A stretch of 64,000 bases of DNA, taken from the IMG/VR virus record IMGVR_UViG_3300045988_119718, positions 128,001 to 192,000 of that record, one strand, 5' to 3'. The notes beneath the pieces were generated by a model. It was not told the origin of the DNA. It did not search any database and saw nothing but the letters and a program-made list of their open reading frames with translations. Shown here piece after piece: positions 1 through 64,000 of this stretch. Within the stretch, counting starts at the first letter, position 1, and each line of letters begins with the position of its first letter. This DNA is from a virus. The translations under genes and the position numbers were made by a program.

Positions 1-539
1 ACTTTATTAAAAGTATCCCTAGGCGTATTATTACTATTACCATTATCTGCCTCATCATCATTGGCATCGGATGGTACTACACAAACAACGTCAACTATGA
101 TGATAGCACAACAGTTAGAGATGAAATTAAATCAGCAGAGTCAACAGTTGATACAGTTCAAGGAGAGGTATCAGACTCTCTTGACACAATTCGAGATGCT
201 GGAAGCACAGCTACAAGCATCGCAAACACAAATAGAGAATTACAAGCAGAAGGACACAGAACAGCAGAAGGAATTTCAAAACTTGGTGAATCAATACAAT
301 CAGCTAAAGGAACAGTTGATAGTATGGGAGACAGTATATCAAGAATTGACCAACTCCAATCAGACAAGTCAGAACTTATTGACTCAGCAACAAAGTCAAA
401 TAACGACGCTTCAATCACTGCTGAAAACATCAGAGAAGAGCTTGCAGCAAGCAAATCTGAACTTGATCAACTTACAACTACAGATGAAGAAATTAGAGGA
501 CTCCTTCAACAGCTACGTGAAACATGCAAAGAGAACTGA
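1..539 (+). CDS. 5'-partial CDS, membrane-anchored coiled-coil protein (frame 3, continues from upstream of the window)
   Basis: Frame 3 is open from nt 3 to the TGA at 537-539. It has an N-terminal TM-like 'ITITIICLIIIGIGWYY' followed by amphipathic repeats. Third codon positions are A/T-rich like the rest of the genome, unlike the overlapping frame-1 ORF 61..618 (G-rich third positions, Q-rich low complexity). Confidence 0.45.
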   Translation, partial: FIKSIPRRIITITIICLIIIGIGWYYTNNVNYDDSTTVRDEIKSAESTVDTVQGEVSDSLDTIRDAGSTATSIANTNRELQAEGHRTAEGISKLGESIQSAKGTVDSMGDSISRIDQLQSDKSELIDSATKSNNDASITAENIREELAASKSELDQLTTTDEEIRGLLQQLRETCKEN

Positions 540-614
540 ACGTAGATTAAAAAGACAAAAAGTTACAACTGGTATTGTAGCTGGTTTATTTGGATACGAA
601 GTGGGTAAACATAT

Positions 615-1136
615 ATGAGTACAGAAATTATAAACAAAGCTTTATATAGCTTTCCTGTAAAAAATGATTGTACTATTACCCCTATAGTAAAACCTATACC
701 AACCTTTCAAACTTTAGAATGGCCATTATCTATGCATACTGATATGGATGGTAATAATACATATTTATTTCAAAAAAGCTATGATATAATATTCCCTACT
801 TGGTGCGAATACGTAAAAATAGAGATGCCTATAATAAAAATAAATGGAGTTGATACTCCATTAAGCACTATTAGTATTACATCAGATTCTAATGTAGTAT
901 GGTTTGATAATATAACAGAAACAAATAAATTAGTATCTTATGTTAGAGTAACCAGTTATATCGAAAGACCTGATTCTAATAATGTCAATGTTCAATATTC
1001 GTTGATGATTAGTCCTATATCTATTCTTTCTTCTGATAAATATACTATAAAATTTACTATAGGAAATGATATTAACACATATTGTAGAACTAGTCTTTCT
1101 AGTAAAGATATAATCTCAGATATCAAAAATGCATAA
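615..1136 (+). CDS. hypothetical protein
   Basis: 173-aa ORF with genome-typical codon usage, followed by a hairpin terminator. Confidence 0.5.
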   Translation: MSTEIINKALYSFPVKNDCTITPIVKPIPTFQTLEWPLSMHTDMDGNNTYLFQKSYDIIFPTWCEYVKIEMPIIKINGVDTPLSTISITSDSNVVWFDNITETNKLVSYVRVTSYIERPDSNNVNVQYSLMISPISILSSDKYTIKFTIGNDINTYCRTSLSSKDIISDIKNA

Positions 1137-1141
1137 AATAT

Positions 1142-1170
1142 TAGACTAGCTCTTTAATAGAGCTAGTCTA
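1142..1170. terminator. perfect palindromic hairpin (11-bp stem 'tagactagctc…gagctagtcta') between convergent genes
   Basis: Inverted repeat read directly from the sequence. It sits between the + gene 615..1136 and the - gene 1244..1642. Confidence 0.5.
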
Positions 1171-1243
1171 ATAAGTTGTTGTTAATGTCTTTGATTGAGT
1201 ATATTGCTTCTCTATTTATAGTAGTTTTAAAAATGATTGATTA

Positions 1244-1642
1244 TTAATTCAAAGTAAGGTATTTATAACCTGGATGGAGTTTAGAATTACGCTGTACTAC
1301 TGTAGCTTTGCAAGGGAATACAAGGTTATCACCTTTGTTTTCGATTGCAGAACGAATACCAGAAGAGCCTGTAGAAGTATAGCATTCTTCACCATTTTCA
1401 TCAGTGTATTCAAGAACAAGATATTCTTTATTATCGCCGTAGTTAGACTTTCTATAGTTTACTGCGGTAATAGTAATCGGCTGATCAATAATTTCATCAA
1501 TACGATTTTTCTTCTTATTGTTGTAATTTTTGTTCTGCTGAGCTGGTTCACTACCATCTTTGTTTTTAAAGCTAGAGAAGCTTGGAATAGAAGAAGTTGT
1601 AGTAGTTTCGTTAGAATTATTGAAGTTAAAATTTTCGCTCAT
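1244..1642 (-). CDS. hypothetical protein
   Basis: 132-aa ORF. The overlapping + ORF 1274..1648 is a low-complexity shadow. Confidence 0.5.
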   Translation of the reverse strand: MSENFNFNNSNETTTTSSIPSFSSFKNKDGSEPAQQNKNYNNKKKNRIDEIIDQPITITAVNYRKSNYGDNKEYLVLEYTDENGEECYTSTGSSGIRSAIENKGDNLVFPCKATVVQRNSKLHPGYKYLTLN

Positions 1643-1735
1643 AATTAAGCACCTAGTTACCTTTCATTTTAAGAGATATAAATATTAGTGTATAAAAAGT
1701 ACTATAAATAGATTACATATAAGTTGTACTATAAA

Positions 1736-4573
1736 TCATTTTTTATTTTTATACTCTATCTCATAATGATCGAAATAGTAACCAGCTTTAGGCTTAGTTG
1801 AGATATTAGCTATTCTATTTCTGATAATAGAATACTTAGTATCAGATACTTTATCTACATTAGTTACGTCTATCTTAGCTTCATTAGCTTCAGAATTATC
1901 TATAGTAATATATACAACATCTGGAACAACTTTAGTAGCACCTATAGTAATATCCTCTGTAACTTGAATAGAAGATACTATATCATGCTTAACTCCATCT
2001 TTACCATAATAATACAAGCTACCAGCTATATAACCATCTTTAATAGATTTAACCGATACTCTGCAATATTTATTATAACCAATAGTAAATTTATTAATAC
2101 CTTTGCTATTAGTTCTAGGAATACCTTCAGCAGTAACTGTAATCAATTCATCTATGGTAGCTTCAATGGTAATATTATATCTTATATCAGTAATCTTAGT
2201 AGAATATATTATAGTATCTTCAGTTACATCTGCTTCAGTTATATTCAATACCCCTTTATTAAACCCTTCTGCAATATAAGTTATTTCAGCTCTTATATGA
2301 GGATATCTAGAGTTTACTACAAATGAGGCTGTATGCGATTCTTCTACACCATCCTTTAAATTATAGACAGTAATAATCTGATTTTGTACCTGATTAATAA
2401 TTACATTGTATTCTTTATAAGATGCAGGAGTAGCAGTTAAAGTAGTATTGCTAGTAATAACTGCTTTAGTAACACTAGGTGTACCTGGAGTATATTTATA
2501 CTTTCCATCTATAGCTTCAGTTCTTACTGTAATTAATGAATACTCAGGTACTTCAAAAGATTCAGTATAAGTTTTACCATTACATTCTACTATAATTCTC
2601 TGATTTGTGTATTTAGTTATATTTACTTTATAAATAGGGATATTAGAGTAGTCTATATCTAAAGAACGTTCTTTATGGGTTAGTATTAATCCATTATTTT
2701 CTTTTCTAATAAGTTCGTTTAATTCATTCATTCCATCAGTATCGAATTCAAAATAATGAGCATAGAAGTCATCTACATTATTGTTTGATAATATCATATC
2801 ATTCAAACCTTCATATTTAACATCTACGACTCTATTTATATTTAGATATGAATCTATAAACTTACTTACTATCTTTTCAGCGTTAATATTTACAGTACAA
2901 TTTAAATCCTTAGATATAATTCTTCTTTTATCTACAGTATAAAAGTCATATAAACTTTTATAACCTTTTGGAATTTTACTATCAAACTTAGATTCTCCAA
3001 AATTAAATGTGCCTGTTACTTTATTATTAAATACACCTTCATCGTGTATAAAGAAATATGGATATTGTATTTTACCATTATCATCTTTATTAAAATCAGA
3101 GAAGTCTATATTCTCTTTGGTGTACTTTAAATTTAGAGAAGCTAGTTTAATACCTTCTATATAAATATCCATAAGATTATTACCTAAATCTAAAGCTACT
3201 CCTATAGTATTCCCTTGTTCTGGAGATATAGAAGTTTCTACATTCTCTAGATAATGTAAATCGTTCTTATCAGAATTTTGCGTAGAATGTCTTACTAAAT
3301 GAAATAAATAAAATCCACCAGAATTATCCAATCCATTAGGAATAAAACAATTACCTCTATATAGATTTACTCTAATAGATTCAGTCATTATAGTATTAGG
3401 ATTAGTAACTTTTTCTTGACTAGGTTCACCTACTAAAGGAACACTAGTTATACCCATAGCAATAGGTATACCTACTATTCTATCCTTTAATTCCCCTTCT
3501 TTAACTGTATATTCAAAGTATACTTTATCTGTAGTAGGTATAGGATAATTTATATATACATTACCACCTACTTTATAAGAGTTCGTAATACCATACTTAT
3601 TATCTTCACCTGTTTCAAAATCATAATCAGCTTTGATATAAGTATTAGCATTCATATTATATTTATTACTTTTAGTAGTAATAAATTCTGGATCATCTGT
3701 TACTAAAGTTAAATTATCTGTATCTGGTTCTAATTCATTTTCTACAGATAATTCTCCATCCCATTGGATACTATAGGGGTTAAATATATCACCACTTATA
3801 TAAACATAGCATGGATTATCATCTGACCCTAATTCTGCATGTATTTCTTGGTCAGCCATACGTTCATAATATGCTTTATATAATGAATCATATCCTGGTA
3901 CTGGATGGGTTAATCCATTCTTACCAAAATTTACATATCCTGAAATATGTTTTAAATCATCCATAGAAGCTATTCTAAAATTATAATCTTCTTCTATATA
4001 TTTATAATTTATATTACTATATATACAAAAATACATATTAGGTTGTTCAGCTAAGTTAAATGGAGGTGTATATGAATAAAATGGTTTATCATATTCTCCA
4101 TCATAAGGATACTCATTGTTATAGTTTACAAACAGTTTAATTTTATTAGTATGATAATCTACTGCTACTCCTATAGTGTCTCCGATACCAGGTTTTCTTG
4201 TTCCTATAACACTATTACCATCAGCATCTATGCTGCTACCATCTATATACAGTACATTATCTGGTATTTCATTAGACAGTATTTCATATCTAGGGTCAGT
4301 TACATCATAGAATAAAGATGATATAGCATAATCTGCTATTAATACACCCAATGAAGGCTCTCTACTAATTCCTACATATAACGGAATGTGTTGTATTTTA
4401 TTTATAGGGTAATAATCAGTTATATTTATTTCAAACATTGTTTTATTTTTAATAGGGAGATTAGCTATTAAAAAGAATGGTTTATCATAATCAAAGTGTA
4501 ACCCATCACTAGATAAAACATTATCTAATGGAGAGCTATTTAAATCATATGACTTCATTAATATATTATTCAT
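1736..4573 (-). CDS. large virion/tail-associated structural protein with C-terminal Ig-like repeat(s) of the window-wide '…GYxAGSL…' family
   Basis: 945-aa ORF. The C-terminus carries 'KSIKDGYIAGSLYYYG' and 'KPKAGYYFDHYEI', resembling the repeat found in 11338..12444, 13686..14708, 35505..38612 and 38665..45945. Confidence 0.55.
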   Translation of the reverse strand: MNNILMKSYDLNSSPLDNVLSSDGLHFDYDKPFFLIANLPIKNKTMFEINITDYYPINKIQHIPLYVGISREPSLGVLIADYAISSLFYDVTDPRYEILSNEIPDNVLYIDGSSIDADGNSVIGTRKPGIGDTIGVAVDYHTNKIKLFVNYNNEYPYDGEYDKPFYSYTPPFNLAEQPNMYFCIYSNINYKYIEEDYNFRIASMDDLKHISGYVNFGKNGLTHPVPGYDSLYKAYYERMADQEIHAELGSDDNPCYVYISGDIFNPYSIQWDGELSVENELEPDTDNLTLVTDDPEFITTKSNKYNMNANTYIKADYDFETGEDNKYGITNSYKVGGNVYINYPIPTTDKVYFEYTVKEGELKDRIVGIPIAMGITSVPLVGEPSQEKVTNPNTIMTESIRVNLYRGNCFIPNGLDNSGGFYLFHLVRHSTQNSDKNDLHYLENVETSISPEQGNTIGVALDLGNNLMDIYIEGIKLASLNLKYTKENIDFSDFNKDDNGKIQYPYFFIHDEGVFNNKVTGTFNFGESKFDSKIPKGYKSLYDFYTVDKRRIISKDLNCTVNINAEKIVSKFIDSYLNINRVVDVKYEGLNDMILSNNNVDDFYAHYFEFDTDGMNELNELIRKENNGLILTHKERSLDIDYSNIPIYKVNITKYTNQRIIVECNGKTYTESFEVPEYSLITVRTEAIDGKYKYTPGTPSVTKAVITSNTTLTATPASYKEYNVIINQVQNQIITVYNLKDGVEESHTASFVVNSRYPHIRAEITYIAEGFNKGVLNITEADVTEDTIIYSTKITDIRYNITIEATIDELITVTAEGIPRTNSKGINKFTIGYNKYCRVSVKSIKDGYIAGSLYYYGKDGVKHDIVSSIQVTEDITIGATKVVPDVVYITIDNSEANEAKIDVTNVDKVSDTKYSIIRNRIANISTKPKAGYYFDHYEIEYKNKK

Positions 4574-4651
4574 TCGATACCCTCCTTTTTAAGATAATGT
4601 TAAAATACGCAATATAACCATGTATGGTTATCCATACATGGTTAATGCACA

Positions 4652-5812
4652 TCATAAAGCTAAATTCTGATTACCTGATAAGAATCTTTTAGAATAGTAA
4701 TCTAAATTAAATTCTCTAGTATCTTTATCTAAATATTCTCTACTAATATACTTATCAAAACATTCTTTTTCAATATCATAGATGACTTTTCTAGATATAC
4801 ATTTATTGTATGAGTTAAATATGTATCTAGTTTCTAATGGGCATTCTGTGCAATATGAAACATGATTACACTGAATACATCTATCAATGTTTTCATTTAA
4901 AAGATTAGTATATAGATTAGTAAAATTAGACATTGATTTAGAATCAAACCCAGTAGAAATATTTCCTAGTACTAAATCATTATTATTATCTAATAATCCA
5001 TCTATTTCTTTTAAAAGTAAACATGGATAAATATCCCCATTAGGCACTACCATAAACATCTTTCCGATATATCTGCATTTATGGTCATAAATAAAATCAG
5101 GGTTTATAAATTTATTATAAATCATATATGTAAGATTATCCAAATCAAAATCATACTGATTATACAGCATATATATTTTATGCAGCTGATGTATAAAGAT
5201 AGTTTTAAACTCTTCAGTATTATAATATTTAGAGTATTCATCATTAAAAATAAAATAGTAAGATAACTTCTTACACCCTTGTTCTAGTGCATATTGAATA
5301 GAGTCAGCTAAATAACAAATATTGTCTTTAGTAACTGCTATAGCTATCATAACTTCATTATTATACTTAGAACAGCCTACTTTATCAACAATAGTAGACA
5401 ACTGTTTATCAGTAAGATGAGTTTGGGCTATTTCAGAAGCATGAATACCATCCCATGATATTTTAACTGATTCAGGAGAAATTATCTTTATTAAATCATT
5501 CATAATAAAGTTGTGATTAGTACCATTAGATACTATACCAATCTTAACTGTTGTATCTTTATATCGCTCAATCTTTTTTAACTCTTTGCATAGATTATAA
5601 AGCTCATTAGGATATATAGTTATCTCTCCCCCTAATAAGTTTATATATAACTTAGGGCCGATATTTAAGGTCTTTAAAAACTCTACCAGCTCTTTGCCTT
5701 TATTGAATACATTGTGCCTAGACCTAGAGTTATTAGTCTCAAAGCAATATTTACAATTCAAATTACAATAGTCATTAAATTTTATCCCTAAGAAATCAAT
5801 TTGCTCATACAT
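4652..5812 (-). CDS. radical SAM enzyme with C-terminal SPASM-type auxiliary Cys cluster (peptide-modifying maturase-like)
   Basis: N-terminal 'CNLNCKYC' (CxxxCxxC) and C-terminal 'CIQCNHVSYCTECP'. Overlaps the upstream gene by 8 nt. Confidence 0.8.
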   Translation of the reverse strand: MYEQIDFLGIKFNDYCNLNCKYCFETNNSRSRHNVFNKGKELVEFLKTLNIGPKLYINLLGGEITIYPNELYNLCKELKKIERYKDTTVKIGIVSNGTNHNFIMNDLIKIISPESVKISWDGIHASEIAQTHLTDKQLSTIVDKVGCSKYNNEVMIAIAVTKDNICYLADSIQYALEQGCKKLSYYFIFNDEYSKYYNTEEFKTIFIHQLHKIYMLYNQYDFDLDNLTYMIYNKFINPDFIYDHKCRYIGKMFMVVPNGDIYPCLLLKEIDGLLDNNNDLVLGNISTGFDSKSMSNFTNLYTNLLNENIDRCIQCNHVSYCTECPLETRYIFNSYNKCISRKVIYDIEKECFDKYISREYLDKDTREFNLDYYSKRFLSGNQNLAL

Positions 5813-6992
5813 TTTTCATACCTAATAGCTTAATAAAATTGCTTACTAATTCGGCTTCTTCATCATTTTTCTGTATTGCTTCTATATTATTAATTCTATT
5901 AAAAGTATAATTATCCATCTTAGTAGTGGAGATATCAGTAGATAATGCAAACTTCAAATCTTCTGGTGAAGTATTAATAATCTTACCATTTAAAATTTTT
6001 TCATTATTAATTGCAATAGTAGCATATTTTCTTAACAATACTGCATACTTAATAACTTTAGATCTATCATAATAAGATAATCCTCTAAGAAGAGTCGGCA
6101 TATTGGTAAGACCATCATTGAACAAGTCGATGATCTTGTTCAATAATTTTTTACAAGTTGTAATTCTTTCTGCTCTATTTGTATTACTGATAGAAAATAA
6201 TAAGTACATCAGCATAGTATCACAGAATCTGAGATAACCATAGTTATACTTCTTATATTGATAATCTCCTATTTCACTATATAAGAAATTATCAAGCTTA
6301 TTATACAAATCCTGAAGATCTATTTTAATTCTATTATCTTCTAAAAGTTGATTGATATTATGAATATAGAAGCATACCCAATCACAGAATTGGGAGTTAA
6401 TATTATCTTTATCACTAGAATACTCTAAAGTCTTATTATAATACTTTTTAATAGTATTCATGCATTTGGATGTAATATCTTCTTCTGACATAGAATTTGT
6501 AATAAAGTCTTTAGAGATACTGTCTATAAGAATCTTGTAAGCAATATAGTTATAATAAATAAATTTACTATAGTTTTTAGATTCATGAGATTCAAAATAT
6601 TTAATAAAGGTTTTCATATAAGAGAAATAAACATCTTTTTTATTAGAATCATTAAAATCTATAAATGCAATTAATAATGCTAAATAGTTTTCATCATCTA
6701 ATGCTTTAGTATTATGAATATATTCTTCTCCAATAAAATCTTTACTAATTATTTCAAATTCTTGAAGTAAAATTGGTTCATTTTTTAATGATTCTTCAAT
6801 AGAAGATTTAATATCAGAGTATACTTTCTTATTATCTTCATTTTCTATAAACAAAGAAGAATATTTAATATATTCTTCAAATGTAGTAAAAGAATTATAT
6901 TTATCAGATAGAGCGTTAAGTTTATCTATTACATCAGATACTTTATTCTCTAATATATAATTATAAATTCTTTCTGGTAAAAAATATATCAT
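5805..6992 (-). CDS. hypothetical alpha-helical protein inside the rSAM operon (candidate leader-binding, scaffold or peptidase partner)
   Basis: 395-aa ORF with RBS 'tggaggt'. Tightly packed between two rSAM genes. No motif recognised. Confidence 0.55.
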   Translation of the reverse strand: MIYFLPERIYNYILENKVSDVIDKLNALSDKYNSFTTFEEYIKYSSLFIENEDNKKVYSDIKSSIEESLKNEPILLQEFEIISKDFIGEEYIHNTKALDDENYLALLIAFIDFNDSNKKDVYFSYMKTFIKYFESHESKNYSKFIYYNYIAYKILIDSISKDFITNSMSEEDITSKCMNTIKKYYNKTLEYSSDKDNINSQFCDWVCFYIHNINQLLEDNRIKIDLQDLYNKLDNFLYSEIGDYQYKKYNYGYLRFCDTMLMYLLFSISNTNRAERITTCKKLLNKIIDLFNDGLTNMPTLLRGLSYYDRSKVIKYAVLLRKYATIAINNEKILNGKIINTSPEDLKFALSTDISTTKMDNYTFNRINNIEAIQKNDEEAELVSNFIKLLGMKNV

Positions 6993-6993
6993 A

Positions 6994-8028
6994 TTAAACC
7001 TCCATATCTACATTATTAACCTTATATAACCAATTCTTATATCGCATAATTATTTTATAAAGTTCTGCTAATTCTTCATGATTAAGACTTGCTAAATATT
7101 TAGTAATAAGATTATCATAAACTTTCATAAGTTTACATGTTTCTGGTAAATAATTATCTAACCATTTATCACCAAACTTTAGCATTCTTTCATATCTACA
7201 TCCACCATCGCAAAGGTAAAAATATTTACAATTTTCTATCTGACAATCTTTACTGGTACAACGCTTCTGTATTTTATCAAAGTCTTCATATTTCTGTTCA
7301 GTAAATGCGATAGAAGTGCATGATGACATAGTTTTATCTGTAAGATAAGACTGTTCTTTACCTGCTGCGCATGACTGCATTGGTGCTCTATTAATATATG
7401 CCATTATCTTATTAAGATTTTCTGTATATGGATGCTCTAATGTACCTTCAAAAGTACAATAAAGATTCTCTTCTAAATCTTTAAACCATTGATCGTCATG
7501 GTCTTCACCTCTAGCAATACAGTATTGACCATTAATATGAAACTCTTTATCTAATCTATGGAATAACTTATTAAGTCTAGGTATATCTTTTACATTAGCA
7601 TTATTAATTACAGTCTTAATATCAAAGTGGTCTAGTCCTTCAGATATAGCATAATTAATATTATTCAATACTCTATCGGCAATACTTCTACCAGAAGTAT
7701 CTACTCTAGAATCTTTAAATCCATCCCAAGAAATTTGTAATTCTATATGCCATTTCTTTTGGAACTTAATAAACTCTTTCCAATTAGCCATACTAGAAGT
7801 TATAACTTGAAAGTTCATTTGATCGTGATACTTTTCTAAGGTGTATTCCATTAAGTCTAATCTCATTAATGGTTCTCCACCAAAGAATACCACTCTATTT
7901 GGTTTATTTTGCTCTATACACTCATCTATATCTTTTTCTGTAAGACAATCATTATTATACTTGATATAACAATAATGGCATCTATTAGGACATTGATTGG
8001 TTAAAAATAAATATATTTCTTTATACAT
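6994..8028 (-). CDS. radical SAM/SPASM enzyme (likely true start MYKEIYLF…)
   Basis: 'CPNRCHYC' near the N-terminus and a SPASM-like 'CKYFYLCDGGCRYE' near the C-terminus. Its start overlaps the stop of the upstream precursor gene as TAATG. Confidence 0.8.
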   Translation of the reverse strand: MYKEIYLFLTNQCPNRCHYCYIKYNNDCLTEKDIDECIEQNKPNRVVFFGGEPLMRLDLMEYTLEKYHDQMNFQVITSSMANWKEFIKFQKKWHIELQISWDGFKDSRVDTSGRSIADRVLNNINYAISEGLDHFDIKTVINNANVKDIPRLNKLFHRLDKEFHINGQYCIARGEDHDDQWFKDLEENLYCTFEGTLEHPYTENLNKIMAYINRAPMQSCAAGKEQSYLTDKTMSSCTSIAFTEQKYEDFDKIQKRCTSKDCQIENCKYFYLCDGGCRYERMLKFGDKWLDNYLPETCKLMKVYDNLITKYLASLNHEELAELYKIIMRYKNWLYKVNNVDMEV

Positions 8029-8501
8029 TAGAATCCACCACCACATTTCTTATCATGACATGTACCACCATGGCATGATTGGCAAGATATTTGGCAAGTA
8101 GACTGACAAGATGCTTGACATACAAGTTTGCATGGGCCTGCCCAATAATCATCAGACTTAGAATTCATTTGCTGTAGTAAAAGTTTTGCTATATTATAAA
8201 TAATACCTATATCATTAGCTGTAATTATTTTTTGTTTTTGAACTTTATTGTTGATATCTTTTAATTGATTATAGTTTGCTGAAGTAGTTCTAGAAAGCTG
8301 TGTAATAGTTTTACTATAACCATTACCACCTTTTCTACTTATTTCGTTATCAGTAACAGCATTAATAGAATCTAATTCTGTAATATTTGTAAGCAAACAA
8401 TTTATCGTATTATTAAAGAAATCATTTGTAATGAAATGATCTTTAGCAGGAGAATCTGGTAAATAATATTTTACAGATTGTCTAATTACTTCTGTAGCCA
8501 T
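8028..8501 (-). CDS. Cys-rich precursor-like peptide B: ~127-aa leader plus 30-aa core LVCQASCQSTCQISCQSCHGGTCHDKKCGGGF
   Basis: Start MATEVIRQ… overlaps the stop of precursor A (TAATG). The C-terminal 30 aa are identical to precursor A and contain 8 Cys at 3-4 residue spacing. Confidence 0.6.
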   Translation of the reverse strand: MATEVIRQSVKYYLPDSPAKDHFITNDFFNNTINCLLTNITELDSINAVTDNEISRKGGNGYSKTITQLSRTTSANYNQLKDINNKVQKQKIITANDIGIIYNIAKLLLQQMNSKSDDYWAGPCKLVCQASCQSTCQISCQSCHGGTCHDKKCGGGF

Positions 8502-8911
8502 TAGAAACCACCCCCACATTTCTTATCATGACATGTACCACCATGGCATGATTGGCAAGATATTTGGCAAGTAGACTGACAAGATGCTTGACAGACTAAT
8601 CCACATGTACCATTGTTATTCCAATATTTCCAAGAATGTTCTTGCAATACATTGGAAATAGATTTACATAAATTATATATAGCTTTAGCATCATCTGCTT
8701 TAATAACATCACCTTGACTGATTAAGCTAATAATAGAATGAACAGTTTTAGGAACACCAATTCTAGAATATTCTATAATCTGTTTCTTTCTATATTCGTC
8801 TTTCTCTAATTCATCTATATTAGATAACATAGTCTCAATCATGTTATCATAAATAGTCTTACTAGAATTGACTAAATTATAGTGTATACCATTATTTACT
8901 ATCTTTTCCAT
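8501..8911 (-). CDS. Cys-rich precursor-like peptide A: ~106-aa leader plus the identical 30-aa core
   Basis: 136-aa ORF ending …NGTCGLVCQASCQSTCQISCQSCHGGTCHDKKCGGGF. Immediately downstream of an rSAM/SPASM gene, which it overlaps. Confidence 0.6.
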   Translation of the reverse strand: MEKIVNNGIHYNLVNSSKTIYDNMIETMLSNIDELEKDEYRKKQIIEYSRIGVPKTVHSIISLISQGDVIKADDAKAIYNLCKSISNVLQEHSWKYWNNNGTCGLVCQASCQSTCQISCQSCHGGTCHDKKCGGGF

Positions 8912-10265
8912 TATCTTCTACACCACCTTTATTATTCAATGAATATAAAATCATAGTCATAAGAATTTCAGATTTCTTTCTAAAGTATTCTTCAAATGTA
9001 GGGAATACATTATCAGAACCCAAATTATTAATCATTTCTTTAAGATGAATCAATCTAAGCTTTAATGCAAAAGTATTAGATAAATCCGCAGTATCCATAA
9101 TCATATCGATATACTTCTTAATCTCTAAATTAGTCTTAAGAATATTTAAGTATCTACTTCTAATATTAGTAGCATTAAGAATCTCAGCTTGCTTAATAAT
9201 AATTACATCGGTCATAATCTTATGAAGATCACAATAAGATTGTAAGACTTTATTCTCATCACCATTTTCTCTAAGGTTTTCTTCAGGGCAACCATTCTTA
9301 CAATTTCCTTTAGCTTTACAAGTTTCACATTCTTCTTTTTGATATACTGCTTGTTTTTCTTTTCTATCAGTATGGACTTTGGTTTCATCTACGTCAGTAT
9401 AGATATTACCAATCTTCTGTACTAATTTAATTTCATCCTTAGAAGTTGGTAATTGATGGCATGGATAGATATCCCCATTATAATCAATAGTACACCATTT
9501 ATTCAATCCAATAGGGCAAAGTAAATCATCAGATACTTCTGGTTCCATAACCTGTCTCATAAAGTCATCTATATTCTTAATAGCTATATTTCTCTTAGAA
9601 CCTTCTTCATTAAGTTTATCGACATACATATCCACTAATTCAATATAGTTTTCTTTATAGTCATTCAGTTGTTCTTCTGTCCACTCTACATCAGTTACTG
9701 GCATAGGACAAATAGAATCTATTCCTAAAGTATTTACTAAGTAATCTACACCATCATACATATACTTTGCATCTTCTGGTAAGATAGTCATTCTAGCTTC
9801 AATAAATACTTTCAATCCATTAGTAATAAGAATCTTTAAGTTCTTTACTACTTGATTCCATGAATTAGAACGGTTCTTATCATGAACATGTTTAATACCA
9901 TCAATAGATACTAATAAACCAATATTATTATCATCTACGTATTGAATGAAGTCTTTTGGCAAGAATGATAAGTTAGTAGTCATACCATAATCTACTAATC
10001 TATGATGCTTATTATTATCATCTATAACTGCTTTAATACATTCCCAATTCAATAATGGCTCTCCACCAAAGAAATTGACTTGGAACCTTCTATTAAAACC
10101 AGATAAATCATTATATGCCAGTCTCATAGCATCTACTGCTACTTCTGGCTTCATATATTTTTTATTTTTATCTTTTTCAAAACAATAGATACATTTAAAA
10201 TTACAATCATTAGTAATATCCAATGTGATAGAATCACAATCATAGACTTCTCTAAATGGTTTCAT
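8892..10265 (-). CDS. radical SAM/SPASM enzyme (probable start at the internal ATG MKPFREV…, strong RBS GGAGGA)
   Basis: 'CNFKCIYC' and a SPASM-like 'CETCKAKGNCKNGCPEE'. The track ORF extends to 10322, but the RBS 'ggaggaataatt-ATG' supports a start near 10265. Confidence 0.8.
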   Translation of the reverse strand: MKPFREVYDCDSITLDITNDCNFKCIYCFEKDKNKKYMKPEVAVDAMRLAYNDLSGFNRRFQVNFFGGEPLLNWECIKAVIDDNNKHHRLVDYGMTTNLSFLPKDFIQYVDDNNIGLLVSIDGIKHVHDKNRSNSWNQVVKNLKILITNGLKVFIEARMTILPEDAKYMYDGVDYLVNTLGIDSICPMPVTDVEWTEEQLNDYKENYIELVDMYVDKLNEEGSKRNIAIKNIDDFMRQVMEPEVSDDLLCPIGLNKWCTIDYNGDIYPCHQLPTSKDEIKLVQKIGNIYTDVDETKVHTDRKEKQAVYQKEECETCKAKGNCKNGCPEENLRENGDENKVLQSYCDLHKIMTDVIIIKQAEILNATNIRSRYLNILKTNLEIKKYIDMIMDTADLSNTFALKLRLIHLKEMINNLGSDNVFPTFEEYFRKKSEILMTMILYSLNNKGGVEDNGKDSK

Positions 10266-10350
10266 AATTATTCCTCCTAAAAAATAAATTATTATAATGT
10301 AAAAAAGATTATTAGTAGCCATATAAACGGCTACTAATATTTTCTACTAA

Positions 10351-10962
10351 TTATTCTTCATCATCATCATCTTTATGCTCACGAATATAAATAGCATTCC
10401 CTCTGATGGTATCTCCACCAGAACGCCATTCATCTCCATCTTTAAGAATAGCTAAATCCCATCTAGTAATACCATCACTAGGCTGTGGATCAGACCATAC
10501 TGCATATGGTTCATGAAGATACAATCCATCTTCATTATCAGCAGCTTCACCATGAGTCATAATTCTATCTAAATCAATAGTTAAATCTAAAGCATCTGCT
10601 GCTGCTTCAGTCAATGCACATAAAGACCAAATCTGAGCATCAGTTGGGGGGTATGGCCCTAAGTCATATCTACCATCTGGCCAGCACATAGCATTATAAG
10701 CACAACAAAGAGCTATTGCAATAGATCCAGAGTTTCTCTTATATGTAGCAGCTACAGGCTCATTTACATCGCCAGTATAATGAATATTACCTTCACCATC
10801 AATACAGAAATTATAGTCATCATAAACGTTCGTATAATTATCAGCAGTCCAGTGTAAATAAATTTTTGCGTCTCTATCATACGCTTTAGCGTTTTCCCAA
10901 ATATAAGAATATGCATCAGAAATAATTTGCTTAGCTTCTTCTATAGATACTATTCTATCCAT
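10351..10962 (-). CDS. N-acetylmuramoyl-L-alanine amidase (Amidase_2/PGRP fold, XlyA/PlyL-like catalytic domain); endolysin or virion lysin
   Basis: 'IYLHWTAD', 'NFCIDGEGNIH', 'NSGSIAIALC' and 'IMTHGE' match the conserved blocks of family-2 amidases. No cell-wall-binding domain, acidic C-terminus. Locally higher GC than the flanks. Confidence 0.55.
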   Translation of the reverse strand: MDRIVSIEEAKQIISDAYSYIWENAKAYDRDAKIYLHWTADNYTNVYDDYNFCIDGEGNIHYTGDVNEPVAATYKRNSGSIAIALCCAYNAMCWPDGRYDLGPYPPTDAQIWSLCALTEAAADALDLTIDLDRIMTHGEAADNEDGLYLHEPYAVWSDPQPSDGITRWDLAILKDGDEWRSGGDTIRGNAIYIREHKDDDDEE

Positions 10963-11297
10963 TCTTTTCCCTTTCTTTTTGTTAATAGATTATATAAAGC
11001 ATTTTTCATAGCAGAATAAGAAGAATAAGTTTGTGTATAGATAGCATCTTTGTTTTCAACTGTAATAGTACTAATTTTAGACTTTTTATTGTAAGTTTTA
11101 TATTCAGTATTATTTACTTTTTTGAATAATGCATTAGGATAATTAAAGAATACATCACATGGATTCGTATTAATAATAAATTGATTTAGTGATAAAACGA
11201 TGTCATTTAGTGTAAGTTCATTATACTTAGATAGTATAAACTTAACCCAAACATAGTTATCATTATCATTCTTTACTTCAATATAGAAATATTTCAT
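10950..11297 (-). CDS. hypothetical protein
   Basis: 115-aa ORF. Confidence 0.45.
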   Translation of the reverse strand: MKYFYIEVKNDNDNYVWVKFILSKYNELTLNDIVLSLNQFIINTNPCDVFFNYPNALFKKVNNTEYKTYNKKSKISTITVENKDAIYTQTYSSYSAMKNALYNLLTKRKGKEWIE

Positions 11298-11337
11298 TAT
11301 TATTTATACCCCTAATCTATACACAAACTAAAATAAA

Positions 11338-12444
11338 TTATCTCATATTATTCATATCTAAAATATAGTTAATCACTGGAGCAATAGCAGCAGCTTTAGC
11401 TTCTGCTTTCTCTTCTTCTTCTTTTTTAACGTATTCTTCTGTTTTCCAGTTCTGAGGAATTGTAGTATCTTTATAAACTTCGTTTACAAATTTACCACCA
11501 TTGATAGTAATAGAAGCTGTATCTTTATTGGTTACACCAGAAAGTTCAATATCGAAAGTACCATTCTCAATCGTAATCTTAGCTGATTCAGTCCATTTAG
11601 TACTTGTTCCTGGAAGAGTTTCAGGAGCTGAGGAAGATTTATCATATTCTACAGCACCTACTACTTTACCAGTGAAGTCCTTACCAAAAGTAATTACTGG
11701 AGCAGCATTATAATACTTCTTTAATAATCCATAATAGCAGTCAAATGCTACTCTACGGAATCCATCAGTATTAGGTGCATTGATAATTGTATTACCTTTG
11801 CAAGTTAATCCACCATAGTTATTGGATACTGCATATGCACACTGAGTTCCTTTAGAAATATCTACAGTTACATCTTCTAATACTAATTCAGAATAGTTCT
11901 GAATAAACATTTTGCAATTTGCAAAGTTAGTAGTAAGAGTACCATTCTTAAAAGTAACTTTACAACCTTCCATAAGTCTAAATGCAATAGTCTGATATTT
12001 AACACTAGCACCTACTAATGGAAGTTTAGAAACATTTACGGTATGACCATTTAAATCAAATGTAATGTATCTATCTTGAGTATGGTCATTTTCTACACCA
12101 ACTTGAGTACCACAAGTATCAATATCTTCTAAAAGAGTAATTGTAGTTTCAGTCTTAGGTTTAGCTGCATTTACTGCTTCTTGGAAAGTAGCATATTTTA
12201 CACCATTAGATTCAATTACATATTTTACAGCTTCAGTAGCACTAAATTCAACAGTAGTATCTGATTCTGCTACAGTATAAGTCTCTTTATTTAAAGTACC
12301 AGCTTTATAGCCTTCACTAGCTACAATAGAAGCAATGAGTTCTTTACCAGTTTCTACAGTATCACCATCATGATAAGTTTTAGAATCTAAATCTGAAACT
12401 GTAATAACCTGATTAGCAGATTGAATAATTTTTAAAGTTGCCAT
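11338..12444 (-). CDS. tail-fibre-like protein with N-terminal Ig-like repeat domain
   Basis: The N-terminus 'KIIQSANQVITVSDLDSKTYHDGDTVETGKELIASIVASEGYKAGTLN' matches the repeat consensus of the family. Confidence 0.55.
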   Translation of the reverse strand: MATLKIIQSANQVITVSDLDSKTYHDGDTVETGKELIASIVASEGYKAGTLNKETYTVAESDTTVEFSATEAVKYVIESNGVKYATFQEAVNAAKPKTETTITLLEDIDTCGTQVGVENDHTQDRYITFDLNGHTVNVSKLPLVGASVKYQTIAFRLMEGCKVTFKNGTLTTNFANCKMFIQNYSELVLEDVTVDISKGTQCAYAVSNNYGGLTCKGNTIINAPNTDGFRRVAFDCYYGLLKKYYNAAPVITFGKDFTGKVVGAVEYDKSSSAPETLPGTSTKWTESAKITIENGTFDIELSGVTNKDTASITINGGKFVNEVYKDTTIPQNWKTEEYVKKEEEEKAEAKAAAIAPVINYILDMNNMR

Positions 12445-12464
12445 AATTTATAAATCCTTTCTTT

Positions 12465-12887
12465 TTAATAATCGGTTAAAGTAGGAGTTTTATTATTTAT
12501 TTCAGGAGAATATTTTATATAAAATCTGTCTATATAAGATTCACCACCACGAACACCAACGTACACCCTAATAGAGTATCGCTTATTCGGAGTTACACCA
12601 ATATATCCTAGAAATGAAATCGTCTCGCCATAATCACCACCACGGTACCATTGTTTGTTATTACTAAATACAGTCATACAAACTGGGTAATCCTCCTCGT
12701 GAGACGAACTAGCACTTGCATATACTTCAATCACATGTATACCATTAGGAATTGTGATAGTTCTAGTAATATCATCATTATAAGTATTTTGTTCATTTAC
12801 CAAATACCCTGTTGGTATGCTTACGGTTGCTGGGCTAGCCGTGAATGTTAGCCCCCCCCCAATTATACCTTTCATTGTTGTAGCCAT
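12465..12887 (-). CDS. small tail-associated protein with an in-frame poly-G tract (9 G = GGG codons); 'ON' member of a phase-variable paralogue pair
   Basis: MATTMKGIIGGGLTF… The homopolymer lies at codons 10-12. The paralogue at 31790..32201 has 10 G and is frameshifted. Confidence 0.55.
   Translation of the reverse strand: MATTMKGIIGGGLTFTASPATVSIPTGYLVNEQNTYNDDITRTITIPNGIHVIEVYASASSSHEEDYPVCMTVFSNNKQWYRGGDYGETISFLGYIGVTPNKRYSIRVYVGVRGGESYIDRFYIKYSPEINNKTPTLTDY
12852..12860 (-). repeat. homopolymeric G9 tract (C9 on the + strand) inside the CDS
   Basis: Seen directly as 'gccccccccc'. Confidence 0.9.
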
Positions 12888-12918
12888 ATACAACTACCTT
12901 CTTTCTTTTTAATCGTAT

Positions 12919-13674
12919 TTATGATACTATAGTGTATTGTGATGCAGATAATCCAGCACCATCGAATCCTGCTGGTGGATTCTTAATCTTAACATTTCTA
13001 AGTTTATGAGAATAGTTAAACATTTCATTCCAATGCTTGCATGATTTCATATCAATTACACCTTTAATGGTAGTAAGATTATAGCATTTATAGAACATCA
13101 AGACCATATCAGTTACTTTAGAAGTATCAAAATTAGATATGTTCAATGTGGTAAGATTATCACAGTTAGAGAACATAGAGGCCATACTTTCTACATTAGA
13201 AGTATCGAAGTTGGATAAGTCTAACGATGTAAGATTACGACAATCCCAAAACATACCTTCCATAGTATACACATTAGAAGTATCAAAGCTAGATACATCT
13301 AATGAAATAAGTTTAGAGCAGTTAGAGAACATAAATTCCATATCTATTGCATTAGAAGTATCGAAATTAGATACGTTTATTGAAGTGAGTTTAGGGTGAC
13401 CATAGGCATTTTTAAACATACCTTCCATAGTATATACTTTAGAAGTACTAAAATTAGATAAGTCTAATGAAGTAAGATTATCAGTGCAGTGACCAAACAT
13501 ATAGCTCATACTCATTACAAAACCATCACATGTAACTGTAGCTTGACCTGGGACTGATGTATCTATTTTATCCACACAGGATTTATCATCCCAATTATCA
13601 TTATACCATGGACTAGAACCTTTAGCTATAAAAATTTGATCTTTGAAGGCTGCATAGCTAACAGTAATAGTCAT
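12919..13674 (-). CDS. DUF285 / 'Liste_lipo_26' 26-residue LRR-like repeat protein (surface-binding module)
   Basis: At least 5 tandem repeats of 'LTSLDLSNFDTSNVxSMxxMFxxCxNL'. Confidence 0.65.
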   Translation of the reverse strand: MTITVSYAAFKDQIFIAKGSSPWYNDNWDDKSCVDKIDTSVPGQATVTCDGFVMSMSYMFGHCTDNLTSLDLSNFSTSKVYTMEGMFKNAYGHPKLTSINVSNFDTSNAIDMEFMFSNCSKLISLDVSSFDTSNVYTMEGMFWDCRNLTSLDLSNFDTSNVESMASMFSNCDNLTTLNISNFDTSKVTDMVLMFYKCYNLTTIKGVIDMKSCKHWNEMFNYSHKLRNVKIKNPPAGFDGAGLSASQYTIVS

Positions 13675-13685
13675 ATCACTATTAA

Positions 13686-14708
13686 TTACCCCCCCCCACT
13701 AACGTTCAATGCTCCTGGTTTATACCCACTATCAGCTATAACTTCAGCTTCATATGTAGTTCCCCTTGGACAAGTAAAGGTAGAAGTATGATCGGTTCCT
13801 CCATTCTTTTGAGGTGTATAAACGTGAATAGTCTGGTTAGCAGACTGAACAATAGTTACTGTAGCATTAGCTACTGTTGCAGCTTTAGCACTAATAATCA
13901 TATTGCTATTAAATGTACCACCCTTGGTATTTGGTGTACCTGCTATATAATTATTAGCAGCTATAACTTCTACTTCATAAGTAGTACCTACAGAGCAGGT
14001 GAATGATGAAGTGTGGTCAGTACCACCAGATTTTCTAGGTGTATATACATGGATAGTCTGATTATCACTTTGAACTATAGTTATTTTAGCATAGGATATA
14101 GCAGGGTTAGCATTAATAGACATATCACTATTAATTGTACCATTCTCATTAACATTTAATGACCCTGCTGTATAACCATTTTCAGCTATAACTTCAGCTT
14201 CATATGTAGTTCCCCTTGGACAAGTAAATGTAGAGGTATGATCTGTTCCACCAGACTTCTTAGGAGTATACACATGAATAGTTTGATTAGCAGATTGGGT
14301 AATAGTTACAGTAGCATTAGATTTTGTAGCAGAAGTAGCATTGATAGTTTTATTTTTAGTAAATGTACCACTTCTGCTAATATTTAGTGTTCCTGCCTTA
14401 TAACTATTTTCAGCTATAACTTCAGCTTCATAAGTAGTTCCTGCTAGACAGGTAAAGGTAGAAGTATAATCTATACCACCAATCTTTTTCGGTACATATA
14501 CATGAATAGTTTGATTATCTGACTGATTAATAGTAATTGTAATATTCTTTTTTTCATTATGAGTTTTCTTATAAAGGTCATCTATTAGATCTTGTAATTT
14601 CTTCCAAGTAGGGTCATCTTTAGAGATTCTTTTTAGAAGAATATTTTGAAGAGAAGCATCTAAATCTTCTAATCTTATTCTTCTAATTTCCTTTTTGTTA
14701 TCATTCAT
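13686..14708 (-). CDS. tail-fibre-like protein with 4 tandem Ig-like repeats; ends GGG-stop inside a G9 tract
   Basis: Four repeats of 'QSANQTIHVYTPKKSGGTDHTSTFTCPRGTTYEAEVIAENGYTAGSLN'. Confidence 0.65.
   Translation of the reverse strand: MNDNKKEIRRIRLEDLDASLQNILLKRISKDDPTWKKLQDLIDDLYKKTHNEKKNITITINQSDNQTIHVYVPKKIGGIDYTSTFTCLAGTTYEAEVIAENSYKAGTLNISRSGTFTKNKTINATSATKSNATVTITQSANQTIHVYTPKKSGGTDHTSTFTCPRGTTYEAEVIAENGYTAGSLNVNENGTINSDMSINANPAISYAKITIVQSDNQTIHVYTPRKSGGTDHTSSFTCSVGTTYEVEVIAANNYIAGTPNTKGGTFNSNMIISAKAATVANATVTIVQSANQTIHVYTPQKNGGTDHTSTFTCPRGTTYEAEVIADSGYKPGALNVSGGG
13689..13697 (-). repeat. homopolymeric G9 tract immediately before the stop codon; a +1 G would fuse the gene in frame to the downstream DUF285 gene
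   Basis: 'taccccccccact' on the + strand. Hand translation of the 10-G variant reads GGGVINSDMTITVSYAAF…, in frame with the start of 12919..13674. Confidence 0.85.
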
Positions 14709-14719
14709 AATATCACCTA

Positions 14720-15742
14720 TTATGAAACTCTATACCAAGCTGCTAATACTGCACCATATGGATTATTTGGTAATGGAGTAGATTTACAATTTGGTGATAA
14801 AGTTGAAGAGATAGTATGTCTATGAGCACCATCAGTAGATGTATTAGGTAAAACATCATCCTTGTCAGATTTTCCGCAGCCTAAATTTTTATTACTACTG
14901 TCATACACCCCCCATTTGCATCTATCAGGCCAATGCTCACCAAATACGGTTCCATGATGATGATCGCCGGTTGTATTAGTTGAACTACCGTTATGACTAT
15001 GCGGAGGCAAATTAGCCTCTGTAAACTTTAATGTGCTACTACCAGTCTTAGTAGTTATATCTGAAGTAGAATTCTTAATATTAACTTCCTCTACACTAGG
15101 ACTACCAATCTTTACATATGCATCACTAATTCTTACCCAATGTGTTCCTGGATATTCTGTACTAGGATTTACATTATAAGCATAGAATATAACTCTGCCT
15201 ACAGCTGGTACACCACTTACATCATCACTAGTCATTACTCTCTTAAATTTGGTATTATTTATATTACCATTACTAGCTCGAATGTATAATTTTCCATCTG
15301 GTTGAGAGATAAATAATTGTGTAGAATAATTTGTGTCTTTATCATAAGGCATATTTATTAATTGACCAGAACTAGCAGGTTGATTAGAAATAGTAGGTCT
15401 ATTGTAATTTGAAATATACATGCCTTGACTATTCCAATCAGCATCACTTGTTCCAGGATTATAGTTATCTTCTAATTTATGGAATGCTTCCCATACTTCA
15501 GTTTTCTTAACAAATTGATCAGTTATATTACCTAAATTATCTGCAATAAAATTTAGCTTTTTTACTAATTCATCATAACTATCTTTAGTTACTGTATTCT
15601 TAAATAGCTCTTGTAATGATGGAGCTAATTCTTCAAAGGTGATCTTATTTTCATTATCAACTTCAGCCATTAAAAAACCTCCAATCTTATTGATTCTAAT
15701 AGGTTTACGCCTATAGGTTACTAGTATGTTAATGTGCTCCAT
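14720..15742 (-). CDS. hypothetical tail-associated protein
   Basis: 340-aa ORF, first gene of the minus-strand block after the divergent intergenic region. Confidence 0.5.
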   Translation of the reverse strand: MEHINILVTYRRKPIRINKIGGFLMAEVDNENKITFEELAPSLQELFKNTVTKDSYDELVKKLNFIADNLGNITDQFVKKTEVWEAFHKLEDNYNPGTSDADWNSQGMYISNYNRPTISNQPASSGQLINMPYDKDTNYSTQLFISQPDGKLYIRASNGNINNTKFKRVMTSDDVSGVPAVGRVIFYAYNVNPSTEYPGTHWVRISDAYVKIGSPSVEEVNIKNSTSDITTKTGSSTLKFTEANLPPHSHNGSSTNTTGDHHHGTVFGEHWPDRCKWGVYDSSNKNLGCGKSDKDDVLPNTSTDGAHRHTISSTLSPNCKSTPLPNNPYGAVLAAWYRVS

Positions 15743-15749
15743 TTTGCTT

Positions 15750-15790
15750 CGACATTACATTAAATATTATAAATACAAAATGGGGTGTTA
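15750..15790 (+). promoter_or_regulatory. putative sigma-A-like promoter in a 53-nt divergent intergenic region (TTGCTT…TATTAT)
   Basis: 'ttgcttcgacattacattaaatattat' sits upstream of the + gene at 15796. This is speculative. Confidence 0.25.
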
Positions 15791-15795
15791 AAAAA

Positions 15796-16752
15796 ATGAA
15801 TAAAGATAGTAAAAAATTTCATCTTTTATTAGTTCTGATTCCTATTTTTTGCTTTATTATAATTTCAGATATATTTGTATCTGATATAAGAGCTATAAAA
15901 CAAGATACATCAGAAAATATACAGACACTAGAAGAAAAGAAAACTGAATCTATCCATTATATAGTTGATAATAGAATTAGACAAGCCAGATTGCAAAATG
16001 CTTATATAGAAAGTGCTTTTAAATCTTATATAGCAGATTATGATACATCTCAATTACAAAAAGAAATGAACTCTGATGTATTGGATAATAAAATTATAAA
16101 TATACTTTCTAATATAATCATTTATGATACAAAAATAACAAGTATTTTTGAAACACATTATTCGGATCATATCTTGTTTATTAGTAATAAGAATGGTATA
16201 ATTAATATATGCAATTTATCTTCTAATAATCCAGAGATAATGTTTACTAATTGGGATGATTATATTGCTAAGAAGAATAATACCCAACTTACTTCTTCTG
16301 CTATAGATAAGCTTATTAATAAAGAAGAATCTGTTTTAGTATGGGAATCTAGTATAGCTACTAAAAATAATATACTCAATACAGAGTATACTACTTCTTC
16401 TGAAGAAACTATAGATAAGATTATACAGACTGATAATAGTTTTGAATATAGATATTATAATATTCTTGTACCTACTTATGTAAATATAAATAACCAAGAT
16501 GATACTTATGATTTCATAATAGTAAGAGAAATAAACTTATATAAAACTTTAGAACCACTTAGCTATAATATAAATAAGTATGATACGATAATAGAAGATT
16601 ATAAACATGAAATGAGTAACTTGCTATACATAACTATTCTTTTCTCTATTTCAATTACCATCTCGTTGTCTATCAGTATAATCATTGGGGTTCTTAAAAC
16701 CAATAATTATATAAAATATAAATTTAAGTTTAAGAAAGATGGTGATAAATAA
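15796..16752 (+). CDS. membrane protein (N- and C-terminal TM segments)
   Basis: 'LLLVLIPIFCFIIISDIFV' and 'LLYITILFSISITISLSISIIIGVL'. Confidence 0.5.
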   Translation: MNKDSKKFHLLLVLIPIFCFIIISDIFVSDIRAIKQDTSENIQTLEEKKTESIHYIVDNRIRQARLQNAYIESAFKSYIADYDTSQLQKEMNSDVLDNKIINILSNIIIYDTKITSIFETHYSDHILFISNKNGIINICNLSSNNPEIMFTNWDDYIAKKNNTQLTSSAIDKLINKEESVLVWESSIATKNNILNTEYTTSSEETIDKIIQTDNSFEYRYYNILVPTYVNINNQDDTYDFIIVREINLYKTLEPLSYNINKYDTIIEDYKHEMSNLLYITILFSISITISLSISIIIGVLKTNNYIKYKFKFKKDGDK

Positions 16753-17183
16753 TGCTAAAAGATGTGGTATTAGATGAAGAATTATTATTAATTCTTATAA
16801 TAATTACCATATCATTGATTGGAAGCCTAGTAAAAAATTATTATGAATTATTATATCATCATAAACGTATGAAGGTTGGACTTATAATTTTATCCACGGT
16901 ATCAACTTCTATACTAGATTATTCCATAAGCTCCCATCTATTAAAATTTTTAGGGTATAGACCTTTCATAGGAGTAACTTTCTTTTTAGGGTTAATAAGT
17001 ATGGAGCTTTTAGGAAAGCTTTCAAACCTAAATGATGTGTTTTTAATTATAAAAGTTATAATTTTTCGAGATAAAGATGACATAAAAAAATTACTAGATG
17101 ATAAAACTAGCAAAGATAAAAACAATCAAAACCACACCGATAATAGCACGAATAACAACATAAATATCACTATTAAGAAATAA
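16752..17183 (+). CDS. small membrane protein
   Basis: Hydrophobic N-terminus. ATGA overlap with the upstream gene. Confidence 0.45.
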   Translation: MLKDVVLDEELLLILIIITISLIGSLVKNYYELLYHHKRMKVGLIILSTVSTSILDYSISSHLLKFLGYRPFIGVTFFLGLISMELLGKLSNLNDVFLIIKVIIFRDKDDIKKLLDDKTSKDKNNQNHTDNSTNNNINITIKK

Positions 17184-17224
17184 ACATTATTATAATATTT
17201 TAAAAAGGAGGAGCTAATATTCCA

Positions 17225-18529
17225 ATGGCATACTTAAAGACATTGTGGCTTGTTGACGGTATTAGAAATAAACTGTACAAATATGAAGATAATGAATTAC
17301 AGCAAGAAAGTTATACCATTCCTGTTGTAAATACATGTGTACCAGTTGGTGATTGTAAGGTCTTAGTTTCAACTGACCAATCCAATGTATACATCTTATC
17401 TCCTACTGGATATTTATTTAAGTTTAATACCAAAGCAGAAACCTTCGTTAAAACTATTCGTCTTACTGATGGTTCTTCTGGTATAGCTCAAGGTGTTTTA
17501 CATGAGTGTAACACTTCACCTATTTTCGTCTCTAACTATAACGAAAATACAGTATCTGTAATCATGGATGACACTATTAAATATGATATTCCAGTTGGTT
17601 TAGGCCCTACAAATATCATAGTAGATAGTAATGGGTCAGCATATGTTTGTAATAGTATCGAAAATACTATTTCCATTATTTCTTACCAAAACTGTAAATA
17701 TATATGCTATAAAAAGATTAGATTACTTTCTAATCCTATAGACGTATGTGTTGATAAGCATAATACTTTATATGTATTATGCAAAGATTCTAAGATATAC
17801 AAACTTATGGCTAATGATAAATCATGCAAACGTTTATCATTTGACGTAGGAGAACAGCCTAGTGCTATTACTGTAGATAATCAAAATAATATTATCGTTA
17901 CAAACTATGGTGAAGGAACTATTACTATTATTGATCCAAACTCTATTATTAAAACAGTTGGATTACAAGAATTCCATCCTATAGCGGTAGATGGTGATAT
18001 TGACGATAATATCTTTGTAATTACTTCTCATAATATTATCATTGAGATCAATCAGGCTGGTAGAATTATTAATAAATTCTATGCTAATATTCCAGCATCT
18101 ATTACTACATTAAATGACTTTACTGGTATGAAAACCAGTAAGGCATTATATGCTGCTAACAATCCTGGTGGCAAACCAACTACCAAAGATGACCTTGATG
18201 AATTAAAAAAACAACTTGATAATAAAATTCAGAATTATCCTAATAAGGATGCATTCCCATATCCATCATCTAATCCAGACAGTAAAGCTCTGTATATTGA
18301 TGATGAAAATGGAACTATTTATAGATTCGATAAAGATAAAAAAGAATACAAAGTTCTATACGGAACTAGTATAGTAAATGCTAGATATGATGATAGTTCT
18401 GAAACATCATTGTCATTAGTATCAGTTAATGGCACTGTAAAACCATTAGAACTCAAGGATATTACTAATACCGTTTTATCTAAATATAATACAATCTTGG
18501 ATTCTGAGATTGATAAGGTGTTTGAATAA
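17225..18529 (+). CDS. beta-propeller (YVTN/NHL-like repeat) protein, tail-fibre or adhesin-like
   Basis: Recurrent 'Y(V/I)xNxxxxTISII', 'YVLCKDSKIYK', 'IIVTNYGEGTITIID'. The C-terminal motif 'KDAFPYP…LYIDDENGTIYRF' is shared with the next gene. Confidence 0.5.
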   Translation: MAYLKTLWLVDGIRNKLYKYEDNELQQESYTIPVVNTCVPVGDCKVLVSTDQSNVYILSPTGYLFKFNTKAETFVKTIRLTDGSSGIAQGVLHECNTSPIFVSNYNENTVSVIMDDTIKYDIPVGLGPTNIIVDSNGSAYVCNSIENTISIISYQNCKYICYKKIRLLSNPIDVCVDKHNTLYVLCKDSKIYKLMANDKSCKRLSFDVGEQPSAITVDNQNNIIVTNYGEGTITIIDPNSIIKTVGLQEFHPIAVDGDIDDNIFVITSHNIIIEINQAGRIINKFYANIPASITTLNDFTGMKTSKALYAANNPGGKPTTKDDLDELKKQLDNKIQNYPNKDAFPYPSSNPDSKALYIDDENGTIYRFDKDKKEYKVLYGTSIVNARYDDSSETSLSLVSVNGTVKPLELKDITNTVLSKYNTILDSEIDKVFE

Positions 18530-18589
18530 AATGGTTATTATTAATATATATACATAACCATATTTTTTTATAAAAGGGGACATACAATT

Positions 18590-19831
18590 ATGCCAGAAAC
18601 TAAATATTTTCTTGATGCGGCTGGTTTAGCTCGTTTTAAAACAAAGCAGGATGCAGCTAATGAAGGCAAATTCTTAGGTATTAATGCTAAAGCTAAGACT
18701 GCTGGTGCAGCAGATACCGCTGCAAAGCTTGCTGCTGCTGTAGCTATCAACGGTGTACTCTTTGATGGTTCTAAGGCTATTACTATTGAAGATGGCACTA
18801 AGCTTTCTCTCGCTGATGCTGAAAAGCTTTATCTCAAGAAGGCTACTGCTGATACCACCTATCTTCCGCTCCATGGTACTGCCGATAAAGCAACCAAGCT
18901 TGCTAATCAGGTAAAGATCAATGGTGTACTCTTTGATGGCTCTGCTGATATCACTGTAGAAGATGCTACCAAGTTACCGCTCCATGGTAAGGCTGATACC
19001 GCTGGTACTGCTGACACTGCTGCTGAAGCTACTCATGCTGCTGCCGCAGATACTGCAACCAAACTTGCAGCTGCTGTAACGATTAACGGTGTTGACTTCG
19101 ATGGTTCTAAAGCTATCACTATCAATGCTGTAGATTCAACTGCTCGTATCGCTGAATCTGAGAAGGGTGTTGCAAACGGTGTTGCTACCCTTGATACTGC
19201 TGGTAAGGTTCCGGCTGCTCAGTTACCGTCTTACGTTGATGACGTAAAAGAATATGAAAACAAGGCTGCTTTCCCTGAAACTGGTGAAGCTGATAAGATT
19301 TATGTAGATATTGATACCGGTAGCATTTATCGTTGGTCTGGTACGCAGTATATTCAGATTAATACTTCTGTAGCATCTGCTGATACTGCTGTCAAACTTG
19401 CAACGGCTCGCAAGATTGCTGGTGTTCCGTTTGATGGTTCTGCTGATATCACCATTCCGGCTGGTAACGTCGGTGCTTTCACCAAAGAAGAAACCACTAC
19501 TACCTTCCTTTCCAAAGCTGATGCTACGACTACTTATGTTGCTATTACTCCAGGCAAAGACCTCTCTGATAACAACTTCACGACTGAACTTCTCACCAAA
19601 CTTAACGGTATTGAAGAAGGTGCTAACAAGTATGATCTTCCGCAGGCTTCCTCTACCACCCTCGGCGGTGTAACGGTTGGCAGCAACATTACCGTAAAGA
19701 CTGGTACTATTTCTTTAGCTAAGGAAAATGTAATTGCAGCTCTCGGTTATACTCCGTCTGATTCCGCAGCAGAAGTACCGGTAGAAGCTATTTCCGATAC
19801 CGAAATCGATAAGCTCTTTGCTACTGAATAA
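18590..19831 (+). CDS. tail fibre protein with Phage_fiber_2-type repeats (AxKLAxAxxINGVxFDGSxxITI); atypical codon usage
   Basis: At least 5 repeats such as 'ATKLANQVKINGVLFDGSADITV'. Codons are GCT/GGT/CCG/CTC-rich, unlike the genome-wide A/T-ending preference. Confidence 0.7.
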   Translation: MPETKYFLDAAGLARFKTKQDAANEGKFLGINAKAKTAGAADTAAKLAAAVAINGVLFDGSKAITIEDGTKLSLADAEKLYLKKATADTTYLPLHGTADKATKLANQVKINGVLFDGSADITVEDATKLPLHGKADTAGTADTAAEATHAAAADTATKLAAAVTINGVDFDGSKAITINAVDSTARIAESEKGVANGVATLDTAGKVPAAQLPSYVDDVKEYENKAAFPETGEADKIYVDIDTGSIYRWSGTQYIQINTSVASADTAVKLATARKIAGVPFDGSADITIPAGNVGAFTKEETTTTFLSKADATTTYVAITPGKDLSDNNFTTELLTKLNGIEEGANKYDLPQASSTTLGGVTVGSNITVKTGTISLAKENVIAALGYTPSDSAAEVPVEAISDTEIDKLFATE

Positions 19832-19868
19832 TAAATAATTATATTTATGAACTAGCAAAGGAGGATAT

Positions 19869-20375
19869 ATGGCAAGTGCTACACCAATTATCACTATTTG
19901 TGATAGGGATGATAGAGAAATCAGTTCTCCTTGGGGAGTAGGAACCTTAGATGTAAATAATGGCTCTGCTGTACCTCAGTCCGAAACTAAGGAAATCCAT
20001 ATATGGAATAATAAGGGTGGCATTGAAAGTGCAGCTGACTTAGTAAGTTCTTATATCACCACTAAGAATATTAATGGTGATAACTTGAATGAACAGTTAG
20101 TTACTGATAAATGGGTACAAGCTAATTATAAGAATGAATCTATCTCAGCTCTTAACGGCTTCCATGCTATTGGTGGGGATGATATATTAGAAATTTGCTC
20201 TGATAGTGCTACTGGTATAGACAAAGAAAATCATGTAATTTCTGGTACTGCTAACTCCGGTTCTACAACTGATATGTCTAACTTTGCTACTGTTCGTTTA
20301 AAAGTAGTTCCTAAAATAAATGCATTAAAAGGTCTACATCAGTTTAAAGTAAGAATATCAGGGTATTATACTTAA
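19869..20375 (+). CDS. hypothetical protein (possible tail-fibre accessory protein)
   Basis: 168-aa ORF. TAATG overlap with the next gene. Confidence 0.45.
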   Translation: MASATPIITICDRDDREISSPWGVGTLDVNNGSAVPQSETKEIHIWNNKGGIESAADLVSSYITTKNINGDNLNEQLVTDKWVQANYKNESISALNGFHAIGGDDILEICSDSATGIDKENHVISGTANSGSTTDMSNFATVRLKVVPKINALKGLHQFKVRISGYYT

Positions 20376-21025
20376 TGATGGTATATGAATTAAAATCTAT
20401 TCCATTATATACTAATTCATCTGAACAATCTTATGGTTGGTTTATTATTTACAATAATCATTCCATTGTATATGAGCATACTAGCTATGCTCATATACAA
20501 TATTCAACTATTTCTAAAGATAATATCAATCTATTTGGATTATATGGGAATGATTTTAAATTAGTTTCCAACTTCTCAGATGGATCTATGTATATTTATT
20601 GGAAAGATAATCTGATTACTAAATTTAATTTTCTATTGTCAAATAAAGCAATAGAAACGAATTTAAACTCACATGTATACCATTGTAGACCATTTCATTT
20701 AAAAAGTTTTATTTATGATTTCAATATGTTTAATGCCATTAATTCTAATGGATATATGACTAATAAATATTACTCTGGGTATAATGGGTTGATTTTAGCC
20801 AATAATTATCCATTAAAAGTAAAGCAGTACTTCTCTATAGACTTAATGGATCATCCTAAGGAGTTAGCTATAATAACTAAATTAGAAAAAATAAAAGATA
20901 TTGAATATCCAAAAGATAATTTTATATTCTCAGTAATTAAGAATGATAAAATTTCTAAAGACAATTCTCAATTAAACTTATTAAATGATAATGTATTTAA
21001 ACATAAAACTATTTTTAAACTCTAA
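20375..21025 (+). CDS. hypothetical protein
   Basis: 216-aa ORF. Confidence 0.45.
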   Translation: MMVYELKSIPLYTNSSEQSYGWFIIYNNHSIVYEHTSYAHIQYSTISKDNINLFGLYGNDFKLVSNFSDGSMYIYWKDNLITKFNFLLSNKAIETNLNSHVYHCRPFHLKSFIYDFNMFNAINSNGYMTNKYYSGYNGLILANNYPLKVKQYFSIDLMDHPKELAIITKLEKIKDIEYPKDNFIFSVIKNDKISKDNSQLNLLNDNVFKHKTIFKL

Positions 21026-21068
21026 AGATAGGTGGTGTGCTTAAATTCATATAAGATCATCAGTATAT

Positions 21069-21350
21069 ATGCACATTTTCTATGCATTAATGGCTATTTC
21101 ACTGTTACTAATATCATTATATAAGCTTCAATATAGTAATATAAATGATAGCTTAAAGGAAAATGCTTCTATTAGAGGAAATGCAAATTTATTATATCTT
21201 CAATCCAGCATAAAAAAAGAAAATAGTGTATTAACGTCCATCTATTCTAATAATACTAATAGTAACTTTGATAAAGCCGCTATACAAGCTATTATCAATG
21301 AGCCTAAGATCGTTGGTAATGTGATAGAAACAAAAATATTAGCAAGATAA
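21069..21350 (+). CDS. small membrane-anchored protein
   Basis: N-terminal 'ALMAISLLLISLY'. Confidence 0.4.
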   Translation: MHIFYALMAISLLLISLYKLQYSNINDSLKENASIRGNANLLYLQSSIKKENSVLTSIYSNNTNSNFDKAAIQAIINEPKIVGNVIETKILAR

Positions 21351-21378
21351 TTGGATAGCTCTTTATAGAGCTATCCAA
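21351..21378. terminator. perfect palindrome 'ggatagctctttatagagctatcc' between convergent genes
   Basis: Seen directly. The loop resembles the 1142..1170 hairpin. Confidence 0.5.
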
Positions 21379-21380
21379 TT

Positions 21381-22715
21381 CTATATATTGTTATTTTGGT
21401 CTTTTACTCTATTAGAATATCCTTTTTGAGTATTAATAGCATAGTTATTAATAAACTCTAAGTCTATATAGAATACTAGCTCTGAAGTTCTTTCTACTAA
21501 TGGTTGGTTAGTACTAATTGTATAGGTATTCCAATCTATTTGTATAGGAACTTCTGATAATCCATTAAATAGTTTTACATCCATAAATACTGATGGAGAT
21601 ATAAATATAGACTTAGTGTATTCAGCTATGTCAAATAATGAATTTTCATTTCTAGATTGTATGAGTTCTTTAAAGTGAATTGTAGAAGGTTTATGTTGCT
21701 CATATATATCGTTATCTTCTATATAATCAGTAGTCATATACTGATTCCAGCCTTTATCATTCTTAAATGGTATTGCTCCAATATAGAGATTATAAATAGT
21801 ACATTTTAATGCTTTATCTATTAAAGCAAAATCATGTTTATCTTTAGCATAATAAGCATAGAATTTAGGAGCTGGGAATAAACATTCTATCTGAGTAGAT
21901 ACAACAAAGTTATTGTCTGTTTGACCTTCTCTTTCTCCTTCATCTACTTCTATATCACCACATCTAAGATGTACATACATATCTGTAAGCTTAATAAAGT
22001 ATTCATATTCTCCTTTAGTTCCTCTAAACTTACAAACAAATGGTAATCTAGAGTTCTTATTTAAGAATGATAAGAATTTACAATTATCAACTACCTGTTC
22101 ATTTCTTATCTCGAATCCAGAATCTTTAGCTATAGCCAGCATCAATGCTTTAGGAACATTAAAGTCTATTTCTGCATATCTAGTTTCAGTAGCATTAGCT
22201 CTACATGCAATTTGCATAAACTTGTATAAATCCATAGCGGTATTAAATGAAGATACTTTAATTCTAAATTCAAAATCTACTTTCCATTGTTCTAAAGTAA
22301 GAGAAACCATATTCTTATTAGTAGGGTTTACAAAGAAACAATCTTTAAATCTAGTTCTATTATTAATGATATTTCTTCCTAGTAAGTATAAATCAGTATT
22401 TTCTCTATTAAAAGTATAATCCATTCTAGGTCTAATAGCTAAAGCTGGTTTATTCTTTCTAATATTATTAATCATATCATTAGATAAAAAATCTCTAAGT
22501 ATATTTCTACCAGCTATATATTCTGATTTAAAGAAATCAGGTTGAAATTTATTTTTAAACCATTTTCTCATATATTCTACACAAATAGAATATGATGAAG
22601 AAACCGATGGAATACATAATGACATAGCATATTCATTCTTAAATCGCTTTAAATCTTTTATTGGAGAATCATGAGTAGTTACTAAATATTGAGGGTTATC
22701 ATGATTAAATCCCAT
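21381..22715 (-). CDS. hypothetical protein
   Basis: 444-aa ORF. Confidence 0.5.
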   Translation of the reverse strand: MGFNHDNPQYLVTTHDSPIKDLKRFKNEYAMSLCIPSVSSSYSICVEYMRKWFKNKFQPDFFKSEYIAGRNILRDFLSNDMINNIRKNKPALAIRPRMDYTFNRENTDLYLLGRNIINNRTRFKDCFFVNPTNKNMVSLTLEQWKVDFEFRIKVSSFNTAMDLYKFMQIACRANATETRYAEIDFNVPKALMLAIAKDSGFEIRNEQVVDNCKFLSFLNKNSRLPFVCKFRGTKGEYEYFIKLTDMYVHLRCGDIEVDEGEREGQTDNNFVVSTQIECLFPAPKFYAYYAKDKHDFALIDKALKCTIYNLYIGAIPFKNDKGWNQYMTTDYIEDNDIYEQHKPSTIHFKELIQSRNENSLFDIAEYTKSIFISPSVFMDVKLFNGLSEVPIQIDWNTYTISTNQPLVERTSELVFYIDLEFINNYAINTQKGYSNRVKDQNNNI

Positions 22716-22756
22716 ATTAACTCCTCCTTTCTAAAATTAATGATATGTCCAAAAAA

Positions 22757-22788
22757 TAAAGAGATGCTGAATAATCAGCATCTCTTTA
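22757..22788 (-). terminator. hairpin 'aaagagatgctga…tcagcatctcttt' followed by a U-tract on the minus strand
   Basis: Seen directly. Downstream of beta-prime exon 2. Confidence 0.45.
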
Positions 22789-22792
22789 TAGA

Positions 22793-23032
22793 TTAATCAA
22801 TATGGTATTTTTCTTTCAACTGTTGTATCTTCTGTTTCTGCCCTATAGAATAATTATCTCTTCCAATATTGATTAAACCATTAGCATTAATAATCATATC
22901 TTTAAAAATATTCATATCATTGTTAAAGGTTCCATCATTTCTAGAAATCATCATAGAATTTCTTGGATTAAATACTTCCATAGCAGATTCCCAAAACTTT
23001 TTATTTGGCACATAGATAATATTCAAGCAATC
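22793..23032 (-). CDS. RNAP beta-prime exon 2 (begins D-CLNIIYVP…, supplying the last Asp of NADFDGD)
   Basis: 'DCLNIIYVPNKKFWESAMEVFNPRNSMMISRNDG' aligns with the E. coli beta-prime '[33 protein letters not shown]'. The track ORF's N-terminal extension (MLTHKTF…) is intron sequence. Confidence 0.6.
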   Translation of the reverse strand, partial: DCLNIIYVPNKKFWESAMEVFNPRNSMMISRNDGTFNNDMNIFKDMIINANGLINIGRDNYSIGQKQKIQQLKEKYHID

Positions 23033-23393
23033 CTTTTTCTTTACATAGGTCGTTAGTCTATGCAGTTCTCTTAAGAACGTCTTATGCGTTAGCATAAGTA
23101 GAGACTATATCTACATCTCATAGAGATGATACGCACTTCGGATACACTTGTATCCTACTCCTTACGGATAGTCGTTGAACAGAATTAGAAATTCATATTT
23201 CTAAAACTTGCTGCTGATTGTACATTGCATATACTTTTAGGATTTCTCCATGAGTAATCTTATAGATTTTTTCTGTATTTCTACTGCATTCACACTTATA
23301 CTTTCTATCGTATTATGTTGTAGCTCTATAAGCTTTAGCACTTTCCAGCAATTCACGTATTTTAAATTACACTATCGCTAGTATAATTGGCAA
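23033..23393 (-). other. group I self-splicing intron (~360 nt) in the RNAP beta-prime gene
   Basis: On the minus strand, P 'AATTGCTGGAAAG', Q 'AATCAGCAGC', R 'GTTCAACGACTAT' and S 'AGATATAGTC' occur in canonical order. The 5' exon ends in U (…GAU GGU|). The intron ends …AAAAAG| before GAT of exon 2. A candidate P1 'GCCA' pairs with 'UGGU'. Confidence 0.7.
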
Positions 23394-24773
23394 TTATTTA
23401 CCATCGAAGTCTGCTGCCATAGTTGCAAGAATCTGTAAAGGCATACCCATTGTGTAGTCATCATTAATAGCTACACATTGTACTGCCAGAATAGAACCAT
23501 AATTAATTGTAGGATTACGATTAATCAATACATTAATACCAGAAGTATCGATGATATTTTGAATAATATCTCTAATACGTTTATCCTCTTTCAGTAATCC
23601 TTGCTTATATCTCATATATGCTGTATTATATGAAATATTATAAGTTCTTACTAAAATATTAATTACAGTCTGTTGAAGTAATTCCAATAATGTAAAATAA
23701 GATAATGTAACCTGATCTACTCTAAGTTTAGGGTCGGGAACAATAACTGATCTAGATGTAAATCCACATCTACCACCAATCAGTCTTTTAATAACACCAT
23801 TCTTATCTTTGCAGATATTAATTACTTCAGTATACAGCTCCAGATATCTCTGTTGAAGATTCCACAATAGTACATTTCTATGTTTTGGAATTCTGTAAAT
23901 AGACAATGTGTCATCATTAATCTTAGCTGCTAACTTAGCCATCATATTATAGATACCATTGGTTTTTTCATATGTAAATCTACCATCTCTTCTATCAAAT
24001 GGTCTAAGAGCTGTAGAATACACTGGAATACTATGAATAAAGATTTTATCTCTATTCTCTAAGATATCTTGATAATAATCAGGTTTCTTATTTTTATTCT
24101 TCTTATGAAAATATTCTAGGATTTCATCAAATCTATGATAAAATTCAATCAATCCAATTCCTTTATACTTTTCATCTAACTTAGTCTTTCTAGTAGACCT
24201 CTTAGCTGTAGATTTAATAATTTTAGAAGAATACTTTTGTACTGGTTTACCATTTTCATCGAGATCAATAATTGGTTCTACAATAGAAGCAAACTGATCT
24301 TTACCAATATAGCTTTCCAATACATAGAATAAATTCGGATGAATAATTGGATATCCTTCTTTAAGAGTAATCCAACCAGTCATCTCAAAATCTTCACCTA
24401 CATAGATTACTCTGGAATGACAATATGGGCAGATCATTCCTTCATAATTCTTCCCTTGTGTTCTTTTGCATTTACAAGAATATCTATCTGTAAATGCATC
24501 AGGGTCTTGCATAGTTTTTGTAAACTTGGATGAGAAAATAGAATTATCGCTTTTTAATCCTACATCAATAGCTTTCTTATCATCCTCAGGTTCATCAATA
24601 ATAAACCCTTTTCCCGATATCAGGTCTTTTGCTTTCTCTTCATCTAGATTTAATCGTAACAACCTAGTTTGGAAAGTAAACTTCTTTGATACTGGATAAT
24701 TAACGGTTAAGTTTAATTCCATATTACTCTCCTTCTCTTTAAAAACAAATAAAAAAGAATGAGTCAAGCTCAT
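23394..24773 (-). CDS. rpoC: RNAP beta-prime N-terminal fragment, exon 1 (Zn finger to catalytic AADFDG)
   Basis: 'CKCKRTQGKNYEGMICPYCHSRV' (Zn ribbon), 'LRPFDRRDGRF', 'INRNPTINYGSILAVQ…AADFDG' then an in-frame stop because of the intron. Confidence 0.8.
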   Translation of the reverse strand: MSLTHSFLFVFKEKESNMELNLTVNYPVSKKFTFQTRLLRLNLDEEKAKDLISGKGFIIDEPEDDKKAIDVGLKSDNSIFSSKFTKTMQDPDAFTDRYSCKCKRTQGKNYEGMICPYCHSRVIYVGEDFEMTGWITLKEGYPIIHPNLFYVLESYIGKDQFASIVEPIIDLDENGKPVQKYSSKIIKSTAKRSTRKTKLDEKYKGIGLIEFYHRFDEILEYFHKKNKNKKPDYYQDILENRDKIFIHSIPVYSTALRPFDRRDGRFTYEKTNGIYNMMAKLAAKINDDTLSIYRIPKHRNVLLWNLQQRYLELYTEVINICKDKNGVIKRLIGGRCGFTSRSVIVPDPKLRVDQVTLSYFTLLELLQQTVINILVRTYNISYNTAYMRYKQGLLKEDKRIRDIIQNIIDTSGINVLINRNPTINYGSILAVQCVAINDDYTMGMPLQILATMAADFDGK

Positions 24774-24788
24774 TCTTTTTTATATTAT

Positions 24789-25085
24789 CTACTTGTTTTT
24801 ATCTTTGTCAATCTTAATATGAATACCGCTATCATCTTTTTTAAATTTTATTTTAAGATCAAACAGTATATTTGCAATATCACTAAGTACTCCAGCTACA
24901 CCACTACTTTCTGTTGGGCTATCATCTGGATAATAGTTTCTCTTAATTCTATGAGTATTGGATTTATCAATACGATTAACGACATGTCTCAATTCTTTCT
25001 TTTCATCTGTCATAATAAACATCCTTCCCATAAAAATAATTGTTACTGAATATGATGAGGCATGGTATTCATAGCAAAAATACAA
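24789..25085 (-). CDS. hypothetical protein
   Basis: 98-aa ORF. Confidence 0.4.
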   Translation of the reverse strand: MYFCYEYHASSYSVTIIFMGRMFIMTDEKKELRHVVNRIDKSNTHRIKRNYYPDDSPTESSGVAGVLSDIANILFDLKIKFKKDDSGIHIKIDKDKNK

Positions 25086-25351
25086 CCGTCATCATATGAG
25101 CACTCAGGTATTCCTTTAAGATTGATATCTACATGAGTTAAAGCTTCATTGAAAATATCAAATAAATGCATAATTTTACCGTCTGGATATTTGATTTTCC
25201 AATCCAGCATTCGTCTTATATCAACATTCATCTCGATATCATTATCATTATATAAGGTATATACTTCTTTACCTTTCTCATCGATAATCTTTAACTCATA
25301 ATCAGTATTGTTTTGTATCATCATTATTATCACCTTCTTTACTAACAACAA
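25043..25351 (-). CDS. hypothetical protein
   Basis: 102-aa ORF. Confidence 0.4.
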   Translation of the reverse strand: MLLVKKVIIMMIQNNTDYELKIIDEKGKEVYTLYNDNDIEMNVDIRRMLDWKIKYPDGKIMHLFDIFNEALTHVDINLKGIPECSYDDGCIFAMNTMPHHIQ

Positions 25352-25754
25352 TAGACTGATTATGCCACAACTTAATCATTCTTTTATAAAGCAAATTAAG
25401 CCTTCTTACTTTGTTATACCTTTTAGAAAAAGTATAGTACAAACTAAGAATACAAATATTAGATGGCTTAGGAATGGCAGCAAAATCACTTTCTTGTTTC
25501 GCATCACGTACCATATTCATAATAACCTCAGAATTCCAAACAAGATTTCCATGATTATCGTAAATGTCACTCATTGGATTATCAATAATTTGTTTATCGA
25601 AATCATACAACGCATTATAAACCTCAGGTTTATAATTACCATTAGCATCTTTACATACGCTAAAGAAATACCTTTCAATAGCTGTTGTAGGAATAGCGAT
25701 AACGTTTGTAGGCAAACGATCATTAGAACCTTTTTTATCAAATACTAATTTCAT
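25302..25754 (-). CDS. hypothetical protein, paralogue of 25941..26378
   Basis: Shared '(A/C)(I/V)PTT…(G/H)GN(Y/I)KP(E/S)VYN(A/M)LY…KPS(N/T)(I/L)C(I/L)…LYYT'. Confidence 0.5.
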   Translation of the reverse strand: MKLVFDKKGSNDRLPTNVIAIPTTAIERYFFSVCKDANGNYKPEVYNALYDFDKQIIDNPMSDIYDNHGNLVWNSEVIMNMVRDAKQESDFAAIPKPSNICILSLYYTFSKRYNKVRRLNLLYKRMIKLWHNQSIVVSKEGDNNDDTKQY

Positions 25755-25940
25755 TTTAATTACTCCTTTACTTCATACAAAATAAGTGCTACAAAATTCA
25801 TATACACATGATCCCCAGTAGATGAAGTTTTATATCAATAATTTTACCTTTATCCTCTGCTTGAATTTCTGTAATACGTTCATTAATTAAACTTTCTATA
25901 GAATAATCACGATCAGTTACAGTATTATATTTAACGCACG

Positions 25941-26378
25941 CTACTTGTACCATTTTTCTTCCTCCGTATCTTTGAGTAAAATATCTATACCAGCCTTAAT
26001 AATTTTATCTGTCATTTCACGATTATTATTAATAGTATAGAATAAGTCGATCAAGCACAAAGTACTAGGCTTTAGAAATGGTAATTTTTTTATAGTCCAC
26101 TTATCTTCTTCTTTATCACGCAACCTTTCTACTTCATCCTTAATAATTTGGGATGCAATATATGCATCCCTATTGTCATCACCATAACTATCATGAAAAA
26201 TATTATCAACAATACCATCTCTGTAATTGTATAACATATTATACACAGATGGTTTAATATTTCCATGCTCATCAGTGGACTTCTTAATAAATTCTTTCTC
26301 CTCTTCTGTTGTTGGAACACAACAGATTCGATTTTTTTCAAATAATAAGCATTCATCATCATCAACACGAATTATCAT
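25941..26378 (-). CDS. hypothetical protein, paralogue of 25302..25754
   Basis: As above. Confidence 0.5.
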   Translation of the reverse strand: MIIRVDDDECLLFEKNRICCVPTTEEEKEFIKKSTDEHGNIKPSVYNMLYNYRDGIVDNIFHDSYGDDNRDAYIASQIIKDEVERLRDKEEDKWTIKKLPFLKPSTLCLIDLFYTINNNREMTDKIIKAGIDILLKDTEEEKWYK

Positions 26379-26470
26379 TTAATATTACTCCTTTCTTAAA
26401 TACAATCTGAAGATTTCAGATTATTATACATTCAATAATATAATATACAATTATTTTTAATTTTTAAAAT

Positions 26471-26498
26471 ATACTGAGCCTAATATTAGGCTCAGTAT
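26471..26498 (-). terminator. hairpin 'tactgagcctaatattaggctcagta'
   Basis: Seen directly, 3' of the minus gene 26503..26751. Confidence 0.45.
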
Positions 26499-26502
26499 AG
26501 TA

Positions 26503-26751
26503 TTATCTATTTTTATATTTAACCATCAAGATATTACCAATTCTTATAGGCAATACATTAGCATATACTCTAGATTCAGCATCTATAGATATATTAAGTT
26601 TAACCCCTCTAGGGCCTATCATTTTATAGTCTGACTGTTTTACTCTAGTACCATTAATATCTATTGATATAATACGTGCATTCATTCTATACTTATAGTT
26701 ATTAGAGAAGTAAAATTCATTACCGTTCTTTCTTACTAGTTCTATTCTCAT
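26503..26751 (-). CDS. hypothetical protein
   Basis: 82-aa ORF. Confidence 0.4.
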   Translation of the reverse strand: MRIELVRKNGNEFYFSNNYKYRMNARIISIDINGTRVKQSDYKMIGPRGVKLNISIDAESRVYANVLPIRIGNILMVKYKNR

Positions 26752-26755
26752 AATA

Positions 26756-28012
26756 TCACTTCTTTAATCCGAATGCTTTCCATACATCTATTTCATGAAG
26801 TTTAACTGTAGAGTCATGGAATGCCTTTAATGCTTTAAGCTTTAATGCTGATGCTACTTGTGGCATAGCAACACCAATATCTTTAAATCCCGCTCTATAG
26901 AATAGATTTCCTGCACATACATTACAAATCTTATTAGGTTCTTTATATTCACATAAAGAAGAGAATCTCATTCTAACTGTTTTACCTAAATATTTATCTT
27001 TATTAGTAGAATTCAATTCTATAAGTTTATTTCCTTCTACTATATAAGAATACATCATAAGTTTAATATTATACTTATCTAATGTAATTTCTATAGTTCT
27101 CTTAGTACCACAATCAGTTCCTTTAGGAGCTAAAGTAAGATGCTGAAATGCTCTTAATAATAGTTTTTCATTGTACCCGCCTTCAGGGGTCTTCTTAGAT
27201 CTAGAATATGGGCCAGCTGCTAATGCTTTAGCTAATTTAGAATAATCATCTCTAGAAATACCATCAATGTAACTTGACATAGCTACGTCATAACCCTTAG
27301 TAGGGTCTGGGTCTTTAATAGCACCTTTCATTACAAAGATATTTTTAAAGTTATTAGCAAAAGAACCTTTAGCTTTGGAATCATACATATCCATAGATAT
27401 ATCATCTTTAAGTTCTTTTTTAGCATAGTCTAATAATTCTTTTTCTATCTTATCCGCAGCATACATATTTCTTTCTGGATCTGCTAATTCATCTGCATAT
27501 TTCTTTTCTAATTGTTTTTTCATTTTATCAATCTTATAAGAAATAGTAAGCATGTTTGTAGTAAATCCAGAGCATAGTATATTACAATAAGGCTGGAATT
27601 TCTGCTGTCTCATTAAATATCTTTTTAATGCAGACAATGGTAATCTATCTTCCATAATAGCATATGAAATCTGATCATTCATATCGCCTAATACATCTTT
27701 ATTTATAGGCTTATTGATATAATGGAATAAATCAAATAAGTCTTGTTCTATAAAACACTTATTGAACCACCATCTACCTAAAGTAGTAGTAAAAGTATTT
27801 TTATTCTTCTTATTACCAATACCATAAGAATTAGGTGGAATAGTAATAATATCATATGTATTATACTTTGGTGCTTTACCATTTAAAGTACCAAAAGTTT
27901 CCATAAGTTTAGAAAGAGATTCTACATCTTTTTGAGATAAATTTAAAAAATAATCTACTTCATCTTTGTTTGTAATCTTTCTAGCAACACGTTTGTTAGT
28001 AGATACTGCCAT
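26756..28012 (-). CDS. rpoC: RNAP beta-prime fragment containing the bridge helix and the start of the trigger loop
   Basis: 'KTPEGGYNEKLLLRAFQHLTLAPKGTDCGT' matches '[28 protein letters not shown]'. 'CNVCAGNLFYRAGFKDIGVAMPQVASAL' matches '[30 protein letters not shown]'. Confidence 0.75.
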   Translation of the reverse strand: MAVSTNKRVARKITNKDEVDYFLNLSQKDVESLSKLMETFGTLNGKAPKYNTYDIITIPPNSYGIGNKKNKNTFTTTLGRWWFNKCFIEQDLFDLFHYINKPINKDVLGDMNDQISYAIMEDRLPLSALKRYLMRQQKFQPYCNILCSGFTTNMLTISYKIDKMKKQLEKKYADELADPERNMYAADKIEKELLDYAKKELKDDISMDMYDSKAKGSFANNFKNIFVMKGAIKDPDPTKGYDVAMSSYIDGISRDDYSKLAKALAAGPYSRSKKTPEGGYNEKLLLRAFQHLTLAPKGTDCGTKRTIEITLDKYNIKLMMYSYIVEGNKLIELNSTNKDKYLGKTVRMRFSSLCEYKEPNKICNVCAGNLFYRAGFKDIGVAMPQVASALKLKALKAFHDSTVKLHEIDVWKAFGLKK

Positions 28013-28015
28013 TTA

Positions 28016-29068
28016 TTAGCTCACCACCTTTTTATATATTCTACCTTTATAAACATTAGAGGCAACTATACCATTTAATCTATTTTTTATATTGCCTCTA
28101 TCTTTTTCAACATAATTATTAGCTCTAAGATATTTATTTAACCCTCTATATTTTCCTATAAATTCATTAGTGGCTTCGTCATATACTTCAAATTCAAGAT
28201 TATACCTTCTATTATTAGATTGCTCTTCTTGTGTTGCCCATGTACAATTTTCAGGAGAATAGTCTTTATTTACATCTATTCTATCCATAGTTGTATTTAT
28301 TAATCCATGTTTATCAGCAAATTCTTTAAAAGAGTTCCAATTATCTAAAAAATAATTATGGAAATCATGCCATCTATCACAAACTTTTATACCTCTCCCG
28401 CCATATAACTTGTAACGATTATTAGATGGATTATAACGTTGCATCATACCTCTCCATCTTTTATAAAAAGCTCTATATGAAGGATCAGTTCTATCCTCGA
28501 TTTCGTTGTAAATTAAATGAGAATATTCATCATGCTTAGTTCCATGCCTTTTACAAAAATTACTGTAATATATTTCTTTTGTATATCCGCAAATTTTACA
28601 TTTAGCTAAAAATCTAGGCATATTATTTTTATATCCTAAAAATTTAATTAATACCATATCTTCAATAGTTTCTCCGACTTTTTCTTTATAATAATCTTCT
28701 TCACAATTTAGCCTATTGTGAAAATAATTATATTTTATAAAATTACTTTTTAATACTTTTTTTATATGCCCACATTTAGTGCATTGAATATTGCAGTATT
28801 GCTCATTACGATCTGTATACTCATCTAAAAGCTCTTTAAACTTATAATCAGTTCTAACTACATTTTTCAAAAAATCTTCATTGCAAGTATCTAGCGAATG
28901 CTTATAATGATATAACGTAATACTCTGCTTTGTTATATGTTTAATATGACCGCATTTAGTGCATTGAATAGTATAAACAGGGGCATAATGTTTATTTCTT
29001 CCATCATACGATATAATTTGGTAATCACCGATTATTTCTCCGACTAAATCTGAATAATTAGTTTTCAT
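28016..29068 (-). CDS. free-standing HNH-family homing endonuclease-like protein (three Zn-ribbon modules plus a C-terminal 'IDVNKDYSPENCTWATQEEQSNN' block)
   Basis: Three repeats of 'CTKCGHIK…SNF'. The C-terminal block is typical of phage HNH/AP2-type homing endonucleases. Strong RBS 'aaaaggag'. Immediately adjacent to the intron-like element. Confidence 0.55.
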   Translation of the reverse strand: MKTNYSDLVGEIIGDYQIISYDGRNKHYAPVYTIQCTKCGHIKHITKQSITLYHYKHSLDTCNEDFLKNVVRTDYKFKELLDEYTDRNEQYCNIQCTKCGHIKKVLKSNFIKYNYFHNRLNCEEDYYKEKVGETIEDMVLIKFLGYKNNMPRFLAKCKICGYTKEIYYSNFCKRHGTKHDEYSHLIYNEIEDRTDPSYRAFYKRWRGMMQRYNPSNNRYKLYGGRGIKVCDRWHDFHNYFLDNWNSFKEFADKHGLINTTMDRIDVNKDYSPENCTWATQEEQSNNRRYNLEFEVYDEATNEFIGKYRGLNKYLRANNYVEKDRGNIKNRLNGIVASNVYKGRIYKKVVS

Positions 29069-29199
29069 ATGCTAATATCTCCTTTTATTTTTATATTAAT
29101 ATAAGTGCTATAAAAACTAATTATTAATTTTTGGTTTTATTGTATTTTTAGAAGTAAATACTATAGTTAATAGTTATTGACTTACGTAAATCGATCAAT

Positions 29200-29557
29200 G
29201 CATTTTTATTCGCTTAGAGTCGTTAATTCTAAACCGCTTATTTAAAGCCGCTTTATGTCTCCATAAAGAGTAGATCATATCATAATCTCTATTAAAGAGA
29301 TTTCTCCCATTTCCACCCACTTGGATGTACGTCATAAAGACTGATCGTTGAACCTTCTCTATAAAAGAGCTTGGCTGCTGATTGTGCATTGTTTATACCT
29401 TTTAGGTTTTAGCCATGAGGCATCATAAAGATTGTTTCTGTTTTTCAACAACCTATGTTTAAAATATAGGTTCTTTATGCTTTAGCAGTTTCCAGCAATT
29501 AAGGAGATTTGCAAATCTATATCGCTATAGACTGGAACCATTGAATAATAATATAGC
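29200..29557 (-). other. second copy of the group I intron (P 'AATTGCTGGAAAC', Q 'AATCAGCAGCC', R 'GGTTCAACGATCAGTC', S-like 'TGATATGATC'); 3' boundary uncertain
   Basis: About 150 nt aligns with intron 23033..23393 at roughly 75-80% identity. It begins right after the stop of 29558..30394 (exon ends in U). ORF 29195..29389 lies inside it and is probably spurious. Confidence 0.5.
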
Positions 29558-30394
29558 TTAACGCTTGTTATTATCGCTTAATTCATTTGGTATGTTTAAC
29601 CTAGTTACAGGTCTGATATTCATATATTCAGCATTATCCACTGTATCAGACAATTTACCATCTGTTTTTACATAACCAGTACAAAGAGAGATAGAGTTAA
29701 TTCTAGCATCATTCAATCCTGTACCATAAAAGAAAAAGTCTCTACAATCGTCTTTGGTAATAGACATCTGCATTGAAACTATAGATTCTACTTCCATATC
29801 AGTAGACTCTTGTGTTGTATATACATTAGCGTCTATAGGAGTACCATCTGTAAATTGCTGTGTAAATACTGGATTAGAATCAAACTTCTTAAAGTAATAT
29901 GCGATTCTATCTGATTTCTCTTTTCTACCAAAGTAAGTACCAGTCTTAGTATAGTCTCTCTGTACTGGGGTTAAATCAGTATCTGGAGTGGTGTATCTAA
30001 ATGGAACAATACCACCATAAGTATCTGTATAAGCTGGATTAATCCATGAAGCATATTTAGCTGCATATACTTGTGAATTTTCTCTACCGCAGCCATCTGT
30101 ACCTACACAGAACAAGCATACTTTTTCTAGTTTATTTTCAGTATTAGATTCTTCAGAATTAGCAAAAGTAAAATCAAGCATAGAATTATAGTTCGGTGTC
30201 TTTTCAGGTTCATCAATATCAAATAACAACCTAGCTATAAATCCACCACCAGCTAATGTCATAATATTATGAGTTGTGAATAATACTTCCCCAGTATCAG
30301 TATACCATGCTTTAATAACTGTTTTAAAATTAGTACGTTCACCAGTTATACCCATGGTATCTTTTAGAGATAAAGGTTTATTTATAATAGACAT
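29558..30394 (-). CDS. hypothetical protein (candidate intron-containing gene; function unknown)
   Basis: 278-aa ORF. Confidence 0.5.
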   Translation of the reverse strand: MSIINKPLSLKDTMGITGERTNFKTVIKAWYTDTGEVLFTTHNIMTLAGGGFIARLLFDIDEPEKTPNYNSMLDFTFANSEESNTENKLEKVCLFCVGTDGCGRENSQVYAAKYASWINPAYTDTYGGIVPFRYTTPDTDLTPVQRDYTKTGTYFGRKEKSDRIAYYFKKFDSNPVFTQQFTDGTPIDANVYTTQESTDMEVESIVSMQMSITKDDCRDFFFYGTGLNDARINSISLCTGYVKTDGKLSDTVDNAEYMNIRPVTRLNIPNELSDNNKR

Positions 30395-30450
30395 AAAATC
30401 CTCCTTTTTATCAATACAATATTATAGTAAAGTTGGAGGTTATAAATACA

Positions 30451-30488
30451 AAAAAAAATAAAAGGTCGTAAGACCTTTTATTTTTAAA
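30451..30488 (-). terminator. rho-independent terminator 'aaaaggtcgtaagacctttt' plus U-tract (minus strand)
   Basis: One of three near-identical terminators (also at 31058..31092 and 33805..33838). Confidence 0.6.
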
Positions 30489-30502
30489 TGATGAATCAAA
30501 GC

Positions 30503-30970
30503 TTAATATAGTTTTGTTGCATTCAGAAGTTGTTTCAACAGGTCTTTCTGCTGCTGCATATCATCCTGTAGGTGTTGCAGATCCATAGTAACCTCATCTC
30601 TCATATTGCTAATATGCTGATATATCGCATTTAATGCAGCAATACCAGGATGTGCTGCGTCACTAGAGAATTTATCTCTAGTAGAAGAACAAAAAGTTTC
30701 ATAGGGGTAAAGTTTTTCCCATTTATTTTCTACGAATGCATAAACCCTTTTCGTTACAAATTTCATCTCATCGAATGAGATTACATGGTTCCACCATAAA
30801 TCGGTGGCAACCTGAGTGACTTTCACCCAAGCTTTAGTTAAAAGTTCTTCGGCTTCTGAGTAGTGACCTTCTTTAATCGTTTTTTCAAACTCCGCATCTA
30901 ACCGATTAATTACTACATTGATTACGTCTGCAATTAATTCTTTCTGTTCACTATTGTTATTGTTTTCCAT
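30503..30970 (-). CDS. hypothetical protein; member of a 3-gene paralogous module
   Basis: 'WW/WIHNHISF…M' region shared with 31101..31628. RBS 'aaggagga'. Confidence 0.55.
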   Translation of the reverse strand: MENNNNSEQKELIADVINVVINRLDAEFEKTIKEGHYSEAEELLTKAWVKVTQVATDLWWNHVISFDEMKFVTKRVYAFVENKWEKLYPYETFCSSTRDKFSSDAAHPGIAALNAIYQHISNMRDEVTMDLQHLQDDMQQQKDLLKQLLNATKLY

Positions 30971-31057
30971 GATGTTCCTCCTTTAGGAAAATGGTAGAAT
31001 TATAGTCCACCTTGATTCACTATTATATTATATAGCTAAGTATTATTTTAAGAATTA

Positions 31058-31092
31058 CAAAAAATAAAAGGTCTTATGACCTTTTATTTCTA
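31058..31092 (-). terminator. rho-independent terminator 'aaaaggtcttatgacctttt'
   Basis: Seen directly. Confidence 0.6.
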
Positions 31093-31100
31093 ACGATGCA

Positions 31101-31628
31101 TTACTTCATAATGATAATGATTGTGGAAAGTTTAGAAGACTTCATGCTCTTCTGCATTTCATCATACTCACGATATATCTCCTGAAGCTTCTCATTGATA
31201 TGACGATCAAATTCATCATAGTCAATGGATTCATGTTCTTTTACGCTTCTCTGATAGGTACCTTCAAACTCATGCCTTCTCTGTTCAGCTTCTCTATTGA
31301 ATTCTTCATCATCCTTTCTAGAAGCTTTATCCCAAAGCTCATCTCTCTTTACCTCTGCAAAACTGTGAAATCGATTTTTTAATTCTATCATTTTCGCAAA
31401 TGAGATATGGTTGTGGATCCACAACGAATCCACAAACGTAATAACAGTTGCCTCAAGTCGAGAAACAACTGTACGAGCTTTTCTAAACTCACCTTCATCG
31501 ATGAGTTCATAAAACTCTTCAGCTAATCTTCTCATGCTCTTTTCAAACATGGGAACATCAGGATGATTTGCAAGACCTAATTTGGCAACTTCGTTCATCA
31601 CTGCATTTACTAAATTTTCGCTTTTCAT
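31101..31628 (-). CDS. hypothetical protein; paralogue of 30503..30970 and 33847..34260
   Basis: Shared motif 'SLWIHNHISFAKMIELKNRFHSFAEVKRDELW' versus 'DLWWNHVISFDEMKFVTKRVYAFVENKWEKLY'. RBS 'aaggagga'. Confidence 0.55.
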   Translation of the reverse strand: MKSENLVNAVMNEVAKLGLANHPDVPMFEKSMRRLAEEFYELIDEGEFRKARTVVSRLEATVITFVDSLWIHNHISFAKMIELKNRFHSFAEVKRDELWDKASRKDDEEFNREAEQRRHEFEGTYQRSVKEHESIDYDEFDRHINEKLQEIYREYDEMQKSMKSSKLSTIIIIMK

Positions 31629-31789
31629 GATTGTTTTCCTCCTTTAGGAAACTGACTGGAGTAATCTTCTCCAGTAACATAGATAAATGAATACACTTAT
31701 ATATGTATTCATTGTTATAGTACATAAGTATAGATTATAAGTATTACAAAATATACCCTACCTAATATTAGGTAGGGTAATATAATAAA

Positions 31790-32201
31790 TTAATAATCTG
31801 TAACAGTAGGAGGTATTTTATTTATTTCAGAAGACCAAGACATAACGACACTAACACCACCAACTTCTTCACCAAAGTCGGATTCGTATGTAAGTTGTAA
31901 CTCATATGTTTTTTTAGGTGTCACACCAACATAGCTAATACTAGTAGCTGAGTCACCATAACCAGTAACAGATGCCCAGATATTACTAGAACCACCAAGC
32001 TCGCCTTTATACGCACCTGATTGAGATTCAGCATCAATATCACATTTAATAACCCTTACTGATTCTGGTGGAATAAAACTAAATGATGTTATACTATCAG
32101 TGCTTTCAAACCTACTATCACTAGTTATTTGAGCTGTTGCGGGGCTAGCACTAAATACTACTACCCCCCCCCCGTATAGTTCCTTTTAAAGTTGTTGTCA
32201 T
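31790..32201 (-). pseudogene. frameshifted ('OFF') paralogue of 12465..12887; the ATG with strong RBS reads 16 codons to a stop because the poly-G tract has 10 G, while a 9-G version encodes a ~137-aa protein ending …KIPPTVTDY
   Basis: Hand translation with 9 G gives MTTTLKGTIRGGVVVFSASPATAQI…VGVTPKKTYELQLTYE…KIPPTVTDY*, which parallels MATTMKGIIGGGLTFTASPATVSI…IGVTPNKRYSIRVYVG…KTPTLTDY*. Confidence 0.55.
32164..32173 (-). repeat. homopolymeric G10 tract (C10 on the + strand)
   Basis: 'ctaccccccccccgtat'. Confidence 0.9.
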
Positions 32202-32221
32202 AATGATTCCTCCTTTATTAT

Positions 32222-32326
32222 TTATCTATATTTCAATTCTAATAATTCTTTAAAGTCATTACTTCTATAAAGAGTACCAATTACTAAAATAAATGAAATC
32301 ATAGCTTTCCAAATAATAGTTTCCAT
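32222..32326 (-). CDS. possible 34-aa small hydrophobic protein
   Basis: METIIWKAMISFILVIGTLYRSNDFKELLELKYR with RBS 'aagga'. Low confidence. Confidence 0.25.
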   Translation of the reverse strand: METIIWKAMISFILVIGTLYRSNDFKELLELKYR

Positions 32327-32341
32327 ATTACTTCATCCTTT

Positions 32342-33742
32342 CTATTGCTTATATGGTTTATATCCATTATTGGTCTTAAACCAAATAATCATATCCCCAA
32401 TCATATCTTTATAGTTACCATATACTTCTGGGCATTTACAAATCATATCAGAAGGCAAAGATACAGATTCTGGCTTGATATAAGAATTTATATTATCAGA
32501 TATAGTTGTAGTACCATCTGTAGTAACTCCACATTTAGCGATACCACCATATACTGTAGCACCAATTACACTACCATTTACAGTCTTACCACCAACTATC
32601 TTACCATTGGTGATAGTACACTTCATACTAGTACCACCTTTAGTAATACCATTTTGAATTATATACGGAATATCATTAATCTTACCCGTAGCAGTACCAC
32701 CAACTAAAGTTCCTCCAGTAATAGTACCACCATATGCAATATCACCAATTACTATAGCACCAGTAGTAACCATATCTTTGCCAGATCTAGTTCCTCCTAC
32801 TACAGTAGATTTCTCTATAACTGGATTGATTACAGTTCCATCATATGCTTTAGAGCCAACTACATTACAATCAGTAGCAACTATAGTAGCATTACAAGAT
32901 TCTACTATACATTTAGACATAATGGTTTTAGTACTATCATTACAATCACAAGTACAATTACCCTGACTAATAATAGTGTACTTTTCCATCTTACCACTCA
33001 TTATCTTACCAGTAGTAATAGTGCCTCCAATTACTTTAGCATTTGCTACTGTAATGAAGTTATTTAATGAGTTTACACCAGTAGCACAGCCATCTACAAT
33101 AATACATTGCTTATCATCTGCAACGCCTTTAGTGATAGTACCTGAATAGATATTACCATCTTCATCTATCGTAGCATCAGTAATAACAATAGCGTTTACT
33201 AAGCCTGCTACAGTAACACCACTAGAATGAGCATTAAGAATAGTGCTATCTTCATCAGCATGCTCTACATATGGCTGAATATCTCTAATGTTAGAAGTTC
33301 TAATATCTTCTACTACTGAAGAATAGTTAGTAGAAGCGTCTACTCTAATAATATAATCATTTACTCCAGAACAGCAATCACAAGAGCAATTAGAATTAGA
33401 GTTTACTTTACCAATTTTAGTAATTACTCCTACTAAAGTATTAAGTTCTCCATTAGCTAAGTATTGTACTTTGTATCTTTTTCCTTTTTCTAAAGCGTAA
33501 GTTTTAGACGTTCCATCTGAATAGTCTATAGTAATATCAATAGAATAATTAGCTTTAGCAGATACATTAGTAATCATCAAAGTAGCTCTTTGTAATTTCT
33601 CTACAGCATGATTGATATCATATGGCTGACAACAATCACAATTATGGATATTAGATAAATTATAAGAATTTTGAAATTGCTCAGTATAATGACCACAATA
33701 GGTGTCTAATGGGAATTCACCTTCACTATAATGAATAGGCAT
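32342..33742 (-). CDS. beta-helix-like repeat protein with three 'NCxCDCC' cysteine clusters (virion fibre or spike candidate)
   Basis: Gly/Thr/Ile-rich repeats such as 'GGTITTGKI', 'GGTITGGTLVGGTATGKI', 'GGKTVNGSVIGATVYGGIAKCGV'. Clusters 'HNCDCCQ', 'SNCSCDCCSG' and 'GNCTCDCND'. Confidence 0.5.
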   Translation of the reverse strand: MPIHYSEGEFPLDTYCGHYTEQFQNSYNLSNIHNCDCCQPYDINHAVEKLQRATLMITNVSAKANYSIDITIDYSDGTSKTYALEKGKRYKVQYLANGELNTLVGVITKIGKVNSNSNCSCDCCSGVNDYIIRVDASTNYSSVVEDIRTSNIRDIQPYVEHADEDSTILNAHSSGVTVAGLVNAIVITDATIDEDGNIYSGTITKGVADDKQCIIVDGCATGVNSLNNFITVANAKVIGGTITTGKIMSGKMEKYTIISQGNCTCDCNDSTKTIMSKCIVESCNATIVATDCNVVGSKAYDGTVINPVIEKSTVVGGTRSGKDMVTTGAIVIGDIAYGGTITGGTLVGGTATGKINDIPYIIQNGITKGGTSMKCTITNGKIVGGKTVNGSVIGATVYGGIAKCGVTTDGTTTISDNINSYIKPESVSLPSDMICKCPEVYGNYKDMIGDMIIWFKTNNGYKPYKQ

Positions 33743-33804
33743 ATGTATACCTCCTTTTTTTAATACATAAATTATTAAAATGTTTTGTTTATTTTGAATA
33801 AGGT

Positions 33805-33838
33805 AAAAAATAAAAGGTCGAAAGACCTTTTATTTTCA
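33805..33838 (-). terminator. rho-independent terminator 'aaaaggtcgaaagacctttt'
   Basis: Seen directly. Confidence 0.6.
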
Positions 33839-33846
33839 GATGATGA

Positions 33847-34260
33847 TTAGAGGTCATCCTCGTCATCATCATCTCTCCAGTGATTATTGATCGCCTTGGA
33901 ATCTTTAGAATCTGTAGTATGACGAGATTCTTCATCAAAAGGAGGAGCAATATACTCCTTCCAGTTAGCCTCTTCCTGCTCAAAGAAGGAATCATCTTCT
34001 TTGGACTCCAGATAGCGAATCTTCTCGCTTTTCATGATAATCATGCGTTTATCCTCTACAATGCGGTGGATAAATGTCATAATCATATCTGACTCACGGA
34101 TATCGATAATATCGCCATGCAAGAGCATGGCGGAAACAATCTTCTTAAGGAATGTTTCCATATCGGAAACTAAAACCCTTGCACCGGTGTAATCTTTGTA
34201 ATCGATTCTCAAATCGATCAGCCTACACAAATCGGATACACTATTTGCGAATTTCATCAT
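33847..34260 (-). CDS. hypothetical protein; third member of the module family
   Basis: 137-aa ORF, acidic C-terminus. Preceded by the conserved leader and a 6-codon uORF. Confidence 0.5.
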   Translation of the reverse strand: MMKFANSVSDLCRLIDLRIDYKDYTGARVLVSDMETFLKKIVSAMLLHGDIIDIRESDMIMTFIHRIVEDKRMIIMKSEKIRYLESKEDDSFFEQEEANWKEYIAPPFDEESRHTTDSKDSKAINNHWRDDDDEDDL

Positions 34261-34412
34261 TACTGTTTTTCATTAATCATGATTTGTCCTCCTTATAGAC
34301 AAAATGACTAGAGTTTATTTTCTCTAGTAACATAGTGAATTGGTAGATGTATTTCTACCACGACTCACTATTATAATATATAACTATATATAACTAAGTA
34401 TTTTAGGAATTA

Positions 34413-34455
34413 CAAAGTATACTCTACCTTATATAAGGTAGAGTATATTAAAAAG
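34413..34455. promoter_or_regulatory. palindrome 'tatactctaccttatataaggtagagtata' in a conserved 5' leader (counterpart 'ccctacctaatattaggtaggg' at 31757..31780)
   Basis: Seen directly. Its position upstream of the module genes suggests an operator or promoter-associated hairpin. Confidence 0.35.
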
Positions 34456-34614
34456 ATATTAGTAAACGAATATTCAATTATATAATATTACAATGAGATA
34501 GTATAAATAGAAGTTAGAAATCTGAAGTTGGAGTTTTTATTTATACATATCTCGTACATATTTGTTTTCCTTTCTTGTATCAACAGTCTTTGTTTCTGCT
34601 GATACAGAGCACGC

Positions 34615-34654
34615 ATATATCTCACTATACCTAATATGGTATAGTGAGATATAT
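34615..34654 (-). terminator. 17-bp-stem hairpin 'atatatctcactatacc-taatat-ggtatagtgagatatat' 10 nt after the gene stop
   Basis: Seen directly. There is no clear U-tract on the minus strand. Confidence 0.35.
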
Positions 34655-34664
34655 TTTACATATT

Positions 34665-35489
34665 TTATTTTTTCTCTTTTTCTAAATATTCTTTTACTTT
34701 ATCATAGTAATAGTCTTTATTTAAAAATGCTTTCTTAAATTCTTCTAAAGACCCAAATAGTTCTTGTAAATCTCTTCTGTTATCATATAAGTATTTTATC
34801 AAGTTCATATGTCTATCATAAAGTTTAGGATAATGCTGTTTTATTTTTTCTAAGTTTTCAGCAGTATTATATTGAATTGGACATATTAAGCAAGATCTAG
34901 TGAATCCTAAAGTATCATAATCTTTATTAAGCTTTATATTATTTTCCTTAATATACTCATAGCAGTCTTCATCTGTCCAATTAAATATAGGAGAAATTAT
35001 TTTTTTATTTCCTTCTTTTATGGTAATTGCAGATTTAACCCAAGTCTTAGTATTGTATAAATCGTCTTTTCTAACACCAGTGAAAAATATATCATATTTT
35101 TTTAATACTTTTGTTGTTGTTTGCCGTTTATATGAGCAGCAAGATAATAAAAATTTACTATTTATAATATTATTATCTTTGTATAATTTTTTGATATAAG
35201 AAGATAAAGCAAAACATTTATTTTCTTTCATATACTTTTCAGCATCTATACCAATAATAGTTACATCAGGTCTAGATTTAAGATAATCTAATATACCATC
35301 ATCTTCAAACCCAGTAGCAATATAATATTGATAAATAAAATCTCTTACTTTTAATTCTTTTAATAAATTATCGACGATTACACTATCTTTACCACAAGAA
35401 AATAGAAAACATGCATTATCGTCTTTAGAGTAATTATCTAAAATTATTTGTTTAGATTCTTTTATTTTTTCTTCTAGTTGATTAGTCAT
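34665..35489 (-). CDS. PAPS-reductase-family (PP-loop ATP pyrophosphatase) protein
   Basis: PP-loop 'FLFSCGKDS' (SGGxDS-like). Confidence 0.55.
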   Translation of the reverse strand: MTNQLEEKIKESKQIILDNYSKDDNACFLFSCGKDSVIVDNLLKELKVRDFIYQYYIATGFEDDGILDYLKSRPDVTIIGIDAEKYMKENKCFALSSYIKKLYKDNNIINSKFLLSCCSYKRQTTTKVLKKYDIFFTGVRKDDLYNTKTWVKSAITIKEGNKKIISPIFNWTDEDCYEYIKENNIKLNKDYDTLGFTRSCLICPIQYNTAENLEKIKQHYPKLYDRHMNLIKYLYDNRRDLQELFGSLEEFKKAFLNKDYYYDKVKEYLEKEKK

Positions 35490-35504
35490 TCCGATTACCT
35501 TCTC

Positions 35505-38500
35505 TTATGTAATATTTTCTGTACCCGATGTTCCGGCATCTTTACCGCCGCCAAGGATATACCATGAAGCAACTACATTAGCAACTTTAACTGTTATGTC
35601 TTCGGTTAAAGTGTATGTAATATCAGATGTTGCATAGAAATACTTTACACTTTTATCTAAATTAGTAATAGTACATGGGATTTTAGTATCATTTATATAC
35701 ATATCGATAGTTTCAATACTGTCATATCCATTATCATCAGTTGGGGTTAATTTAAATCGTACTCTATATAATCTCCCATAACCCCATTTACTAGTTTGAT
35801 ATTCACTCTTATCAATTAATACATATAATGCAGCATCTGTATTGGTTAATTGAATTACATTTATAGTATATAAAATACCATCAGCAGATCCAGCATATAC
35901 TTCATCGTCTGATAATAGTATACCACTAGTTTTATTTAAAGTACCGGCATTATAACCTACATCAGGTTTAATACCTGCTGTCCATTTAGTACCATAATCT
36001 AATTTAACTGAAGAGGTATAAATTTTACCATTAGCCATTACAGCGATAGTTTGATGCTCAGACTGAGTAATAGTTAAAGTGAATTGCTTTATAGTAGCAG
36101 CTGTAGCACTAATACTGTCATTACCTGTTAAAGTACCACTAGTTTTATTTAAAGTACCAGCATTATAGCCTTCTGCTGGTTCTATAGCTACAGTATAAGT
36201 AGTTCCATATGGTAAAGCTACAGTATTGGTATATTTATTACCATTAGCTGTAACAGTAATAGTCTGATGCTCAGATTGAGCTATTGTAAGAGTACATTCA
36301 ATCTTCTTAGCTGCTGATTGAGCATAGATATATGTATCGCTAGTTAAAGTACCACTAGGTAAGTTTACCTCTCCAGCAGTGTATCCTGTTACACCTTCTG
36401 TATATGCTACCCATGTAGAACCATATGGGAAAGATTTAGTACCAGTTGTCCAAGTAATAACATGATTAATATCATCTGGATAAGTACATGTTACTGTAGT
36501 TATAGTATTTTCTGTCTGTTTTATAATTATTCTATAATTGATCTTATTAGCAGCACTAGTAGCATATACCGAATCATCTCCAGTTATAGTACCACTAGCC
36601 TTATTTAAAGTACCAGCGGTATAACCAGTATCTGCTGTAATAGTAGCAGTCCATTTAGTCCCATATGGCAAAGATACACTATTAGTATAAGTTTTACCAT
36701 TAGCATGAACTATGATAGTCTGATGTTCAGATTGAGTAATAGTTAAAGTAAATTGCTTTATAGTAGCAGGACTAGCACTTATAGAATCATTGCCAGTTAT
36801 AGTGTCACTAGTTTTAGACAAAGTACCAGCAGTATAACCAGTATCTGCTGTAATAGTAGCAGTCCATTTAGTCCCATATGGCAAAGATACACTATTAGTA
36901 TAAGTTTTACCATTAGCATGAACTGTGATAGTTTGATGATTACTTTGGTTAATACTAAGAATATAACCATAAGCTGTAGCATTAGTAGCTGAAATAGTAT
37001 GGTTACTATTGATATCGTTTATTTCAAAAGAATTATATAGTTTACCATCAAGTGTTATATATCCGCTTTTATATCCAATAGATGGAGTTATCTTTATATC
37101 GAGAGAATCTCCTTCTGTAGTCTCAAATGTGCTGGTATAATTTTGGTTATTTAATCTTGAATATACGGTAATAGTCTGATTGCTGGTCTGATTAATAGTA
37201 ATAGTATATTTCTTTTTAGCTATATATGTAGCTTCTGTAGCAAATATTGTATAATCCTGACTAATGTTATTAATAGAAGTATAATTCAATTTACCTGCTG
37301 CATAATTAGAATTAGTAGATACAATAGTACAAGTTATACTATCTCCTGACTCTACTTTAAAGCTATTAGTATATATAATACCATTATGGTATACTCTTAT
37401 TATTTGATTTTCTGATTGTTGTATAGTAATAGTATGGGTTCTTAAAGACGGTGGAACTATACCATTTTTATCATGTACATAATCATAGCTATTTTTATCA
37501 TCTATATCTTTAAATCCAGATTTAGTAGTACCAGCAAATGGTAAATAATATAAATCTTCCTTATTATTATGATCAAGATTAACTAATAAATGCGGTTCTG
37601 TAAGATACCAATCGTCATCATCATAGTCTGACAACGGTGTTATTTCCTTATTACCATCTAAATATTGTAAATAAAATACACCATCATTTATCTTATGTGC
37701 TGGTGTTATCTTGATTTCACTATCTTCTTTTAAGATAAAACTTCTTTTTATAGGAATATTAGAATCTATATCCACTGGTGGATATATCAATCTTCCTGGT
37801 ACATAAGTATTATCTTTAGGTGTAATAGTTATTCTGTATTCTGTAAGATAATCTAAACTTACAGCACTAGTATAAGTAGTTCCATTAGCTATTACTCTAA
37901 CGGCTTCATTATCCATTGTAGGTATAGTTATTTTATATTTCTTTTTAGTAGCATTAGTGCAAGTTATATTTAAACTAAAATCATTACTATTAACTAACGT
38001 ATTAGAGGCATTTAGCTTATACATAGTTAATTCAGTATGGTTAGAAGTGCCTTTATTATACCCATATATAGGATTGATTTCTATGCTGTATTCAGTATCA
38101 TAAGTAACATAAAAAGATTTACTTTTATTACCAGATTTCTGTATCGTATACATAGAATAAAAAGTTAAAGTTTGATTAATAGTAGCCGGTAAAGTAATTT
38201 TACACATCTTAGGTTCTGCATCTTTATCTACAGACAAATGTTTATTCTTATACATTATACCACTAGTAGAATTTAATGCTCCTTTGATGGTATAACCAGT
38301 ATCTGCTACTATTTCAGCATCAAATCTATCACCTATCTTACATTTAATGATTCTAGTATTTTCGTATACAGTTTCATTATTTATAGTAACTTTAATATGC
38401 TGATGATTATATTGATCTATTAATATATATAATGCATTGTTTATACTTTCACTAGCATATATAGAAATATCACTTTCTAGTATTCCATGTTCTTTATTTA

Positions 38501-38612
38501 ATCGACCTGATATATAGCCTTCATCTGCTTCTATAGAAGCAGACCATTCTGTCTTATTAGGTCGCTTTTGTGAGGAAGTATATTTTGAATGATCGCTCAT
38601 TTTACCCTCCAT
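35505..38612 (-). CDS. large tail-fibre-like protein with at least 8 tandem Ig-like repeats
   Basis: Repeats such as 'ITQSEHQTIIVHANGKTYTNSVSLPYGTKWTATITADTGYTAGTL'. Two copies are nearly identical at the nucleotide level (~36580-36960). Confidence 0.65.
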   Translation of the reverse strand: MEGKMSDHSKYTSSQKRPNKTEWSASIEADEGYISGRLNKEHGILESDISIYASESINNALYILIDQYNHQHIKVTINNETVYENTRIIKCKIGDRFDAEIVADTGYTIKGALNSTSGIMYKNKHLSVDKDAEPKMCKITLPATINQTLTFYSMYTIQKSGNKSKSFYVTYDTEYSIEINPIYGYNKGTSNHTELTMYKLNASNTLVNSNDFSLNITCTNATKKKYKITIPTMDNEAVRVIANGTTYTSAVSLDYLTEYRITITPKDNTYVPGRLIYPPVDIDSNIPIKRSFILKEDSEIKITPAHKINDGVFYLQYLDGNKEITPLSDYDDDDWYLTEPHLLVNLDHNNKEDLYYLPFAGTTKSGFKDIDDKNSYDYVHDKNGIVPPSLRTHTITIQQSENQIIRVYHNGIIYTNSFKVESGDSITCTIVSTNSNYAAGKLNYTSINNISQDYTIFATEATYIAKKKYTITINQTSNQTITVYSRLNNQNYTSTFETTEGDSLDIKITPSIGYKSGYITLDGKLYNSFEINDINSNHTISATNATAYGYILSINQSNHQTITVHANGKTYTNSVSLPYGTKWTATITADTGYTAGTLSKTSDTITGNDSISASPATIKQFTLTITQSEHQTIIVHANGKTYTNSVSLPYGTKWTATITADTGYTAGTLNKASGTITGDDSVYATSAANKINYRIIIKQTENTITTVTCTYPDDINHVITWTTGTKSFPYGSTWVAYTEGVTGYTAGEVNLPSGTLTSDTYIYAQSAAKKIECTLTIAQSEHQTITVTANGNKYTNTVALPYGTTYTVAIEPAEGYNAGTLNKTSGTLTGNDSISATAATIKQFTLTITQSEHQTIAVMANGKIYTSSVKLDYGTKWTAGIKPDVGYNAGTLNKTSGILLSDDEVYAGSADGILYTINVIQLTNTDAALYVLIDKSEYQTSKWGYGRLYRVRFKLTPTDDNGYDSIETIDMYINDTKIPCTITNLDKSVKYFYATSDITYTLTEDITVKVANVVASWYILGGGKDAGTSGTENIT

Positions 38613-38664
38613 TTAAAAATTATTACACATACCATTTACTGGTATGTGCAATAATACAAATATT

Positions 38665-41600
38665 TTATTTATAAGCAGAAGTTGCTCTAATAACCATATT
38701 ATCAGAAATAATACCAAATGTAGATACACCAATTATAGTGCCAGTCTTATAACCTTCGTTAGCTACTACGGAAATCATATACTCTAAGCCACCTTCGCAT
38801 TCAAAGCTGGATGTATGCGTTGTTCCATTGACAATAACTTGGATAGTCTGATTAGCACTTTGTTCAATCGTAATATTATACTTTCTAACTGTAGCTGCTG
38901 TAGCTGTAAATGTAGTATCAGCTTCAACAGATGGAACCTCTGTGATATTAAGCGTACCACAGTTATAGCTATCATTTGTAGGCTCAACTGTAGCTCTAAG
39001 ATGCGATTGAGCAAATGCTTTGAAGCTATCGAGATGGTCAATATTATCAGCCTCATCTGCAAATACTTCGGTAACAATAATACGCTGATTATCATACTTA
39101 GTAATAGTGATATTGTACTTATGGACTTCAACATTTGTAGCTTCAATAGTAATATCACTGGTTACTGTAGTAGAAGTTATATTCAGCTTACCAGCATCAA
39201 AGAATTTCGCTGTAGATCTAATACTTGCTGTAATAGCAGCACCATACGGAACAGTAAAGTCACTAGTGTATTCAGTACCATTGTAGGCAACAGTAATAAG
39301 CTGATTATTGGTCTGATTGATAGTAATATTAAACATTGCAGTGCTAGCTTCTGTTGTTGTAATTTCAATAGTAGTACCAACACCATCTGTAGATATACTA
39401 TCGTCAATTAAACCACTCATAGGAATATTCAATGTACCATTACTATATCCAGCATCAGCTACTAGTTCTACACTATATTCACTATCATACTGTACATCGG
39501 CTAATGTAATACTTGTATTAGGTTTAACCGTAGTTACTTTACCTTCATTAGTAAAGATTATGGTCTGATGTGCAGGTGCAGTAATAGTAACATTAAATGC
39601 CTTTGGCGTTGCATCACTGCATACAATTTGGGTATCCTCATTAATTATATAAGTATCTTTTAATGGTCTACCTGCTGCATACCCAGTATCTGCTACAACT
39701 CTTACATTTACTTCAGCATGAATAGGAACCTCAAAATCTTCAAAGTAATCTTTAAACTGATAAGTAGCAATTATAGTTTGGTGTTCAGTTTCAGCAAAAT
39801 ATACGGTAAAATATTTCAAAGTAGGTTTAGTTGCAGTAATAGTAATATGGTTATCTGTATCCATAATACTATCACTAAGTATACCACTCTTTTTAATATT
39901 TAATGTACCAGCATTATAATCGCTATGAGTACTTAGATAAACTACATATTTACTATTATAATCCTTAATTACCGTTTTAGTTTGGTTACTACCAACTGTT
40001 ACAGTTTCATCATCAAAGATTACTCTGATAGTAGTATTATCAGGTGCTTTAATATCAACAGTAACTTTCTTAGCTATAGGTTTTACAGCAGAAATCACTA
40101 TAGTATCTTCTTTTACTACAGCTGTAGTTTTAAGAGAAGTTAATGTAGTTCCATTTAATATTAAATTACCTGCAATATAACCATTATCAGCATAAGTTTC
40201 AAATTCTATATAAGAACCTGTCATAGCTTCAAACGATTTATCAATATATACTTTATCACCGTTAATGGCTTTAATATGAGCATGTTCTGGAACTATAACT
40301 TGGATAAATTGTGTTATAGGAGTAGCATCAGTAGCATATATATGCATATCATCATTCTCAGCTCTACCATATCTCATATTTAAATTACCTTCATTATAGT
40401 TTTCATCTGGTATTAAGTATGCAAAGAACTCTTCACCATATTTAAGAGTAAATTCAATATAATCAGTATTAAAATCTGTATCTAAGAATTTACTAAATTC
40501 AGTTACTTCTCTAGTATTCTTATCTTCTAATGTAAACCCAGATAAATCTTTACCTTCAAAGATAATAAATCTAGACATATCTATTGCATTATCTTTATTA
40601 AGTATAAAACTACCATAGGTTTGTAAATTAGGATTTTTCTTATAAGAATAATAATAAGTGATTAAACTTTCTTCACTAGTAGCTTTATCTTTAGCTAATA
40701 ATTCACCATGATAAATATTAGTAGAGTAAGTTTGACCAGTACTTGTTACTATAAAGATAGTCTGATTCTTAGTTACATCTACTCTAACTTTAATAATATT
40801 TGTAGTTGGTAAATTATTCTTCTTAGCATAATCCAAATACTTTTCGTTAATAGAATCTTCTATAGTAGTATCAAAATGAATGTGTTCTTTAAACCCAATA
40901 CTATCCGTGTAGTGTGTAAATACTTGCATTTCACTTCTTATACTATCAAGAGGATTTATACATTCATATTTATTTAATTCTACAAAGTTATCTTTTACAT
41001 CTACATATCTTAAAGTATTAAGCATTGGGTCTTTAGCATTAAATACTATATAATCCCCTTTGCTTCTCAATACTACTTTATATGACTTAAAGAAATTAAT
41101 TATAGTATATAGCATATCTAAGAATGCATTGCCACTTACTCCAGGTAAATGGTCAAATATATTCTGGAATTCTTTTAAATTCAAATACTCTTCCAATATA
41201 TATACTACATCAGAAATTCTATCTACAATAGCTTCATTTCTAGTTTCTTTATCAGTAATGTACTTTAGCCTCATATAATCATTATAAAGTTCAGTATCTT
41301 TATACTTTAAGAACTCAGTTAATGATTTAGCTATTCTAGTAGTACCATTCTCTTTAATATGATAATAATCAAATGTCTGTTTATAGGTCATCAAGGTATC
41401 AAATATCTTTTTCCAAATTTTAAAGATATCATAGTCTTGGGATTTATAAATACTTCTAACTATGAAGTTATAGATATCTCTATTAGTGACTTTACCATTG
41501 ACTAATTTACCAGTACTAAACATATCTGCTATTTCTTTAAGAGAATTAAATACATTATTTTCTCCTGGTTTAATATCAAAATCCCAAATCTTTTTAGTTC

Positions 41601-44600
41601 TATCCTCAGGCAATGGCACAGACATATTTTCATCCAATGGTCTTGGTTGATAGATAAATGTAGTATCAAAATTATTAGCATGCCTACGCTGATCTAATAT
41701 CCATTTCTTTAGTTTAGGTATATCTGCTTTAAAGTTAAATCCTTTAACGTACAATATTTTACCTGTTGTATCGATTATAGTATCATCTACACCAGAGTAT
41801 AAATATGCTAAAGCATTTAAATATGTAAAGAGATATGCTACATTAAATTGCTTATATGGAATAATAGAAGGCACTGATACTTTTACCTTATTTTCCTTAA
41901 ATACATCATCAAAGAAAATATTATAGAAATAAGCAATTTTTAAACTCATTTCTGCTATATCTAAGACATAGTTTATACCAAAATATTTAGTTCTCTCATA
42001 GTTAAATTCTTTAGCTAGTATTTGTTCCTTTACTTTAATATGATTCTTATTTTCATCATCATCAAATCCTACACCATCCCAATACTTATCAGCTAATGTA
42101 GTTTCATCATACGGAAGTAAATTAGTTCTTTTAATAATATTCTTATTAAAGAAAGTATCTTCTATAGGAACACCTACAAACTTCAAATCTATATCTTTCT
42201 TATAATCTTCTGTATAAGTTTTATATACATATCTTTCATTATCAAAATATATAAAATGGAAATTTATATTGCTATACTTTAGTATATCTTTAGAATTTAA
42301 GAATGATAAATGCCCATCAAATATATCATAAGTAGATTCATCTATAATATTATTATTCTCATCAGTAATAAACATTAACCATCCATTGTTATCATAATTA
42401 TCGAATGGGTATGGTATCTCAATCTGAACTTTATTATTTATATCAGTACTCTTTATCGTTTTAACTTCTTCTTTGATAAGATTCGTTCTATCATTGATGT
42501 ATTTATTATTATAAACAAATAAAATATCTATAGAATCGTTGTTAGTAAATATTTCATCAGGTATAGTAATTTCATCATTTGTAAGTTCAAATTTAGTTAC
42601 TACAGATGAATAGTTATTGCTAAAATTATGGAATACTATAGCACTTTGTTTAGTTTCTACATATGATTTAAATGGTATTTTTATTTTATATGTATTAGTA
42701 TTCTCTTTAGCTGCAATAGTTTCTCTTTTAATTTTCAAAGCAGTATTTGTAGTATTATTCATTACATAGGTTATATTGATACAATCTTTTTTACTAGGTA
42801 ATCTATTAAGATTCGTAATAGTCAAAGTTTTAGTAGCAGCATCAATATTATACTCATTAGATCTCAAGTACTTACCAGTTATATCTACAATTACATTATT
42901 ATTCATTTCAAAATAATCATTTGCTATATTTATATCTTTGAATTCACTTTGTTTATCTTTAGCAACTTCTATTCTTTGCTTACTACAAATAATATTAGAA
43001 GTATCTGGGCTGAATACATATGTTATAGTAACTTTCTGACCTTTTTGTAAACCAATAGCTTGGTCTTTAAGAGTGAGAGTATTATTAAATATATCATATA
43101 ATTCAGTGGATAAGTATTCTTTGTTTGAACGAAGTTTAGGATATGCCTTGTATCCTAAAGCAAAGAATTTTTTAAATGGAGGATTTAATTTAAAAGTAAC
43201 TTGGAAATTCTCAGTAGCAGTAATTTCTTCAGTACTTTCATTTATATAGATTCTATTATAAATAGAATTTTCAGAATAAATAAAGAATACTTTTATAACA
43301 GTATTATCATTAATAACTACATTATTATTGAGAGTAACAAGACCTTCATTAATAGTATAATCTGTAGAAGGAATAATAGATATTCTATTATCAGTACTAT
43401 CAGATTTGGTTATTAATACTTCATTTCCTCTTTCAAAGTATTTATCAAAAGGAAAATCTATAGAGAATTCTCTTTTAGCTTCTTTAGTAGATTCAGAATC
43501 ATTATCTATAAGCAAGCTTTCTCTTTGTTCATCTAATTTAACTATATTATCTTTATTATAAATATAGATTATAGTAGCAATAGAATCTTGTGGTATATCT
43601 TCTAATACTATTCTATTCTTAGATAAATCTATAGTATATCTAGTAAGCTCCTTAGTATTAATAAGTATATCACCATCTATACAAATCATTATCTGATTTC
43701 CATCAGTAAGATATGTAGGAGTTGGTAATTTCTTTAATTTTATAATATTAGTATCTAATACATCTGCTTCTTCTGTACTAATAATATATCCATTTTCTGT
43801 ATCAATATAAGGAGTTATATCTTCTTTATTATAGTAGAAATCAAATATTACATCTTTCTGTTTTACACCAGCTTTAGTTATGGTAATTTGTTTCTTATCA
43901 GAAGAGATAGTATAGTCTGTATCTTTAGTAAGAATAGCATTACCATAAACTACCTTCATAATATTATTCTGAAGATAATCGTCAAAAGGCTTATTATTAT
44001 ACTTAGGATAAGGAATATCAAAAGTAGAATTATTTAATCCTTTTCTGGTAAAATTAATTACAACAGAAGTATTATCTTTGCCTAAAGACATTGCATAATC
44101 CCATTCTTTAGGAGAAAGGTTATTAACTATTTCTTTAGATTTACGAGTTTGAATATCAGTTTCTACTAATCTACTATTTTCAATAGAATACCATTTATTA
44201 GTAGCTTCATTATAGAATAAATCTAAATTGATATCATAATATTCTATTTCAATATTATTTTTATCATTAATAGACAACTTATAATAGTTTTCTTTAACTA
44301 AAGAACTAGCATCATCATTATCGCCAGAAGTTACTACTTTATCTTCGGTAATAATATATGCATTATCAGAAGAATCATTGGTAAGTTTATAAATAGTAGT
44401 TGTAGTGGTACCATTCTGTTTTTTATCCTCTATAGGTACATTTATAGCTGTATCCAGATTGCTAGCTATATCGGATATAGTAACTTTAGATATACTACCA
44501 TCACTACCATTTAAATAAGCTATACCATCTTTAACTGTTAGAGTATACGTTCTAGTAAACTCTCTCTTTACTCTATCATGGAAAACAGTATCATTTAATT

Positions 44601-45945
44601 TACTAGATTTAGATTCTAGTTCATTAAAAATAATATCTCCCCATTTATCTACTTTTCTATCTCTAAGTATAAAATATCTAAATACTTCAATATTTGGAGC
44701 ACCAAATAGATCGATTAGATTAATCATACCTTGAGAGCAAGATTTAAATCTAATTAATTGATTTATATTCTTGCACATTCTATACTGGTATCTTAAAGGA
44801 ATGGTATTATAGTAAGGCATACCATACATTTCAAAGATATATTGGATACATCTTTTATCTAATAAATCAGTCTTAATAATATCTTGATGTACTTCTGATA
44901 AGATATCAGTTATAGTCATAATCATTATCATCATTCCTATAAAATTATCATAATAATCAGAAGTTTCTTTAAAAATATCATTGTAGAAAGTACTCATTAC
45001 AAATAATCTATTTTCTTCATACTTAGATTTAAATTTAGAAGTTACTACATAATCATCATCTACTGTAGGAGCATATAATAATTGGAAATTATATGCTTTT
45101 CTAGCTTTATATATTTTCTTAGCTCTGTAAATAGTGTTATCTTCAGATTCATCATAGTCTACAAAAGCATCAGCAATATAATCAAGATAATCAGCATTAG
45201 GATAATCGGCTCTAATTCTATCCATAATGCCTTTACTCTCTAAGTATTCTATCTGAGTTGGTGATAACTCATGAACATAAGTTACATTATCATTATTAAT
45301 AAATTCTTCAATAGTAGAAGCAGCTACTGGAATATATTCATAATCCATTATAGGAATACCATAATCCCCAATTTTTGGTAATCCTGCTAACATACGATAG
45401 TAGTTATTAAGCTCATTATAATTCGCTATATAAGATTGCTTGCCTTTTTCAGTTAATTCATCTCTAAGAGCATAAATACCTACAATCCTACCATCATCAA
45501 GTTTTTTAACTTTATAATTTCTAAAAGTTATTCCTCCACCAATAGTTTCTACTTTAAAATATTCACCAAATTTATACTTTACTTTATCAAAGTATCCACC
45601 TATTTCTTCTCCAGTTTCATCGTCTAAAGCTGGTTTAAGTTCTATCATATCATGTAAATCAGGTATATAAGTTTTATCTTCCATGCATTTAGAAAGATGA
45701 TAAGAGCCTGTTATACCAGCACTTTTAAGTAAACTTTCATCGTAATCAAATAACTCAAATACAGCAGTATTCTCAAAACAAGAAATAAGTATATCACCGG
45801 CTAATATACTTTCTTTAGTTTCATTTTTCATAGCTTCTTCTTCATTTTTTATTACCGAACCAAATGAAAGAAGTTTAGTATAATATAAGAGATAATCAAC
45901 GAATGGGTTATTAGAATAGGTTTTGCTTATTTCTATGCTACTCAA
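38665..45945 (-). CDS. giant (2426-aa) virion structural or adhesin protein; C-terminal ~700 aa consist of the same Ig-like repeats
   Basis: The C-terminus has 'YNITIEQSANQTIQVIVNGTTHTSSFECEGGLEYMISVVANEGYKTGTI' and 'ITKYDNQRIIVTEV…'. The N-terminal ~1700 aa were not recognised. Confidence 0.65.
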   Translation of the reverse strand: MSSIEISKTYSNNPFVDYLLYYTKLLSFGSVIKNEEEAMKNETKESILAGDILISCFENTAVFELFDYDESLLKSAGITGSYHLSKCMEDKTYIPDLHDMIELKPALDDETGEEIGGYFDKVKYKFGEYFKVETIGGGITFRNYKVKKLDDGRIVGIYALRDELTEKGKQSYIANYNELNNYYRMLAGLPKIGDYGIPIMDYEYIPVAASTIEEFINNDNVTYVHELSPTQIEYLESKGIMDRIRADYPNADYLDYIADAFVDYDESEDNTIYRAKKIYKARKAYNFQLLYAPTVDDDYVVTSKFKSKYEENRLFVMSTFYNDIFKETSDYYDNFIGMMIMIMTITDILSEVHQDIIKTDLLDKRCIQYIFEMYGMPYYNTIPLRYQYRMCKNINQLIRFKSCSQGMINLIDLFGAPNIEVFRYFILRDRKVDKWGDIIFNELESKSSKLNDTVFHDRVKREFTRTYTLTVKDGIAYLNGSDGSISKVTISDIASNLDTAINVPIEDKKQNGTTTTTIYKLTNDSSDNAYIITEDKVVTSGDNDDASSLVKENYYKLSINDKNNIEIEYYDINLDLFYNEATNKWYSIENSRLVETDIQTRKSKEIVNNLSPKEWDYAMSLGKDNTSVVINFTRKGLNNSTFDIPYPKYNNKPFDDYLQNNIMKVVYGNAILTKDTDYTISSDKKQITITKAGVKQKDVIFDFYYNKEDITPYIDTENGYIISTEEADVLDTNIIKLKKLPTPTYLTDGNQIMICIDGDILINTKELTRYTIDLSKNRIVLEDIPQDSIATIIYIYNKDNIVKLDEQRESLLIDNDSESTKEAKREFSIDFPFDKYFERGNEVLITKSDSTDNRISIIPSTDYTINEGLVTLNNNVVINDNTVIKVFFIYSENSIYNRIYINESTEEITATENFQVTFKLNPPFKKFFALGYKAYPKLRSNKEYLSTELYDIFNNTLTLKDQAIGLQKGQKVTITYVFSPDTSNIICSKQRIEVAKDKQSEFKDINIANDYFEMNNNVIVDITGKYLRSNEYNIDAATKTLTITNLNRLPSKKDCINITYVMNNTTNTALKIKRETIAAKENTNTYKIKIPFKSYVETKQSAIVFHNFSNNYSSVVTKFELTNDEITIPDEIFTNNDSIDILFVYNNKYINDRTNLIKEEVKTIKSTDINNKVQIEIPYPFDNYDNNGWLMFITDENNNIIDESTYDIFDGHLSFLNSKDILKYSNINFHFIYFDNERYVYKTYTEDYKKDIDLKFVGVPIEDTFFNKNIIKRTNLLPYDETTLADKYWDGVGFDDDENKNHIKVKEQILAKEFNYERTKYFGINYVLDIAEMSLKIAYFYNIFFDDVFKENKVKVSVPSIIPYKQFNVAYLFTYLNALAYLYSGVDDTIIDTTGKILYVKGFNFKADIPKLKKWILDQRRHANNFDTTFIYQPRPLDENMSVPLPEDRTKKIWDFDIKPGENNVFNSLKEIADMFSTGKLVNGKVTNRDIYNFIVRSIYKSQDYDIFKIWKKIFDTLMTYKQTFDYYHIKENGTTRIAKSLTEFLKYKDTELYNDYMRLKYITDKETRNEAIVDRISDVVYILEEYLNLKEFQNIFDHLPGVSGNAFLDMLYTIINFFKSYKVVLRSKGDYIVFNAKDPMLNTLRYVDVKDNFVELNKYECINPLDSIRSEMQVFTHYTDSIGFKEHIHFDTTIEDSINEKYLDYAKKNNLPTTNIIKVRVDVTKNQTIFIVTSTGQTYSTNIYHGELLAKDKATSEESLITYYYSYKKNPNLQTYGSFILNKDNAIDMSRFIIFEGKDLSGFTLEDKNTREVTEFSKFLDTDFNTDYIEFTLKYGEEFFAYLIPDENYNEGNLNMRYGRAENDDMHIYATDATPITQFIQVIVPEHAHIKAINGDKVYIDKSFEAMTGSYIEFETYADNGYIAGNLILNGTTLTSLKTTAVVKEDTIVISAVKPIAKKVTVDIKAPDNTTIRVIFDDETVTVGSNQTKTVIKDYNSKYVVYLSTHSDYNAGTLNIKKSGILSDSIMDTDNHITITATKPTLKYFTVYFAETEHQTIIATYQFKDYFEDFEVPIHAEVNVRVVADTGYAAGRPLKDTYIINEDTQIVCSDATPKAFNVTITAPAHQTIIFTNEGKVTTVKPNTSITLADVQYDSEYSVELVADAGYSNGTLNIPMSGLIDDSISTDGVGTTIEITTTEASTAMFNITINQTNNQLITVAYNGTEYTSDFTVPYGAAITASIRSTAKFFDAGKLNITSTTVTSDITIEATNVEVHKYNITITKYDNQRIIVTEVFADEADNIDHLDSFKAFAQSHLRATVEPTNDSYNCGTLNITEVPSVEADTTFTATAATVRKYNITIEQSANQTIQVIVNGTTHTSSFECEGGLEYMISVVANEGYKTGTIIGVSTFGIISDNMVIRATSAYK

Positions 45946-46036
45946 AATTTTATCTCCTTTCTATATATAATATTATTAATACTATGTAAAACCTCTTTGC
46001 TTTTAGACATTATTATAAGAAAGGTGGTATATCTCT

Positions 46037-46750
46037 ATGACAAACGATACTATTAAACCATTGATAATAGATTCTAAATATCCAAAATTATTTACCTATA
46101 ATAATTTTAATCCTACTTTGTATTCTCCTAATTCTCCATATCAAATTATGTTTGCTCAAACTAAAGATTCTCTTATGGATGTAGATGTTTATAGAAATTT
46201 CTTATATTCTGCTATAACTAGATTTAGGCAATCTAATTTCTATAGACATTATAAAGCTCATTTAATGCAAATGGGTATGGATAGATGTCAATTACATCCA
46301 TACTTAATTTCTGATGAAGATGATTCTACTGCTACATTAGAAATGCATCATCATGTACTTACTATATTTGATATAGCATTAGTAATTACTGAGCATATTT
46401 TAAATACCTATGGATATATAACTTCTTTTGACTTAGCATATTTACTTAGGCAAGTTCATGAGCAACATAAAGTTTGCATTGTAATGCTTTGTAAAACTTG
46501 CCATCAGTTATATACAAACCATAATGATGAGTTTAAGATTCCATCTACCTTAGGCTTTGGTAAATGGTGGGAATTCTTGGATGAATATAAATATGGTATT
46601 ACTAGAGACTTAGCAGTTAAGATTTATTATATGCTTAAGAATGATTTACAAAATGCTGATGAACGAGATGAAAAAATAAAAAATATGCTGACTATTAGGG
46701 ATAAGATATTGGATTGGTCTGAATACAATGAAAAACTTACTAGAAAATAA
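46037..46750 (+). CDS. hypothetical protein with an 'HHHxLTxFDI' motif; paralogue of 57523..58245
   Basis: 'LEMHHHVLTIFDIALVITEHILN' versus 'IHIHHHPLTLFDIVSTIINKNIA'. Confidence 0.5.
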   Translation: MTNDTIKPLIIDSKYPKLFTYNNFNPTLYSPNSPYQIMFAQTKDSLMDVDVYRNFLYSAITRFRQSNFYRHYKAHLMQMGMDRCQLHPYLISDEDDSTATLEMHHHVLTIFDIALVITEHILNTYGYITSFDLAYLLRQVHEQHKVCIVMLCKTCHQLYTNHNDEFKIPSTLGFGKWWEFLDEYKYGITRDLAVKIYYMLKNDLQNADERDEKIKNMLTIRDKILDWSEYNEKLTRK

Positions 46751-46806
46751 TAGGCTCTTTAACTCTATTATAATAATTCTATAAGTTTAAAAAAGGAGAC
46801 AGTATC

Positions 46807-47439
46807 ATGACAAATCCAATCGGTTCAGGGTTAATTAAAAAATACAGTTTTTATATTAAGGAATATTTTAGAAATCTAATTCCTAAAATTAATTCTATAA
46901 AAAATAAAATAGGTGATCTTATATCTATTTTTAAAGATAGCTTTAGTAAGAATCCATTTATTTATATTGCTATATTCTTTATTCTGTCTTTCTTAATTTG
47001 TGATTCTATTTATAAAATCTCATTTATTTTATTTTTAGTATCTTTAGTTGTAATTGCTAATAAGTTTGTTAATAATAAGCATGAAGAATTTATTCTAACT
47101 ACAGATTTCTCTATAGCAATTAAAGAATTAGATTCCCTTATTTCTGATTGTATCCAAGAATATATGGTTATGAATGGTTTAGCTAATACTACATATATCA
47201 ATGATAAACTAGAAACTCAAATAAGAAAAGAGACTACTAATCTAGTTACAGCTAAACTTAGTAATACTTTATTTAAGAAACTTTCATATCTTTATAATGA
47301 AGAATCAGTATATACCGTAATAGCAGCTAGAATCTATATCATTATTATGAACTTTACTATTCAGACTAATGAGAAAGCTAGAAATAATGAAGTAGTAACA
47401 GAGATTAATAAACAAAACAAACAAGTTTCATTATTTTAA
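46807..47439 (+). CDS. membrane protein
   Basis: TM segments 'FIYIAIFFILSFLICDSIY' and 'ISFILFLVSLVVIANKFV'. Confidence 0.5.
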   Translation: MTNPIGSGLIKKYSFYIKEYFRNLIPKINSIKNKIGDLISIFKDSFSKNPFIYIAIFFILSFLICDSIYKISFILFLVSLVVIANKFVNNKHEEFILTTDFSIAIKELDSLISDCIQEYMVMNGLANTTYINDKLETQIRKETTNLVTAKLSNTLFKKLSYLYNEESVYTVIAARIYIIIMNFTIQTNEKARNNEVVTEINKQNKQVSLF

Positions 47440-47447
47440 CAAAAAAT

Positions 47448-47486
47448 AAATATAGTGTAAGCTCATATGAGCTTACACTATATTTC
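47448..47486. terminator. hairpin 'atatagtgtaagctcatatgagcttacactatat' between convergent genes
   Basis: Seen directly. Confidence 0.5.
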
Positions 47487-47493
47487 ACATTAA

Positions 47494-48279
47494 CTATTTA
47501 TCATTATCCAAAGTAATCATTGTGGATAAATTAGAATCACCAGTAATTACTCTAGGCATTACTCCATTCCATTTATCAAGGAATTTTTCCATCAATACGT
47601 ATTTAGACAAACCTTCGTTTTTATACTTATTGGCTTCAGAATCCAATTGAGCTTTCTGCTTATTATATTCAGCTGTAATAGCAGCCTGTTCAGCAATCTT
47701 CTTCTGCTCAATAGCTTTGTCGTATTCATCAGAGAAATTGTGGTCTGTAATCAAGAAAGATTTTATGATAATACCATTATCAGAGAGACGAGTCTTAATA
47801 GAACTAGCAATCTTGTTACTAATTTCATCTCTCTTACTAATGAAATCTTCAATAGGATACTGAGCAATAGTAGCATTGATTACTTCAGCAACAGTAGGTT
47901 TAATAATAATAGATTCTATATTATTTCCATACTGTCTATAGATATCACCAACTTTATTAGTATCCAAAGAATATACTAATGACGATGCGATTTTAATAGT
48001 CTGGATATCACTACTAGATACTTCTACTTCAGAATTGTAACTAATATCTCTAACCTGAAGTTTTACTACTTTATCAATGAATGGAAACTTAAGATTAAAA
48101 CCTTCATTCAGATTATATTTATATTCACCTAAACGAAGTACTACACCTCTTTCACCTGTTTCAATAATTGTAAAAGAGTTGAATATTATAATACCACCAA
48201 CCAAAATACCAGCTACAAGTTTTCCTATCTTAAGTACCATAGATCCTTCATCTTCACCGGTTTCATAATTAAAGCCCAT
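47494..48279 (-). CDS. SPFH/Band-7 (prohibitin/HflK-like) domain membrane protein
   Basis: N-terminal TM, then 'GERGVVLRLGEY…EGFNLKFPFIDKVVKLQVRD…' and a C-terminal coiled coil 'AIEQKKIAEQAAITAEYNKQKAQ'. Confidence 0.65.
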   Translation of the reverse strand: MGFNYETGEDEGSMVLKIGKLVAGILVGGIIIFNSFTIIETGERGVVLRLGEYKYNLNEGFNLKFPFIDKVVKLQVRDISYNSEVEVSSSDIQTIKIASSLVYSLDTNKVGDIYRQYGNNIESIIIKPTVAEVINATIAQYPIEDFISKRDEISNKIASSIKTRLSDNGIIIKSFLITDHNFSDEYDKAIEQKKIAEQAAITAEYNKQKAQLDSEANKYKNEGLSKYVLMEKFLDKWNGVMPRVITGDSNLSTMITLDNDK

Positions 48280-48297
48280 ATTAAATCTCCTTTTTAT

Positions 48298-48885
48298 TTA
48301 AAAACCTTTATAGCCATCTTTTATAACAGCTATATTGTTTATAAAACTAATATCATCTAAAGCATCTTTATTATTCTCTATTACTTCAGGTGGGATAGAG
48401 GTATGCTTGTTTTCTTTTAGCCTTAGATAATGCTCATACAAATCCATGAATAATCTATTAAATAACATTTTACCGTTAAAGGTTAAAATATTATACCTCA
48501 ATACTTTCTCAGGAATAATACGTTCTCTTAATTTAGTATTGGTTACTTGGAAAATAGTTATTCTATACTTATTCAAATCCAGTTTGTAGATACGTATTCT
48601 AAAATACTTTTTAAGTTTTTCATCATACTTAAGCAATGCGAAGTTAATAATACCGCAAGATGCATCTCCATTTAAAACTGCCATATATTCAGTATTATTA
48701 TTATTAACTTTTAAAATAGTACTAGCTATTTGTGTCAACTGTATTACTACAGTTCTATCATTAGATTCATTTGTTGTATAATCCATATAAACCCTCTCCC
48801 TTAATTTAATTATTGTTGCTAATAAAATCCAAAATGAAAAATATTGAAATAAGGAATATAGGTAACGCTGCAATAGATAATCCAA
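48298..48885 (-). CDS. hypothetical protein
   Basis: 195-aa ORF. Confidence 0.45.
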   Translation of the reverse strand: MDYLLQRYLYSLFQYFSFWILLATIIKLRERVYMDYTTNESNDRTVVIQLTQIASTILKVNNNNTEYMAVLNGDASCGIINFALLKYDEKLKKYFRIRIYKLDLNKYRITIFQVTNTKLRERIIPEKVLRYNILTFNGKMLFNRLFMDLYEHYLRLKENKHTSIPPEVIENNKDALDDISFINNIAVIKDGYKGF

Positions 48886-49294
48886 CAGATAAATACCTAA
48901 TGTACTTTTGATATTCTAAAGGTCTAATGTATTTCTTAATTTTTACTTTAGCTATTTTTTCCTTACAAGAATCTTGATGAAGTATTTCATCAAGAAAATC
49001 ATCCGCACATCGAATACTCGAAGAAAGAGTTGAATAAAACCCATCATAAATAAAACATTTATCTTGATATTTAAGAATATCGATTTTAACTATATGCACA
49101 TGACCGCTAGTAACTTCTACGTCATAAATTATAATATGGTCGTCTATACGCTCGTTCATAATCAGGAATGAGTTCCTAAATGAAGAACCATATGCGGTTA
49201 CATACTCACTATTATTTCTTAAATCACCCATTAAATAGTTTACGTTCTCTAAAAAAAGTAGATGGTTTATATTATTTCTATAGTGTATTTTCAT
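48806..49294 (-). CDS. hypothetical protein
   Basis: 162-aa ORF with a C-terminal TM. Confidence 0.4.
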   Translation of the reverse strand: MKIHYRNNINHLLFLENVNYLMGDLRNNSEYVTAYGSSFRNSFLIMNERIDDHIIIYDVEVTSGHVHIVKIDILKYQDKCFIYDGFYSTLSSSIRCADDFLDEILHQDSCKEKIAKVKIKKYIRPLEYQKYIRYLSVGLSIAALPIFLISIFFILDFISNNN

Positions 49295-49299
49295 AGTAC

Positions 49300-50127
49300 T
49301 TATCCTCGTTCAAATGCAACAGATAATAGTATTTGATAGAATCTTTCCAGTATTCTTCTATTGTATTCGATATTTAGCATTACTGGATAACTATAATGCA
49401 TATCCATTAGACGATAATTAGCATTTTTAGATTGTATATTAAACTTAGATTCGCTATTAAATTCTCTATAATAGTTTAAGTCTAAATTTAGTTTTACATA
49501 ATCTATCAAAAAATTTTTAATAAAGTTTACTACATTAAACAAATCTGATTCTCTTTCAGCACCAATAATAATATCTTCAAATATATCTAATAAATATCCC
49601 TTATGATATTTTAAAGATTCTTTATCAATACCTTTGATATCAAGATATGTTTCTGTACGTATTTTGGAATTATTCATATATCTATACCCATATAAGAAAA
49701 CAAGATTAAAAATCTTGTAGTATGAAGTATAAACATTTTTCTCTTTGAAATGAATATGACCAAAATCTAAGTTATTTAGCTTTCTTGTAGTAAATATAGC
49801 ATCTTTTCTAATACTGATAATTTCAAACTCACTAATACTATTAGAAATTACTAAAGCTTTTCTAGCTCCAATAAATCCAGCTTTTAATGCTTCTGCTATT
49901 TCAGGGTTATCTCTTTGAAGTAAACCAATGCTAATCTCCCTATCTATCTTCGGGAGATTAGCATAATAGTTAAACTTACTTTCATCGATAATTCCTGTTT
50001 CTAATAGTATAGAAATATTGGCTTGCTTGATATCATATTCATAAATAGATTGATTGATTAAACAATCTACAGGTGCAGTATATGAATCATTATCCCATAT
50101 TTCCATAAGAACAATCCTCCATAGCAT
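49300..50127 (-). CDS. hypothetical protein
   Basis: 275-aa ORF. Confidence 0.5.
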   Translation of the reverse strand: MLWRIVLMEIWDNDSYTAPVDCLINQSIYEYDIKQANISILLETGIIDESKFNYYANLPKIDREISIGLLQRDNPEIAEALKAGFIGARKALVISNSISEFEIISIRKDAIFTTRKLNNLDFGHIHFKEKNVYTSYYKIFNLVFLYGYRYMNNSKIRTETYLDIKGIDKESLKYHKGYLLDIFEDIIIGAERESDLFNVVNFIKNFLIDYVKLNLDLNYYREFNSESKFNIQSKNANYRLMDMHYSYPVMLNIEYNRRILERFYQILLSVAFERG

Positions 50128-50653
50128 CTAAATTATCAAGCAACTCTTTTTCTTTACCATTTATAGTTTGACTATAATACCATTCTTTATCATTCATGAA
50201 TCGCTGTATGCAATCATTAGATTTTACTTCTTTACTAGTATTGGCATTAAAGATACAATCATTCATATCTTCAATACAATTAATCATAATAGAATTACTA
50301 CCATATCTTCTATTAATAACTAATGCAACACATTCTAATACGTTACAACAATAATCACTTGATAAGTCTGTAAGTACTATAACATCGTTATTATAATACT
50401 CACCTAGTACTAAATCAATTAACGATAATAATGGCTTATAGCTCTCCAAATATTGCAAATAATAATATCTAAAAGTTTCCATATCATCAATCATAAAATA
50501 ATGCATAATCTCTTTAGGGGGATTTACATCATCTATAGGAATACCTTTAGACGCTATACCTATAGGAGCATAGATAGTTCGTATAGAATAATTAAATTTA
50601 TCTATAATTAATGCTATATAACTATCTAAATGATAATCTACAAAATAAATCAT
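50090..50653 (-). CDS. hypothetical protein
   Basis: 187-aa ORF. Confidence 0.45.
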   Translation of the reverse strand: MIYFVDYHLDSYIALIIDKFNYSIRTIYAPIGIASKGIPIDDVNPPKEIMHYFMIDDMETFRYYYLQYLESYKPLLSLIDLVLGEYYNNDVIVLTDLSSDYCCNVLECVALVINRRYGSNSIMINCIEDMNDCIFNANTSKEVKSNDCIQRFMNDKEWYYSQTINGKEKELLDNLDAMEDCSYGNMG

Positions 50654-51471
50654 TTGTTATCACTATCCTTTGGTACACTAGAGATAACTCGACGATACTG
50701 TTTATTTGCTTCCATAATACCTTTATTAGTATTGCTTCTAATGCTTCTAGCATACCCATTCGCGAAATTAACAATATCTTCCATTGTAGGTGAAGGATTA
50801 TTACTATATCTAACAATATCCTCTAAAGTAATCTTATTATCAGCAATAATCTTATTCGCCATTGCTTCATTCATACGAATATTATCTGGGAAATGCATAC
50901 AGAGGTCAATAAACGAAAGATTATCATAAAGATACATACAATTCAGCATATTTGCAAATTGTACTTCATTAGGATTAGTAAAAGCACTCTGAGGATTTCT
51001 AATATCTCCAACTCTAACCCCAAATAAATTAAATAAATAATTTCCAAGTACTGGAATAAAATTAAGAGATGTAGCTTCATCTCTAGGGACAAATAATACG
51101 ATATTTCTACCTGTATAAAATAGTTTCAATAATACCGAAATAATATTTTGACAGGTGACATCATTATTCAAGAAATTACCATAAATATTTGCTCCAATAT
51201 CATATCTTCCTTCAAGATAAGCACTAATTGCTTCTGGTGGAGGAAGAAGTGAACTAAGCATTACTACGCCTTTTCTTGGCATTACTGATACTCCAAATTG
51301 ATTTCTAACTTTATATTTCTCTGGATTATCATCAATAATACCTAAACTAAAATTCTGATTATTTAAAACCATAAAATACTCATCTGCATTACTTGCAAAA
51401 TAACCTACTCCAAACATAATAAACACTTCTCCTTTCAAATATATAAATATAATAACTTTATATGGTTTCAC
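50650..51471 (-). CDS. hypothetical protein
   Basis: 273-aa ORF. Confidence 0.5.
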   Translation of the reverse strand: MKPYKVIIFIYLKGEVFIMFGVGYFASNADEYFMVLNNQNFSLGIIDDNPEKYKVRNQFGVSVMPRKGVVMLSSLLPPPEAISAYLEGRYDIGANIYGNFLNNDVTCQNIISVLLKLFYTGRNIVLFVPRDEATSLNFIPVLGNYLFNLFGVRVGDIRNPQSAFTNPNEVQFANMLNCMYLYDNLSFIDLCMHFPDNIRMNEAMANKIIADNKITLEDIVRYSNNPSPTMEDIVNFANGYARSIRSNTNKGIMEANKQYRRVISSVPKDSDNK

Positions 51472-51547
51472 TACTATAATATATATTTTATTTATACTTT
51501 ATGAAAAAATAAAAGTAGAGAATATTCTCTACTTTTATTTCTAATGA

Positions 51548-53191
51548 TTAGAATTCATCCTTAAACTGACCATACTGTTTAGCTGATACTTCGATTGCAT
51601 CTGAAGCATCAATTACTCCTTTTCCCAAAGGATTACTAGTGCCAGTAACATTCATAATCTTTTCTTCAGGTAATACTACTGATGTAACTGCTTCTTTATC
51701 TTTCTTAGGATTCTCAGAAGTAAATGATACAGATTTATCATTAGCAATTTCATTAATAGCATCAGCTAATGCATTATCGCTATGATCGGTATCTGTGGTT
51801 TCTTCTTTAACTTCTTCTTTTTCGTTCTCCTCGTCAAGATAACGTTCGTAAGCTTTTACGATACACTTAGTAAATCTTTCAATATTAATAATCGGTTTAG
51901 ATGGAATATACATATTGAAAGAACCCATATTTACTTCTGTAAATGCAGTTACATTTACTCCTGCATCTTCAGACAGTTTACTCTTAATGCTTTCTCTAAT
52001 CTCATCTGTAATCTCTGTTTCACTATCAAGAACTACAGAAGGGACAAGAATAAACTGATCATGATAAACGTCCAAATAATTGGCAATGTATTCGATTACC
52101 TTATTATTAAAATTGTCAATCTTATATTCAGCTTTAAGTTTTTCCAATGTTTTGCTATAAGCATTATTAAGACTGAATTTATTAATAAAATTATTTGGCT
52201 TCTTATCGTTTTTCTTTTTAATATTCTCAATGTACTTCTGCTTATCAGAATTTTTTGTGATATTTTCGGATACAGGATTATTGATGTAGTCTACACCATT
52301 ATCCGTAACAATATGAGTTACACTCTTATTACCTCTTGTGAATGTGAATTTGATTGGTTCCATTTTAAATACTTCCTTTCTTTTTAACTTCTGCATGAAA
52401 TCAATATCACTACCAACATCTTTTGCCCTATATACTTTTTTGCATACAGGGCAATATAGATGATTGAAGCCTTCATCATATATGATTCTACCTGGGCATC
52501 TAGCACCATTTTTAAATGTATTACAGTGCAATCTATCTCGGTTTAATCGATAAACATATGGGAAATCCAACAATACTGGACCAAATTCATCTCTTACACC
52601 CCAATTCATAAAATAATCTGTACCAATATCTTCCATTACTAACCCATGGTTTACCCAATAATCGGTTATCATAAAAGTCATTGGTGCATACTTTATAAAC
52701 GTTTCTCGATTCATAATAGGATGAACTTTCTCAATCATCTCTACTACTCCATCTGGAGAAATATCAAATATTTTAGGAACAAAAGGTTTAAGTTTTTGCT
52801 GGAGTTCAAATTCAGACCTATTATCATTAATACCAACTTTATCCATACCAATCTTCAGTAAAAAAGTATCATCGCTTAAATAACTATATACAACTCTATT
52901 AGTACCAGAGAATGATCTTACAAATCCTAATGGGTTTAAGATAGAATCGTATACATCATTTCTAACAAATTGATCGCTTACTGAAAATTTAGGATTAGTA
53001 GCAAATTGATATAAGACATAGAAATCTTCTCTTCTTAGATAATTCAGCAATGGTGCGTGATACATATTATCAAATGCGACGGTATATTTATCATCAATAG
53101 AAGGTTTATCGATTGATTCACCAATACTTTTGATACTAGTTCTTAGTGTTGAATACAGATTAGTATCTAAGGTATTTGTTTTCATAATCAA
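51548..53191 (-). CDS. hypothetical protein; a possible atypical protein-kinase-like fold followed by a Zn ribbon (CxxxxxxxC…CPVC)
   Basis: 'SFSGTNRVVYSY…LLKIG', 'HGLVMEDIG…NWGV', 'LLDFPY' loosely resemble kinase subdomains. The cysteine ribbon is 'CNTFKNGARCPGRIIYDEGFNHLYCPVC'. The kinase call is weak. Confidence 0.35.
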   Translation of the reverse strand: MIMKTNTLDTNLYSTLRTSIKSIGESIDKPSIDDKYTVAFDNMYHAPLLNYLRREDFYVLYQFATNPKFSVSDQFVRNDVYDSILNPLGFVRSFSGTNRVVYSYLSDDTFLLKIGMDKVGINDNRSEFELQQKLKPFVPKIFDISPDGVVEMIEKVHPIMNRETFIKYAPMTFMITDYWVNHGLVMEDIGTDYFMNWGVRDEFGPVLLDFPYVYRLNRDRLHCNTFKNGARCPGRIIYDEGFNHLYCPVCKKVYRAKDVGSDIDFMQKLKRKEVFKMEPIKFTFTRGNKSVTHIVTDNGVDYINNPVSENITKNSDKQKYIENIKKKNDKKPNNFINKFSLNNAYSKTLEKLKAEYKIDNFNNKVIEYIANYLDVYHDQFILVPSVVLDSETEITDEIRESIKSKLSEDAGVNVTAFTEVNMGSFNMYIPSKPIINIERFTKCIVKAYERYLDEENEKEEVKEETTDTDHSDNALADAINEIANDKSVSFTSENPKKDKEAVTSVVLPEEKIMNVTGTSNPLGKGVIDASDAIEVSAKQYGQFKDEF

Positions 53192-55943
53192 ACAACTCCC
53201 CTCTCTTCTTTCTCATAATCTTATTGATGTAATTCTGTGCTCTTACTTCTGGTGGATCAGATGGATTGATACTAATTGGTTCTGGATTATAGCTAGGATT
53301 ATCAGGATTATGATAAATATCATAAGCAAACTGATTTAATCCGCCATATTTTTCAAACTCTTTTTGTCTAGCATTTATTTCATGCATACAAGCCAATCCA
53401 CGTTCATTGGTATAAAAGCTATTGCGGTTTCTATATCTAACTCCTGCATTATAGTTATTAAAGAGGCAATTAGTTACATAATCAGCATCTGCAATAGTTT
53501 TTACATTCAGAATTCTACCATGAGTAAGTTTGATTAAGAAGTCGCTATGTTGTTTGATACGTTCTTTTACTACCTCTTCATAAGGAATAAGCTTTTTGTC
53601 AAGTTCTTCCCAATGATCATTTGCTAACTGCATCATTCTATCGACATATTTCTTTCTGTATTCTTTTTCAGATAATTTAGATGTTGGTTTAGTCCACCAT
53701 TTAAAGAATCTCCTTTCAAATGTTGCTGGATCTTTATCAGTCTTTCTCATAAACATTTTGAAGATATCGTAATTAGCTTTGTTCTGACCTTGAGCAATAT
53801 TAAGAGCTTTAATCATTTTCTTAAATGCTCCATATGCTACATCATCTTTTTCATCGATTACCCGAACATCTCTAAGATTCTGTAGATATTTAACTTTTTC
53901 TTCTACTGTATCATACTTATCGAGTTCAGATAAATCATATGAAACTTTCTTTCTAAGCTCTTCAATCTCTTCTAATGTTGTAGGCTTAGGCTGACCATAA
54001 ACTACTTTATCTCCAATAAAGAGTACGCAAGATTTATTATATGCAAATTCATCAGCATTTCTATAATGCATCAACTGATTCTGACAAAGATCAGTTAAAT
54101 TCTTACGTGCATTACGTGGTAAAATTGTAATAAACCACAAATAGTTATCTGCTACAAACTGATTATATCTAGACAATTCTGTAGCAAGATTAACTCCTTC
54201 ATCTTCTTCAGCTTGTTCTTGAGCAGATTTAAATACATCTGCAAACTGAGAGAAACTGCTAATATGTGGATCTTGGAAATCTTTTGGAGTGGATGACATA
54301 CCAATAGCAGCAAATTTATAGTCATCAGAAAACTGATGACTTGTATTAGCTTGCTTCTGATAATACTCATGTACTTCTTCTTTAGTAAGCTGATGTTTAT
54401 GAGTAGCATCATACATACTAATTTCTTTAGAACCATCTTCATTAGTTTTAGTTCTAATAAGATATACGATAGGTTCAGTATTTTTAGGTTCTTCTTTTTT
54501 CTTTGGCTTACGCTCTACCCCATTACTACAAATCAATTTACCATTTCTATACAGTTTAATGCCTACTTCTTCTCCATCATCAATTTCTTCTTGAGTTGGA
54601 GTTAAGTATAACCAGTTATCATTAAACCATTTAGTTGGTAATCCTTCTTTATCATGACTAAATACGTTCATGTAACCAGAACCTGGTCTATAATGCTGAT
54701 TAGCAAATAACTGCTGATTCTGCATGCAGTAGTTATAATAATTATTCCACTGCTGTGGGGTAGAATAGCTAGCAAGACCATTAGAGTTTGGTGTAAATGC
54801 TGGTGCTACTGGGGTTGTTTCAACAGGCTGGTTGTTGTCTTCTTTATCAAATTCATGGAATACATCTTCACCATTAGCCCATCTCTGGAATTCCTCATTA
54901 TTAGCACTCAATCCTCTTTCTTCACACTTAAATACATATTCAGTATACCCTAACATATCACGATCTTCTGGAGACCAATCTGGTCTTTTCTTAATCTTCT
55001 TAGGTGTATTTCTTGCTTCCTTGGCACTAAGAATAGCAGCTTTCTGCTGATTAAAGCCATCCATAATCTGCTGATAAGGATTACCAGTTTCATTATAAGT
55101 CATGGGTACTGGTGGCATATATGATGCATACTGTAAATACTGAGGATTAATACTTGGTGTAATAATACTATTATATCTACATTTATCATCATATGGATTT
55201 CTTGCTCTAATCTTGCAATCTTGATCTGGAGTAAGTTGGAATTTACGATTTTCTTTTTCTTTCTTCATCCTCATCTGATCTAAGAATTTATTATTCTCAG
55301 TTTCACTATTAAATGAATTATCTCTTTCATCATCTTCATCATGAGGAACACCATCTCTATCCAAAACGCCACCAGCTTTAGCTACTGTGTTTTTATCTTT
55401 CCAATACTGTTTAGCAATCTGATTTGGGTCGTTTACATATTGATTGGTGTGTCTCTGAAAATCAGCAATACGTTCATCATGTTTTCTTTCATTATTGAAC
55501 TGATATTCAGGAGTATACGGTCTTTGATTAAGATATGCTTGTCCTCTAGCTGCATTAACCTGATCCATATAGAGTTCATACGGCGTCTTAGGTCTTTGCT
55601 GAATATGAACATACATATCTTTTGTAGGGTCAAATGATCCTAGTGTATATTTCTTACCAAATTGAGGACTATAAATTGGTACAATGTTTGGGTCATTAGG
55701 ATGAACCTCTAAAGTACCATTAGTCGGAATTGCAGCAGGTATGTCTTGTTTAAATAACTTAGACATATCTGCTTCAGATTCATGAAATTCTTCTTCTTGT
55801 TTTTTACGAATTTTTGTAAGTGCATCTAAGAAATTAAAACTACTAGTTGTTTGTTCTTCTGTGTTAGATTGTTCGCTACAATGTAAATTACTCAATTCTC
55901 TGAAATCGTATGGATTTTTAAATACATAAGGCTCCATAGTCAT
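53160..55943 (-). CDS. large hypothetical protein (927 aa)
   Basis: Long ORF with genome-typical codon usage. Confidence 0.55.
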   Translation of the reverse strand: MTMEPYVFKNPYDFRELSNLHCSEQSNTEEQTTSSFNFLDALTKIRKKQEEEFHESEADMSKLFKQDIPAAIPTNGTLEVHPNDPNIVPIYSPQFGKKYTLGSFDPTKDMYVHIQQRPKTPYELYMDQVNAARGQAYLNQRPYTPEYQFNNERKHDERIADFQRHTNQYVNDPNQIAKQYWKDKNTVAKAGGVLDRDGVPHDEDDERDNSFNSETENNKFLDQMRMKKEKENRKFQLTPDQDCKIRARNPYDDKCRYNSIITPSINPQYLQYASYMPPVPMTYNETGNPYQQIMDGFNQQKAAILSAKEARNTPKKIKKRPDWSPEDRDMLGYTEYVFKCEERGLSANNEEFQRWANGEDVFHEFDKEDNNQPVETTPVAPAFTPNSNGLASYSTPQQWNNYYNYCMQNQQLFANQHYRPGSGYMNVFSHDKEGLPTKWFNDNWLYLTPTQEEIDDGEEVGIKLYRNGKLICSNGVERKPKKKEEPKNTEPIVYLIRTKTNEDGSKEISMYDATHKHQLTKEEVHEYYQKQANTSHQFSDDYKFAAIGMSSTPKDFQDPHISSFSQFADVFKSAQEQAEEDEGVNLATELSRYNQFVADNYLWFITILPRNARKNLTDLCQNQLMHYRNADEFAYNKSCVLFIGDKVVYGQPKPTTLEEIEELRKKVSYDLSELDKYDTVEEKVKYLQNLRDVRVIDEKDDVAYGAFKKMIKALNIAQGQNKANYDIFKMFMRKTDKDPATFERRFFKWWTKPTSKLSEKEYRKKYVDRMMQLANDHWEELDKKLIPYEEVVKERIKQHSDFLIKLTHGRILNVKTIADADYVTNCLFNNYNAGVRYRNRNSFYTNERGLACMHEINARQKEFEKYGGLNQFAYDIYHNPDNPSYNPEPISINPSDPPEVRAQNYINKIMRKKRGELFDYENKYLRY

Positions 55944-56680
55944 TCACCTCCATTAATATATTCGCTAAATGTTTTCAAATCTTCTTTTGTAAGTTTTGTA
56001 TTATTAAGCTTCGGCTTAATATAATTACTATTATGATATATACTTGAAGACATGTTTTCCTTCATATTATATCTAGTAAAATTATCTACAAAAATATTAT
56101 AATAGCAAAGCTCAGCAGCTTCTGTATCTGTTATAAATATTCTGTTATTATTGAAAAACATTTCGATAATTTTGTTTAATTCTACTCTATCGCTCAAATT
56201 AGATTTTTTATTAAGCTTAATCTGAGCATGACCTTTAATGTGATATAGATTAACAGGTATCTTATACTTATTAACTATCTCTATAATTTTTCTAATAATA
56301 TCTTGATTGATTACTTCCTTATCATCATAAGTCTTTCTAATAATATTATCGAGAATATACCAGTTTTTAAAATTATTTCTTAGATTCTCAATACTACTAA
56401 GAGAATCGCTGAAAATATTTATAGGTGTATTGGAAGGCAATCTTCCACTAATAATTTCTCTGTATACGGCTTTAATACCCATTAGAATGGCGTATAATTC
56501 ACCGTATGAAGAATTAGTTTTATTGATAAATTTATTACCATACAATCTAATTATATTATTATAAACTATTACATATCCTGGACTGGATGTAATTTGATCG
56601 GTGCTAGTATAAGCATTTGTAGTACTAGCATCGGTATAGACATTAATAGAATTAAATAAATCCAACTGTTTCATTTTCAT
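55940..56680 (-). CDS. hypothetical protein
   Basis: 246-aa ORF with a 4-nt overlap. Confidence 0.5.
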   Translation of the reverse strand: MKMKQLDLFNSINVYTDASTTNAYTSTDQITSSPGYVIVYNNIIRLYGNKFINKTNSSYGELYAILMGIKAVYREIISGRLPSNTPINIFSDSLSSIENLRNNFKNWYILDNIIRKTYDDKEVINQDIIRKIIEIVNKYKIPVNLYHIKGHAQIKLNKKSNLSDRVELNKIIEMFFNNNRIFITDTEAAELCYYNIFVDNFTRYNMKENMSSSIYHNSNYIKPKLNNTKLTKEDLKTFSEYINGGE

Positions 56681-56964
56681 TCACCATCCTTTAATAATGG
56701 CTCTTTAAAATAATGATTAATAGACTCTTTACTACTTACAGCGATTACAATATCTTCTGTACTCATAGTTTTAAGTATTTCTTTAATAATCATTCGTTTT
56801 TTATAATAATACGACCTAGCTTCAGTTTCATCACTAAAGTAAGTATTAAGAATATAATCTTTTTTATTTTTTAGAATAACAGCTTTTTTAGCTACTTCTA
56901 ATTTAGGATTAAATTCTGCTAAATATTCTAAAATTACGTTTGCTGTAATATCTAATTTAGTCAT
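56677..56964 (-). CDS. hypothetical protein
   Basis: 95-aa ORF. Confidence 0.4.
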   Translation of the reverse strand: MTKLDITANVILEYLAEFNPKLEVAKKAVILKNKKDYILNTYFSDETEARSYYYKKRMIIKEILKTMSTEDIVIAVSSKESINHYFKEPLLKDGE

Positions 56965-57162
56965 AACTTATTTTTCCTTTCTATTTAAAATTATAAGTGT
57001 AATTATCTCACAATTATAATATATTTTTTAATTAATTTTTACATTTATATCTCCTAGTTCATATGAACTAGGAGATATAAATGCTGCTTAGAAAGAGAGT
57101 TTAAGTGTACTGCAATTAGGGAAGTCATTGCATTACTTATATGTATACTCATATGTAGAAAA

Positions 57163-57489
57163 CTAAATACTTGTAAGCTCTTGTATTCTTCTGCATATAT
57201 ATTCGTTATTATAGACTTGGTTATTAATAATAAAACTTTTAGATTTTCCTATAAAAGGAGAATTACTATTAGCTTTTGCCAAACACATAAATTCTATTTC
57301 TTTTTTAGTATTAATTAAAACCTGAATAAATGCGTACTGATTTTCAGTTTCTATTTGTAAAGCATCATTAGAAAAAGAAAAAATATAAGGTGGATATTTA
57401 AAGTAACTAGATATATCTCTTGCTAAGTCTATAATTTCATTATCAAAGTCATTAGATAAGTTTTTTATATTATCTTCATTGGCAAACAT
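57163..57489 (-). CDS. hypothetical protein
   Basis: 108-aa ORF. Confidence 0.4.
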   Translation of the reverse strand: MFANEDNIKNLSNDFDNEIIDLARDISSYFKYPPYIFSFSNDALQIETENQYAFIQVLINTKKEIEFMCLAKANSNSPFIGKSKSFIINNQVYNNEYICRRIQELTSI

Positions 57490-57522
57490 AGCAATCTCCT
57501 TTCTTATGATTTTTATAATCTC

Positions 57523-58245
57523 TTAGGCATCGGTTTTAGCTTTGATTTCATTTAAAGTCGTATTAATCTTTTCATACAATTTTTCTGTACTTGGTTGATA
57601 ATCGCTGTCATCAACCTGAACATGAACGAATCCATGATCCAATATCTTGGTATTGTCTTCATAGTCATATTCTTGGCTCATTTTTTCAGATTTTTCTATG
57701 TTACTGATGGTTTCTAATGGTATATAATCTTTATAGGCTTCTATAAAGGCTTTCCAATTACCAAATACTACATCATTAGGAATAAATAAATATTGATTGT
57801 GAACTAATTCATGTACTGTTTCTGATAATGGTATTAATCCTACTTTAAGGGTATAATGGTTATACATAACTTCTCTAGCTATTACATTTTCTTCAGTAGA
57901 TAAACCTTCTGCAATATTCTTATTTATAATAGTAGATACAATATCAAACAAAGTTAATGGATGATGATGGATATGTATTTTAACTCCTCTTTCTATCTCA
58001 TTAGAAATATTAGTCATTATACTACATTTGTTAAATCCAGCATAATCTCTTAGAAAAGAAATAAATGATTTATATTCATAGGAATTTCTACAAACTCTTT
58101 CGATTCTAATTACGTATTTCTTAAAATCTTTAGGATTAGATAAATCATAATCAGCGATATCAAAATTAGGAACATTTGATACTTCTATATCATGGTTAAG
58201 GTCTTCATCAATATTTGATTTAATTAATTCAGGATTACGAGCCAA
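57523..58245 (-). CDS. HHH-motif protein, paralogue of 46037..46750
   Basis: See 46037..46750. Confidence 0.5.
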   Translation of the reverse strand: MARNPELIKSNIDEDLNHDIEVSNVPNFDIADYDLSNPKDFKKYVIRIERVCRNSYEYKSFISFLRDYAGFNKCSIMTNISNEIERGVKIHIHHHPLTLFDIVSTIINKNIAEGLSTEENVIAREVMYNHYTLKVGLIPLSETVHELVHNQYLFIPNDVVFGNWKAFIEAYKDYIPLETISNIEKSEKMSQEYDYEDNTKILDHGFVHVQVDDSDYQPSTEKLYEKINTTLNEIKAKTDA

Positions 58246-58337
58246 TTAAATCAACTCCTTTCTGGTAATATAATAGTTATTATATAATTTAATAATTATT
58301 ACCTTAATGTGATTTATTAGAACCATATAAAGCAGAC

Positions 58338-58370
58338 TATACCCCTCTGCCAGCACAAATGGCAGAGGGG
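58338..58370. other. GC-rich 13-bp-stem hairpin 'tacccctctgcca-gcacaaa-tggcagaggggta' in an AT-rich spacer; a second hairpin 'gattgttgtg-ggccttgtaa-cacaacaatc' lies at ~58474..58503
   Basis: Seen directly. There is no flanking U-tract on either strand, so this is not a classic terminator. Confidence 0.4.
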
Positions 58371-58577
58371 TATATCGCTTGTAAGGAGCCTGCGAGTTGA
58401 TTGATATAATAAATAAGTACACAAAATATAAATAACACTACTCTTGGACAGTAAGTATGGTATTTATATTTATGATTGTTGTGGGCCTTGTAACACAACA
58501 ATCATACTGTAGCCTTGTATCCAGCATACTTTATTTATATATCAATATTATGTTCATCAGTTAATAATCAATATTAG

Positions 58578-59939
58578 TTAATTCTTAATCTGCTCTTTAT
58601 ATAATTCCACGAAAAGTTCATAAGAGTTCTTTAATACATCAATGTTATTGTAGAAATCTTTCTGGGATCTTTCAATAACATCTTCTAATTGCTTTGCTAA
58701 GCCTTGTACTTCCTGCTGTGCAAACTGACTATCTCTTACTTTAATAAAGTGAAGCATATTTTCCATTGTAAAAGTATACATAGCATTGGTAGTTACATTC
58801 ATAGGTAAGAATGCTCTAGCATCTTGGTTAATCATACCTTGCTGTTTAAGCTGAGGATAGAGTTTAATAATTTCTTCACCTAATTCTTCAGATGTCATAT
58901 TAAACTCTTTACCACCAAATTTGAATGCATACTTCTTATTGATATCAGGATATGCTTTAGGGTTAAATGGAAGAGGATCAACAAATAATGCTTTCTTAGA
59001 ATAATCTACATATCTCTGAGATTCTTGAGAAATAGCGCATAAGTGTCTATTTACCTGTTGAGAAATAGCTCTAGAGAAATTCTTCATTTTAAAGCTAACA
59101 GTAGTACATCTAAAGATAGCTTTCATAAAGAGTTTAGCCTGTTCTTTATTTAGTTTATACATTCCTTCAGGGTCAATAAGTTCAACATGATCTTCATAGT
59201 GATCAGCAATACGTACTAAGATATCATTATATATAGCAATGATATCAGGGTAATTATACATAAAAATATTTTTATTAGAATATAGACGACTTTCATCAGT
59301 AAATGAGTTATCAAGATAATATGGATATTTATACTTAAATTCATCCAAGTCTACATAATCCTTCATATCTTCAAAGAACTCTTTTTCAATACTGTGTTTA
59401 GCAATATCCAAAATAACTCTATACAGGTCAAAGTTAAAGTTAGTTTCATTCTCAGATACAATACTGTCTGGGAGAGTACTATTTTGAATAAAATATCTAA
59501 ATGCTCTGATAGACCCTGACATTAATACGAAATACTCTTTAGCATCTTTATTATGAATAAAGTCTAAAGGTACGATATTCATGAAGTGTAATGCTGATAA
59601 ACTGGTATAGATAGAAGATAAATCAAAATCAGAGAGAACTGTATTATTCGATTTAAAACACAGCAAAACCATAATATTGGAATGACCACAAATAGAATCA
59701 TGACCATATCCCATAACTCTTTTAATATGAGCTAAGCATTTATCATATGTATTTTCTGGTGCTAACCCATAGCATGTTCTAGCAGCCATACTACAAAGAA
59801 ATGCTGATTCAGTATTATCAATAATATCGTAGGTAATAACGATATTGCGATTAGATTCATTCTGTAATTGTTTATTCATCTTTGAAGAATCTTTATTAAA
59901 GAATTCTTTAAGTTTGTTACGATTAAAAATCATAGTCAC
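58578..59939 (-). CDS. divergent ThyX-like (flavin-dependent thymidylate synthase family) protein of two pseudo-halves
   Basis: First half 'AARTCYG…GYGHDSICGHSN'. Second half 'NRHLCAISQESQRY', which resembles the ThyX signature RHRxxSxxxxSxRY with the third Arg replaced by Leu. Confidence 0.4.
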   Translation of the reverse strand: MTMIFNRNKLKEFFNKDSSKMNKQLQNESNRNIVITYDIIDNTESAFLCSMAARTCYGLAPENTYDKCLAHIKRVMGYGHDSICGHSNIMVLLCFKSNNTVLSDFDLSSIYTSLSALHFMNIVPLDFIHNKDAKEYFVLMSGSIRAFRYFIQNSTLPDSIVSENETNFNFDLYRVILDIAKHSIEKEFFEDMKDYVDLDEFKYKYPYYLDNSFTDESRLYSNKNIFMYNYPDIIAIYNDILVRIADHYEDHVELIDPEGMYKLNKEQAKLFMKAIFRCTTVSFKMKNFSRAISQQVNRHLCAISQESQRYVDYSKKALFVDPLPFNPKAYPDINKKYAFKFGGKEFNMTSEELGEEIIKLYPQLKQQGMINQDARAFLPMNVTTNAMYTFTMENMLHFIKVRDSQFAQQEVQGLAKQLEDVIERSQKDFYNNIDVLKNSYELFVELYKEQIKN

Positions 59940-60423
59940 TTACCCTCCCAAATTGACTTTGATAAATATTATTGGTGCTATCTGGAGTATTAGTAGTTAC
60001 TTGTCTACTAATACCTCTATTATTATATTCTACTACAGGAATCAATAGTCTCTGTGCATATTGACACAGAGTAGTAGTTCCGTTAGAATGCTGGTTATCT
60101 CTAAAAACGAAAATCTTATCAGGTTTATAATTCAGTAATTGTAAAAACCATTGAGCTTCTTTAGATTGAGTCATAATATACTTTTTAGAACAATCGCATG
60201 GAATATCTAGTTTTATAAGATTTTCTTTAGGAATCTTTAATGATTCAGCATACTGTTCTACATGGTCTACTAATCTTGGTAAACCACCATATACAAATTT
60301 TGCTTTCTTATTATAATAAAGAATTGTATAAATATTTCCCATAGGTATCCCAATATCATAAACTAAATATGTTTGGTCAAATACAATTCCTATTACTACT
60401 TGTGAATTATCTTCTTCTTGCAT
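59923..60423 (-). CDS. hypothetical protein
   Basis: 166-aa ORF. Confidence 0.45.
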   Translation of the reverse strand: MQEEDNSQVVIGIVFDQTYLVYDIGIPMGNIYTILYYNKKAKFVYGGLPRLVDHVEQYAESLKIPKENLIKLDIPCDCSKKYIMTQSKEAQWFLQLLNYKPDKIFVFRDNQHSNGTTTLCQYAQRLLIPVVEYNNRGISRQVTTNTPDSTNNIYQSQFGRVSDYDF

Positions 60424-60431
60424 AATATCAC

Positions 60432-61280
60432 CTATTTTCTCTTTGCTCTAGCAGAAAGAATAAGTTTAAATCTTCTCAGAGAAGGTTTAAGAGCAGTAAC
60501 AATTTCTTCTTTAATAGCTTCTCTATCTTTACCTTCTACATTGATATTAGTAATATTAGAATACTTACTGTTTACATACGGTGTAAAATCAGTATTATTA
60601 AAAGTATTTCTTACAAAGCCAAGATAGCAATCATCACTTTCATAACCATCTTTCTTGTTTCCTCTAATATTAAGTTTCTTATTAATATCATCAATATTAT
60701 TATTATGAAGATTAATCAGGATATCAGTTACAGGAAGCTTATAATAAACATGAGCCATATTAAATACAGTTTTCTGACATTTCTTAATAAACTCTTCTAG
60801 TTCTTTAAGATGTACTTTATCAATAGTACCCTGAATATCTTTAGTAAGATAATAGAGCATAGAATACCAATATCTATCAAAGATAATGATAGTAGGTTTA
60901 GAGAATACTTTATTCACTCTCATACTTTCATACCAATCATACATATCAAGCAAAAACAGATTAGATACAAACTTAAGATAATCCATAGATTCTGGATTAA
61001 TATCTACTTTTGGATGATCTACAAACTTATTAGCTAAATGACGTTTAACAAAATAAGATGCTTCAGATTTATATCTAGGAAAAGATACAATCTTAATCTG
61101 TAAATCAACTGAATCAATATATTTCTTAAAATCTTCTTTAAGATAACTAGCAATAGCTTTAGCATTAGTTTCCTTATAAGTAGCATCTAATCCTTCTAAT
61201 GTAATAAAAAGATTATACTTACTATAATCTGGAAGAATAGGTTGTCTTTTCATAATAAACTCTCCTTTGCATAAAAACAC
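60432..61280 (-). CDS. hypothetical protein
   Basis: 282-aa ORF, last gene before the long non-coding region. Confidence 0.5.
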   Translation of the reverse strand: MFLCKGEFIMKRQPILPDYSKYNLFITLEGLDATYKETNAKAIASYLKEDFKKYIDSVDLQIKIVSFPRYKSEASYFVKRHLANKFVDHPKVDINPESMDYLKFVSNLFLLDMYDWYESMRVNKVFSKPTIIIFDRYWYSMLYYLTKDIQGTIDKVHLKELEEFIKKCQKTVFNMAHVYYKLPVTDILINLHNNNIDDINKKLNIRGNKKDGYESDDCYLGFVRNTFNNTDFTPYVNSKYSNITNINVEGKDREAIKEEIVTALKPSLRRFKLILSARAKRK

Positions 61281-61492
61281 TTATGAAAAAAGCCTTTTAT
61301 TCTAAAGTGATTATAATTTTATATATCTATTTTCTATAAATAACGCATAGAAGATTTTCTATATGTCCGGAAAATTAACAAAGGTTTTTAAACTGGAATA
61401 GTTCAAAAGTGTAATAGACTTCTACAACTTTATAAACTATTCTTTACTGAAGAAGTGTAAAACTTTTATTTTTATTGAAAGGAGAAAACTTT

Positions 61493-61597
61493 ATGAACTC
61501 TATTATTGAAAAAAGTATATATGCTATTTTACTATTTCTCTGGAGTATTATTATCTACGATATTATTTCTGGTAATATTATTGAAGAACTTTTATAA
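61493..61597 (+). CDS. possible 34-aa hydrophobic peptide with a strong RBS (aaaggagaaaacttt-ATG)
   Basis: MNSIIEKSIYAILLFLWSIIIYDIISGNIIEELL. It is the only good RBS+ORF in the 1.8-kb non-coding region. Confidence 0.3.
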   Translation: MNSIIEKSIYAILLFLWSIIIYDIISGNIIEELL

Positions 61598-62235
61598 ACT
61601 TTCTTAACTTCTATAACTTTATTGGAGTTTTTAACTATTAGGTTGATTCTAGGAAAGGATTTGTGCGACTGAAAGGAGCAACAAAACTTTCCGCCATTAA
61701 AAATGGGTTCTAACCCCCGTGAGGGGGTGGTGATTGTAGATTCCTACCCCCTGGAGGTAGACTAGCTTTTAAACTTTTACCAAGTTTTATACTTTATAAA
61801 CTTTTTTAATTACCATCTTCGGTATATACCGAAGATGGGTTATATTCTTTAAAAACTGTATTTTTAGAAAGAATTCTTAATATATCAATACACTTATATT
61901 GAATTAAGGTTTAGAACTCTTATATTAAAAAATGCAGTGTTATATTTCTATTATATTGGATAGGTTTAGAACAGTATTATTTTGAAAAATACTTATAAAC
62001 TTGTTTTTATTGGTATTTTATTTACACTTCTTAATTGAAGAGGTTTTATAACTCTTTTCAATTAAAAATAAAATTATAAACTCGTAGTTTATAAAGTTTA
62101 GAAAAAGTTTATAATTATAGTATTTTTTCAATAAATTCTTTTTTGTTATTATTTAATAATTCATGTACATTTTCGTAATGAAATTTTTTTGACTACTTTT
62201 ATAGTTTGTATTCTTTTTTCTTTCCCTCTTTTTGG

Positions 62236-62290
62236 AGGGAAAGGGGGATGGGGGTTCTAGGGGGTAGGGGGGGGAAGGGAACCTTTTTCT
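62236..62290 (+). other. G-rich island with G-quadruplex potential (GGG/GGGGG/GGGGG/GGGGG/GGGGGGGG/GGG)
   Basis: 'ggagggaaagggggatgggggttctagggggtaggggggggaagggaacc' flanked by 'tccctc…' pyrimidine tracts. Extreme for a ~28% GC genome. Confidence 0.6.
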
Positions 62291-62697
62291 CCCTTTCTTT
62301 TTTCAACTTCATAAAAATGTATAGATTCTTTTCTATCTTTATAAGTTGTATTTCAATGTATTCTAATAGAAATATGGCTATTCAGTAGTAAAAAATAAAA
62401 CGATTTTTCTTATAACTTCAGTGTAAAAACAAGGGTATGAGATTGATTCTCATACCCATATCTTACCTCGTATATTGCTTTCATACAAAAAATGCTATAT
62501 CTCAAAATATAGTATCGTATTCCTATTAAAAATAATAGTCATAGGAGCATGGTTTAAAAATACAACATTACATACTTCCTATAGAAAAATGATTTTTTCA
62601 TGGATTTTTACCTAAATATCAATAATTTCTGTCTAAATGCGAATCATTCGCATTTGTTAGAAAAAGTTTATAATTATAAACTGAAAAAATCGCTAAT

Positions 62698-62940
62698 TTT
62701 TTAGTTAAAAATTAAAAATCAACTAACATACCCTTTTTTCGCTATTTTCGTATTCCTATTAGTTTTAATGGAAATATGACTTTCTCATACCTTGCTAAAA
62801 ATTTAGTTAAAATTGAAAAACCAATTAACATACACTTTTTTAGCCATATTCGTATTCCCATTGGTTCTAATGGAAATACGACTTTTCAATTTTTTCTAAA
62901 AATTTAGTTAAAATTGAAATACCAATTAACATGTGGTCAC
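62698..62940. repeat. ~100-nt direct tandem repeat, 2.4 copies, ~80% identity (candidate iterons)
   Basis: The unit 'aatttagttaaaattgaaaaaccaattaacata…cgtattcccattggttctaatggaaatacgact…' is repeated. It is flanked by the TTTATAA palindromes 'gtttataattataaac' at 62656 and 'tttataattagtttataa' at 62960. Confidence 0.7.
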
Positions 62941-63096
62941 TACGAAATTATAAACAAAAGTTTATAATTAGTTTATAATTTATTTTTAAAGAAAATAAAA
63001 AACATGATAAAAGACAGCAGAAACCCAGTACAGGATAAACCTGTACTGAGTATTCACGCTATCTTCAGTTGGTATACTATAATGTAGGTAAAAATA

Positions 63097-63921
63097 TTAA
63101 TCATGAAGATTATCTACATTAGTAAGGTTATTCCACTTTATACCAAGTTTTTCCTTACACTGTCTAGATAATTCCATAAGTACTTTGTTCAATGAACCAC
63201 TACTAATGATAGAAGCTGTCATACGAGCATTAACCGATGCTGAAGTTAATAAAGCATCTATTGGTTCATCAGGTCTAAAATCAGTATATGGTTCTTTACC
63301 TTTAGGCATAATATCTTTTACTACACCTTTGATTGCAGTGTTGTAAGTCAGCTTATCACCAACGCCCATCTTATCTTCACACTTGATGTAGAAGCAGAAC
63401 ATTACACCTTTTTCCAAGTTCTTGAATTTGCCTTCTGGTAATAACTTTTCTGTAGAAGGTACTGATTCATTAATTTCTATATCTGTTACTCCGTTATCTT
63501 TAAGATATTTCTTTTCTTTCTTTATAGAATTTTCATACTTAGAAACTATCTTCTTTAATGATGGAGATAATTCATCTAATTCACAAGTTCTAAATATTTT
63601 AATATCTTGAAGAGTACCAGTAATCTTAGAATGAACTTGAATTCTACCAAAGTCTGTAGCTAATTCTAATTCATCATCAGAAATATTCTTCATTAAAGTA
63701 TTAGCTTCATCATCAGTAAATGCATTCTGGAAGATTATTAATGGAGAACCTTCTTCTATAGGTTTACCTTTTTCAGCTAAGAAGAATACATTAGAACCAG
63801 CATCTAAAGAACATGTTTTTTCTACACAATAGAATGAAGTAAGAGCATCTGAAATACGTTCATCTATAATAGAAGAATCTTCATATGCTTCATCTGTACA
63901 CATTATAGCTATTTTAGCCAT
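63097..63921 (-). CDS. rpoB: RNAP beta-subunit C-terminal-region fragment
   Basis: 'GDKLTYNTAIKGVVKDIMPKGKEPYTDFRPDEPIDALLTSASVNARMTASII' matches the beta '[50 protein letters not shown]' region. Confidence 0.5.
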   Translation of the reverse strand: MAKIAIMCTDEAYEDSSIIDERISDALTSFYCVEKTCSLDAGSNVFFLAEKGKPIEEGSPLIIFQNAFTDDEANTLMKNISDDELELATDFGRIQVHSKITGTLQDIKIFRTCELDELSPSLKKIVSKYENSIKKEKKYLKDNGVTDIEINESVPSTEKLLPEGKFKNLEKGVMFCFYIKCEDKMGVGDKLTYNTAIKGVVKDIMPKGKEPYTDFRPDEPIDALLTSASVNARMTASIISSGSLNKVLMELSRQCKEKLGIKWNNLTNVDNLHD

Positions 63922-64000
63922 AGTACCAATGTTAAATGCAACGTTTTTATTATCAGCGTTATGCCCTATAGAGGGACTGAACGAAGTTGGGTCATATGCT
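63919..64000 (-). CDS. 3' end of an upstream CDS (possibly the preceding RNAP beta fragment) overlapping the next start as ATGGCTAA
   Basis: The open frame …AYDPTSFSPSIGHNADNKNVAFNIGTNG* runs to the window edge. Confidence 0.3.

What the first reader, a model, noticed from the sequence alone, without database searches (positions are those of the whole stretch)
4652..10322. RiPP-like operon (3 radical-SAM/SPASM maturases + 2 Cys-rich precursors + 1 unknown protein) inside the tail-fibre region of a virulent-type phage
On the minus strand the order is rSAM/SPASM (8892..10265), precursor A, precursor B, rSAM/SPASM (6994..8028), a 395-aa unknown protein, then rSAM/SPASM (4652..5812). All junctions are overlapping or translationally coupled: TAATG between A and B, TAATG between B and rSAM2, and an 8-nt overlap between the unknown protein and rSAM1. 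Each enzyme has the CxxxCxxC cluster and a C-terminal SPASM-like CxxC…C…C cluster. Those are the hallmarks of peptide-modifying rSAMs (sactisynthase, ranthipeptide/SCIFF maturase, anSME relatives). The two substrates have unrelated ~105-aa and ~130-aa leaders sharing only a short 'IYN…K…YW' pre-core motif. Their core, LVCQASCQSTCQISCQSCHGGTCHDKKCGGGF, is identical and carries 8 Cys at i/i+4 spacing, which is ideal for thioether (sactionine or ranthionine) or other rSAM-installed crosslinks. Three maturases for one core, very long leaders, and a location between lysin and tail-fibre genes of a phage that encodes its own RNAP do not match any described RiPP class I know. The product might be an antimicrobial or signalling peptide, or a cross-linked virion-associated peptide.
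Basis: partly seen in the sequence, partly recalled or inferred. Interest (0 to 1): 0.9.

Follow-up and report, generated by a model that had tools for sequence, protein, structure and literature searches.

The report
Phage radical-SAM protein-tail modification cassette
A six-gene operon in a human-gut jumbo phage pairs three radical-SAM enzymes with two small proteins that end in the same eight-cysteine tail; it is one copy of a widespread cassette, found so far only in phage-like sequences, that most likely staples the C-terminal tails of phage proteins of 71-950 aa, and I found no prior description of it.

Summary
On the minus strand, 10265-4652 holds rSAM3, precursors A and B, rSAM2, a 395-aa protein and rSAM1, tightly coupled.

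The enzymes resemble thioether-forming peptide maturases (PapB, QhpD, SCIFF/CteB) but miss every family cutoff. rSAM3 has no counterpart of CteB's first 97 residues.

The "core" is not private. It ends proteins of 71-950 aa in 133 clusters among 1.84 billion representatives, 1-5 residues from the C-terminus in 86 of 87 canonical members. In viral contigs, 49 of 53 testable tail genes have an rSAM3 ortholog directly upstream. Orthologs of rSAM2, rSAM1 and the 395-aa family also recur. No peptidase or exporter was found. No deposited phage has the substrate. Only three MAG contigs among 185,579 species match, all carrying the cassette.

Tail invariants are eight Cys (by definition), four Gln, and C-H-[ND]-Q-x-C-G. 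Paralogous leaders are 47% identical in DNA, cores 81-94%.

Best reading: the enzymes install thioether-type cross-links, with a helical scaffold, on tails that stay attached to probable baseplate or fibre proteins. The chemistry and virion role are inferred. It is a new variant of a known kind.

The parts
10310..10339 (-). Terminator-like hairpin (13 pairs plus a T-run) between the upstream Amidase_2 gene and rSAM3. It marks the upstream boundary of the operon.
   Evidence: It overlaps the 5' extension of the longest ORF, which supports the rSAM3 start at 10265.
8892..10265 (-). rSAM3: a SPASM radical-SAM enzyme of 457 aa. It is the member closest to known thioether synthases. It has no counterpart of CteB residues 1-97 and carries about 100 extra C-terminal residues.
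   Evidence: PF04055, 54.6 bits. NCBIfam PapB 208.5 bits, QhpD 141, SCIFF maturase 131, all below cutoff. CteB 5WGG, E = 1e-26, aligned to CteB 98-444. CxxxCxxC plus 7 auxiliary Cys conserved in 56 orthologs. Found directly upstream of the tail gene in 49 of 53 testable loci.
8501..8911 (-). Substrate A, 136 aa: N-terminal module, pre-core helix, then the eight-Cys tail.
8504..8605 (-). Eight-Cys tail of A: CGLVCQASCQSTCQISCQSCHGGTCHDKKCGGGF.
   Evidence: Its DNA is 94/96 identical to B's tail over the final 96 nt including the stop and 94/102 over the 34-codon module.
8028..8501 (-). Substrate B, 157 aa: a diverged paralog of A with the same tail.
   Evidence: leaders 26% identical, E = 1e-4.
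8031..8132 (-). Eight-Cys tail of B: CKLVCQASCQSTCQISCQSCHGGTCHDKKCGGGF.
   Evidence: It is 102/102 nt identical to the B tail of L005.
6994..8028 (-). rSAM2: a radical-SAM enzyme of 344 aa with 7-8 conserved auxiliary Cys. It is the best-conserved enzyme of the cassette.
   Evidence: PF04055, 49.7 bits. nif11-type maturase 51.8 and PapB 49.6 bits, far below cutoff. Orthologs at E = 1e-80 to 1e-90 in many loci. Cys conservation. No PDB or deposited-phage ortholog.
5805..6992 (-). 395-aa protein from an all-helical family that is a core part of the cassette. Proposed scaffold or chaperone.
4652..5812 (-). rSAM1: a radical-SAM enzyme of 386 aa with 5-6 conserved auxiliary Cys.
   Evidence: PF04055, 36.8 bits. 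PapB 78 and CXXX-repeat maturase 57 bits, below cutoff. phrog_1802. Orthologs at E = 1e-34 to 1e-65. Cys conservation.

Best explanation
The operon is one copy of a conserved phage cassette for post-translational modification of proteins.

**Enzymes and substrates.** Three non-redundant SPASM-type radical-SAM enzymes (rSAM3, rSAM2, rSAM1) act on a C-terminal module carried by phage proteins of very different sizes, here the two short forms A and B. The module has the form [W/F/Y][W/F/Y]-D-x-N-G-x-C-x3-(C-Q-x-x)3-C-Q-x-C-x4-C-H-[N/D]-Q-x-C-G-x(1-4)-COOH.

**Chemistry (inferred).** By analogy with the closest characterised enzymes (PapB, QhpD, CteB), the enzymes abstract hydrogen from acceptor residues and join them to the invariant cysteine thiols as thioether cross-links. 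The most plausible acceptors are the four conserved Gln, at the carbon next to the carboxamide, and the [N/D]-x-x-C site. The result would be a compact ladder that resists reduction and proteases.

**Substrate recognition (inferred).** rSAM3 has no counterpart of CteB's N-terminal ~97 residues, and all three enzymes start about 15-25 residues before their CxxxCxxC motif. Substrate presentation is therefore probably handled by the conserved pre-core helix and N-terminal module of the substrates, together with the all-helical 395-aa protein acting as a scaffold or chaperone.

**Fate of the product (inferred).** The modified tail most likely stays attached to its protein as a C-terminal knob on a baseplate- or fibre-associated protein. 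It is probably not cut off and exported.

**Shown:** gene content, co-occurrence, family relationships, conserved residues, and the pattern of core evolution.
**Inferred:** that the tail is the substrate, the thioether chemistry and acceptors, the scaffold role, and the virion association.
For: **Enzyme class**
- NCBIfam best hits are peptide cross-linkers: PapB 208/78/50 bits, QhpD 141, SCIFF maturase 131, CXXX-repeat maturase 99/57.
- CteB (5WGG), E = 1e-26, aligned through its SPASM domain.
- CxxxCxxC and auxiliary Cys are conserved in 56, 49 and 34 orthologs at 26-44% identity. All three enzymes are therefore maintained as distinct, probably active, proteins.

**Enzyme-substrate link**
- In IMG/VR loci selected only by the tail motif, 49 of 53 tail ORFs with enough flank have an rSAM3 ortholog within 600 nt upstream. 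The four exceptions are three low-complexity artefacts and one second tandem substrate.
- rSAM2, rSAM1 and 395-aa-family orthologs recur in the same loci.
- The three MAG contigs from the genome scan each carry an rSAM3 ortholog directly upstream of the tail gene, plus further cassette genes where the contig allows.

**Substrates are proteins**
- 133 clusters, 71-950 aa, median 233 aa for the 87 canonical members. The tail ends 1-5 residues from the C-terminus in 86 of 87.
- A conserved N-terminal module and pre-core helix flank a variable insert.
- Gly_rich_2/minor-tail PHROG matches and weak F5/8-type-C matches appear in some long members.

**No release machinery**
- No peptidase or exporter was found in any cassette examined.

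**Structural context**
- In the window: Gp10_C baseplate protein, BspA-type LRR/DUF285, tail-fibre PHROGs, Amidase_2.
- Weak tail and fibre matches flank some divergent cassettes.

**Selection on the tail**
- Conserved residues not imposed by the search pattern: Gln 86-98% at four sites, His 100%, [ND] 94%, Gln 96%, Gly 98%.
- Paralog leaders are 46-53% identical in DNA, cores 81-94%.
- In L005 the two cores encode the same peptide despite 19 of 102 nt differences. In the window, the A core has been converted to the B sequence.

**Chemical precedent**
- PapB links Cys to the carbon alpha to the carboxylate of Asp/Glu, works without a leader, and acts at C-termini (PMC12373016, PMC12715619).
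Against: - No biochemical or proteomic data exist. Neither the modification nor its type has been observed.
- All HMM matches are below the curated family cutoffs, so the chemistry could differ: epimerisation, C-C or ether links, or formylglycine-type oxidation.
- Cys-to-Gln thioethers have no precedent that I know of.
- The window's own substrates (136 and 157 aa) have no binding domain and could still be classical long-leader precursors.
- The virion association rests only on neighbourhood and on weak domain hits in relatives. One divergent cassette is followed by a DNA ligase instead.
- The 395-aa model has only moderate confidence (pLDDT 62), so the scaffold role is a guess from fold class and conservation.
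- The substrate model was unusable (pLDDT 46).
Confidence: 0.55

Rival explanations
1. A classical RiPP. A and B are long-leader precursors whose modified core of about 32 residues is cleaved off and released at lysis. It would act as an antimicrobial, a signalling peptide (ranthipeptide-like quorum signal) or an anti-defence peptide.
For: - The window's substrates are short (136 and 157 aa) with an N-terminal "leader" and a C-terminal Cys-rich core.
- There are weak SCIFF and CXXX-repeat target matches.
- The non-Cys, non-Gln core positions change faster between genomes than the leaders do: 77-78% against 89-93% nt identity between the window and L001. Fast-changing cores are typical of RiPPs.
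- Two precursors with one core would raise the product dose.
Against: - No peptidase or exporter was found in any cassette examined.
- The same tail ends proteins of up to 950 aa, a few of them with weak domain matches. Those would be extravagant leaders.
- No member of SCIFF-like size (about 45 aa) appeared among the 133 clusters.
- No conserved cleavage motif such as GG is evident before the first Cys. The preceding residues are W/F-D-x-N-G-x.
Confidence: 0.22
2. The Cys/His-rich tail is a metal-binding or Fe-S-binding module, for example a zinc knuckle or a cluster carrier. The rSAM enzymes would then use these proteins as partners or act on another target, and would not cross-link the tail.
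For: - Eight Cys plus an invariant His within about 32 residues resembles a metal-binding site.
- The modification has not been demonstrated.
Against: - Strict adjacency to PapB/CteB/QhpD-like maturases, whose known substrates are Cys-rich peptides.
- The regular C-Q-x-x period, expandable to roughly 25 repeats in L024, is unlike known metal sites.
- Three to six rSAM genes per cassette would have no other evident substrate.
Confidence: 0.1
3. The rSAM enzymes act on a non-protein substrate, such as DNA or nucleotide hypermodification or a cofactor, and merely neighbour the Cys-tailed proteins.
For: - Jumbo phages often encode rSAM enzymes for nucleotide chemistry.
- rSAM1 and rSAM2 also give weak viperin and MoaA matches.
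Against: - For rSAM3 and rSAM1 the top-scoring NCBIfam families are peptide maturases. For rSAM2 the top two are also peptide maturases, though viperin and MoaA matches score only about 8-15 bits lower.
- The full SPASM cysteine set is conserved in rSAM3 and rSAM2.
- Gene order rSAM3 then substrate is essentially invariant.
- The genes are translationally coupled.
Confidence: 0.05

Closest known systems
PapB/PapA (freyrasin) ranthipeptide system, NCBIfam NF047865
   Same: - It is the best NCBIfam match for rSAM3 (208.5 bits, full-length alignment 3-329 of 330) and rSAM1, and the second best for rSAM2.
- PapB makes several Cys thioethers in a repeated four-residue-spaced motif. It can act without a leader and at C-termini (PMC12373016, PMC12715619).
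   Different: - All scores are below the 340-bit cutoff.
- PapB has an RRE (a delta-RRE construct is described in PMC12715619). The phage enzymes have no room for one N-terminal to the radical-SAM core.
- PapA has C-x3-D/E motifs. This tail has C-Q-x-x repeats with no acidic acceptor.
- The cassette has three to six enzymes where the PapB system has one, and protein-sized substrates.
- It is phage-encoded.
CteB/SCIFF (six-Cys-in-45) system, TIGR03974/TIGR03973, PDB 5WGG
   Same: - CteB is the closest solved structure by sequence (E = 1e-26), aligned across the radical-SAM core and the SPASM domain.
- The SCIFF core (…C-x-x-C-Q-T-S-C-Q-S-A-C-K-T-S-C…, from my own recall of the family) resembles the C-Q-x-x-C run, and weak SCIFF HMM hits are seen.
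   Different: - The maturase scores 131 against a cutoff of 425, and the substrates score 14.8 against 50.
- CteB residues 1-97 have no counterpart in rSAM3.
- SCIFF precursors are about 45 aa and bacterial, with a single enzyme. Here the substrates are 71-950 aa with eight Cys, and several enzymes are present.
QhpD/QhpC (quinohemoprotein amine dehydrogenase gamma-subunit maturation), TIGR03906
   Same: - It is the second-best match for rSAM3 (141 bits).
- It is the conceptual precedent for a SPASM rSAM that installs several Cys thioethers in a protein subunit that remains part of a functional assembly and is not released as a peptide (established knowledge of the pathway).
   Different: - The score is below the 453-bit cutoff.
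- The acceptors in QhpC are Asp and Glu.
- No dehydrogenase partner genes are present.
- The substrate family is different and the context is a phage.
CXXX-repeat peptide system (TIGR04115 maturase / TIGR04117 target)
   Same: - The Cys-x3 repeat periodicity is shared.
- rSAM3 scores 99 bits, rSAM1 57 bits and substrate B 18 bits.
   Different: - All scores are far below the cutoffs (350 and 50).
- That system is bacterial and uncharacterised.
- It lacks the invariant Gln, the C-H-[ND]-Q-x-C-G end, the N-terminal module and the helical partner protein.
NxxC ranthipeptides (NxxcB, Cys-to-Asn beta-thioether; family named in PMC11851443, chemistry from my own knowledge)
   Same: The tail ends in [N/D]-Q-x-C (94% N or D), which is an N-x-x-C-like site.
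   Different: - NxxcB was not compared here, because the libraries searched hold no model under that name.
- That position is not invariant: A or V occurs in about 4% of members.

Membership tests
Radical SAM superfamily (PF04055) | A CxxxCxxC cluster motif and a Pfam score above the gathering threshold. | tested here: met
   Scores of 54.6, 49.7 and 36.8 bits against a cutoff of 29.5. The motif is conserved at 93-100% in orthologs.
SPASM subfamily (PF13186 / TIGR04085) | A C-terminal seven-Cys domain that binds two auxiliary 4Fe-4S clusters. | tested here: inconclusive
   HMM scores fall just below the cutoffs: 18.3 and 20.2 against 21.5, and 25.8 against 27. However, rSAM3 aligns to CteB through its SPASM domain, and 7 (rSAM3), 7-8 (rSAM2) and 5-6 (rSAM1) auxiliary Cys are conserved. 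rSAM1 may have a reduced set.
PapB-family ranthipeptide maturase (NF047865) | An equivalog score of at least 340 bits. | tested here: not met
   Scores of 208.5, 78.3 and 49.6 bits.
PapB-family ranthipeptide maturase (NF047865) | A substrate with C-x3-[D/E] motifs. | tested here: not met
   The window tail has no C-x3-[D/E]. A second substrate class in other loci ends in C-x-x-C-[E/D]-N-[K/R], which does contain C-x3-[E/D], but the window has none.
SCIFF system (TIGR03974 + TIGR03973) | A maturase score of at least 425 bits, a precursor score of at least 50 bits, and a precursor of about 45 aa. | tested here: not met
   Scores of 130.9 and 14.8 bits. The substrates are 136 and 157 aa.
QhpD (TIGR03906) | An equivalog score of at least 453 bits, with a QhpC partner. 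| tested here: not met
   Score of 141.2 bits. No Qhp genes are present in the window.
CXXX-repeat system (TIGR04115 / TIGR04117) | A maturase score of at least 350 bits and a target score of at least 50 bits. | tested here: not met
   Scores of 99.3 and 57 bits for the enzymes, and 18.2 bits for substrate B.
RiPP in the strict sense | An RRE or other leader-recognition domain in the maturase or a partner protein. | tested here: not met
   rSAM3 aligns to CteB from residue 98. All three enzymes start about 15-25 residues before CxxxCxxC. The 395-aa protein has no Pfam or NCBIfam match, and its model is all-alpha with no beta-sheet.
RiPP in the strict sense | Leader removal by a dedicated peptidase, with or without export. 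| tested here: not met
   No peptidase or transporter domain was found in the window operon or in the ten additional unlabelled cassette ORFs scanned from five divergent cassettes. A host or distal protease cannot be excluded.
RiPP in the strict sense | An enzyme-installed modification of the core. | not testable with these tools
   This needs mass spectrometry after co-expression.
Phage tail-fibre or baseplate protein | Homology of the substrate to known virion proteins, or detection in virions. | tested here: inconclusive
   The window substrates have no PHROG hit. One 605-aa relative has Gly_rich_2 and minor-tail PHROG matches. Two others have weak F5/8-type-C matches below cutoff. The neighbourhood is baseplate and fibre genes.

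The most novel reading that the evidence does not exclude
Phages of anaerobes encode their own radical-SAM machinery to staple the C-terminal tips of virion fibre or baseplate proteins with a ladder of thioether cross-links, possibly of a new Cys-to-Gln type. These would serve as a redox-insensitive substitute for disulfides. That would be the first RiPP-type, enzyme-installed cross-link in viral structural proteins, and a new class of protein-appended ranthipeptide- or sactipeptide-like modification with its own helical scaffold protein in place of an RRE.
Probability: 0.35. Interest if true: 0.9.

Novelty: new variant of a known kind. Interest (0 to 1): 0.78.

Why it matters
- If the tails really are cross-linked, RiPP-type radical chemistry would extend from small secreted peptides to full-size viral proteins. 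Phages would then carry a dedicated multi-enzyme system for post-translational hardening.
- rSAM enzymology would gain three new enzyme clades with protein-sized substrates, a regular C-Q-x-x repeat and no N-terminal RRE-type domain. That combination is attractive for leader-independent protein stapling, the use for which PapB is currently being engineered (PMC12373016, PMC12715619).
- For phage biology it suggests how virions of strict anaerobes could stabilise exposed tips where disulfides cannot persist.
- It defines a compact sequence signature (tail motif plus rSAM3 ortholog) for a poorly known group of gut and oral jumbo phages.
- The system can be tested directly, by co-expressing four or five small genes and running intact-mass MS.

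Tried and rejected
- **Deposited phages:** megablast of the operon, tblastn of a 199-aa substrate and tblastn of rSAM2 found no relative. rSAM3 has only matches at 28% identity or less.
- **Word-indexed search with the 75-aa tail profile:** it returned only 10 fragments and missed the window's own proteins. The method is insensitive for this short, Cys-rich query, so I replaced it with the exhaustive HMM search.
- **AF2 model of substrate A:** pLDDT 46. I discarded it and used only its helical propensity.
- **Leaders as NHLP or Nif11 type:** no Pfam or NCBIfam match, so rejected.
- **Recent acquisition of a bacterial RiPP cluster:** rejected as the main reading, because the motif occurs in only three MAG contigs among 185,579 species genomes, all three carrying the phage cassette at 25-34% GC.
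- **Sigma-70 promoter scan:** not above the shuffled expectation, so uninformative.
- **Literature searches for a prior description:** none found (PMC11118758 checked). The library is incomplete, so this does not prove that no description exists.

Full report
**1. The observation**

- rSAM3, 8892..10265
- substrate A, 8501..8911
- substrate B, 8028..8501
- rSAM2, 6994..8028
- a 395-aa protein, 5805..6992
- rSAM1, 4652..5812

The junctions are tight. A overlaps the end of rSAM3 by 20 nt. The A/B and B/rSAM2 junctions are both TAATG. One nucleotide separates rSAM2 from the 395-aa gene, and the 395-aa gene overlaps rSAM1 by 8 nt.

The longest ORF for rSAM3 reaches 10322. A 13-pair terminator-like hairpin at 10339-10310 and the 457-aa orthologs in related loci support the start at 10265.

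The two tails translate to C[G/K]LVCQASCQSTCQISCQSCHGGTCHDKKCGGGF.

**2. The enzymes**

All three pass the Pfam Radical_SAM threshold. In NCBIfam:
- rSAM3 matches PapB-family ranthipeptide maturases over their full length (208.5 bits), then QhpD (141), the SCIFF maturase (131), nif11-type and CXXX-repeat maturases.
- rSAM1 matches PapB (78) and the CXXX-repeat maturase (57).
- rSAM2 matches the nif11-type maturase (52) and PapB (50).

Every score is below the curated cutoff, so none of the three belongs to those families.

The closest solved structure to rSAM3 is CteB, the SCIFF thioether synthase (5WGG, E = 1e-26). The alignment covers CteB residues 98-444. rSAM3 therefore has the radical-SAM core and the SPASM domain but no counterpart of CteB's N-terminal ~97 residues, the segment I recall as its RRE domain. 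rSAM3 also has about 100 extra C-terminal residues. rSAM1 and rSAM2 have no PDB sequence match.

Across orthologs at 26-44% identity, CxxxCxxC is conserved in 93-100% of sequences. So are 7 (rSAM3), 7-8 (rSAM2) and 5-6 (rSAM1) auxiliary Cys. The three are distinct, maintained and probably active enzymes.

**3. The phage**

- The window encodes split multisubunit RNAP beta-like subunits (phrog_2987, phrog_2962).
- Close relatives of the operon lie on contigs of 230-268 kb from human gut metagenomes, including Hadza and Nepal samples.
- GC content is about 28%.
- Around the operon are an Amidase_2 lysin, a BspA-type LRR/DUF285 protein, a Gp10_C baseplate protein and proteins with tail-fibre PHROG matches.

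**4. The key finding: the operon is not private**

I back-translated C-Q-x-x-C-Q-x-x-C-Q-x-x-C-Q-x-C and scanned IMG/VR. After removing low-complexity artefacts, about 80 loci encode a homologous module at the extreme C-terminus of proteins of roughly 136-607 aa, on contigs of 8-255 kb. Many come from human samples.

phmmer with the window proteins shows that these loci also carry orthologs of rSAM3 (E = 1e-60 to 1e-133), rSAM2 (1e-80 to 1e-90) and rSAM1 (1e-34 to 1e-65).

Of 53 tail ORFs with at least 1.5 kb of upstream sequence, 49 have an rSAM3 ortholog within 600 nt upstream. Three of the four exceptions are junk repeats, and the fourth is the second gene of a tandem substrate pair.

Cassettes hold three to six rSAM genes.

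The 395-aa protein belongs to a family detected in 68 loci after two HMM iterations, often in two copies per cassette.

**5. Extent and restriction of the family**

An exhaustive HMM search of 1.84 billion representatives found 133 clusters, 100 of them at E ≤ 1e-10, with lengths of 71-950 aa. Among the 87 members with the canonical eight-Cys pattern, the median length is 233 aa. The tail ends 1-5 residues before the C-terminus in 86 of them. No SCIFF-sized precursors appeared.

A stricter pattern scan over one genome for each of 185,579 bacterial and archaeal species gave only three matches, all on MAG contigs. Each has an rSAM3 ortholog directly upstream of its tail gene, at 25-34% GC. Two also carry further cassette genes: the 395-aa family in L126, and rSAM1-like and rSAM2-like hits in L128. 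These are most simply binned phage contigs.

No deposited phage genome has the substrate or an rSAM2 ortholog. On present evidence the system is restricted to uncultivated phages.

**6. Anatomy of the substrates**

Substrates share four elements:
- an N-terminal module of about 60 residues;
- a variable insert of roughly 0-450 residues or more;
- an amphipathic pre-core helix that ends in an aromatic pair followed by D-x-N-G;
- the tail itself.

The following residues are conserved without being imposed by the search pattern:
- Gln after Cys 2, 3, 4 and 5, at 95, 98, 86 and 97%;
- His after Cys 7, at 100%;
- [N/D] at 94% and Gln at 96%;
- Gly after Cys 8, at 98%.

Domain matches in longer members are sparse:
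- One 605-aa member has a Gly_rich_2 domain and minor-tail PHROG matches.
- Two others have weak F5/8-type-C matches.
- One protein (L024) carries roughly 25 C-Q-x-x repeats before the same ending.

A second substrate class of about 400 aa in some cassettes shares the N-module but ends in C-x-x-C-[E/D]-N-[K/R], which contains a PapB-like C-x3-[E/D] motif. The window has no such protein.

**7. Evolution of the two copies**

With the core removed, leaders A and B are homologous but distant: 26% identity, E = 1e-4. At the DNA level, leaders are 46-53% identical between paralogs, whereas cores are 81-94% identical.

In L005 the two cores encode the same peptide despite 19 of 102 nt differences. 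That indicates purifying selection on the exact peptide.

In the window, the B core is 102/102 identical to L005's B. The A core differs from L005's A at 11 nt, although leader A is 98% identical, and the A core has become B-like. That indicates gene conversion.

Between more distant genomes (window against L001), both cores carry the same substitutions and are less conserved (77-78%) than the leaders (89-93%). The variable tail positions therefore evolve fast, and they do so in concert.

**8. The 395-aa protein**

It does not look like an RRE, which is a winged helix with a beta-sheet, and it does not look like a peptidase. I treat it as a probable scaffold or chaperone. That is an inference from fold class and from its constant presence in the cassette.

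**9. Mechanism**

*Shown:*
- a conserved module of SPASM rSAM enzymes of the thioether-synthase kind;
- strict linkage to a Cys/Gln-patterned C-terminal tail;
- no counterpart in rSAM3 of CteB's N-terminal ~97 residues, and no room for an N-terminal domain in rSAM1 or rSAM2;
- no peptidase or exporter found.

*Inferred:*
- The enzymes cross-link the tail through Cys thioethers.
- The conserved Gln residues are likely acceptors at the carbon next to the carboxamide. This follows the precedent of PapB at Asp/Glu (PMC12373016) and, from my own knowledge, of NxxcB at Asn.
- The [N/D]-Q-x-C site resembles an N-x-x-C motif.
- The constant distance of 1-5 residues to the free C-terminus recalls PapB's leader-independent C-terminal chemistry (PMC12373016, PMC12715619).
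- Three conserved enzyme clades suggest three classes or positions of cross-link.
- The product probably stays attached, as a rigid knob that resists reduction and proteases on baseplate- or fibre-associated proteins. Thioethers are the natural substitute for disulfides in reducing environments (PMC12373016). rSAM chemistry requires an anaerobic cytoplasm, which fits gut, oral and rumen hosts.

**10. Rivals**

| Rival | Confidence | Main argument for | Main argument against |
|---|---|---|---|
| Released RiPP | about 0.2 | The window's substrates are short and the core is fast-evolving | No release machinery, protein-sized relatives |
| Metal-binding tail | about 0.1 | Cys/His-rich tail, modification unproven | Regular C-Q-x-x period, maturase adjacency |
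| Non-protein substrate | about 0.05 | Weak viperin and MoaA matches | Peptide-maturase matches, invariant gene order |

**11. Comparison with known systems and novelty**

The system works most like the PapB, CteB and QhpD thioether systems, but it fails every membership threshold tested. It differs in five ways:
- enzyme number;
- the lack of an N-terminal RRE-type domain;
- its partner protein;
- substrate size and motif;
- restriction to phages.

I found no description in the searchable literature. The library is incomplete, so this is not proof that none exists.

I rate it a new variant of a known kind, namely rSAM/SPASM cross-linking of ribosomal products. There is a real chance, about 0.35, that it represents something more distinct: enzyme-stapled virion proteins.

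**Caveats**

- Everything here is computational.
- My scripts used stop-to-stop ORFs, so the lengths are approximate.
- The reverse question, whether these rSAM clades ever occur without a tail gene, was not tested.

Noticed in passing
L102:4340-5545 and L102:5558-6679; L013:2513-3718; L050:2105-3322: A second class of proteins of about 400 aa sits inside some cassettes. They share the substrates' N-terminal module but end in C-x-x-C-[E/D]-N-[K/R]-COOH, which contains a PapB-like C-x3-[E/D] motif. In L013 one lies directly downstream of an extra rSAM3-like gene. They are probably a second substrate type. The window has none.
   Followed up: partly
L024:652-1872 (407 aa): A substrate with roughly 25 consecutive C-Q-x-x repeats before the standard C-H-N-Q-N-C-G-G-W-S ending. 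This suggests the cross-link unit is local to the four-residue repeat. The same cassette has two HNH_3 homing-endonuclease genes inserted (L024:2001-3685).
   Followed up: partly
L016 and L094 (e.g. L016:3675-10617): A variant cassette with six consecutive CxxxCxxC genes. Its substrate tail continues after C-Q-x-C as D-x-x-Q-C-A-D-Y-C… with further Cys. A neighbouring 190-aa protein ends in …W-A-C-H-C-N-C-N-H-S-S-G-G-W-K.
   Followed up: no
window 8031-8132 versus 8504-8605, compared with L005: There is recent gene conversion of the A tail by the B tail in the window lineage. In the sister genome L005 the two tails encode the same peptide with 19 of 102 nt differences.
   Followed up: yes
window 1736-4573 (-): A 945-aa protein lies directly downstream of rSAM1 on the same strand and is conserved in the close clade. 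It has no Pfam or PHROG match. It contains two similar motifs (…NFG(K/E)…P.GY.SLY…) that reminded me of SPRY-type domains, followed by repeated beta-rich segments. It is not part of the cassette in divergent phages.
   Followed up: partly
window 38665-45945 (-) and 35505-38612 (-): Giant ORFs of 2426 aa and 1035 aa. The first has no PHROG or Pfam match. The second has only a marginal Pfam match, to the pullulanase all-beta domain.
   Followed up: partly
window 23394-24773, 26756-28012, 28016-29068 (-): Two split RNAP beta-like subunit genes, with an HNH endonuclease gene immediately adjacent to the second. This is typical of phiKZ/AR9-like jumbo phages. Also present are a PAPS-reductase-like gene (34665-35489) and a thymidylate-synthase-like domain (58578-59939).
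   Followed up: partly
L128 (CASEYV010000001.1, a 283,511-bp contig labelled 'uncultured bacterium'): This contig carries the cassette at 25% GC. It is probably a complete or near-complete jumbo phage genome that was binned as a bacterium. L126 (a Solobacterium MAG) and L127 (a Bacilli MAG from roe-deer rumen) are short contigs that also carry the cassette. As host hints they are weak.
   Followed up: partly
(method note): The word-indexed protein search with a 75-aa Cys-rich profile scored only 260 candidates and missed the window's own precursors. Results from that tool for short, low-complexity queries should not be read as evidence of absence.
   Followed up: yes

Follow-up and report, generated by a model that had tools for sequence, protein, structure and literature searches.

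Among described systems, the locus analysed here comes closest to the ranthipeptide systems PapB/PapA (freyrasin) and CteB/SCIFF. In both, a SPASM-type radical-SAM enzyme is encoded beside a Cys-rich substrate, an arrangement that is found here with a putative substrate. PapB forms several thioethers between Cys and side chains within a repeated motif, and so far only acidic residues or the C-terminal carboxylate have been reported as its acceptors (PMC12373016). In the phage tail, in contrast, the invariant partner is Gln. PapA repeats Cys-X3-Asp/Glu (PMC12373016), whereas the phage core CQASCQSTCQISCQSCHGGTCHDKKCGGGF contains one Asp and no CX3[DE] motif. The SCIFF peptide is about 45 residues long, against 136 and 157 aa for the phage proteins A and B, and the phage module further differs from both systems by having three radical-SAM enzymes and by its setting in a phage genome.

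The enzymes of the operon all score below the cut-offs of the curated equivalog models. Against the PapB family (NF047865, cut-off 340 bits) rSAM1 reaches 208.3 bits (E 1.6e-61, its best NCBIfam match), rSAM3 78.3 and rSAM2 49.5. For the SCIFF peptide (TIGR03973 and PF13165, cut-offs 50 and 27 bits) protein A obtains 14.8 and 14.3 bits, and for the SCIFF maturase (TIGR03974, cut-off 425) rSAM1 obtains 131. The CXXX-repeat target and maturase (TIGR04117/TIGR04115) show a similar likeness, with a Cys at every fourth residue encoded beside a SPASM radical-SAM enzyme. Scores are far below the cut-offs (B 18.3 of 50 bits for TIGR04117; rSAM1 99.1 and rSAM3 57 of 350 bits for TIGR04115), and the phage tails differ in that 98 of 106 members have exactly four tetrads, after which comes a distinctive C-x4-C-H-x-Q-x-C-G terminus. 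We know of no chemistry assigned to the TIGR04117 family either.

Nif11 and nitrile-hydratase-like leader (NHLP) precursors and prochlorosins are longer than 100 aa, carry a short modified C-terminal part and occur as several genes per genome. There, a conserved leader is combined with hypervariable cores, whereas in the phage genes the tail is conserved and homogenised and the N-terminal domains diverge. Sequence similarity of A and B to Nif11 or NHLP was not found. At the DNA level, the locus resembles cases of concerted evolution by gene conversion such as bacterial tufA/tufB and the rRNA operons: paralogues are closer than orthologues, synonymous sites are homogenised and tract boundaries are sharp. 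Unlike in tufA/tufB, the tract is only about 80 nt long and lies at the 3' end of two genes whose remaining sequence is about 50% divergent. Moreover, the phage is a lytic-type jumbo phage and the event was caught between contigs that are 97.9% identical.

The window (the whole stretch of 64,000 nucleotides that was analysed) belongs to an uncultivated human-gut jumbo phage. It contains a six-gene operon on the minus strand, in the order rSAM1, A, B, rSAM2, helical protein and rSAM3 (Table 1). The six genes are translationally coupled: the 3' end of rSAM1, with its stop, and the start of gene A share 20 nt, and TAATG couples the start of rSAM2 to the stop of B. A terminator-like hairpin probably marks the upstream boundary. 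A promoter scan yielded sites no more numerous than in shuffled sequence, and megablast of the operon against GenBank phages gave no match. The neighbouring genes are baseplate/tail-fibre-like and endolysin-like (Gp10_C, tail-fibre PHROGs, Amidase_2).

Table 1 Features of the operon and of the repeat, with positions in the window
Feature	Position	Strand	Remarks
Terminator-like hairpin	10310..10339	-	13-bp stem and T run; between amidase gene and rSAM1
rSAM1	8892..10265	-	457-aa radical-SAM/SPASM enzyme, start MKPF; closest relatives PapB and CteB
Gene A	8501..8911	-	136 aa; N-terminal helical domain of ~100 aa and C-terminal 8-Cys tail
Gene B	8028..8501	-	157 aa, start MATEV; paralogue of A with longer N-terminal domain and same 32-aa C-terminus
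rSAM2	6994..8028	-	344-aa radical-SAM enzyme; CX3CX2C at residues 13-20, Cys-rich C-terminal region
Helical protein	5805..6992	-	395 aa, all-helical, N-terminus M.YFLPERIY; conserved in the module; no known family
rSAM3	4652..5812	-	386-aa radical-SAM/SPASM enzyme; best NCBIfam matches PapB and CXXX-repeat maturase, both far under cut-offs
Recipient copy of perfect 80-nt repeat	8514..8593	-	Maximum extent of recent B-to-A conversion tract; minimum 8531-8588
Donor copy of 80-nt tract	8041..8120	-	Identical in window and sister contig L110
Gene A 3' end (GGG GGT GGT TTC), TAA stop and overlapping ATG of B	8499..8513	-	Older than the recent tract

The rSAM1 enzyme has the two motifs of a SPASM maturase, namely a CX3CX2C cluster motif (CNFKCIYC) and a CX2CX5CX3C auxiliary-cluster motif (CETCKAKGNCKNGC). 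It scores 54.5 bits against Pfam Radical_SAM and 18.2 against Pfam SPASM, just below the cut-off of 21.5; the SPASM match of rSAM3 is 20.2 bits, and the C-terminus of rSAM2 is a variant Cys-rich form. The best match of rSAM1 to a solved structure is CteB (5WGG, E 1e-26). This alignment begins only at CteB residue 98: rSAM1 is without the N-terminal region of CteB (about 95 aa) and is extended at its C-terminus by about 100 aa.

The AF2 model of the 395-aa protein (pLDDT 63) is all-helical, with a helical-repeat, solenoid-like fold predicted at low to moderate confidence. Foldseek with this model returned only generic helical-repeat proteins at E>0.01, and phmmer against PDB gave no match. For A and B, searches of Pfam, NCBIfam and PHROGs yielded nothing above threshold. 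The model of B (pLDDT 57) consists of a beta-hairpin, three long helices and a disordered tail, and Foldseek against PDB found no match with E<0.001.

Self-comparison of the window shows that the 3' ends of A and B form a direct repeat (8026-8120 and 8499-8593, start-to-start spacing 473 nt) in which 93 of 95 bases are identical, including a perfect run of 80 nt. The near-identical block of about 95 nt including TAATG, as described in an earlier note on this DNA, is therefore confirmed. Both mismatches (8034/8507 and 8040/8513) fall on the third base of a Gly codon and are synonymous. In each gene the repeat takes in the final 30 codons (CQASCQSTCQISCQSCHGGTCHDKKCGGGF) and the TAA stop, and it continues into the overlapping ATG of the gene that follows, crossing the stop/start junction (CATTA on the plus strand, 8026-8030 and 8499-8503). 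A low-complexity Cys/Gln run can be dismissed as its source, since relatives differ freely from one another in the synonymous positions of these codons. At the amino-acid level, identity reaches two residues further upstream (LV), giving 32 identical residues. In the 64-kb window this is the sole long repeat with at least 90% identity; other repeat families reach at most 84%. An exact repeat of 80 nt cannot be attributed to chance. An Rfam scan of 4000-12000 gave no match.

The origin of the repeat becomes apparent from a sister contig, L110, that is 97.9% identical to the window over 10.2 kb (212 differences). The B core does not differ at any of 78 sites between the two. The A core differs at 11 sites, all synonymous and all within 58 nt (8531-8588), leaving the peptide unchanged, and at each of these sites the window carries the B state. 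About 1.2 differences would be expected in 58 nt; our Poisson estimate from these counts is ~6e-8. The A cores of L111, L113, L114 and L115 are likewise unconverted. Since the B tail of L110 is identical and its A tail differs at 11 synonymous sites, B has overwritten A in the lineage of the window by non-reciprocal recombination, that is, gene conversion, and very recently. The pattern of an unchanged donor and a changed recipient relative to a close outgroup marks a non-reciprocal event and gives its direction, and it directly bears out the idea in the earlier note that gene conversion acts on the core. From the positions of the differing and matching sites, the tract is 58 to 80 nt long. 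The case is a clean and datable short-tract gene conversion in a jumbo phage, for which the sister genome resolves donor, recipient and tract limits.

The junction itself has a different history. Distant relatives have a TAA, a Shine-Dalgarno spacer and an ATG after gene A, and among the first eight genomes only the window had TAATG at this place. A conversion tract including TAATG was considered and then rejected, because the closer contigs L110-L115 already have both the junction and the two Gly-codon mismatches, which shows the junction to be older than the tract. The earlier note's inclusion of TAATG is thus not upheld for the recent event. The end of A with its junction (8499-8513) resembles the B/rSAM2 junction at 13 of 15 bases.

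Two other explanations of the repeat have to be weighed at this point. In one, purifying selection alone made the two 3' ends alike and no recombination took place. Selection evidently matters: nonsynonymous core divergence is low in all genomes, and L110, L111 and L113 each have A and B cores that specify one peptide although 12-14 synonymous differences separate them. A constraint on the peptide, however, cannot equalise 11 synonymous sites, and a constraint on the nucleotides is contradicted by relatives that vary freely at the synonymous sites of the tract and by the absence of an Rfam match. With the unconverted state visible in L110, selection alone is refuted for the 80-nt tract and is very improbable as the origin of the repeat. 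Instead, purifying selection acts beside conversion in keeping the tail peptides of A and B identical, and the conversion in the window changed no amino acid because selection already held these peptides identical. The other explanation is an assembly artefact, with the B core wrongly joined into gene A by a metagenome assembler. In its favour, a single assembly yielded the converted allele (L116 is identical to the window), and searches of JGI metagenomes and IMG/VR for exact matches to it gave none. Against this, the unconverted A and B cores have no common run longer than 17 nt inside the tract, and the A-specific Gly codons (GGG GGT GGT) are kept in the window 3' of the tract. The name of the matching contig in ENA ERZ27229725, k119_143398, begins with k119; if this denotes a 119-base word, as we read it, a de Bruijn jump from A to B and back to A would be impossible at that word size, and every word spanning the A leader and the B-like core would have to come from reads. 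The same phenomenon also occurs in independent assemblies (L001/L080 from IMG/VR; L010/L011 from two ENA samples). We give an assembly error hardly any credence.

Outside the tail, A and B differ at about 50% of nucleotide positions and share 26% protein identity. The earlier note had the leaders diverging completely; they are homologous instead, as a leader-only protein comparison yields E=1e-4 and both leaders fall under one profile. Each leader is orthologous between genomes, differing by 8-11%. Both genes, each with its own orthologous leader, are present in all relatives, which rules out a recent duplication of the core, as had been proposed. A and B are old tandem paralogues.

Conversion is not restricted to the window. 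In L001, A and B show 0 differences over 87 sites, and both differ from the window at 16 of 78 sites (10 synonymous). The core shows 0/78 differences between A and B within either genome against 16/78 between the genomes; outside the tract this pattern is reversed. In L010, the identical 3' stretch of A and B is about 60 nt. Overall, A and B differ on average by 5.2 synonymous sites when compared within a genome and by 9.6 when compared across genomes (permutation p=2e-4). In the window and L001, A and B do not differ at any of ~15 synonymous sites, whereas in most other genomes their synonymous difference is 0.26-0.67. Conversion has recurred independently in this phage group, with different tract lengths in L001 and L010. 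For L006, L008 and L009, where A-B synonymous divergence is near saturation, selection by itself could account for the similarity of A and B.

The tail is an 8-Cys module, C-x3-C-Q-x2-C-Q-x2-C-Q-x2-C-Q-x-C-x4-C-H-x-[QK]-x-C-G, with a conserved helix ahead of it. A profile search at E<=1e-3 retrieved 106 representative proteins; by our motif filter, 84 of those outside the window's own phage group terminate in the tail. More than 100 proteins, diverse and between 71 and 950 aa long, end in it, and in one of them a galactose-binding domain matches a phage tail-protein family. Across the family the tail is conserved and the remainder variable, with conserved N-terminal (MANRG.V.Y...NLNERDSIN) and C-terminal modules and variable inserts between them. 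The number of tetrads is fixed at four in the large majority (98/106), with expansions of 8 to 36 units in a few. Tetrad position 2 is Q in 355 cases, M in 17 and E in 11; A, K and N also occur, in our reading mainly from a non-Q first tetrad. Gln is invariant save for Glu or Met in expanded repeats. The single Asp is replaced by Asn in about half of the family. There is no Pfam or NCBIfam model for the tail, and a search of one literature library found no paper on it. With the tail alignment as query, a word-indexed protein search yielded no more than 7 short fragments, and tblastn of the tail against GenBank phages gave no match, though the low-complexity filter may hide one. The tail is thus the mark of a large phage protein family, apparently undescribed, whose members are always neighbours of radical-SAM enzymes.

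Our preferred reading is that A and B are old paralogues that underwent a recent B-to-A conversion, and that their tail is a substrate of the adjacent SPASM radical-SAM enzyme or enzymes; we put its probability at roughly 0.78. The enzymes would most likely install thioether-type, ranthipeptide-like cross-links on the tail, with the invariant Gln as candidate acceptor residue. We infer the modification, as well as the type and positions of the cross-links, from sequence. Selection would keep the tails alike because A and B would be processed by the same enzymes to an identical modified end, and the similarity of the tails would supply the homology that permits conversion. The earlier note had proposed two leaders serving different maturases. 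Yet relatives with a single tail-bearing gene retain rSAM1-, rSAM2- and rSAM3-type genes, and L004, whose B homologue has no tail, likewise retains all three enzymes, which speaks against this proposal. If the preferred reading holds, QxxC / CQxx would be a substrate motif new to thioether-forming enzymes, and phage proteins might mature in a way of a new type.

What the modified tail is for can be seen in several ways. A and B might be classical RiPP precursors, in which leaders of about 100-120 aa are cut and a cross-linked tail of about 30 aa is freed at lysis as a bioactive (bacteriocin-like or signalling) peptide. The short Cys-rich C-terminus beside SPASM radical-SAM enzymes of a thioether-forming clade, the weak SCIFF-like signal and the tight coupling of the operon all fit such a role, and long protein-derived leaders do occur in Nif11 and NHLP precursors. 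It is nonetheless doubtful, as domain searches of the six operon genes revealed neither a peptidase nor an exporter, and rSAM1 is without a region matching the N-terminal ~97 residues of CteB, where the leader-recognition (RRE) domain of that enzyme lies. A conserved tail with a variable remainder is also the opposite of most RiPP families, and the B homologue of L004/L005 retains its N-terminal domain without the tail. The description of A and B as long leader plus core, given in the earlier note, is questionable for the same reason that the RiPP role is: the tail also ends proteins of up to 950 aa, the one with the galactose-binding domain among them. Alternatively, the tail may stay on the protein as a functional terminus, such as a cross-linked or metal-binding tip on virion fibre or decoration proteins; the N-terminal domains would then be working parts and not leaders. 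Modular proteins of widely differing size carry the tail, their terminal modules are conserved around variable inserts and expanded tetrads, the operon lies among tail-fibre-like and amidase genes, and L004 has kept its tail-less B homologue. We hold this view tentatively and at somewhat less than even odds, considering that A and B are small with no recognisable binding domain, that the model of B is of low confidence (pLDDT 57) with no structural match, and that there is no cultured relative among GenBank phages.

Further, the helix with Cys at every fourth residue could be a metal-binding element. Such a helix would resemble the Csp1-type Cys-lined helical metal-storage proteins, as CxxxC spacing would place the cysteines on one helix face; a sequence or structural match to this type was not obtained, and to our knowledge Csp proteins are not associated with radical-SAM enzymes. 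Finally, in this family, found almost only on phage contigs, dedicated SPASM enzymes might build a ladder of thioether rings via Gln (or Glu/Met) on full-length proteins, fibre-like ones with carbohydrate-binding inserts included. This we regard as unlikely, but it would amount to enzymatic radical cross-linking of phage structural or effector proteins instead of small secreted peptides. If the enzymes modify these proteins, phages would carry their own radical cross-linking chemistry.

With respect to distribution, the DNA pattern TCH[DN]Q[NK]CG gave 17 stretches in bacterial and archaeal species genomes, of which one is a true tail. It is located on a 5-kb contig binned with a Solobacterium MAG, a weak hint at best to the host. 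Scanning viral contigs yielded 124 stretches that encode a relative, and 80 loci were kept. The conserved three-enzyme radical-SAM module with its Cys-rich putative substrate is widespread in uncultivated jumbo phages of the human microbiome. The lineage of the window is itself represented by more than 150 near-identical contigs. Where upstream sequence is available (69 loci), 52 have an rSAM1-type gene whose end is no more than 150 nt away from the tail gene, and in 16 more the two are separated by one small gene; in 68/69 loci the rSAM1-type gene is at most about 450 nt upstream. In the remaining locus, L065, the rSAM1-type gene precedes a degenerate first tail gene.

The near-identical 3' block that the earlier note described in two tandem genes is confirmed by alignment: the direct repeat (8026-8120 and 8499-8593, spacing 473 nt) has 93 identical bases out of 95, 80 of them in one unbroken run (8041-8120 = 8514-8593). 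Both mismatches fall in the third position of a Gly codon and are synonymous. The repeat comprises the last 30 residues of genes A and B, which form the same Cys-rich tail, together with the TAATG junction, in which the TAA stop overlaps the start codon of the gene that follows, and is the window's sole repeat with at least 90% identity. The only G-rich, Shine-Dalgarno-like sequence available to the next gene is that of the Gly-Gly-Gly-Phe codons (GGN GGN GGN TTC; 8499-8520 and 8026-8047), which precede the overlapping ATG by 5-16 nt. Where the tail of a relative ends in RW or GW, a distinct GGAGG spacer is present instead.

All genes in the region of the repeat are on the minus strand, and A and B belong to a tightly packed operon of six genes. 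On its upstream side are an Amidase_2 endolysin-like gene and baseplate/tail-fibre-like genes. The window has a G+C content of about 28% and encodes a phage multisubunit RNA-polymerase beta-subunit as well as a 2426-aa ORF. The contigs of relatives measure 230-270 kb, which indicates a jumbo phage as the source; sample names point to human gut metagenomes.

Features of the operon and repeat-bearing proteins elsewhere in the window
Feature	Position	Strand	Remarks
Terminator-like hairpin	10339-10310	minus	upstream of operon
rSAM1 (radical-SAM)	8892-10265	minus	457 aa
Gene A	8501-8911	minus	136 aa
Gene B	8028-8501	minus	157 aa
rSAM2 (radical-SAM)	6994-8028	minus	344 aa
All-helical protein	5805-6992	minus	395 aa
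rSAM3 (radical-SAM)	4652-5812	minus	386 aa
Repeat-bearing protein	13686-14708		340 aa; ~225-nt internal repeats
Repeat-bearing protein	35505-38612		1035 aa; 213-nt internal repeats

The origin of the repeat follows from the closest relative, sister contig L110, which differs from the window at 212 positions in 10.2 kb (97.9% identity). The B cores of the two do not differ (0/78), whereas the A cores encode the same peptide but differ at 11 sites, all synonymous and all within 8531-8588. At each of these 11 sites the window carries the B state; the background rate predicts about 1.2 differences for a stretch of 58 nt (our Poisson estimate for 11 is ~6e-8). The A cores of L111, L113, L114 and L115 are unconverted as well. 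B thus overwrote A in the window's lineage, over a tract measuring between 58 nt (8531-8588) and 80 nt (8514-8593), bounded by A/B differences still present at 8513 and 8594. It is unlikely that an assembly artefact created this allele: although it was recovered from a single assembly only, unconverted A and B cores have no common run longer than 17 nt within the tract, and the matching contig (k119_143398) points by its name to a 119-base assembly word.

Gene conversion acting on the core, as proposed earlier, therefore holds for the 80-nt run, but not for the junction. The 15 nt following the tract read GGG GGT GGT TTC TAA TG in L110-L115 as well, which places TAATG outside the event. In more distant relatives A is followed by TAA, a GGAGG spacer and ATG, and the junction may stem from an older conversion or from a 13-nt deletion. 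Divergence between window and L110 is raised in the 100 nt at 10300-10399, which include the terminator-like hairpin separating rSAM1 from the amidase gene: 13 differences there compare with a background of ~2 per 100 nt.

Conversion has also left traces in other relatives. In L001 the A tail equals the B tail over 87 nt, with the likeness continuing a few bases beyond the stop; each differs from the window at 16 of 78 sites (10 synonymous), and at least five residues differ. L010 has identical A and B over a 3' stretch of ~60 nt. Across eight genomes, synonymous A-B differences average 5.2 within genomes versus 9.6 across (permutation p=2e-4). Tail peptides of A and B are identical in L110, L111 and L113 despite 12-14 synonymous differences, and synonymous divergence is near saturation in L006, L008 and L009. 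The tails are thus subject to episodic conversion as well as to selection, either purifying or co-evolutionary. Although the mechanism behind the repeat is ordinary, its trace is exceptionally clean, and the conversion exemplifies concerted evolution as textbooks describe it, confined to an 80-nt segment at the 3' end.

A and B are paralogues of long standing. Outside the tail, in their N-terminal parts, about 50% of the nucleotides are different, but the encoded sequences are still 26% identical (E=1e-4, leaders only) and therefore homologous; contrary to the earlier supposition, the leaders have not diverged completely. Related phage contigs hold clear orthologues of each, with unchanged synteny in 15 fetched loci (nine distinct sequences). 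Compared to RiPP-like systems the polarity is unusual, with the core homogenised and the N-terminal parts diverging.

A profile built from A and B and searched against 1.84 billion representative proteins yields 106 proteins at E<=1e-3. In most of these (71-950 aa) the match is confined to the final ~70 positions of the profile and falls at the protein's own C-terminus. In the module, a helix is followed by [YW]W.x.NG.C, C-x3-C-Q-x2-C-Q-x2-C-Q-x2-C-Q-x-C-x4-C-H-x-[QK]-x-C-G and one to four further residues. Exactly four tetrads occur in 98 of 106 motif-bearing proteins (A/B set plus representatives), and a few members have 8, 13, 14 or 36. Tetrad position 2 is Q (355), M (17) or E (11); A, K and N also occur, which we take to be mainly a non-Q first tetrad. 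In the representatives P0025 (323 aa), P0023 and P0044 the C-Q-x-x tetrad has grown from 4 to 8-36 units, occasionally C-E-x-x or C-M-x-x, giving Cys-every-fourth-residue stretches of up to ~144 aa. Many members share an N-terminal module (MANRG.V.Y...NLNERDSIN), diverged in A and B, and one long member has a galactose-binding domain matching a phage tail-protein PHROG. In IMG/VR 124 stretches encode a relative (80 loci kept, many from 230-267 kb contigs), and a pattern scan of 185,579 species genomes turns up a single genuine tail, located on a MAG contig of 5 kb. At its sensitivity, tblastn detects no tail in GenBank phages, and our search of published literature found nothing on it. The family marked by the repeat appears undescribed; it is experimentally tractable.

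The tail genes occupy a conserved neighbourhood of radical-SAM enzymes. An rSAM1-type gene lies directly upstream in 52 of the 69 loci with upstream sequence, and in a further 16 it is separated from the tail gene by one 140-aa gene; in L065 it is followed by a first tail gene that is degenerate. This first tail gene (521 aa; L065:4612-6177, a locus with two tail-bearing genes) ends in YYTAHNQNSGGWV, with two cysteines replaced, and may be a decaying copy. Genes of rSAM2 and rSAM3 type are found downstream. In some relatives the rSAM1-type gene occurs three times in tandem (406, 440 and 450 aa; L086:581-4452), followed by just one tail-bearing protein, of 572 aa. rSAM1 itself has the radical-SAM CX3CX2C and SPASM CX2CX5CX3C motifs. 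Its match to PapB reaches 208 bits and that to CteB (5WGG) E=1e-26; compared with CteB, it is missing the N-terminal ~97 residues but is extended at the C-terminus.

The phage system would work in the manner of ranthipeptide, SCIFF or CXXX-repeat systems: the tail is the likely substrate of the adjacent enzymes and would receive thioether-type cross-links from them. It falls outside all curated families, because it misses their cut-offs and lacks the CX3D/E motif of PapA. PapB links Cys to the carbon adjoining the carboxylate of Asp or Glu (PMC12373016). In the phage tail the acceptor would have to be different, and the invariant Gln is our speculative candidate. Docking more probably relies on the conserved helix in front of the tail, which A, B and the other family members share, than on the divergent N-terminal parts. 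That two leaders serve different maturases is unsupported: all three enzyme types persist in relatives with one tail gene, and also in L004 and L005, where the B homologue stops before the tail (...TKSDWR*). In this most divergent relative (L004:6421-6783; same position in L005) the 120-aa B homologue keeps its N-terminal domain and gene A is intact, which suggests that the domain has a role of its own without the tail. The tail may be cleaved off, as in a classical RiPP, or may stay on a phage protein as its terminus, cross-linked or binding metal; both readings are tentative, and we consider the second somewhat more likely.

Elsewhere in the window, a conserved intergenic element occurs three times between minus-strand genes (30440-30494, 31046-31100 and 33792-33846). 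Each copy contains a hairpin, AAAAGGTC....GACCTTTT, with a T run behind it, and the element is probably a terminator, or a terminator/promoter cassette, that these genes share. A regulatory or iteron-like role is conceivable for three direct repeats of 40 nt at 62690-62932, which are spaced by ~101 nt, share 80-95% identity and lie in what looks like non-coding DNA. The internal repeats at 13697-14599 and 35921-37217 have a 57-nt motif in common, which suggests Ig-like domains shared by putative fibre or decoration proteins. Within the tail-fibre region, a 251-aa protein (12919-13674) with DUF285/BspA-type leucine-rich repeats (E=1.8e-35) is possibly a host-adhesion protein and hints at a host with similar surface proteins.

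Follow-up and report, generated by a model that had tools for sequence, protein, structure and literature searches.

The window (the whole 64,000-nucleotide stretch of viral DNA that was analysed) carries three long poly-G tracts in coding sequence, one in each of two paralogous small genes, called here copy A and copy B, and one at the end of a repeat-containing fibre gene. A copy is described as ON when its tract leaves the downstream frame in register, and as OFF when it does not. The features concerned are listed below.

11338..12444, minus strand: 368-aa fibre-like protein, the next gene after copy A, with an N-terminal repeat shared with the 340-aa fibre
12465..12887, minus strand: copy A, a 140-aa stand-alone knob gene, ON (in frame) in the window
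12852..12860, minus strand: poly-G tract 1, 9 G, codons 10-12 of copy A (a C-run on the plus strand)
12919..13674, minus strand: DUF285/BspA-type LRR ORF, 251 aa (Pfam PF03382, E 1.8e-35; 121.7 bits, gathering cut-off 25)
13686..14708, minus strand: 340-aa fibre protein with four repeats of the form …TITQSxNQTIHVYTP…GYxAGTLNV
13689..13697, minus strand: poly-G tract 3, 9 G, last three codons of the 340-aa fibre protein
14720..15742, minus strand: Gp10_C-like baseplate/tail protein at the head of the fibre cluster (Pfam PF21939, E 3.8e-6; phrog_5717 tail protein, E 3.3e-16)
23394-24773, 26756-28012 and 28016-29068, minus strand: split multisubunit RNAP beta/beta' genes (phrog_2987, phrog_2962)
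31790..32201, minus strand: copy B, a paralogous knob gene, OFF in the window (hmmsearch E 9.5e-32)
32164..32173, minus strand: poly-G tract 2, 10 G, within copy B
32342..33742, minus strand: 466-aa Cys-cluster protein upstream of copy B, without a family match

The genes around copy A make up a tail/baseplate operon on the minus strand, in the order Gp10_C-like baseplate/tail protein, 340-aa repeat fibre, DUF285 ORF, copy A, 368-aa fibre-like protein, a 115-aa ORF and an amidase; a promoter and terminator scan of window positions 11000-16000 returned nothing above chance level. Copy A itself is laid out as the leader MATTMKGII, then GGG, then a body opening LTFTASPAT..., with TPTLTDY at its C-terminal end. 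Its ORF is 142 aa long from an upstream TTG and 140 aa from an ATG, of which the ATG is probably the true start because the conserved leader points there; the 142 aa given in a preliminary description of the locus, made from sequence alone, thus holds only for the less likely TTG. Genomes with the same flanks carry either 9 G at this tract (L044 and L045) or 10 G, which is OFF, the latter in four other samples (L053, L054, L056 and L057). The 368-aa protein opens with the repeat IIQSANQVITV…EGYKAGTLN and shows a weak CBM_35_2 match, although no family was assigned to it by Pfam or PHROGs; its placement next to copy A is kept in L044, L051 and L058. Separately, it was noted that some strains hold an extra knob paralogue between the DUF285 ORF and copy A (832-839 in L053 and L054, compared with 12893-12919 of the window), with 8 G in one and 7 G in the other and OFF in both. 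Cassette gain or loss therefore occurs between near-identical genomes.

Copy B has a strong ribosome-binding site, AAGGAGG, followed by an ATG at 32201, from which translation gives MTTTLKGTIRGGGSSI, 16 codons to the stop. The frame of its body (31790-32163) is nonetheless open for 123 codons, and when the tract was set in silico to 9 G or 12 G a protein of 136/137 aa resulted, ending ...PPTVTDY and sharing 31% identity with copy A. The earlier claims that copy A is intact with 9 G, that copy B with 10 G stops after 16 codons and that removal of one G restores a full-length homologue therefore all held. The corresponding gene in L049 is identical to copy B and annotated at 136 aa. It has 9 G and is ON, compared with 10 G in L047 and L050 and 11 G in L048, and in these loci 300 of 300 upstream and 400 of 400 downstream bases are identical wherever the locus reaches that far. 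A further locus, L046, has a T-to-G change beside the tract that produces an 11-G run with the phase unchanged. The preliminary description had asked whether tract length might be an assembly or sequencing error; across comparative assemblies the tract of copy B is 9, 10 or 11 G long, and because 10 G recurs in other assemblies it is not a one-off assembly error.

Upstream of copy B, the 466-aa protein had been called fibre-like, which remains unproven as no family was found for it in Pfam or PHROGs. Nor does copy B lie directly downstream of it, as had been stated, except in a loose sense, because a 140-nt spacer intervenes in which a 34-aa ORF is called in the assemblies of relatives. The 466-aa protein contains Cys clusters of the CxCxCC type (NCDCCQP, NCSCDCCSG and NCTCDCND). 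A cluster of radical-SAM ORFs lies at 4652-10322 on the minus strand, beside the fibre and lysis genes; radical-SAM matches were confirmed at 4652-5812, at 8892-10322 (with a SPASM domain) and in a 344-350-aa ORF at 6994-8046, and 5805-6992 was not scanned. Phage-encoded thioether/SPASM maturation of a structural protein is no more than a possibility.

The third tract (13689-13697) was missed by the preliminary description. The 340-aa fibre protein ends …LNVSGGG and stops within this tract, and with 10 G (or 7 G) in silico it reads through VINSD into the DUF285 ORF to give a protein of 596 aa, for which the peptide …LNVSGGGVINSDMTITVSY… at the junction is unique. The first residues of the DUF285 ORF, MTITVSYAAF, extend the inter-repeat linker of the 340-aa fibre, and for this reason the ORF is likely to be the distal domain gated by tract 3; the junction is homologous to that of fused relatives (…GGGVINSDKTINATSAVKRAQIF…). 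Near-identical genomes carry 9 G (L045, L056 and L057) or 8 G (L044) and are all unfused. Fused alleles were found in more diverged relatives: L059 has the same junction as the window with 10 G, giving a 549-aa fibre-DUF285 protein (…LNVSGGGVINSDKTINATSAVKRAQIF…), and L058, a syntenic genome of 259,867 bp, has 7 G, giving a protein of 467 aa that joins the fibre to a knob from the copy A family. In L012 the fibre junction is fused at 6 G.

Across homologues, the fibre protein is either truncated at 339-342 aa or fused at 460-549 aa. Eight protein clusters of 339-342 aa have C-terminal ends of LNVSGGG, GGGN, GGGGN, GGGG or GGGSI. Relatives of 45-50% GC possess a 136-aa repeat protein joined to a knob through …LNVN-A-GG-R-INSDMTFSASGA…, a junction that reads through with 7 G, whereas 6 or 8 G gives a truncated product. 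Several relatives have K or E in place of M after INSD at the junction, so that there the distal domain can be produced solely through the tract. A fourth type of poly-G junction, …TINISGVIV-G9-11-NIYSSPTT…, was observed in relatives and is absent from the window (L011 8441-8449, 9 G; L013 5911-5919, 9 G; L014 8665-8675, 11 G; L042 5835-5844, 10 G). Within the window, a 1035-aa protein at 35505-38612 on the minus strand shows the sequence SISASPAT…TITQSEHQT, like that of the 340-aa fibre; as the 1035-aa, 368-aa and 340-aa proteins carry a common linker and repeat, several fibre-like proteins share one attachment/repeat module.

The window has a GC content of 29%, at which about 0.004 runs of at least nine C or G would be expected; three are present, and in every case the coding strand carries the G. 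Among the glycine codons GGG is used least (7.5%), and the probability of three in succession is about 4e-4. Chance is excluded as the origin of the runs by these two observations together. A profile search of 1.8 billion proteins returned 314 clusters at 50% identity, in which the family occurs either as a stand-alone protein (about 110-145 aa) or as the C terminus of longer proteins. Homologues of copy A fall into 88 clusters, all metagenomic and none annotated. The leader MxTTxKGxx followed by 2-5 in-frame glycines, the ON arrangement, is seen in 32 of the 88, whereas 18 begin "MGGG…" and were called from a TTG or GTG within the tract, 33 begin at an internal Met with the N terminus lost, and 3 are in an alternative frame. 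Relatives hold several knob paralogues per genome, with at least five on one 227-kb contig; a six-frame HMM search of the window revealed no members of the family beyond those already known.

DNA was fetched for 59 loci, and the N-terminal tract is present in 33 copies, representing 29 groups with distinct flanks. These tracts range from 8 to 12 G, with 12 copies ON and 21 OFF. A skew in phase was observed among the 33 (the window plus L007-L057): 18 have one G extra, 12 are in frame and 3 have two extra, and 10 G is the modal length. This skew is unexplained; insertion bias, selection for OFF or leaky +1 decoding could each be responsible. Beyond the tract, a frame of 115-138 codons is still open in almost every OFF copy, and the probability of an open 123-codon frame by chance is about 2.7e-5. 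The dN/dS is 0.2-0.6, and the stand-alone genes conserve both the ribosome-binding site and the leader peptide. For all three tracts, the flanks of the polymorphic tracts are 99.7-100% identical across the genomes compared. In sample ERZ27229797, copy A is OFF and copy B is ON, the opposite of the window. The comparison of genomes shows in silico that each of the three tracts occurs in nature both ON and OFF, and the central proposal of the preliminary description, that poly-G tracts act as a phase-variation switch in a tail-associated gene family, of which one paralogue is ON and the other OFF, is supported by length polymorphism with identical flanks. Five contigs start or stop inside a tract, which may reflect unresolved heterogeneity or merely a drop in coverage.

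A distant relative, L052 (contig CAVBQN010000003.1 of a metagenome-assembled genome binned as Fusicatenibacter saccharivorans, 49% GC), shows a 136-aa repeat protein, a 7-G tract with a stop, and a knob. Its second knob gene has no poly-G and the leader MKSGTFTNNTSFTATAAQ, and resembles a locked, non-switching cassette. An interrupted version of the G tract would read GGAGGTGGC.

With the family alignment, AlphaFold2 modelled the small protein at a pLDDT of 84.8, with residues 1-16, including the glycine run, disordered and followed by an eight-strand beta-sandwich. It is accordingly predicted to be a TNF/C1q-like jelly roll of the fibre-tip-knob type, resembling the heads of fibres and spikes; this rests on the model, and neither trimerisation nor a ligand has been established. 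No family was assigned to the knob in Pfam or PHROGs. Its alignment shows conserved termini and a variable middle, and the conserved ends of the knob genes are Gn-LTFSASPAT on the 5' side and PEINNKTPTxTDY on the 3' side. From the predicted fold, the conservation pattern, the C-terminal position on fibres in relatives and the gene context we infer that the knob is a distal receptor-binding domain, for which there are no binding data; the earlier suggestion of a receptor-binding accessory likewise rests on predicted fold and gene context alone. TNF/C1q-like trimeric heads are known from PRD1 P5, the BclA C-terminal domain, the tail-fibre heads of cyanophages A4 and A-1(L) and the C-domain of Chlamydia Pgp3, none of which exceeds 15% identity to the knob, and in contrast to these the domain is encoded in the window phage by a separate small gene.

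The phage is an AR9/PBS1-like (phiKZ-related) jumbo phage with no close cultured relative. Two marks of that group support the assignment, the split multisubunit RNAP and a genome size near 250 kb; near-identical sequence occurs on a metagenomic contig of 252,690 bp. Its closest cultured relatives are Staphylococcus jumbo phages and Bacillus AR9/PBS1, to which the RNAP is about 33% identical along 95-97% of its length, and of the window sequences tried only an RNAP subunit reaches these phages. Searches of INPHARED (50,697 phage records) gave no match to the 4.5-kb cluster by megablast or to copy A or the 1035-aa protein by tblastn. An HNH endonuclease gene was noted immediately downstream of one of the RNAP genes. 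The host has not been identified but is likely to be a low-GC Firmicute. An endolysin search gave distant cyanophage matches only and no clue to the host, and a search of genome collections gave a single match, the Fusicatenibacter bin (Lachnospiraceae), to the distant relative of 49% GC. That the phage comes from human gut metagenomes is inferred from record labels only. Elsewhere in the window, a G-rich island at 62215-62300 on the plus strand interrupts an AT-rich intergenic stretch (GGAGGGAAAGGGGGATGGGGGTTCTAGGGGGTAGGGGGGGGAAGGG), with at least five G runs, including a G8, in a G-quadruplex-like arrangement; the inverted repeat CTTTCCCTC/GAGGGAAAG brackets the island, which could be an origin, packaging or regulatory site.

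We consider it likely that all three G runs act as hypermutable contingency loci, subject to strand slippage, and decide which of the alternative distal domains the fibres carry. During replication of the phage DNA, the homopolymer would gain or lose G by slipped-strand mispairing, and each change would bring the domain behind the tract into frame or take it out. In copies A and B, a TNF/C1q-like knob of about 125 aa would be toggled ON or OFF just past the 9-residue leader. At tract 3, the 340-aa repeat fibre would either stop after its GGG or gain a distal domain, the DUF285 LRR in the window and a knob in relatives. The three sites can be written as one cassette, [start or fibre repeat] - Gn - (V)INSD/LTF-SASPAT - [variable distal domain …TPxxTDY], whose N-terminal part would be either a start codon with the 9-aa leader or a fibre repeat; membership of the tract in such a portable cassette was not recognised in the preliminary description. 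A single lysate would then comprise several subpopulations that differ in their sets of fibre tips, as bet-hedging on host receptors. The frame logic, the conservation of the tracts, their length polymorphism among near-identical genomes, the natural ON and OFF alleles and the predicted fold are established in silico; switching within a population, incorporation into the virion and receptor binding are inferred.

Programmed recoding is the rival that comes closest. Here slippage of the phage RNA polymerase, or a ribosomal -1/+1 frameshift, would give a fixed minority of full-length or fused product from a template that looks OFF, without any switching of the DNA. A run of 9-10 G meets any X XXY YYZ heptamer, a -1 slip at the 9 G of tract 3 just ahead of its TAA gives exactly the fusion frame, one G more than the ON length is the commonest state (18 of 33) as though it were tolerated or useful, and the phage has its own multisubunit RNAP. 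Nevertheless, recoding alone is unlikely. The shift needed varies among near-identical genomes (9, 10 or 11 G for copy B, 8 or 9 G for tract 3), and phases 0, +1 and +2 are all seen with identical flanks, whereas a programmed site would hold one phase; in-frame alleles are, moreover, frequent. RNA folding 3' of the three tracts revealed no significant frameshift-stimulating structure (z +0.7, -1.7 and -1.7). Slippage by RNAP or ribosome on 9-12 G might still add leakiness to OFF states on top of switching at the DNA level.

It could also be argued that the true tracts are all in frame and that the OFF states are errors of homopolymer sequencing or assembly. Homopolymers are error-prone, several contigs break at tracts, and L046 shows a T-to-G change adjoining the run. 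Against this, copy B has 10 G in the window and in two other assemblies, OFF states appear in dozens of assemblies from different assemblers and samples, consensus errors are unlikely at tens-fold coverage, and error does not account for a tract kept against codon bias in genomes of 29-50% GC. As a general explanation it is thus very unlikely, although an artefact cannot be excluded for any single tract call. We regard as equally improbable the view that OFF copies are decaying pseudogenes of redundant paralogues, with the G runs mere mutational hot spots. Out-of-frame copies make up two thirds of those assembled and the L012 copy at 5003 has an additional frameshift, but nearly all OFF frames stay open for 115-138 codons, at a chance probability of about 2.7e-5 each, dN/dS is below 1, ON alleles with identical flanks exist, and ribosome-binding site and leader are conserved. 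The small genes might, lastly, serve chiefly as donors from which knobs are recombined onto the fibre, like the silent cassettes of pilin genes, with the poly-G incidental or a recombination hot spot. The conserved termini and variable middle of the family, its occurrence both stand-alone and fused to the fibre at one junction in syntenic genomes, and the insertion of an extra paralogue in some strains favour this reading, yet the strong ribosome-binding sites, the ATG and the conserved leader make the stand-alone genes look expressed. A role as donors is very unlikely to be the main explanation; it is compatible with switching and does not exclude it.

The contingency-locus reading has a clear precedent, so the phenomenon is rare in phages, as had been suggested, but not unprecedented. 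Fletchervirus phages of Campylobacter carry 7-11 G tracts in receptor-binding protein (RBP) genes (Sørensen et al. 2021, Cell Rep 35:109214, summarised in PMC8713573 and PMC12633550), and their genomes encode several alternative RBPs, some phase-variable, which gives phenotypically mixed populations (PMC8713573, PMC12633550). The window tracts resemble these in having at least 7 G inside coding sequence (9, 10 and 9 G), in toggling between full-length and truncated products with a change of one G (in-silico translations at 8-12 G) and in being polymorphic in length among otherwise identical genomes. In contrast to Fletchervirus, the window phage belongs to an AR9/PBS1-like jumbo lineage, and its protein family consists of TNF-like knobs behind a conserved 9-aa leader. 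One of its tracts controls whether a C-terminal domain is fused on, not whether a whole gene is expressed, and its cassette is common to unrelated phages of 29-50% GC. No sequence homology was found for the queries tried, and the two systems are analogues, not homologues. Slippage of an in-ORF homopolymer leading to reversible frameshift and bet-hedging is likewise the pattern of bacterial contingency loci, such as the poly-G/C tracts in surface genes of Campylobacter, Haemophilus and Neisseria.

Among other phages, poly-G tracts are cited for BPP-1 and PB1-like phages, and contingency loci have been proposed in T-even phages (PMC12633550). Those of T2 and T4 are short (at least 6 nt) A/T-type repeats found in all gene classes and under-represented in tail fibres (PMC12633550), whereas in the AT-rich genome studied here the long G runs are confined to fibre-tip genes. 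Programmed frameshifts by which phage structural proteins acquire a C-terminal domain, as in lambda G/GT and with Ig-like domains, keep one conserved phase and a fixed ratio. Tract 3 resembles them in giving a short and a C-terminally extended product from one locus, but the phase of the window tracts differs between near-identical genomes and in-frame alleles exist. Diversity of the tail-fibre tip within populations is also generated by diversity-generating retroelements (DGRs; BPP-1 Mtd) and by invertible tail-fibre segments (Mu G, P1 C) (PMC12823448), which act by retro-mutagenesis and site-specific inversion and not, as proposed for the window, by homopolymer slippage; neither a reverse transcriptase nor an invertase was seen in the vicinity of the poly-G genes of the window. 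The poly-G fibre cassette of this phage was not described in the literature searched.

A bolder reading can be put forward, although we lean slightly against it at present. In this reading, poly-G, linker and distal domain together form a portable, combinatorial host-range cassette, present as several tips per genome and spread horizontally. Each tip, whether a TNF-like knob or the DUF285 LRR, would stand behind its own G tract, so that a burst could yield up to 2^n types of virion, and the spread would have taken place between unrelated lineages, namely jumbo phages of 29-32% GC and phages of 45-50% GC. The excess of tracts one G longer than ON might then reflect low-level slippage decoding by the phage RNA polymerase, making expression graded and not binary.

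What is chiefly lacking for uncultured gut phages is knowledge of their host range, which is also what most hinders the therapeutic use of phages, and poly-G switching of fibre-tip proteins has so far been documented mainly in Campylobacter phages (PMC8713573, PMC12633550). The tracts described here extend poly-G phase variation of phage receptor-binding proteins, a role that is inferred in this case, to another lineage and another protein family, and they suggest a new use of the switch, in which a distal domain is added to or omitted from a fibre. If they switch as inferred, a single jumbo-phage genotype would be a mixture of particles with different fibre tips. This would affect host prediction from genomes, models of the coexistence of phages and bacteria in the gut, and the reading of fibre genes recorded as "frameshifted" or "truncated", since two thirds of the genes of this family are currently mis-called in metagenome annotation. 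Should the bolder reading prove true, homopolymer slippage would be a general strategy of tail-fibre diversification in the gut, beside DGRs and invertible segments.

Follow-up and report, generated by a model that had tools for sequence, protein, structure and literature searches.

We have examined a 64,000-nucleotide stretch of a viral metagenomic record (hereafter the window) and find a tract of nine G residues at the junction between the shaft and the tip of a tail-fibre gene. The length of this tract sets the reading frame of the tip, its position is conserved in relatives, some of which encode shaft and tip as one fused protein, and its length differs among them. We consider it probable that this locus is a hypermutable polyG contingency locus, in which DNA slippage toggles the fibre tip of an uncultured jumbo phage. 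The window has three coding polyG tracts, which we refer to as T1, T2 (the one at the shaft/tip junction), and T3; each is a homopolymer of at least about 7 nt inside a coding region.

Reading frame at the shaft/tip junction

The fibre locus contains the features given below; its neighbour with a Gp10 domain (14720..15742) places it in a baseplate-fibre module.

14720..15742, minus strand: upstream tail/baseplate protein with the T4 Gp10 C-terminal domain (Pfam PF21939, E = 3.8e-6; PHROG 5717 tail protein, E = 3e-16)
13686..14708, minus strand: fibre shaft ORF, 340 aa as sequenced, with an N-terminal helical adaptor, three complete Ig-like repeats, and a fourth that breaks off two beta-strands short of its end
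13689..13697, minus strand: G9 tract T2, where shaft and tip of the fibre gene meet (C9 on the plus strand), with TAA directly 3' of it
12919..13688, minus strand: remainder of the fibre gene in the G10/G7 frame, covering the last part of Ig repeat 4 (VINSDMTITVSYA), then a linker (QIFIAKGSSPWYN) and a DUF285/LRR-like tip
11338..12444, minus strand: downstream 368-aa protein that begins with one Ig-like repeat like those of the fibre and is kept in all syntenic relatives

Read on the minus strand, the junction is GCA TTG AAC GTT AGT GGG GGG GGG TAA TTA ATA GTG ATA TGA, and the 340-aa ORF terminates in NVSGGG-TAA. In-silico editing of the tract gives two kinds of product: the protein stops after 340 aa at G9 and after 341 aa (GGGN, then a stop) at G8, whereas at G10 translation continues as SGGGVINSDMTITVSYAAFKDQIF, passes the ATG at 13674, and ends only at 12919, for a total of 596 aa, and G7 likewise joins ORFs 13686..14708 and 12919..13674 into a protein of 595 aa. 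Changes of +1 or -1 nt thus toggle between a full-length and a truncated product, as in a contingency locus. A recoded form of the G9 tract, GGAGGTGGA, would provide a locked-OFF design.

Several of these points had been made in a first-pass annotation of the same DNA. It had placed a run of nine G immediately before the stop codon of 13686..14708, where there are exactly nine (13689-13697) followed by TAA, and it had proposed that one extra G would fuse the two ORFs in frame via the ATG, as is the case, the product being one residue longer than the ~595 aa that it gave. Its assignment of the downstream gene to DUF285 agrees with Pfam (PF03382, BspA-like LRR surface-protein repeats; E = 7.8e-34, 116 bits against a gathering cut-off of 25). 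Its wording of a "+1" slip needs correction, in that a G added in the DNA or RNA is equivalent to a -1, not a +1, ribosomal frameshift.

The fused fibre as the native gene

ORFs 13686..14708 and 12919..13674 are best read as one tail-fibre gene whose native form is the fused one, because the residues behind the tract complete the fourth Ig-like repeat and because relatives have an uninterrupted ORF of the same architecture. The post-tract residues VINSDMTITVSYA match the ends of Ig repeats 2 and 3, and in the AF2 model of a natural in-frame orthologue (P0090, pLDDT 85.7) the GGG of the tract falls within the turn that leads into the final pair of strands of Ig domain 4; the same model terminates in a solenoid, the structural neighbours of which are LRR proteins. 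Fused orthologues include P0089, P0093, and P0098 in addition to P0090. L001 encodes a continuous 639-aa Ig-repeat and DUF285 protein that is 57% identical and colinear over the junction, and L054 has G10 and a 565-aa product.

Tracts in two small knob genes

The other two coding tracts lie at equivalent positions near the starts of two small paralogous genes:

12465..12887, minus strand: free-standing knob gene, 140 aa (MATTMKGII-GGG-LTFTASPA...TLTDY), predicted TNF/C1q-like jelly-roll
12852..12860, minus strand: G9 tract T1, which makes up codons 10-12 of the preceding knob gene and leaves it in frame (ON) in the window
31790..32201, minus strand: paralogous small knob gene, with its ATG at 32201 after AAGGAGG and its stop at 31790-31792
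32164..32173, minus strand: G10 tract T3, matching T1 in codon position within the paralogous knob gene; out of frame (OFF)

The knob domain of the T1 gene is homologous to the tip that stands behind the tract in other fibres. With its G10 tract the T3 gene reads MTTTLKGTIRGGGSSI and then a stop, and G9 would yield a 136-aa protein; set to G9, this knob is 34% identical to the T1 knob. Searches of Pfam and PHROGs with the small knob proteins gave no match, so their fold is taken from structure prediction. Tracts homologous to T1 in the relatives are G9, G10, or G11, of which G9 is ON and the other two are OFF. Among 88 clusters of the small knob, the canonical form (with 2-5 Gly) accounts for 33 and a clear shift at the tract for 22, and the remaining 33 have been called from downstream starts.

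A fourth G-rich tract at ~62.27 kb is intergenic, without ORF logic, and with no copy elsewhere, and we have left it outside the system. An Rfam search and a tRNA scan across the window found nothing.

Selection for the tract

Runs of G or C with lengths from 2 to 6 occur 1262, 124, 21, 4, and 1 times in the window, and these are followed by four tracts of 8, 9, 9, and 10; only ~0.03 runs of eight or more are expected with either an order-0 or a first-order Markov model, against the four that are seen. Codon usage is consistent with this: GGG accounts for 7.3% of the Gly codons of the window outside the tracts, the four other Gly-Gly-Gly triplets in the window are mixtures of GGT, GGA, and GGC, and GGGGGGGGG is used for Gly-Gly-Gly in the tracts only. 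The excess of long runs and the rarity of GGG among Gly codons argue that the polyG tract is maintained by selection at the DNA level. We note also that the codon position of the tract is kept across phages of 29% GC and of 42-52% GC.

Tract length among relatives

An exact-flank search in IMG/VR for the lineage of the window found nothing, and the lineage was recovered via the protein of a neighbouring small gene. A megablast search of deposited phages gave no nucleotide match to the window, and tblastn with the Gp10-like protein gave no close cultured relative. Of the matches from a genome-collection scan, just one is a true homologue (L050, from a Fusicatenibacter bin), and seven are chance occurrences of the pattern. 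The relatives belong to two groups, a jumbo-phage clade of 230-260 kb and phages of ~40 kb that are tentatively linked to Lachnospiraceae.

Comparison with homologous loci, a check that the first-pass annotation itself had proposed, reveals that fused and split states both exist. In ~40 related sequences the tract varies from G5 to G10 and roughly half are out of frame, in either direction, although these lengths are assembly consensus values, which in metagenomes homopolymer errors or mixed populations may affect. The closest relative, L045, is identical to the window at 2236 of 2243 nt (99.7%), and the sole indel is in T2, which is G8 in L045 and G9 in the window. Both genomes of this lineage are therefore out of frame, and the nearest in-frame orthologue is 77-79% identical. 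Among the jumbo-clade orthologues there are at least 10 in-frame clusters and at least 8 truncated ones, the latter ending in GGG, GGGG, GGGN, GGGGN, or GGGSI directly before the stop; at the DNA level G7, G8, and G10 are all present at the T2 site.

The small-phage contigs provide ~27 loci with a tract at the same codon position, of which 14 are in frame; the other 13 are out of frame and would be restored by a change of +1 or of -1 nt. Here too length varies between identical flanks, as it does between the near-identical window and L045. For example, the flank GCG(n)AGGATC is found with G7 (in frame) and with G8 (truncated), while ACG(n)TAAT is found with G5, G6, G7, G8, and G9 and is full-length only at G5 and G8. 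The junction motif …GY.AGTLNVS-Gn-VINSD.T… is conserved, and DUF285 is one of at least three alternative tips that are found behind this shaft/tip boundary.

Alternative explanations

One alternative is programmed recoding, in which the tract is meant to be G9 and a set proportion of ribosomes or RNA polymerases makes the fused fibre, so that two proteins are obtained from one template; this could occur by a -1 slip in the P site over GGG GGG GGG while TAA occupies the A site, or by insertion of one extra G by RNAP. The sequence is slippery, in that G GGG GGG GG followed by TAA would let tRNA-Gly re-pair perfectly (which is necessary for such a mechanism, and not sufficient), and the stop lies directly after the tract not only in the window but also, independently, in the commonest small-phage context (ACG GGG GGG TAA). 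However, the frame relation between shaft and tip is not conserved, with relatives that are in frame or displaced by +1 or -1 nt and have anything from G5 to G10 at the same site, and the near-identical genome L045, with G8, would require a different shift. No stimulatory RNA structure was found 3' of the tract, where a 109-nt fold is no better than that of shuffled sequences (z = -0.24), and where a like tract stands at the N-terminus of a knob gene, it cannot be there to yield two products. In bacteria, transcriptional slippage works well on runs of A/T and poorly on runs of G/C. Long homopolymers are known to cause a degree of polymerase slippage, and low-level rescue of the OFF state by this route is plausible. 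On balance we regard programmed recoding as unlikely. The first-pass annotation had left room for a slip of either kind; heritable variation of the DNA tract length is favored, but a programmed transcriptional or translational slip is not, given the range from G5 to G10 among relatives and the lack of an RNA structure.

It is also conceivable that the split is an assembly or sequencing artefact, the true tract being G10 (or G7) and the gene intact, since homopolymers of G9-G10 are difficult on every platform and a single-base miscall would suffice; we think this improbable. The window has ~105 A/T homopolymers of 6-9 nt and not one of them splits an ORF, which shows that the assembly is not prone to homopolymer errors, and the other G9 tract (T1), only 830 nt away, is in frame. 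The independent assembly of the same lineage (L045) is likewise out of frame but with a different length, OFF states repeat identically across independent datasets (L056 and L057, for example, have the same OFF lengths), and about half of the ~40 loci or clusters are out of frame. Most of the contigs, moreover, were assembled from short reads, with SPAdes or MEGAHIT. Were the G9 call in the window nonetheless wrong, the conservation and hypermutability of the site would stand.

Finally, it is very improbable that the tipless repeat protein and an independent DUF285 protein are the normal products of two separate genes, or that the gene is a decaying one in the process of being lost, even though gene callers report two ORFs (P0092, P0111) and an ATG lies 11 nt past the stop, such that termination-reinitiation could yield some free tip. 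This ATG, at 13674, codes for the Met within the Ig-repeat motif INSDM, where the majority of orthologues have Lys (VINSDKTINAT); no SD stands at the usual spacing, the only SD-like sequence being the tract itself, which ends 14 nt upstream, and a search for a promoter or terminator between the two ORFs found nothing exceeding background. For the same reasons we doubt the free LRR protein that the first-pass annotation ascribed to the unslipped state. As to decay, the 251 codons downstream are intact and 99% conserved between the two assemblies of the window lineage, and the alternation of in-frame and out-of-frame states among close relatives suggests reversible behaviour.

A probable contingency locus and its possible consequences

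We favor a polyG contingency locus, and it would operate as follows. The fibre gene encodes an N-terminal adaptor, then four Ig-like domains as the shaft and a DUF285/LRR domain as the tip; the tract, which would be hypermutable, falls where shaft and tip meet, in the turn that precedes the final strand pair of the fourth Ig domain. Its length would be altered by slipped-strand mispairing while the phage DNA is replicated; G7 and G10 would give a complete tipped fibre, while G8 and G9 would give a stop at or just past the tract and a tipless shaft in which the last domain is incomplete. Slippage at T1 and T3 would similarly switch the two small free-standing knob genes (TNF/C1q-like), in each case at the N-terminus, and the three switches together would generate a mixed population of virions that differ in their receptor-binding equipment, as a form of bet-hedging against variable host surfaces. 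The outcome is in essence the fibre-tip switch that the first-pass annotation had suggested, here as one gene that is split at a G tract and restored by a one-nucleotide change in length. Differences between assemblies suggest that switching within a population may be reversible and of high frequency; an effect on adsorption or host range is suggested by the identity of the domains (a DUF285/LRR tip and TNF/C1q-like knobs).

A wider reading, which we put forward only as a speculation, is that the polyG tract is a portable switch-linker cassette that travels with tips between unrelated gut phages and also acts as a recombination joint, and that the truncated shaft is functional and takes knobs in trans. 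The truncated shaft, being short of the two closing strands of its fourth Ig domain, could accept free knobs in this way because the knobs keep the equivalent strand (GGG-LTFTASPA) at their N-termini, and if this were true the three switches would choose among alternative tips rather than merely lose one. Trans-complementation, in which the tip is OFF while a knob is ON, finds no support in the six syntenic genomes, where the states of tip and knob look independent (two are OFF/ON, two ON/ON, and two OFF/OFF).

To our knowledge, phase-variable receptor-binding proteins have been demonstrated experimentally in Campylobacter phages only. The contingency locus described here would thus be a known kind of switch found in uncultured phages of the human-gut type, and natural populations provide unusually clean evidence for it, with the same site, identical flanks, lengths from G5 to G10, and about half of the sequences out of frame. 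Fibre genes of metagenomic phages that are split at G tracts should accordingly not be taken for gene pairs or pseudogenes in annotation, and predictions of host range from fibre sequences have to allow for switchable tips. The conserved junction offers both a marker for exchangeable tip modules and a natural site for tip engineering.

Comparison with known systems

Diversification of the distal, receptor-binding part of a fibre within one population is also a feature of the Mu G-segment/Gin inversion and of the BPP-1 diversity-generating retroelement; Mu uses site-specific inversion and BPP-1 mutagenic retrohoming, where here it would be homopolymer slippage, and we saw neither an invertase nor a reverse transcriptase beside the fibre locus. 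In the lambda G/GT tail chaperone and the T7 capsid proteins 10A/10B, both the slippery site and the ratio of products are fixed and the frame relation is conserved. These systems resemble the fibre gene in having two forms with a common N-terminus and a C-terminal extension in another frame, but in the fibre the frame relation varies among relatives and there is no stimulatory element.

The bacterial contingency loci of Campylobacter, Haemophilus, and Neisseria are closer, in that they involve slipped-strand mispairing at over-long tracts in genes for surface interactions, with ON/OFF length polymorphism between near-identical genomes. Unlike these, the tracts described here are viral and act on virion proteins, and switching would fall in phage replication rather than in a cell lineage. 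Contingency loci with homopolymer runs, reversible frameshifts, and population heterogeneity have been described in T2/T4 and other phages (Gomez, Barrick & Waters, 10.1101/2025.10.21.683753); those runs are mostly short (at least 6 nt), occur in many gene classes, and are reported there to be under-represented in coliphage tail-fibre genes, whereas the tracts here are long (G9-G10) and concentrated in fibre and knob genes.

The nearest parallel in working is with the Fletchervirus phages of Campylobacter, which have polyG tracts of 7-11 G in their receptor-binding protein genes (Sorensen et al. 2021, Cell Rep 35:109214, as summarised in 10.1101/2025.10.21.683753). In the summarised account, as here, G tracts lie in receptor-binding or fibre genes, there are several per genome, and changes in length shift the frame; length changes there give phenotypically mixed phage populations, while the locus in the window is known from its sequence. 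The phage of the window differs, as does its host: it is a jumbo phage of the gut, uncultured, that carries genes for a multisubunit RNAP, and its relatives include phages of ~40 kb. A tblastn search for homology to Fletchervirus receptor-binding proteins recovered only generic DUF285 proteins, from group II Campylobacter phages, at ~27% identity. Unlike in Fletchervirus, one tract is at a shaft/tip domain boundary, where it would remove the tip only, and its position is conserved over very divergent phages, before different tip modules. The locus in the window resembles the Fletchervirus system in its way of working, without belonging to that protein family.

A polyG tract within the fibre gene

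The fibre locus lies on the minus strand, where two ORFs meet at a homopolymeric tract:

13686..14708, minus strand: shaft ORF, 340 aa, its C-terminal end ...NVSGGG followed immediately by TAA
13689-13697, minus strand: G9 tract, exactly nine bases in the sequence
12919..13674, minus strand: tip ORF, 251 aa, starting 11 nt past the stop of the shaft ORF

Read directly, the minus-strand junction is ...AAC GTT AGT GGG GGG GGG TAA TTA ATA GTG ATA TGA CTA..., and the tip ORF contains a DUF285 domain (PF03382, E = 7.8e-34). When the tract is edited in silico, G10 and G7 give a single frame across both ORFs (596 and 595 aa, respectively), while G9 ends in GGG* and G8 in GGGN*. The first-pass annotation had placed nine Gs directly before the stop codon and translated a 10-G variant by hand, and both readings are borne out by the re-read junction and the edits; its '+1 slip' is right in that an added G fuses the ORFs, but an extra G in DNA or RNA is equivalent to a -1 ribosomal shift, not +1.

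The fused shaft and tip protein is a real gene. The shaft repeats are about 75 aa each and end in ...G(T)(I/F)NS(D/N)M.I.A..., and GGGVINSDMTITVSYA, which is read after addition of one G, fills out the fourth Ig-like repeat. Comparison of fused and separate homologues, as had been proposed, reveals both fused and tract-truncated orthologues; the direct orthologues P0089, P0090, P0093, and P0098, which share the N-terminus MNDNKKEIRRIRLEDLD, are undivided ORFs of 466-565 aa that include DUF285. An AlphaFold model of P0090, a natural in-frame orthologue (pLDDT 85.7), has N-terminal helices, four Ig-like β domains, and a C-terminal solenoid, with the tract-encoded glycines 338-340 in the turn preceding the last two strands of domain 4; its structural neighbours are Ig-like domain strings of Gram-positive pilins, and LRR proteins. 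At another locus of a related 231-kb contig there is a tract-free, continuous Ig-repeat and DUF285 protein of 639 aa; over 410 aa it shares 57% identity with the repaired window protein, with which it is colinear through the junction.

Tract conservation and length variation

The window has a G+C content of 29%, and its C-run counts fall steeply (1262, 124, 21, 4, and 1 for lengths 2-6), with four outlier runs: C9 at 12852-12860, C9 at 13689-13697, C10 at 32164-32173, and G8 at 62267-62274. About 0.03 runs of eight or more are expected under order-0 and first-order Markov models, against the four seen. Outside the tracts GGG makes up 7.3% of glycine codons, the four remaining Gly-Gly-Gly triplets are built from GGT, GGA, and GGC, and GGGGGGGGG for Gly-Gly-Gly is confined to the two in-ORF tracts. 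The polyG tracts are therefore preserved at the nucleotide level. The G8 run belongs to a G-rich patch, ggagggaaagggggatgggggttctagggggtaggggggggaaggg (62230-62290), in an AT-rich 1.8-kb ORF-free stretch (61281-63096); this patch shows no ORF logic, belongs to no Rfam family, and recurs nowhere in IMG/VR as an exact copy; it could be a G-quadruplex or regulatory.

The closest comparison is with L045, a contig from an independent ENA assembly, which is identical to the window at 2236 of 2243 nt over the fibre, tip, and next gene; the sole indel is in the fibre tract, where L045 has G8 (...GGGN*, 341 aa) and the window G9. Among the fibre-gene protein clusters, at least ten continue past the tract and eight or more stop at it, with the endings GGG*, GGGG*, GGGN*, GGGGN*, and GGGSI*.

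Fibre tract lengths in related contigs and by flanking sequence
L054 (syntenic, jumbo clade): G10; in frame, 565-aa DUF285 fibre
L055 (syntenic, jumbo clade): G7; in frame, 467 aa, other tip
L056 and L057 (syntenic; two independent datasets): G8; truncated, ...GGGGN*
Flank ACG(n)TAAT: G5, G6, G7, G8, G9; full-length only at G5 and G8
Flank GCG(n)AGGATC: G7, G8; full-length only at G7

A more distant search used a DNA pattern on the junction (the tract plus I-N-S/G-D-M-T codons), and contigs with a homologous fibre gene came from IMG/VR (11), metagenomes (15), and a MAG (one). These phage contigs, mostly of 14-70 kb and with a G+C content of 42-52%, encode a fibre with a single Ig repeat. The codon position of the tract is identical in them (...GY.AGTLNV.-Gn-.IN.DMTF...). 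These loci divide into about 14 in frame and 13 out of frame, the latter requiring +1 or -1 nt; in this count L011 and L035 are possibly one contig, and the in-frame L009 terminates 32 codons further on.

Two small knob genes with similar tracts

12465..12887, minus strand: knob gene, 140 aa, directly downstream of the fibre; G9 tract (12852-12860) at codons 10-12, in frame (ON)
31790..32201, minus strand: paralogous knob gene; G10 tract (32164-32173) at the equivalent codon position, out of frame (OFF)

The two genes share 34% identity (E = 4e-14), and the 140-aa protein is TNF/C1q-like and homologous to the fibre tips of other phages. The second has a strong AAGGAGG-ATG start, yet stops after 16 codons, and G9 would give back 136 aa; it is missing from the ORF lists as a gene. 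Homologues fall into 88 clusters, only one of which has lost the G run: 33 have a canonical Met start and 2-5 glycines (in-frame length variants), 18 are called from an in-tract start, four from an upstream alternative frame, and 33 from downstream starts. At the DNA level, G9 is ON in the relatives and G10 and G11 are OFF. In L054 (7733-8603) two tandem knob genes follow the fibre, the first G9 (ON) and the second G10 (OFF); the number of switchable knob genes therefore differs between genomes. In the homologues P0034, P0056, and P0086, a second frame (MEEYY..NNRGG-LTFTASPA) starts at an ATG within the Shine-Dalgarno region, such that two of the three tract frames might yield knob proteins with differing N-terminal peptides in some relatives. 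That free knob proteins serve a truncated shaft in trans is speculative, and the co-occurrence of fibre and knob tract states gives it no support.

Mechanism and alternatives

The occurrence at one site, between identical flanks, of in-frame states and of states out of frame in both directions points to heritable length variation in the DNA, in which slipped-strand mispairing would change the tract length and toggle the fibre tip. A fixed recoding signal would not give such a mix. On sequence grounds the locus is best described as a putative polyG contingency switch, phase-variable and placed where the shaft and tip of a jumbo-phage tail fibre meet, and the window appears to hold three switches of this kind. 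Low-level slippage may provide some rescue in the OFF state.

The window's own G9 is a consensus call and may be a miscall. As a general explanation of the split ORFs, however, sequencing error is unlikely: in the window some 105 A/T homopolymers, 6-9 nt long, split no ORF, and only the G tracts do; identical out-of-frame lengths recur across independent datasets; and most comparison contigs bear SPAdes or MEGAHIT names and are thus short-read assemblies. It is also unlikely that a free LRR protein, which the first-pass annotation assigned to the unslipped state, is a designed product of the ATG at 13674. Although termination-reinitiation could give a small amount, this ATG supplies the Met of the INSDM repeat motif, a position occupied by Lys in most orthologues (VINSDKTINAT). 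Nothing but the tract resembles a Shine-Dalgarno sequence there, and it ends 14 nt upstream of the ATG; nearby genuine starts carry AGGAGG, GAAGG, or AGGTGA at 5-10 nt. The stretch between the two ORFs has no promoter or terminator signal. Programmed frameshifting or transcriptional slippage as the design is argued against because the frame relation differs among relatives, the near-identical G8 genome (L045) would require another shift, the 109 nt downstream are unstructured (z = -0.24), and a two-product purpose is impossible for the same tract type at gene N-termini. What stands of the earlier interpretation is thus a single fibre gene joined by a change in tract length, and not the programmed slip or the free LRR protein.

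Exchangeable tips behind a common junction

Over their whole length the small knobs are homologous to the 124-aa post-tract tip of many small-phage fibres (E down to 3e-13), in alignments that begin at the tract-encoded glycines, and in the jumbo-clade proteins P0095, P0096, P0097, P0099, P0102, and P0106 the knob is joined directly to the four-repeat shaft after the same tract. At least three tip types lie behind the conserved junction: DUF285, a TNF-like knob ending ...VTDY, and a 150-aa domain ending ...KVTYTLL. The tract thus forms the 5′ edge of an exchangeable tip module, either fused or free-standing.

The syntenic fibre of the 231-kb relative L007 (9041-9847, compared with 13686-14708 in the window) has the same N-terminal segment of about 55 aa and one Ig-like repeat; its distal domain is unrelated to the window's and there is no tract, which shows replacement of tip and shaft at this locus between close relatives. 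In L012 and L015 the post-tract tips of 60-61 aa are internally deleted forms of the 150-aa tip, in which ...TEYAYNSDNIGIKDKEQIKVTYTLL links the domain start to its end, suggesting further rearrangement inside tip modules.

Genome context and host

18590..19831: further tail-fibre gene
23394-29068, minus strand: split multisubunit RNA-polymerase β genes (PHROGs 2987 and 2962), with an adjacent HNH endonuclease gene

The gene upstream of the fibre encodes a T4 Gp10 C-terminal domain and hits a PHROG of tail proteins, and the window also encodes radical-SAM enzymes and a thymidylate-synthase-like gene. From the split polymerase genes, these other hits, and the size of the relatives (230-263 kb), we infer that this is probably a φKZ/AR9-like jumbo phage; searches against deposited phages found no cultured relative. 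One small-phage contig was binned with Fusicatenibacter saccharivorans, and, of the cultured phages whose named host is in the Lachnospiraceae, Butyrivibrio phages match DUF285 best; together these point tentatively to Lachnospiraceae-type gut bacteria as hosts.

Near the fibre module, the adjacent ORFs 8028..8519 and 8501..8911 (minus strand) share a Cys-rich C-terminal tail, C.LVCQASCQSTCQISCQSCHGGTCHDKKCGGGF. Three radical-SAM genes flank them, one of which encodes a SPASM domain; this region (4652-10322, minus strand) looks like a phage-borne cluster for a radical-SAM-modified (RiPP-like) peptide, and it is kept in L007, L045, L054, and L055. Elsewhere, a 2426-aa ORF (38665-45945, minus strand) and neighbouring ORFs of 1035 and 927 aa gave no PHROG matches at E <= 1e-5.

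Comparison with known systems

Neither this clade nor this junction turned up in our literature search. The Discussion of 10.1101/2025.10.21.683753 describes, from Sorensen et al. 2021, hypermutable polyG tracts, 7-11 G long, in genes for receptor-binding proteins of Campylobacter Fletchervirus phages, which give rise to phage subpopulations infecting hosts without the phase-variable receptor; it mentions polyG tracts in BPP-1 and in PB1-like phages as well, and for T2 and T4 it reports shorter contingency loci. The present locus appears to work like that of Fletchervirus, although it has no sequence homology to the Campylobacter-phage genes and belongs to a different, uncultured set of phages. 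It differs further in that the tract lies at a domain boundary, such that only the tip would be removed, and in that its position is kept across very divergent phages, ahead of differing tip modules. In 2021 Sorensen and colleagues are also said to have found polyG tracts bioinformatically in many further phage genera. The present locus also adds population-scale evidence, drawn from public assemblies.
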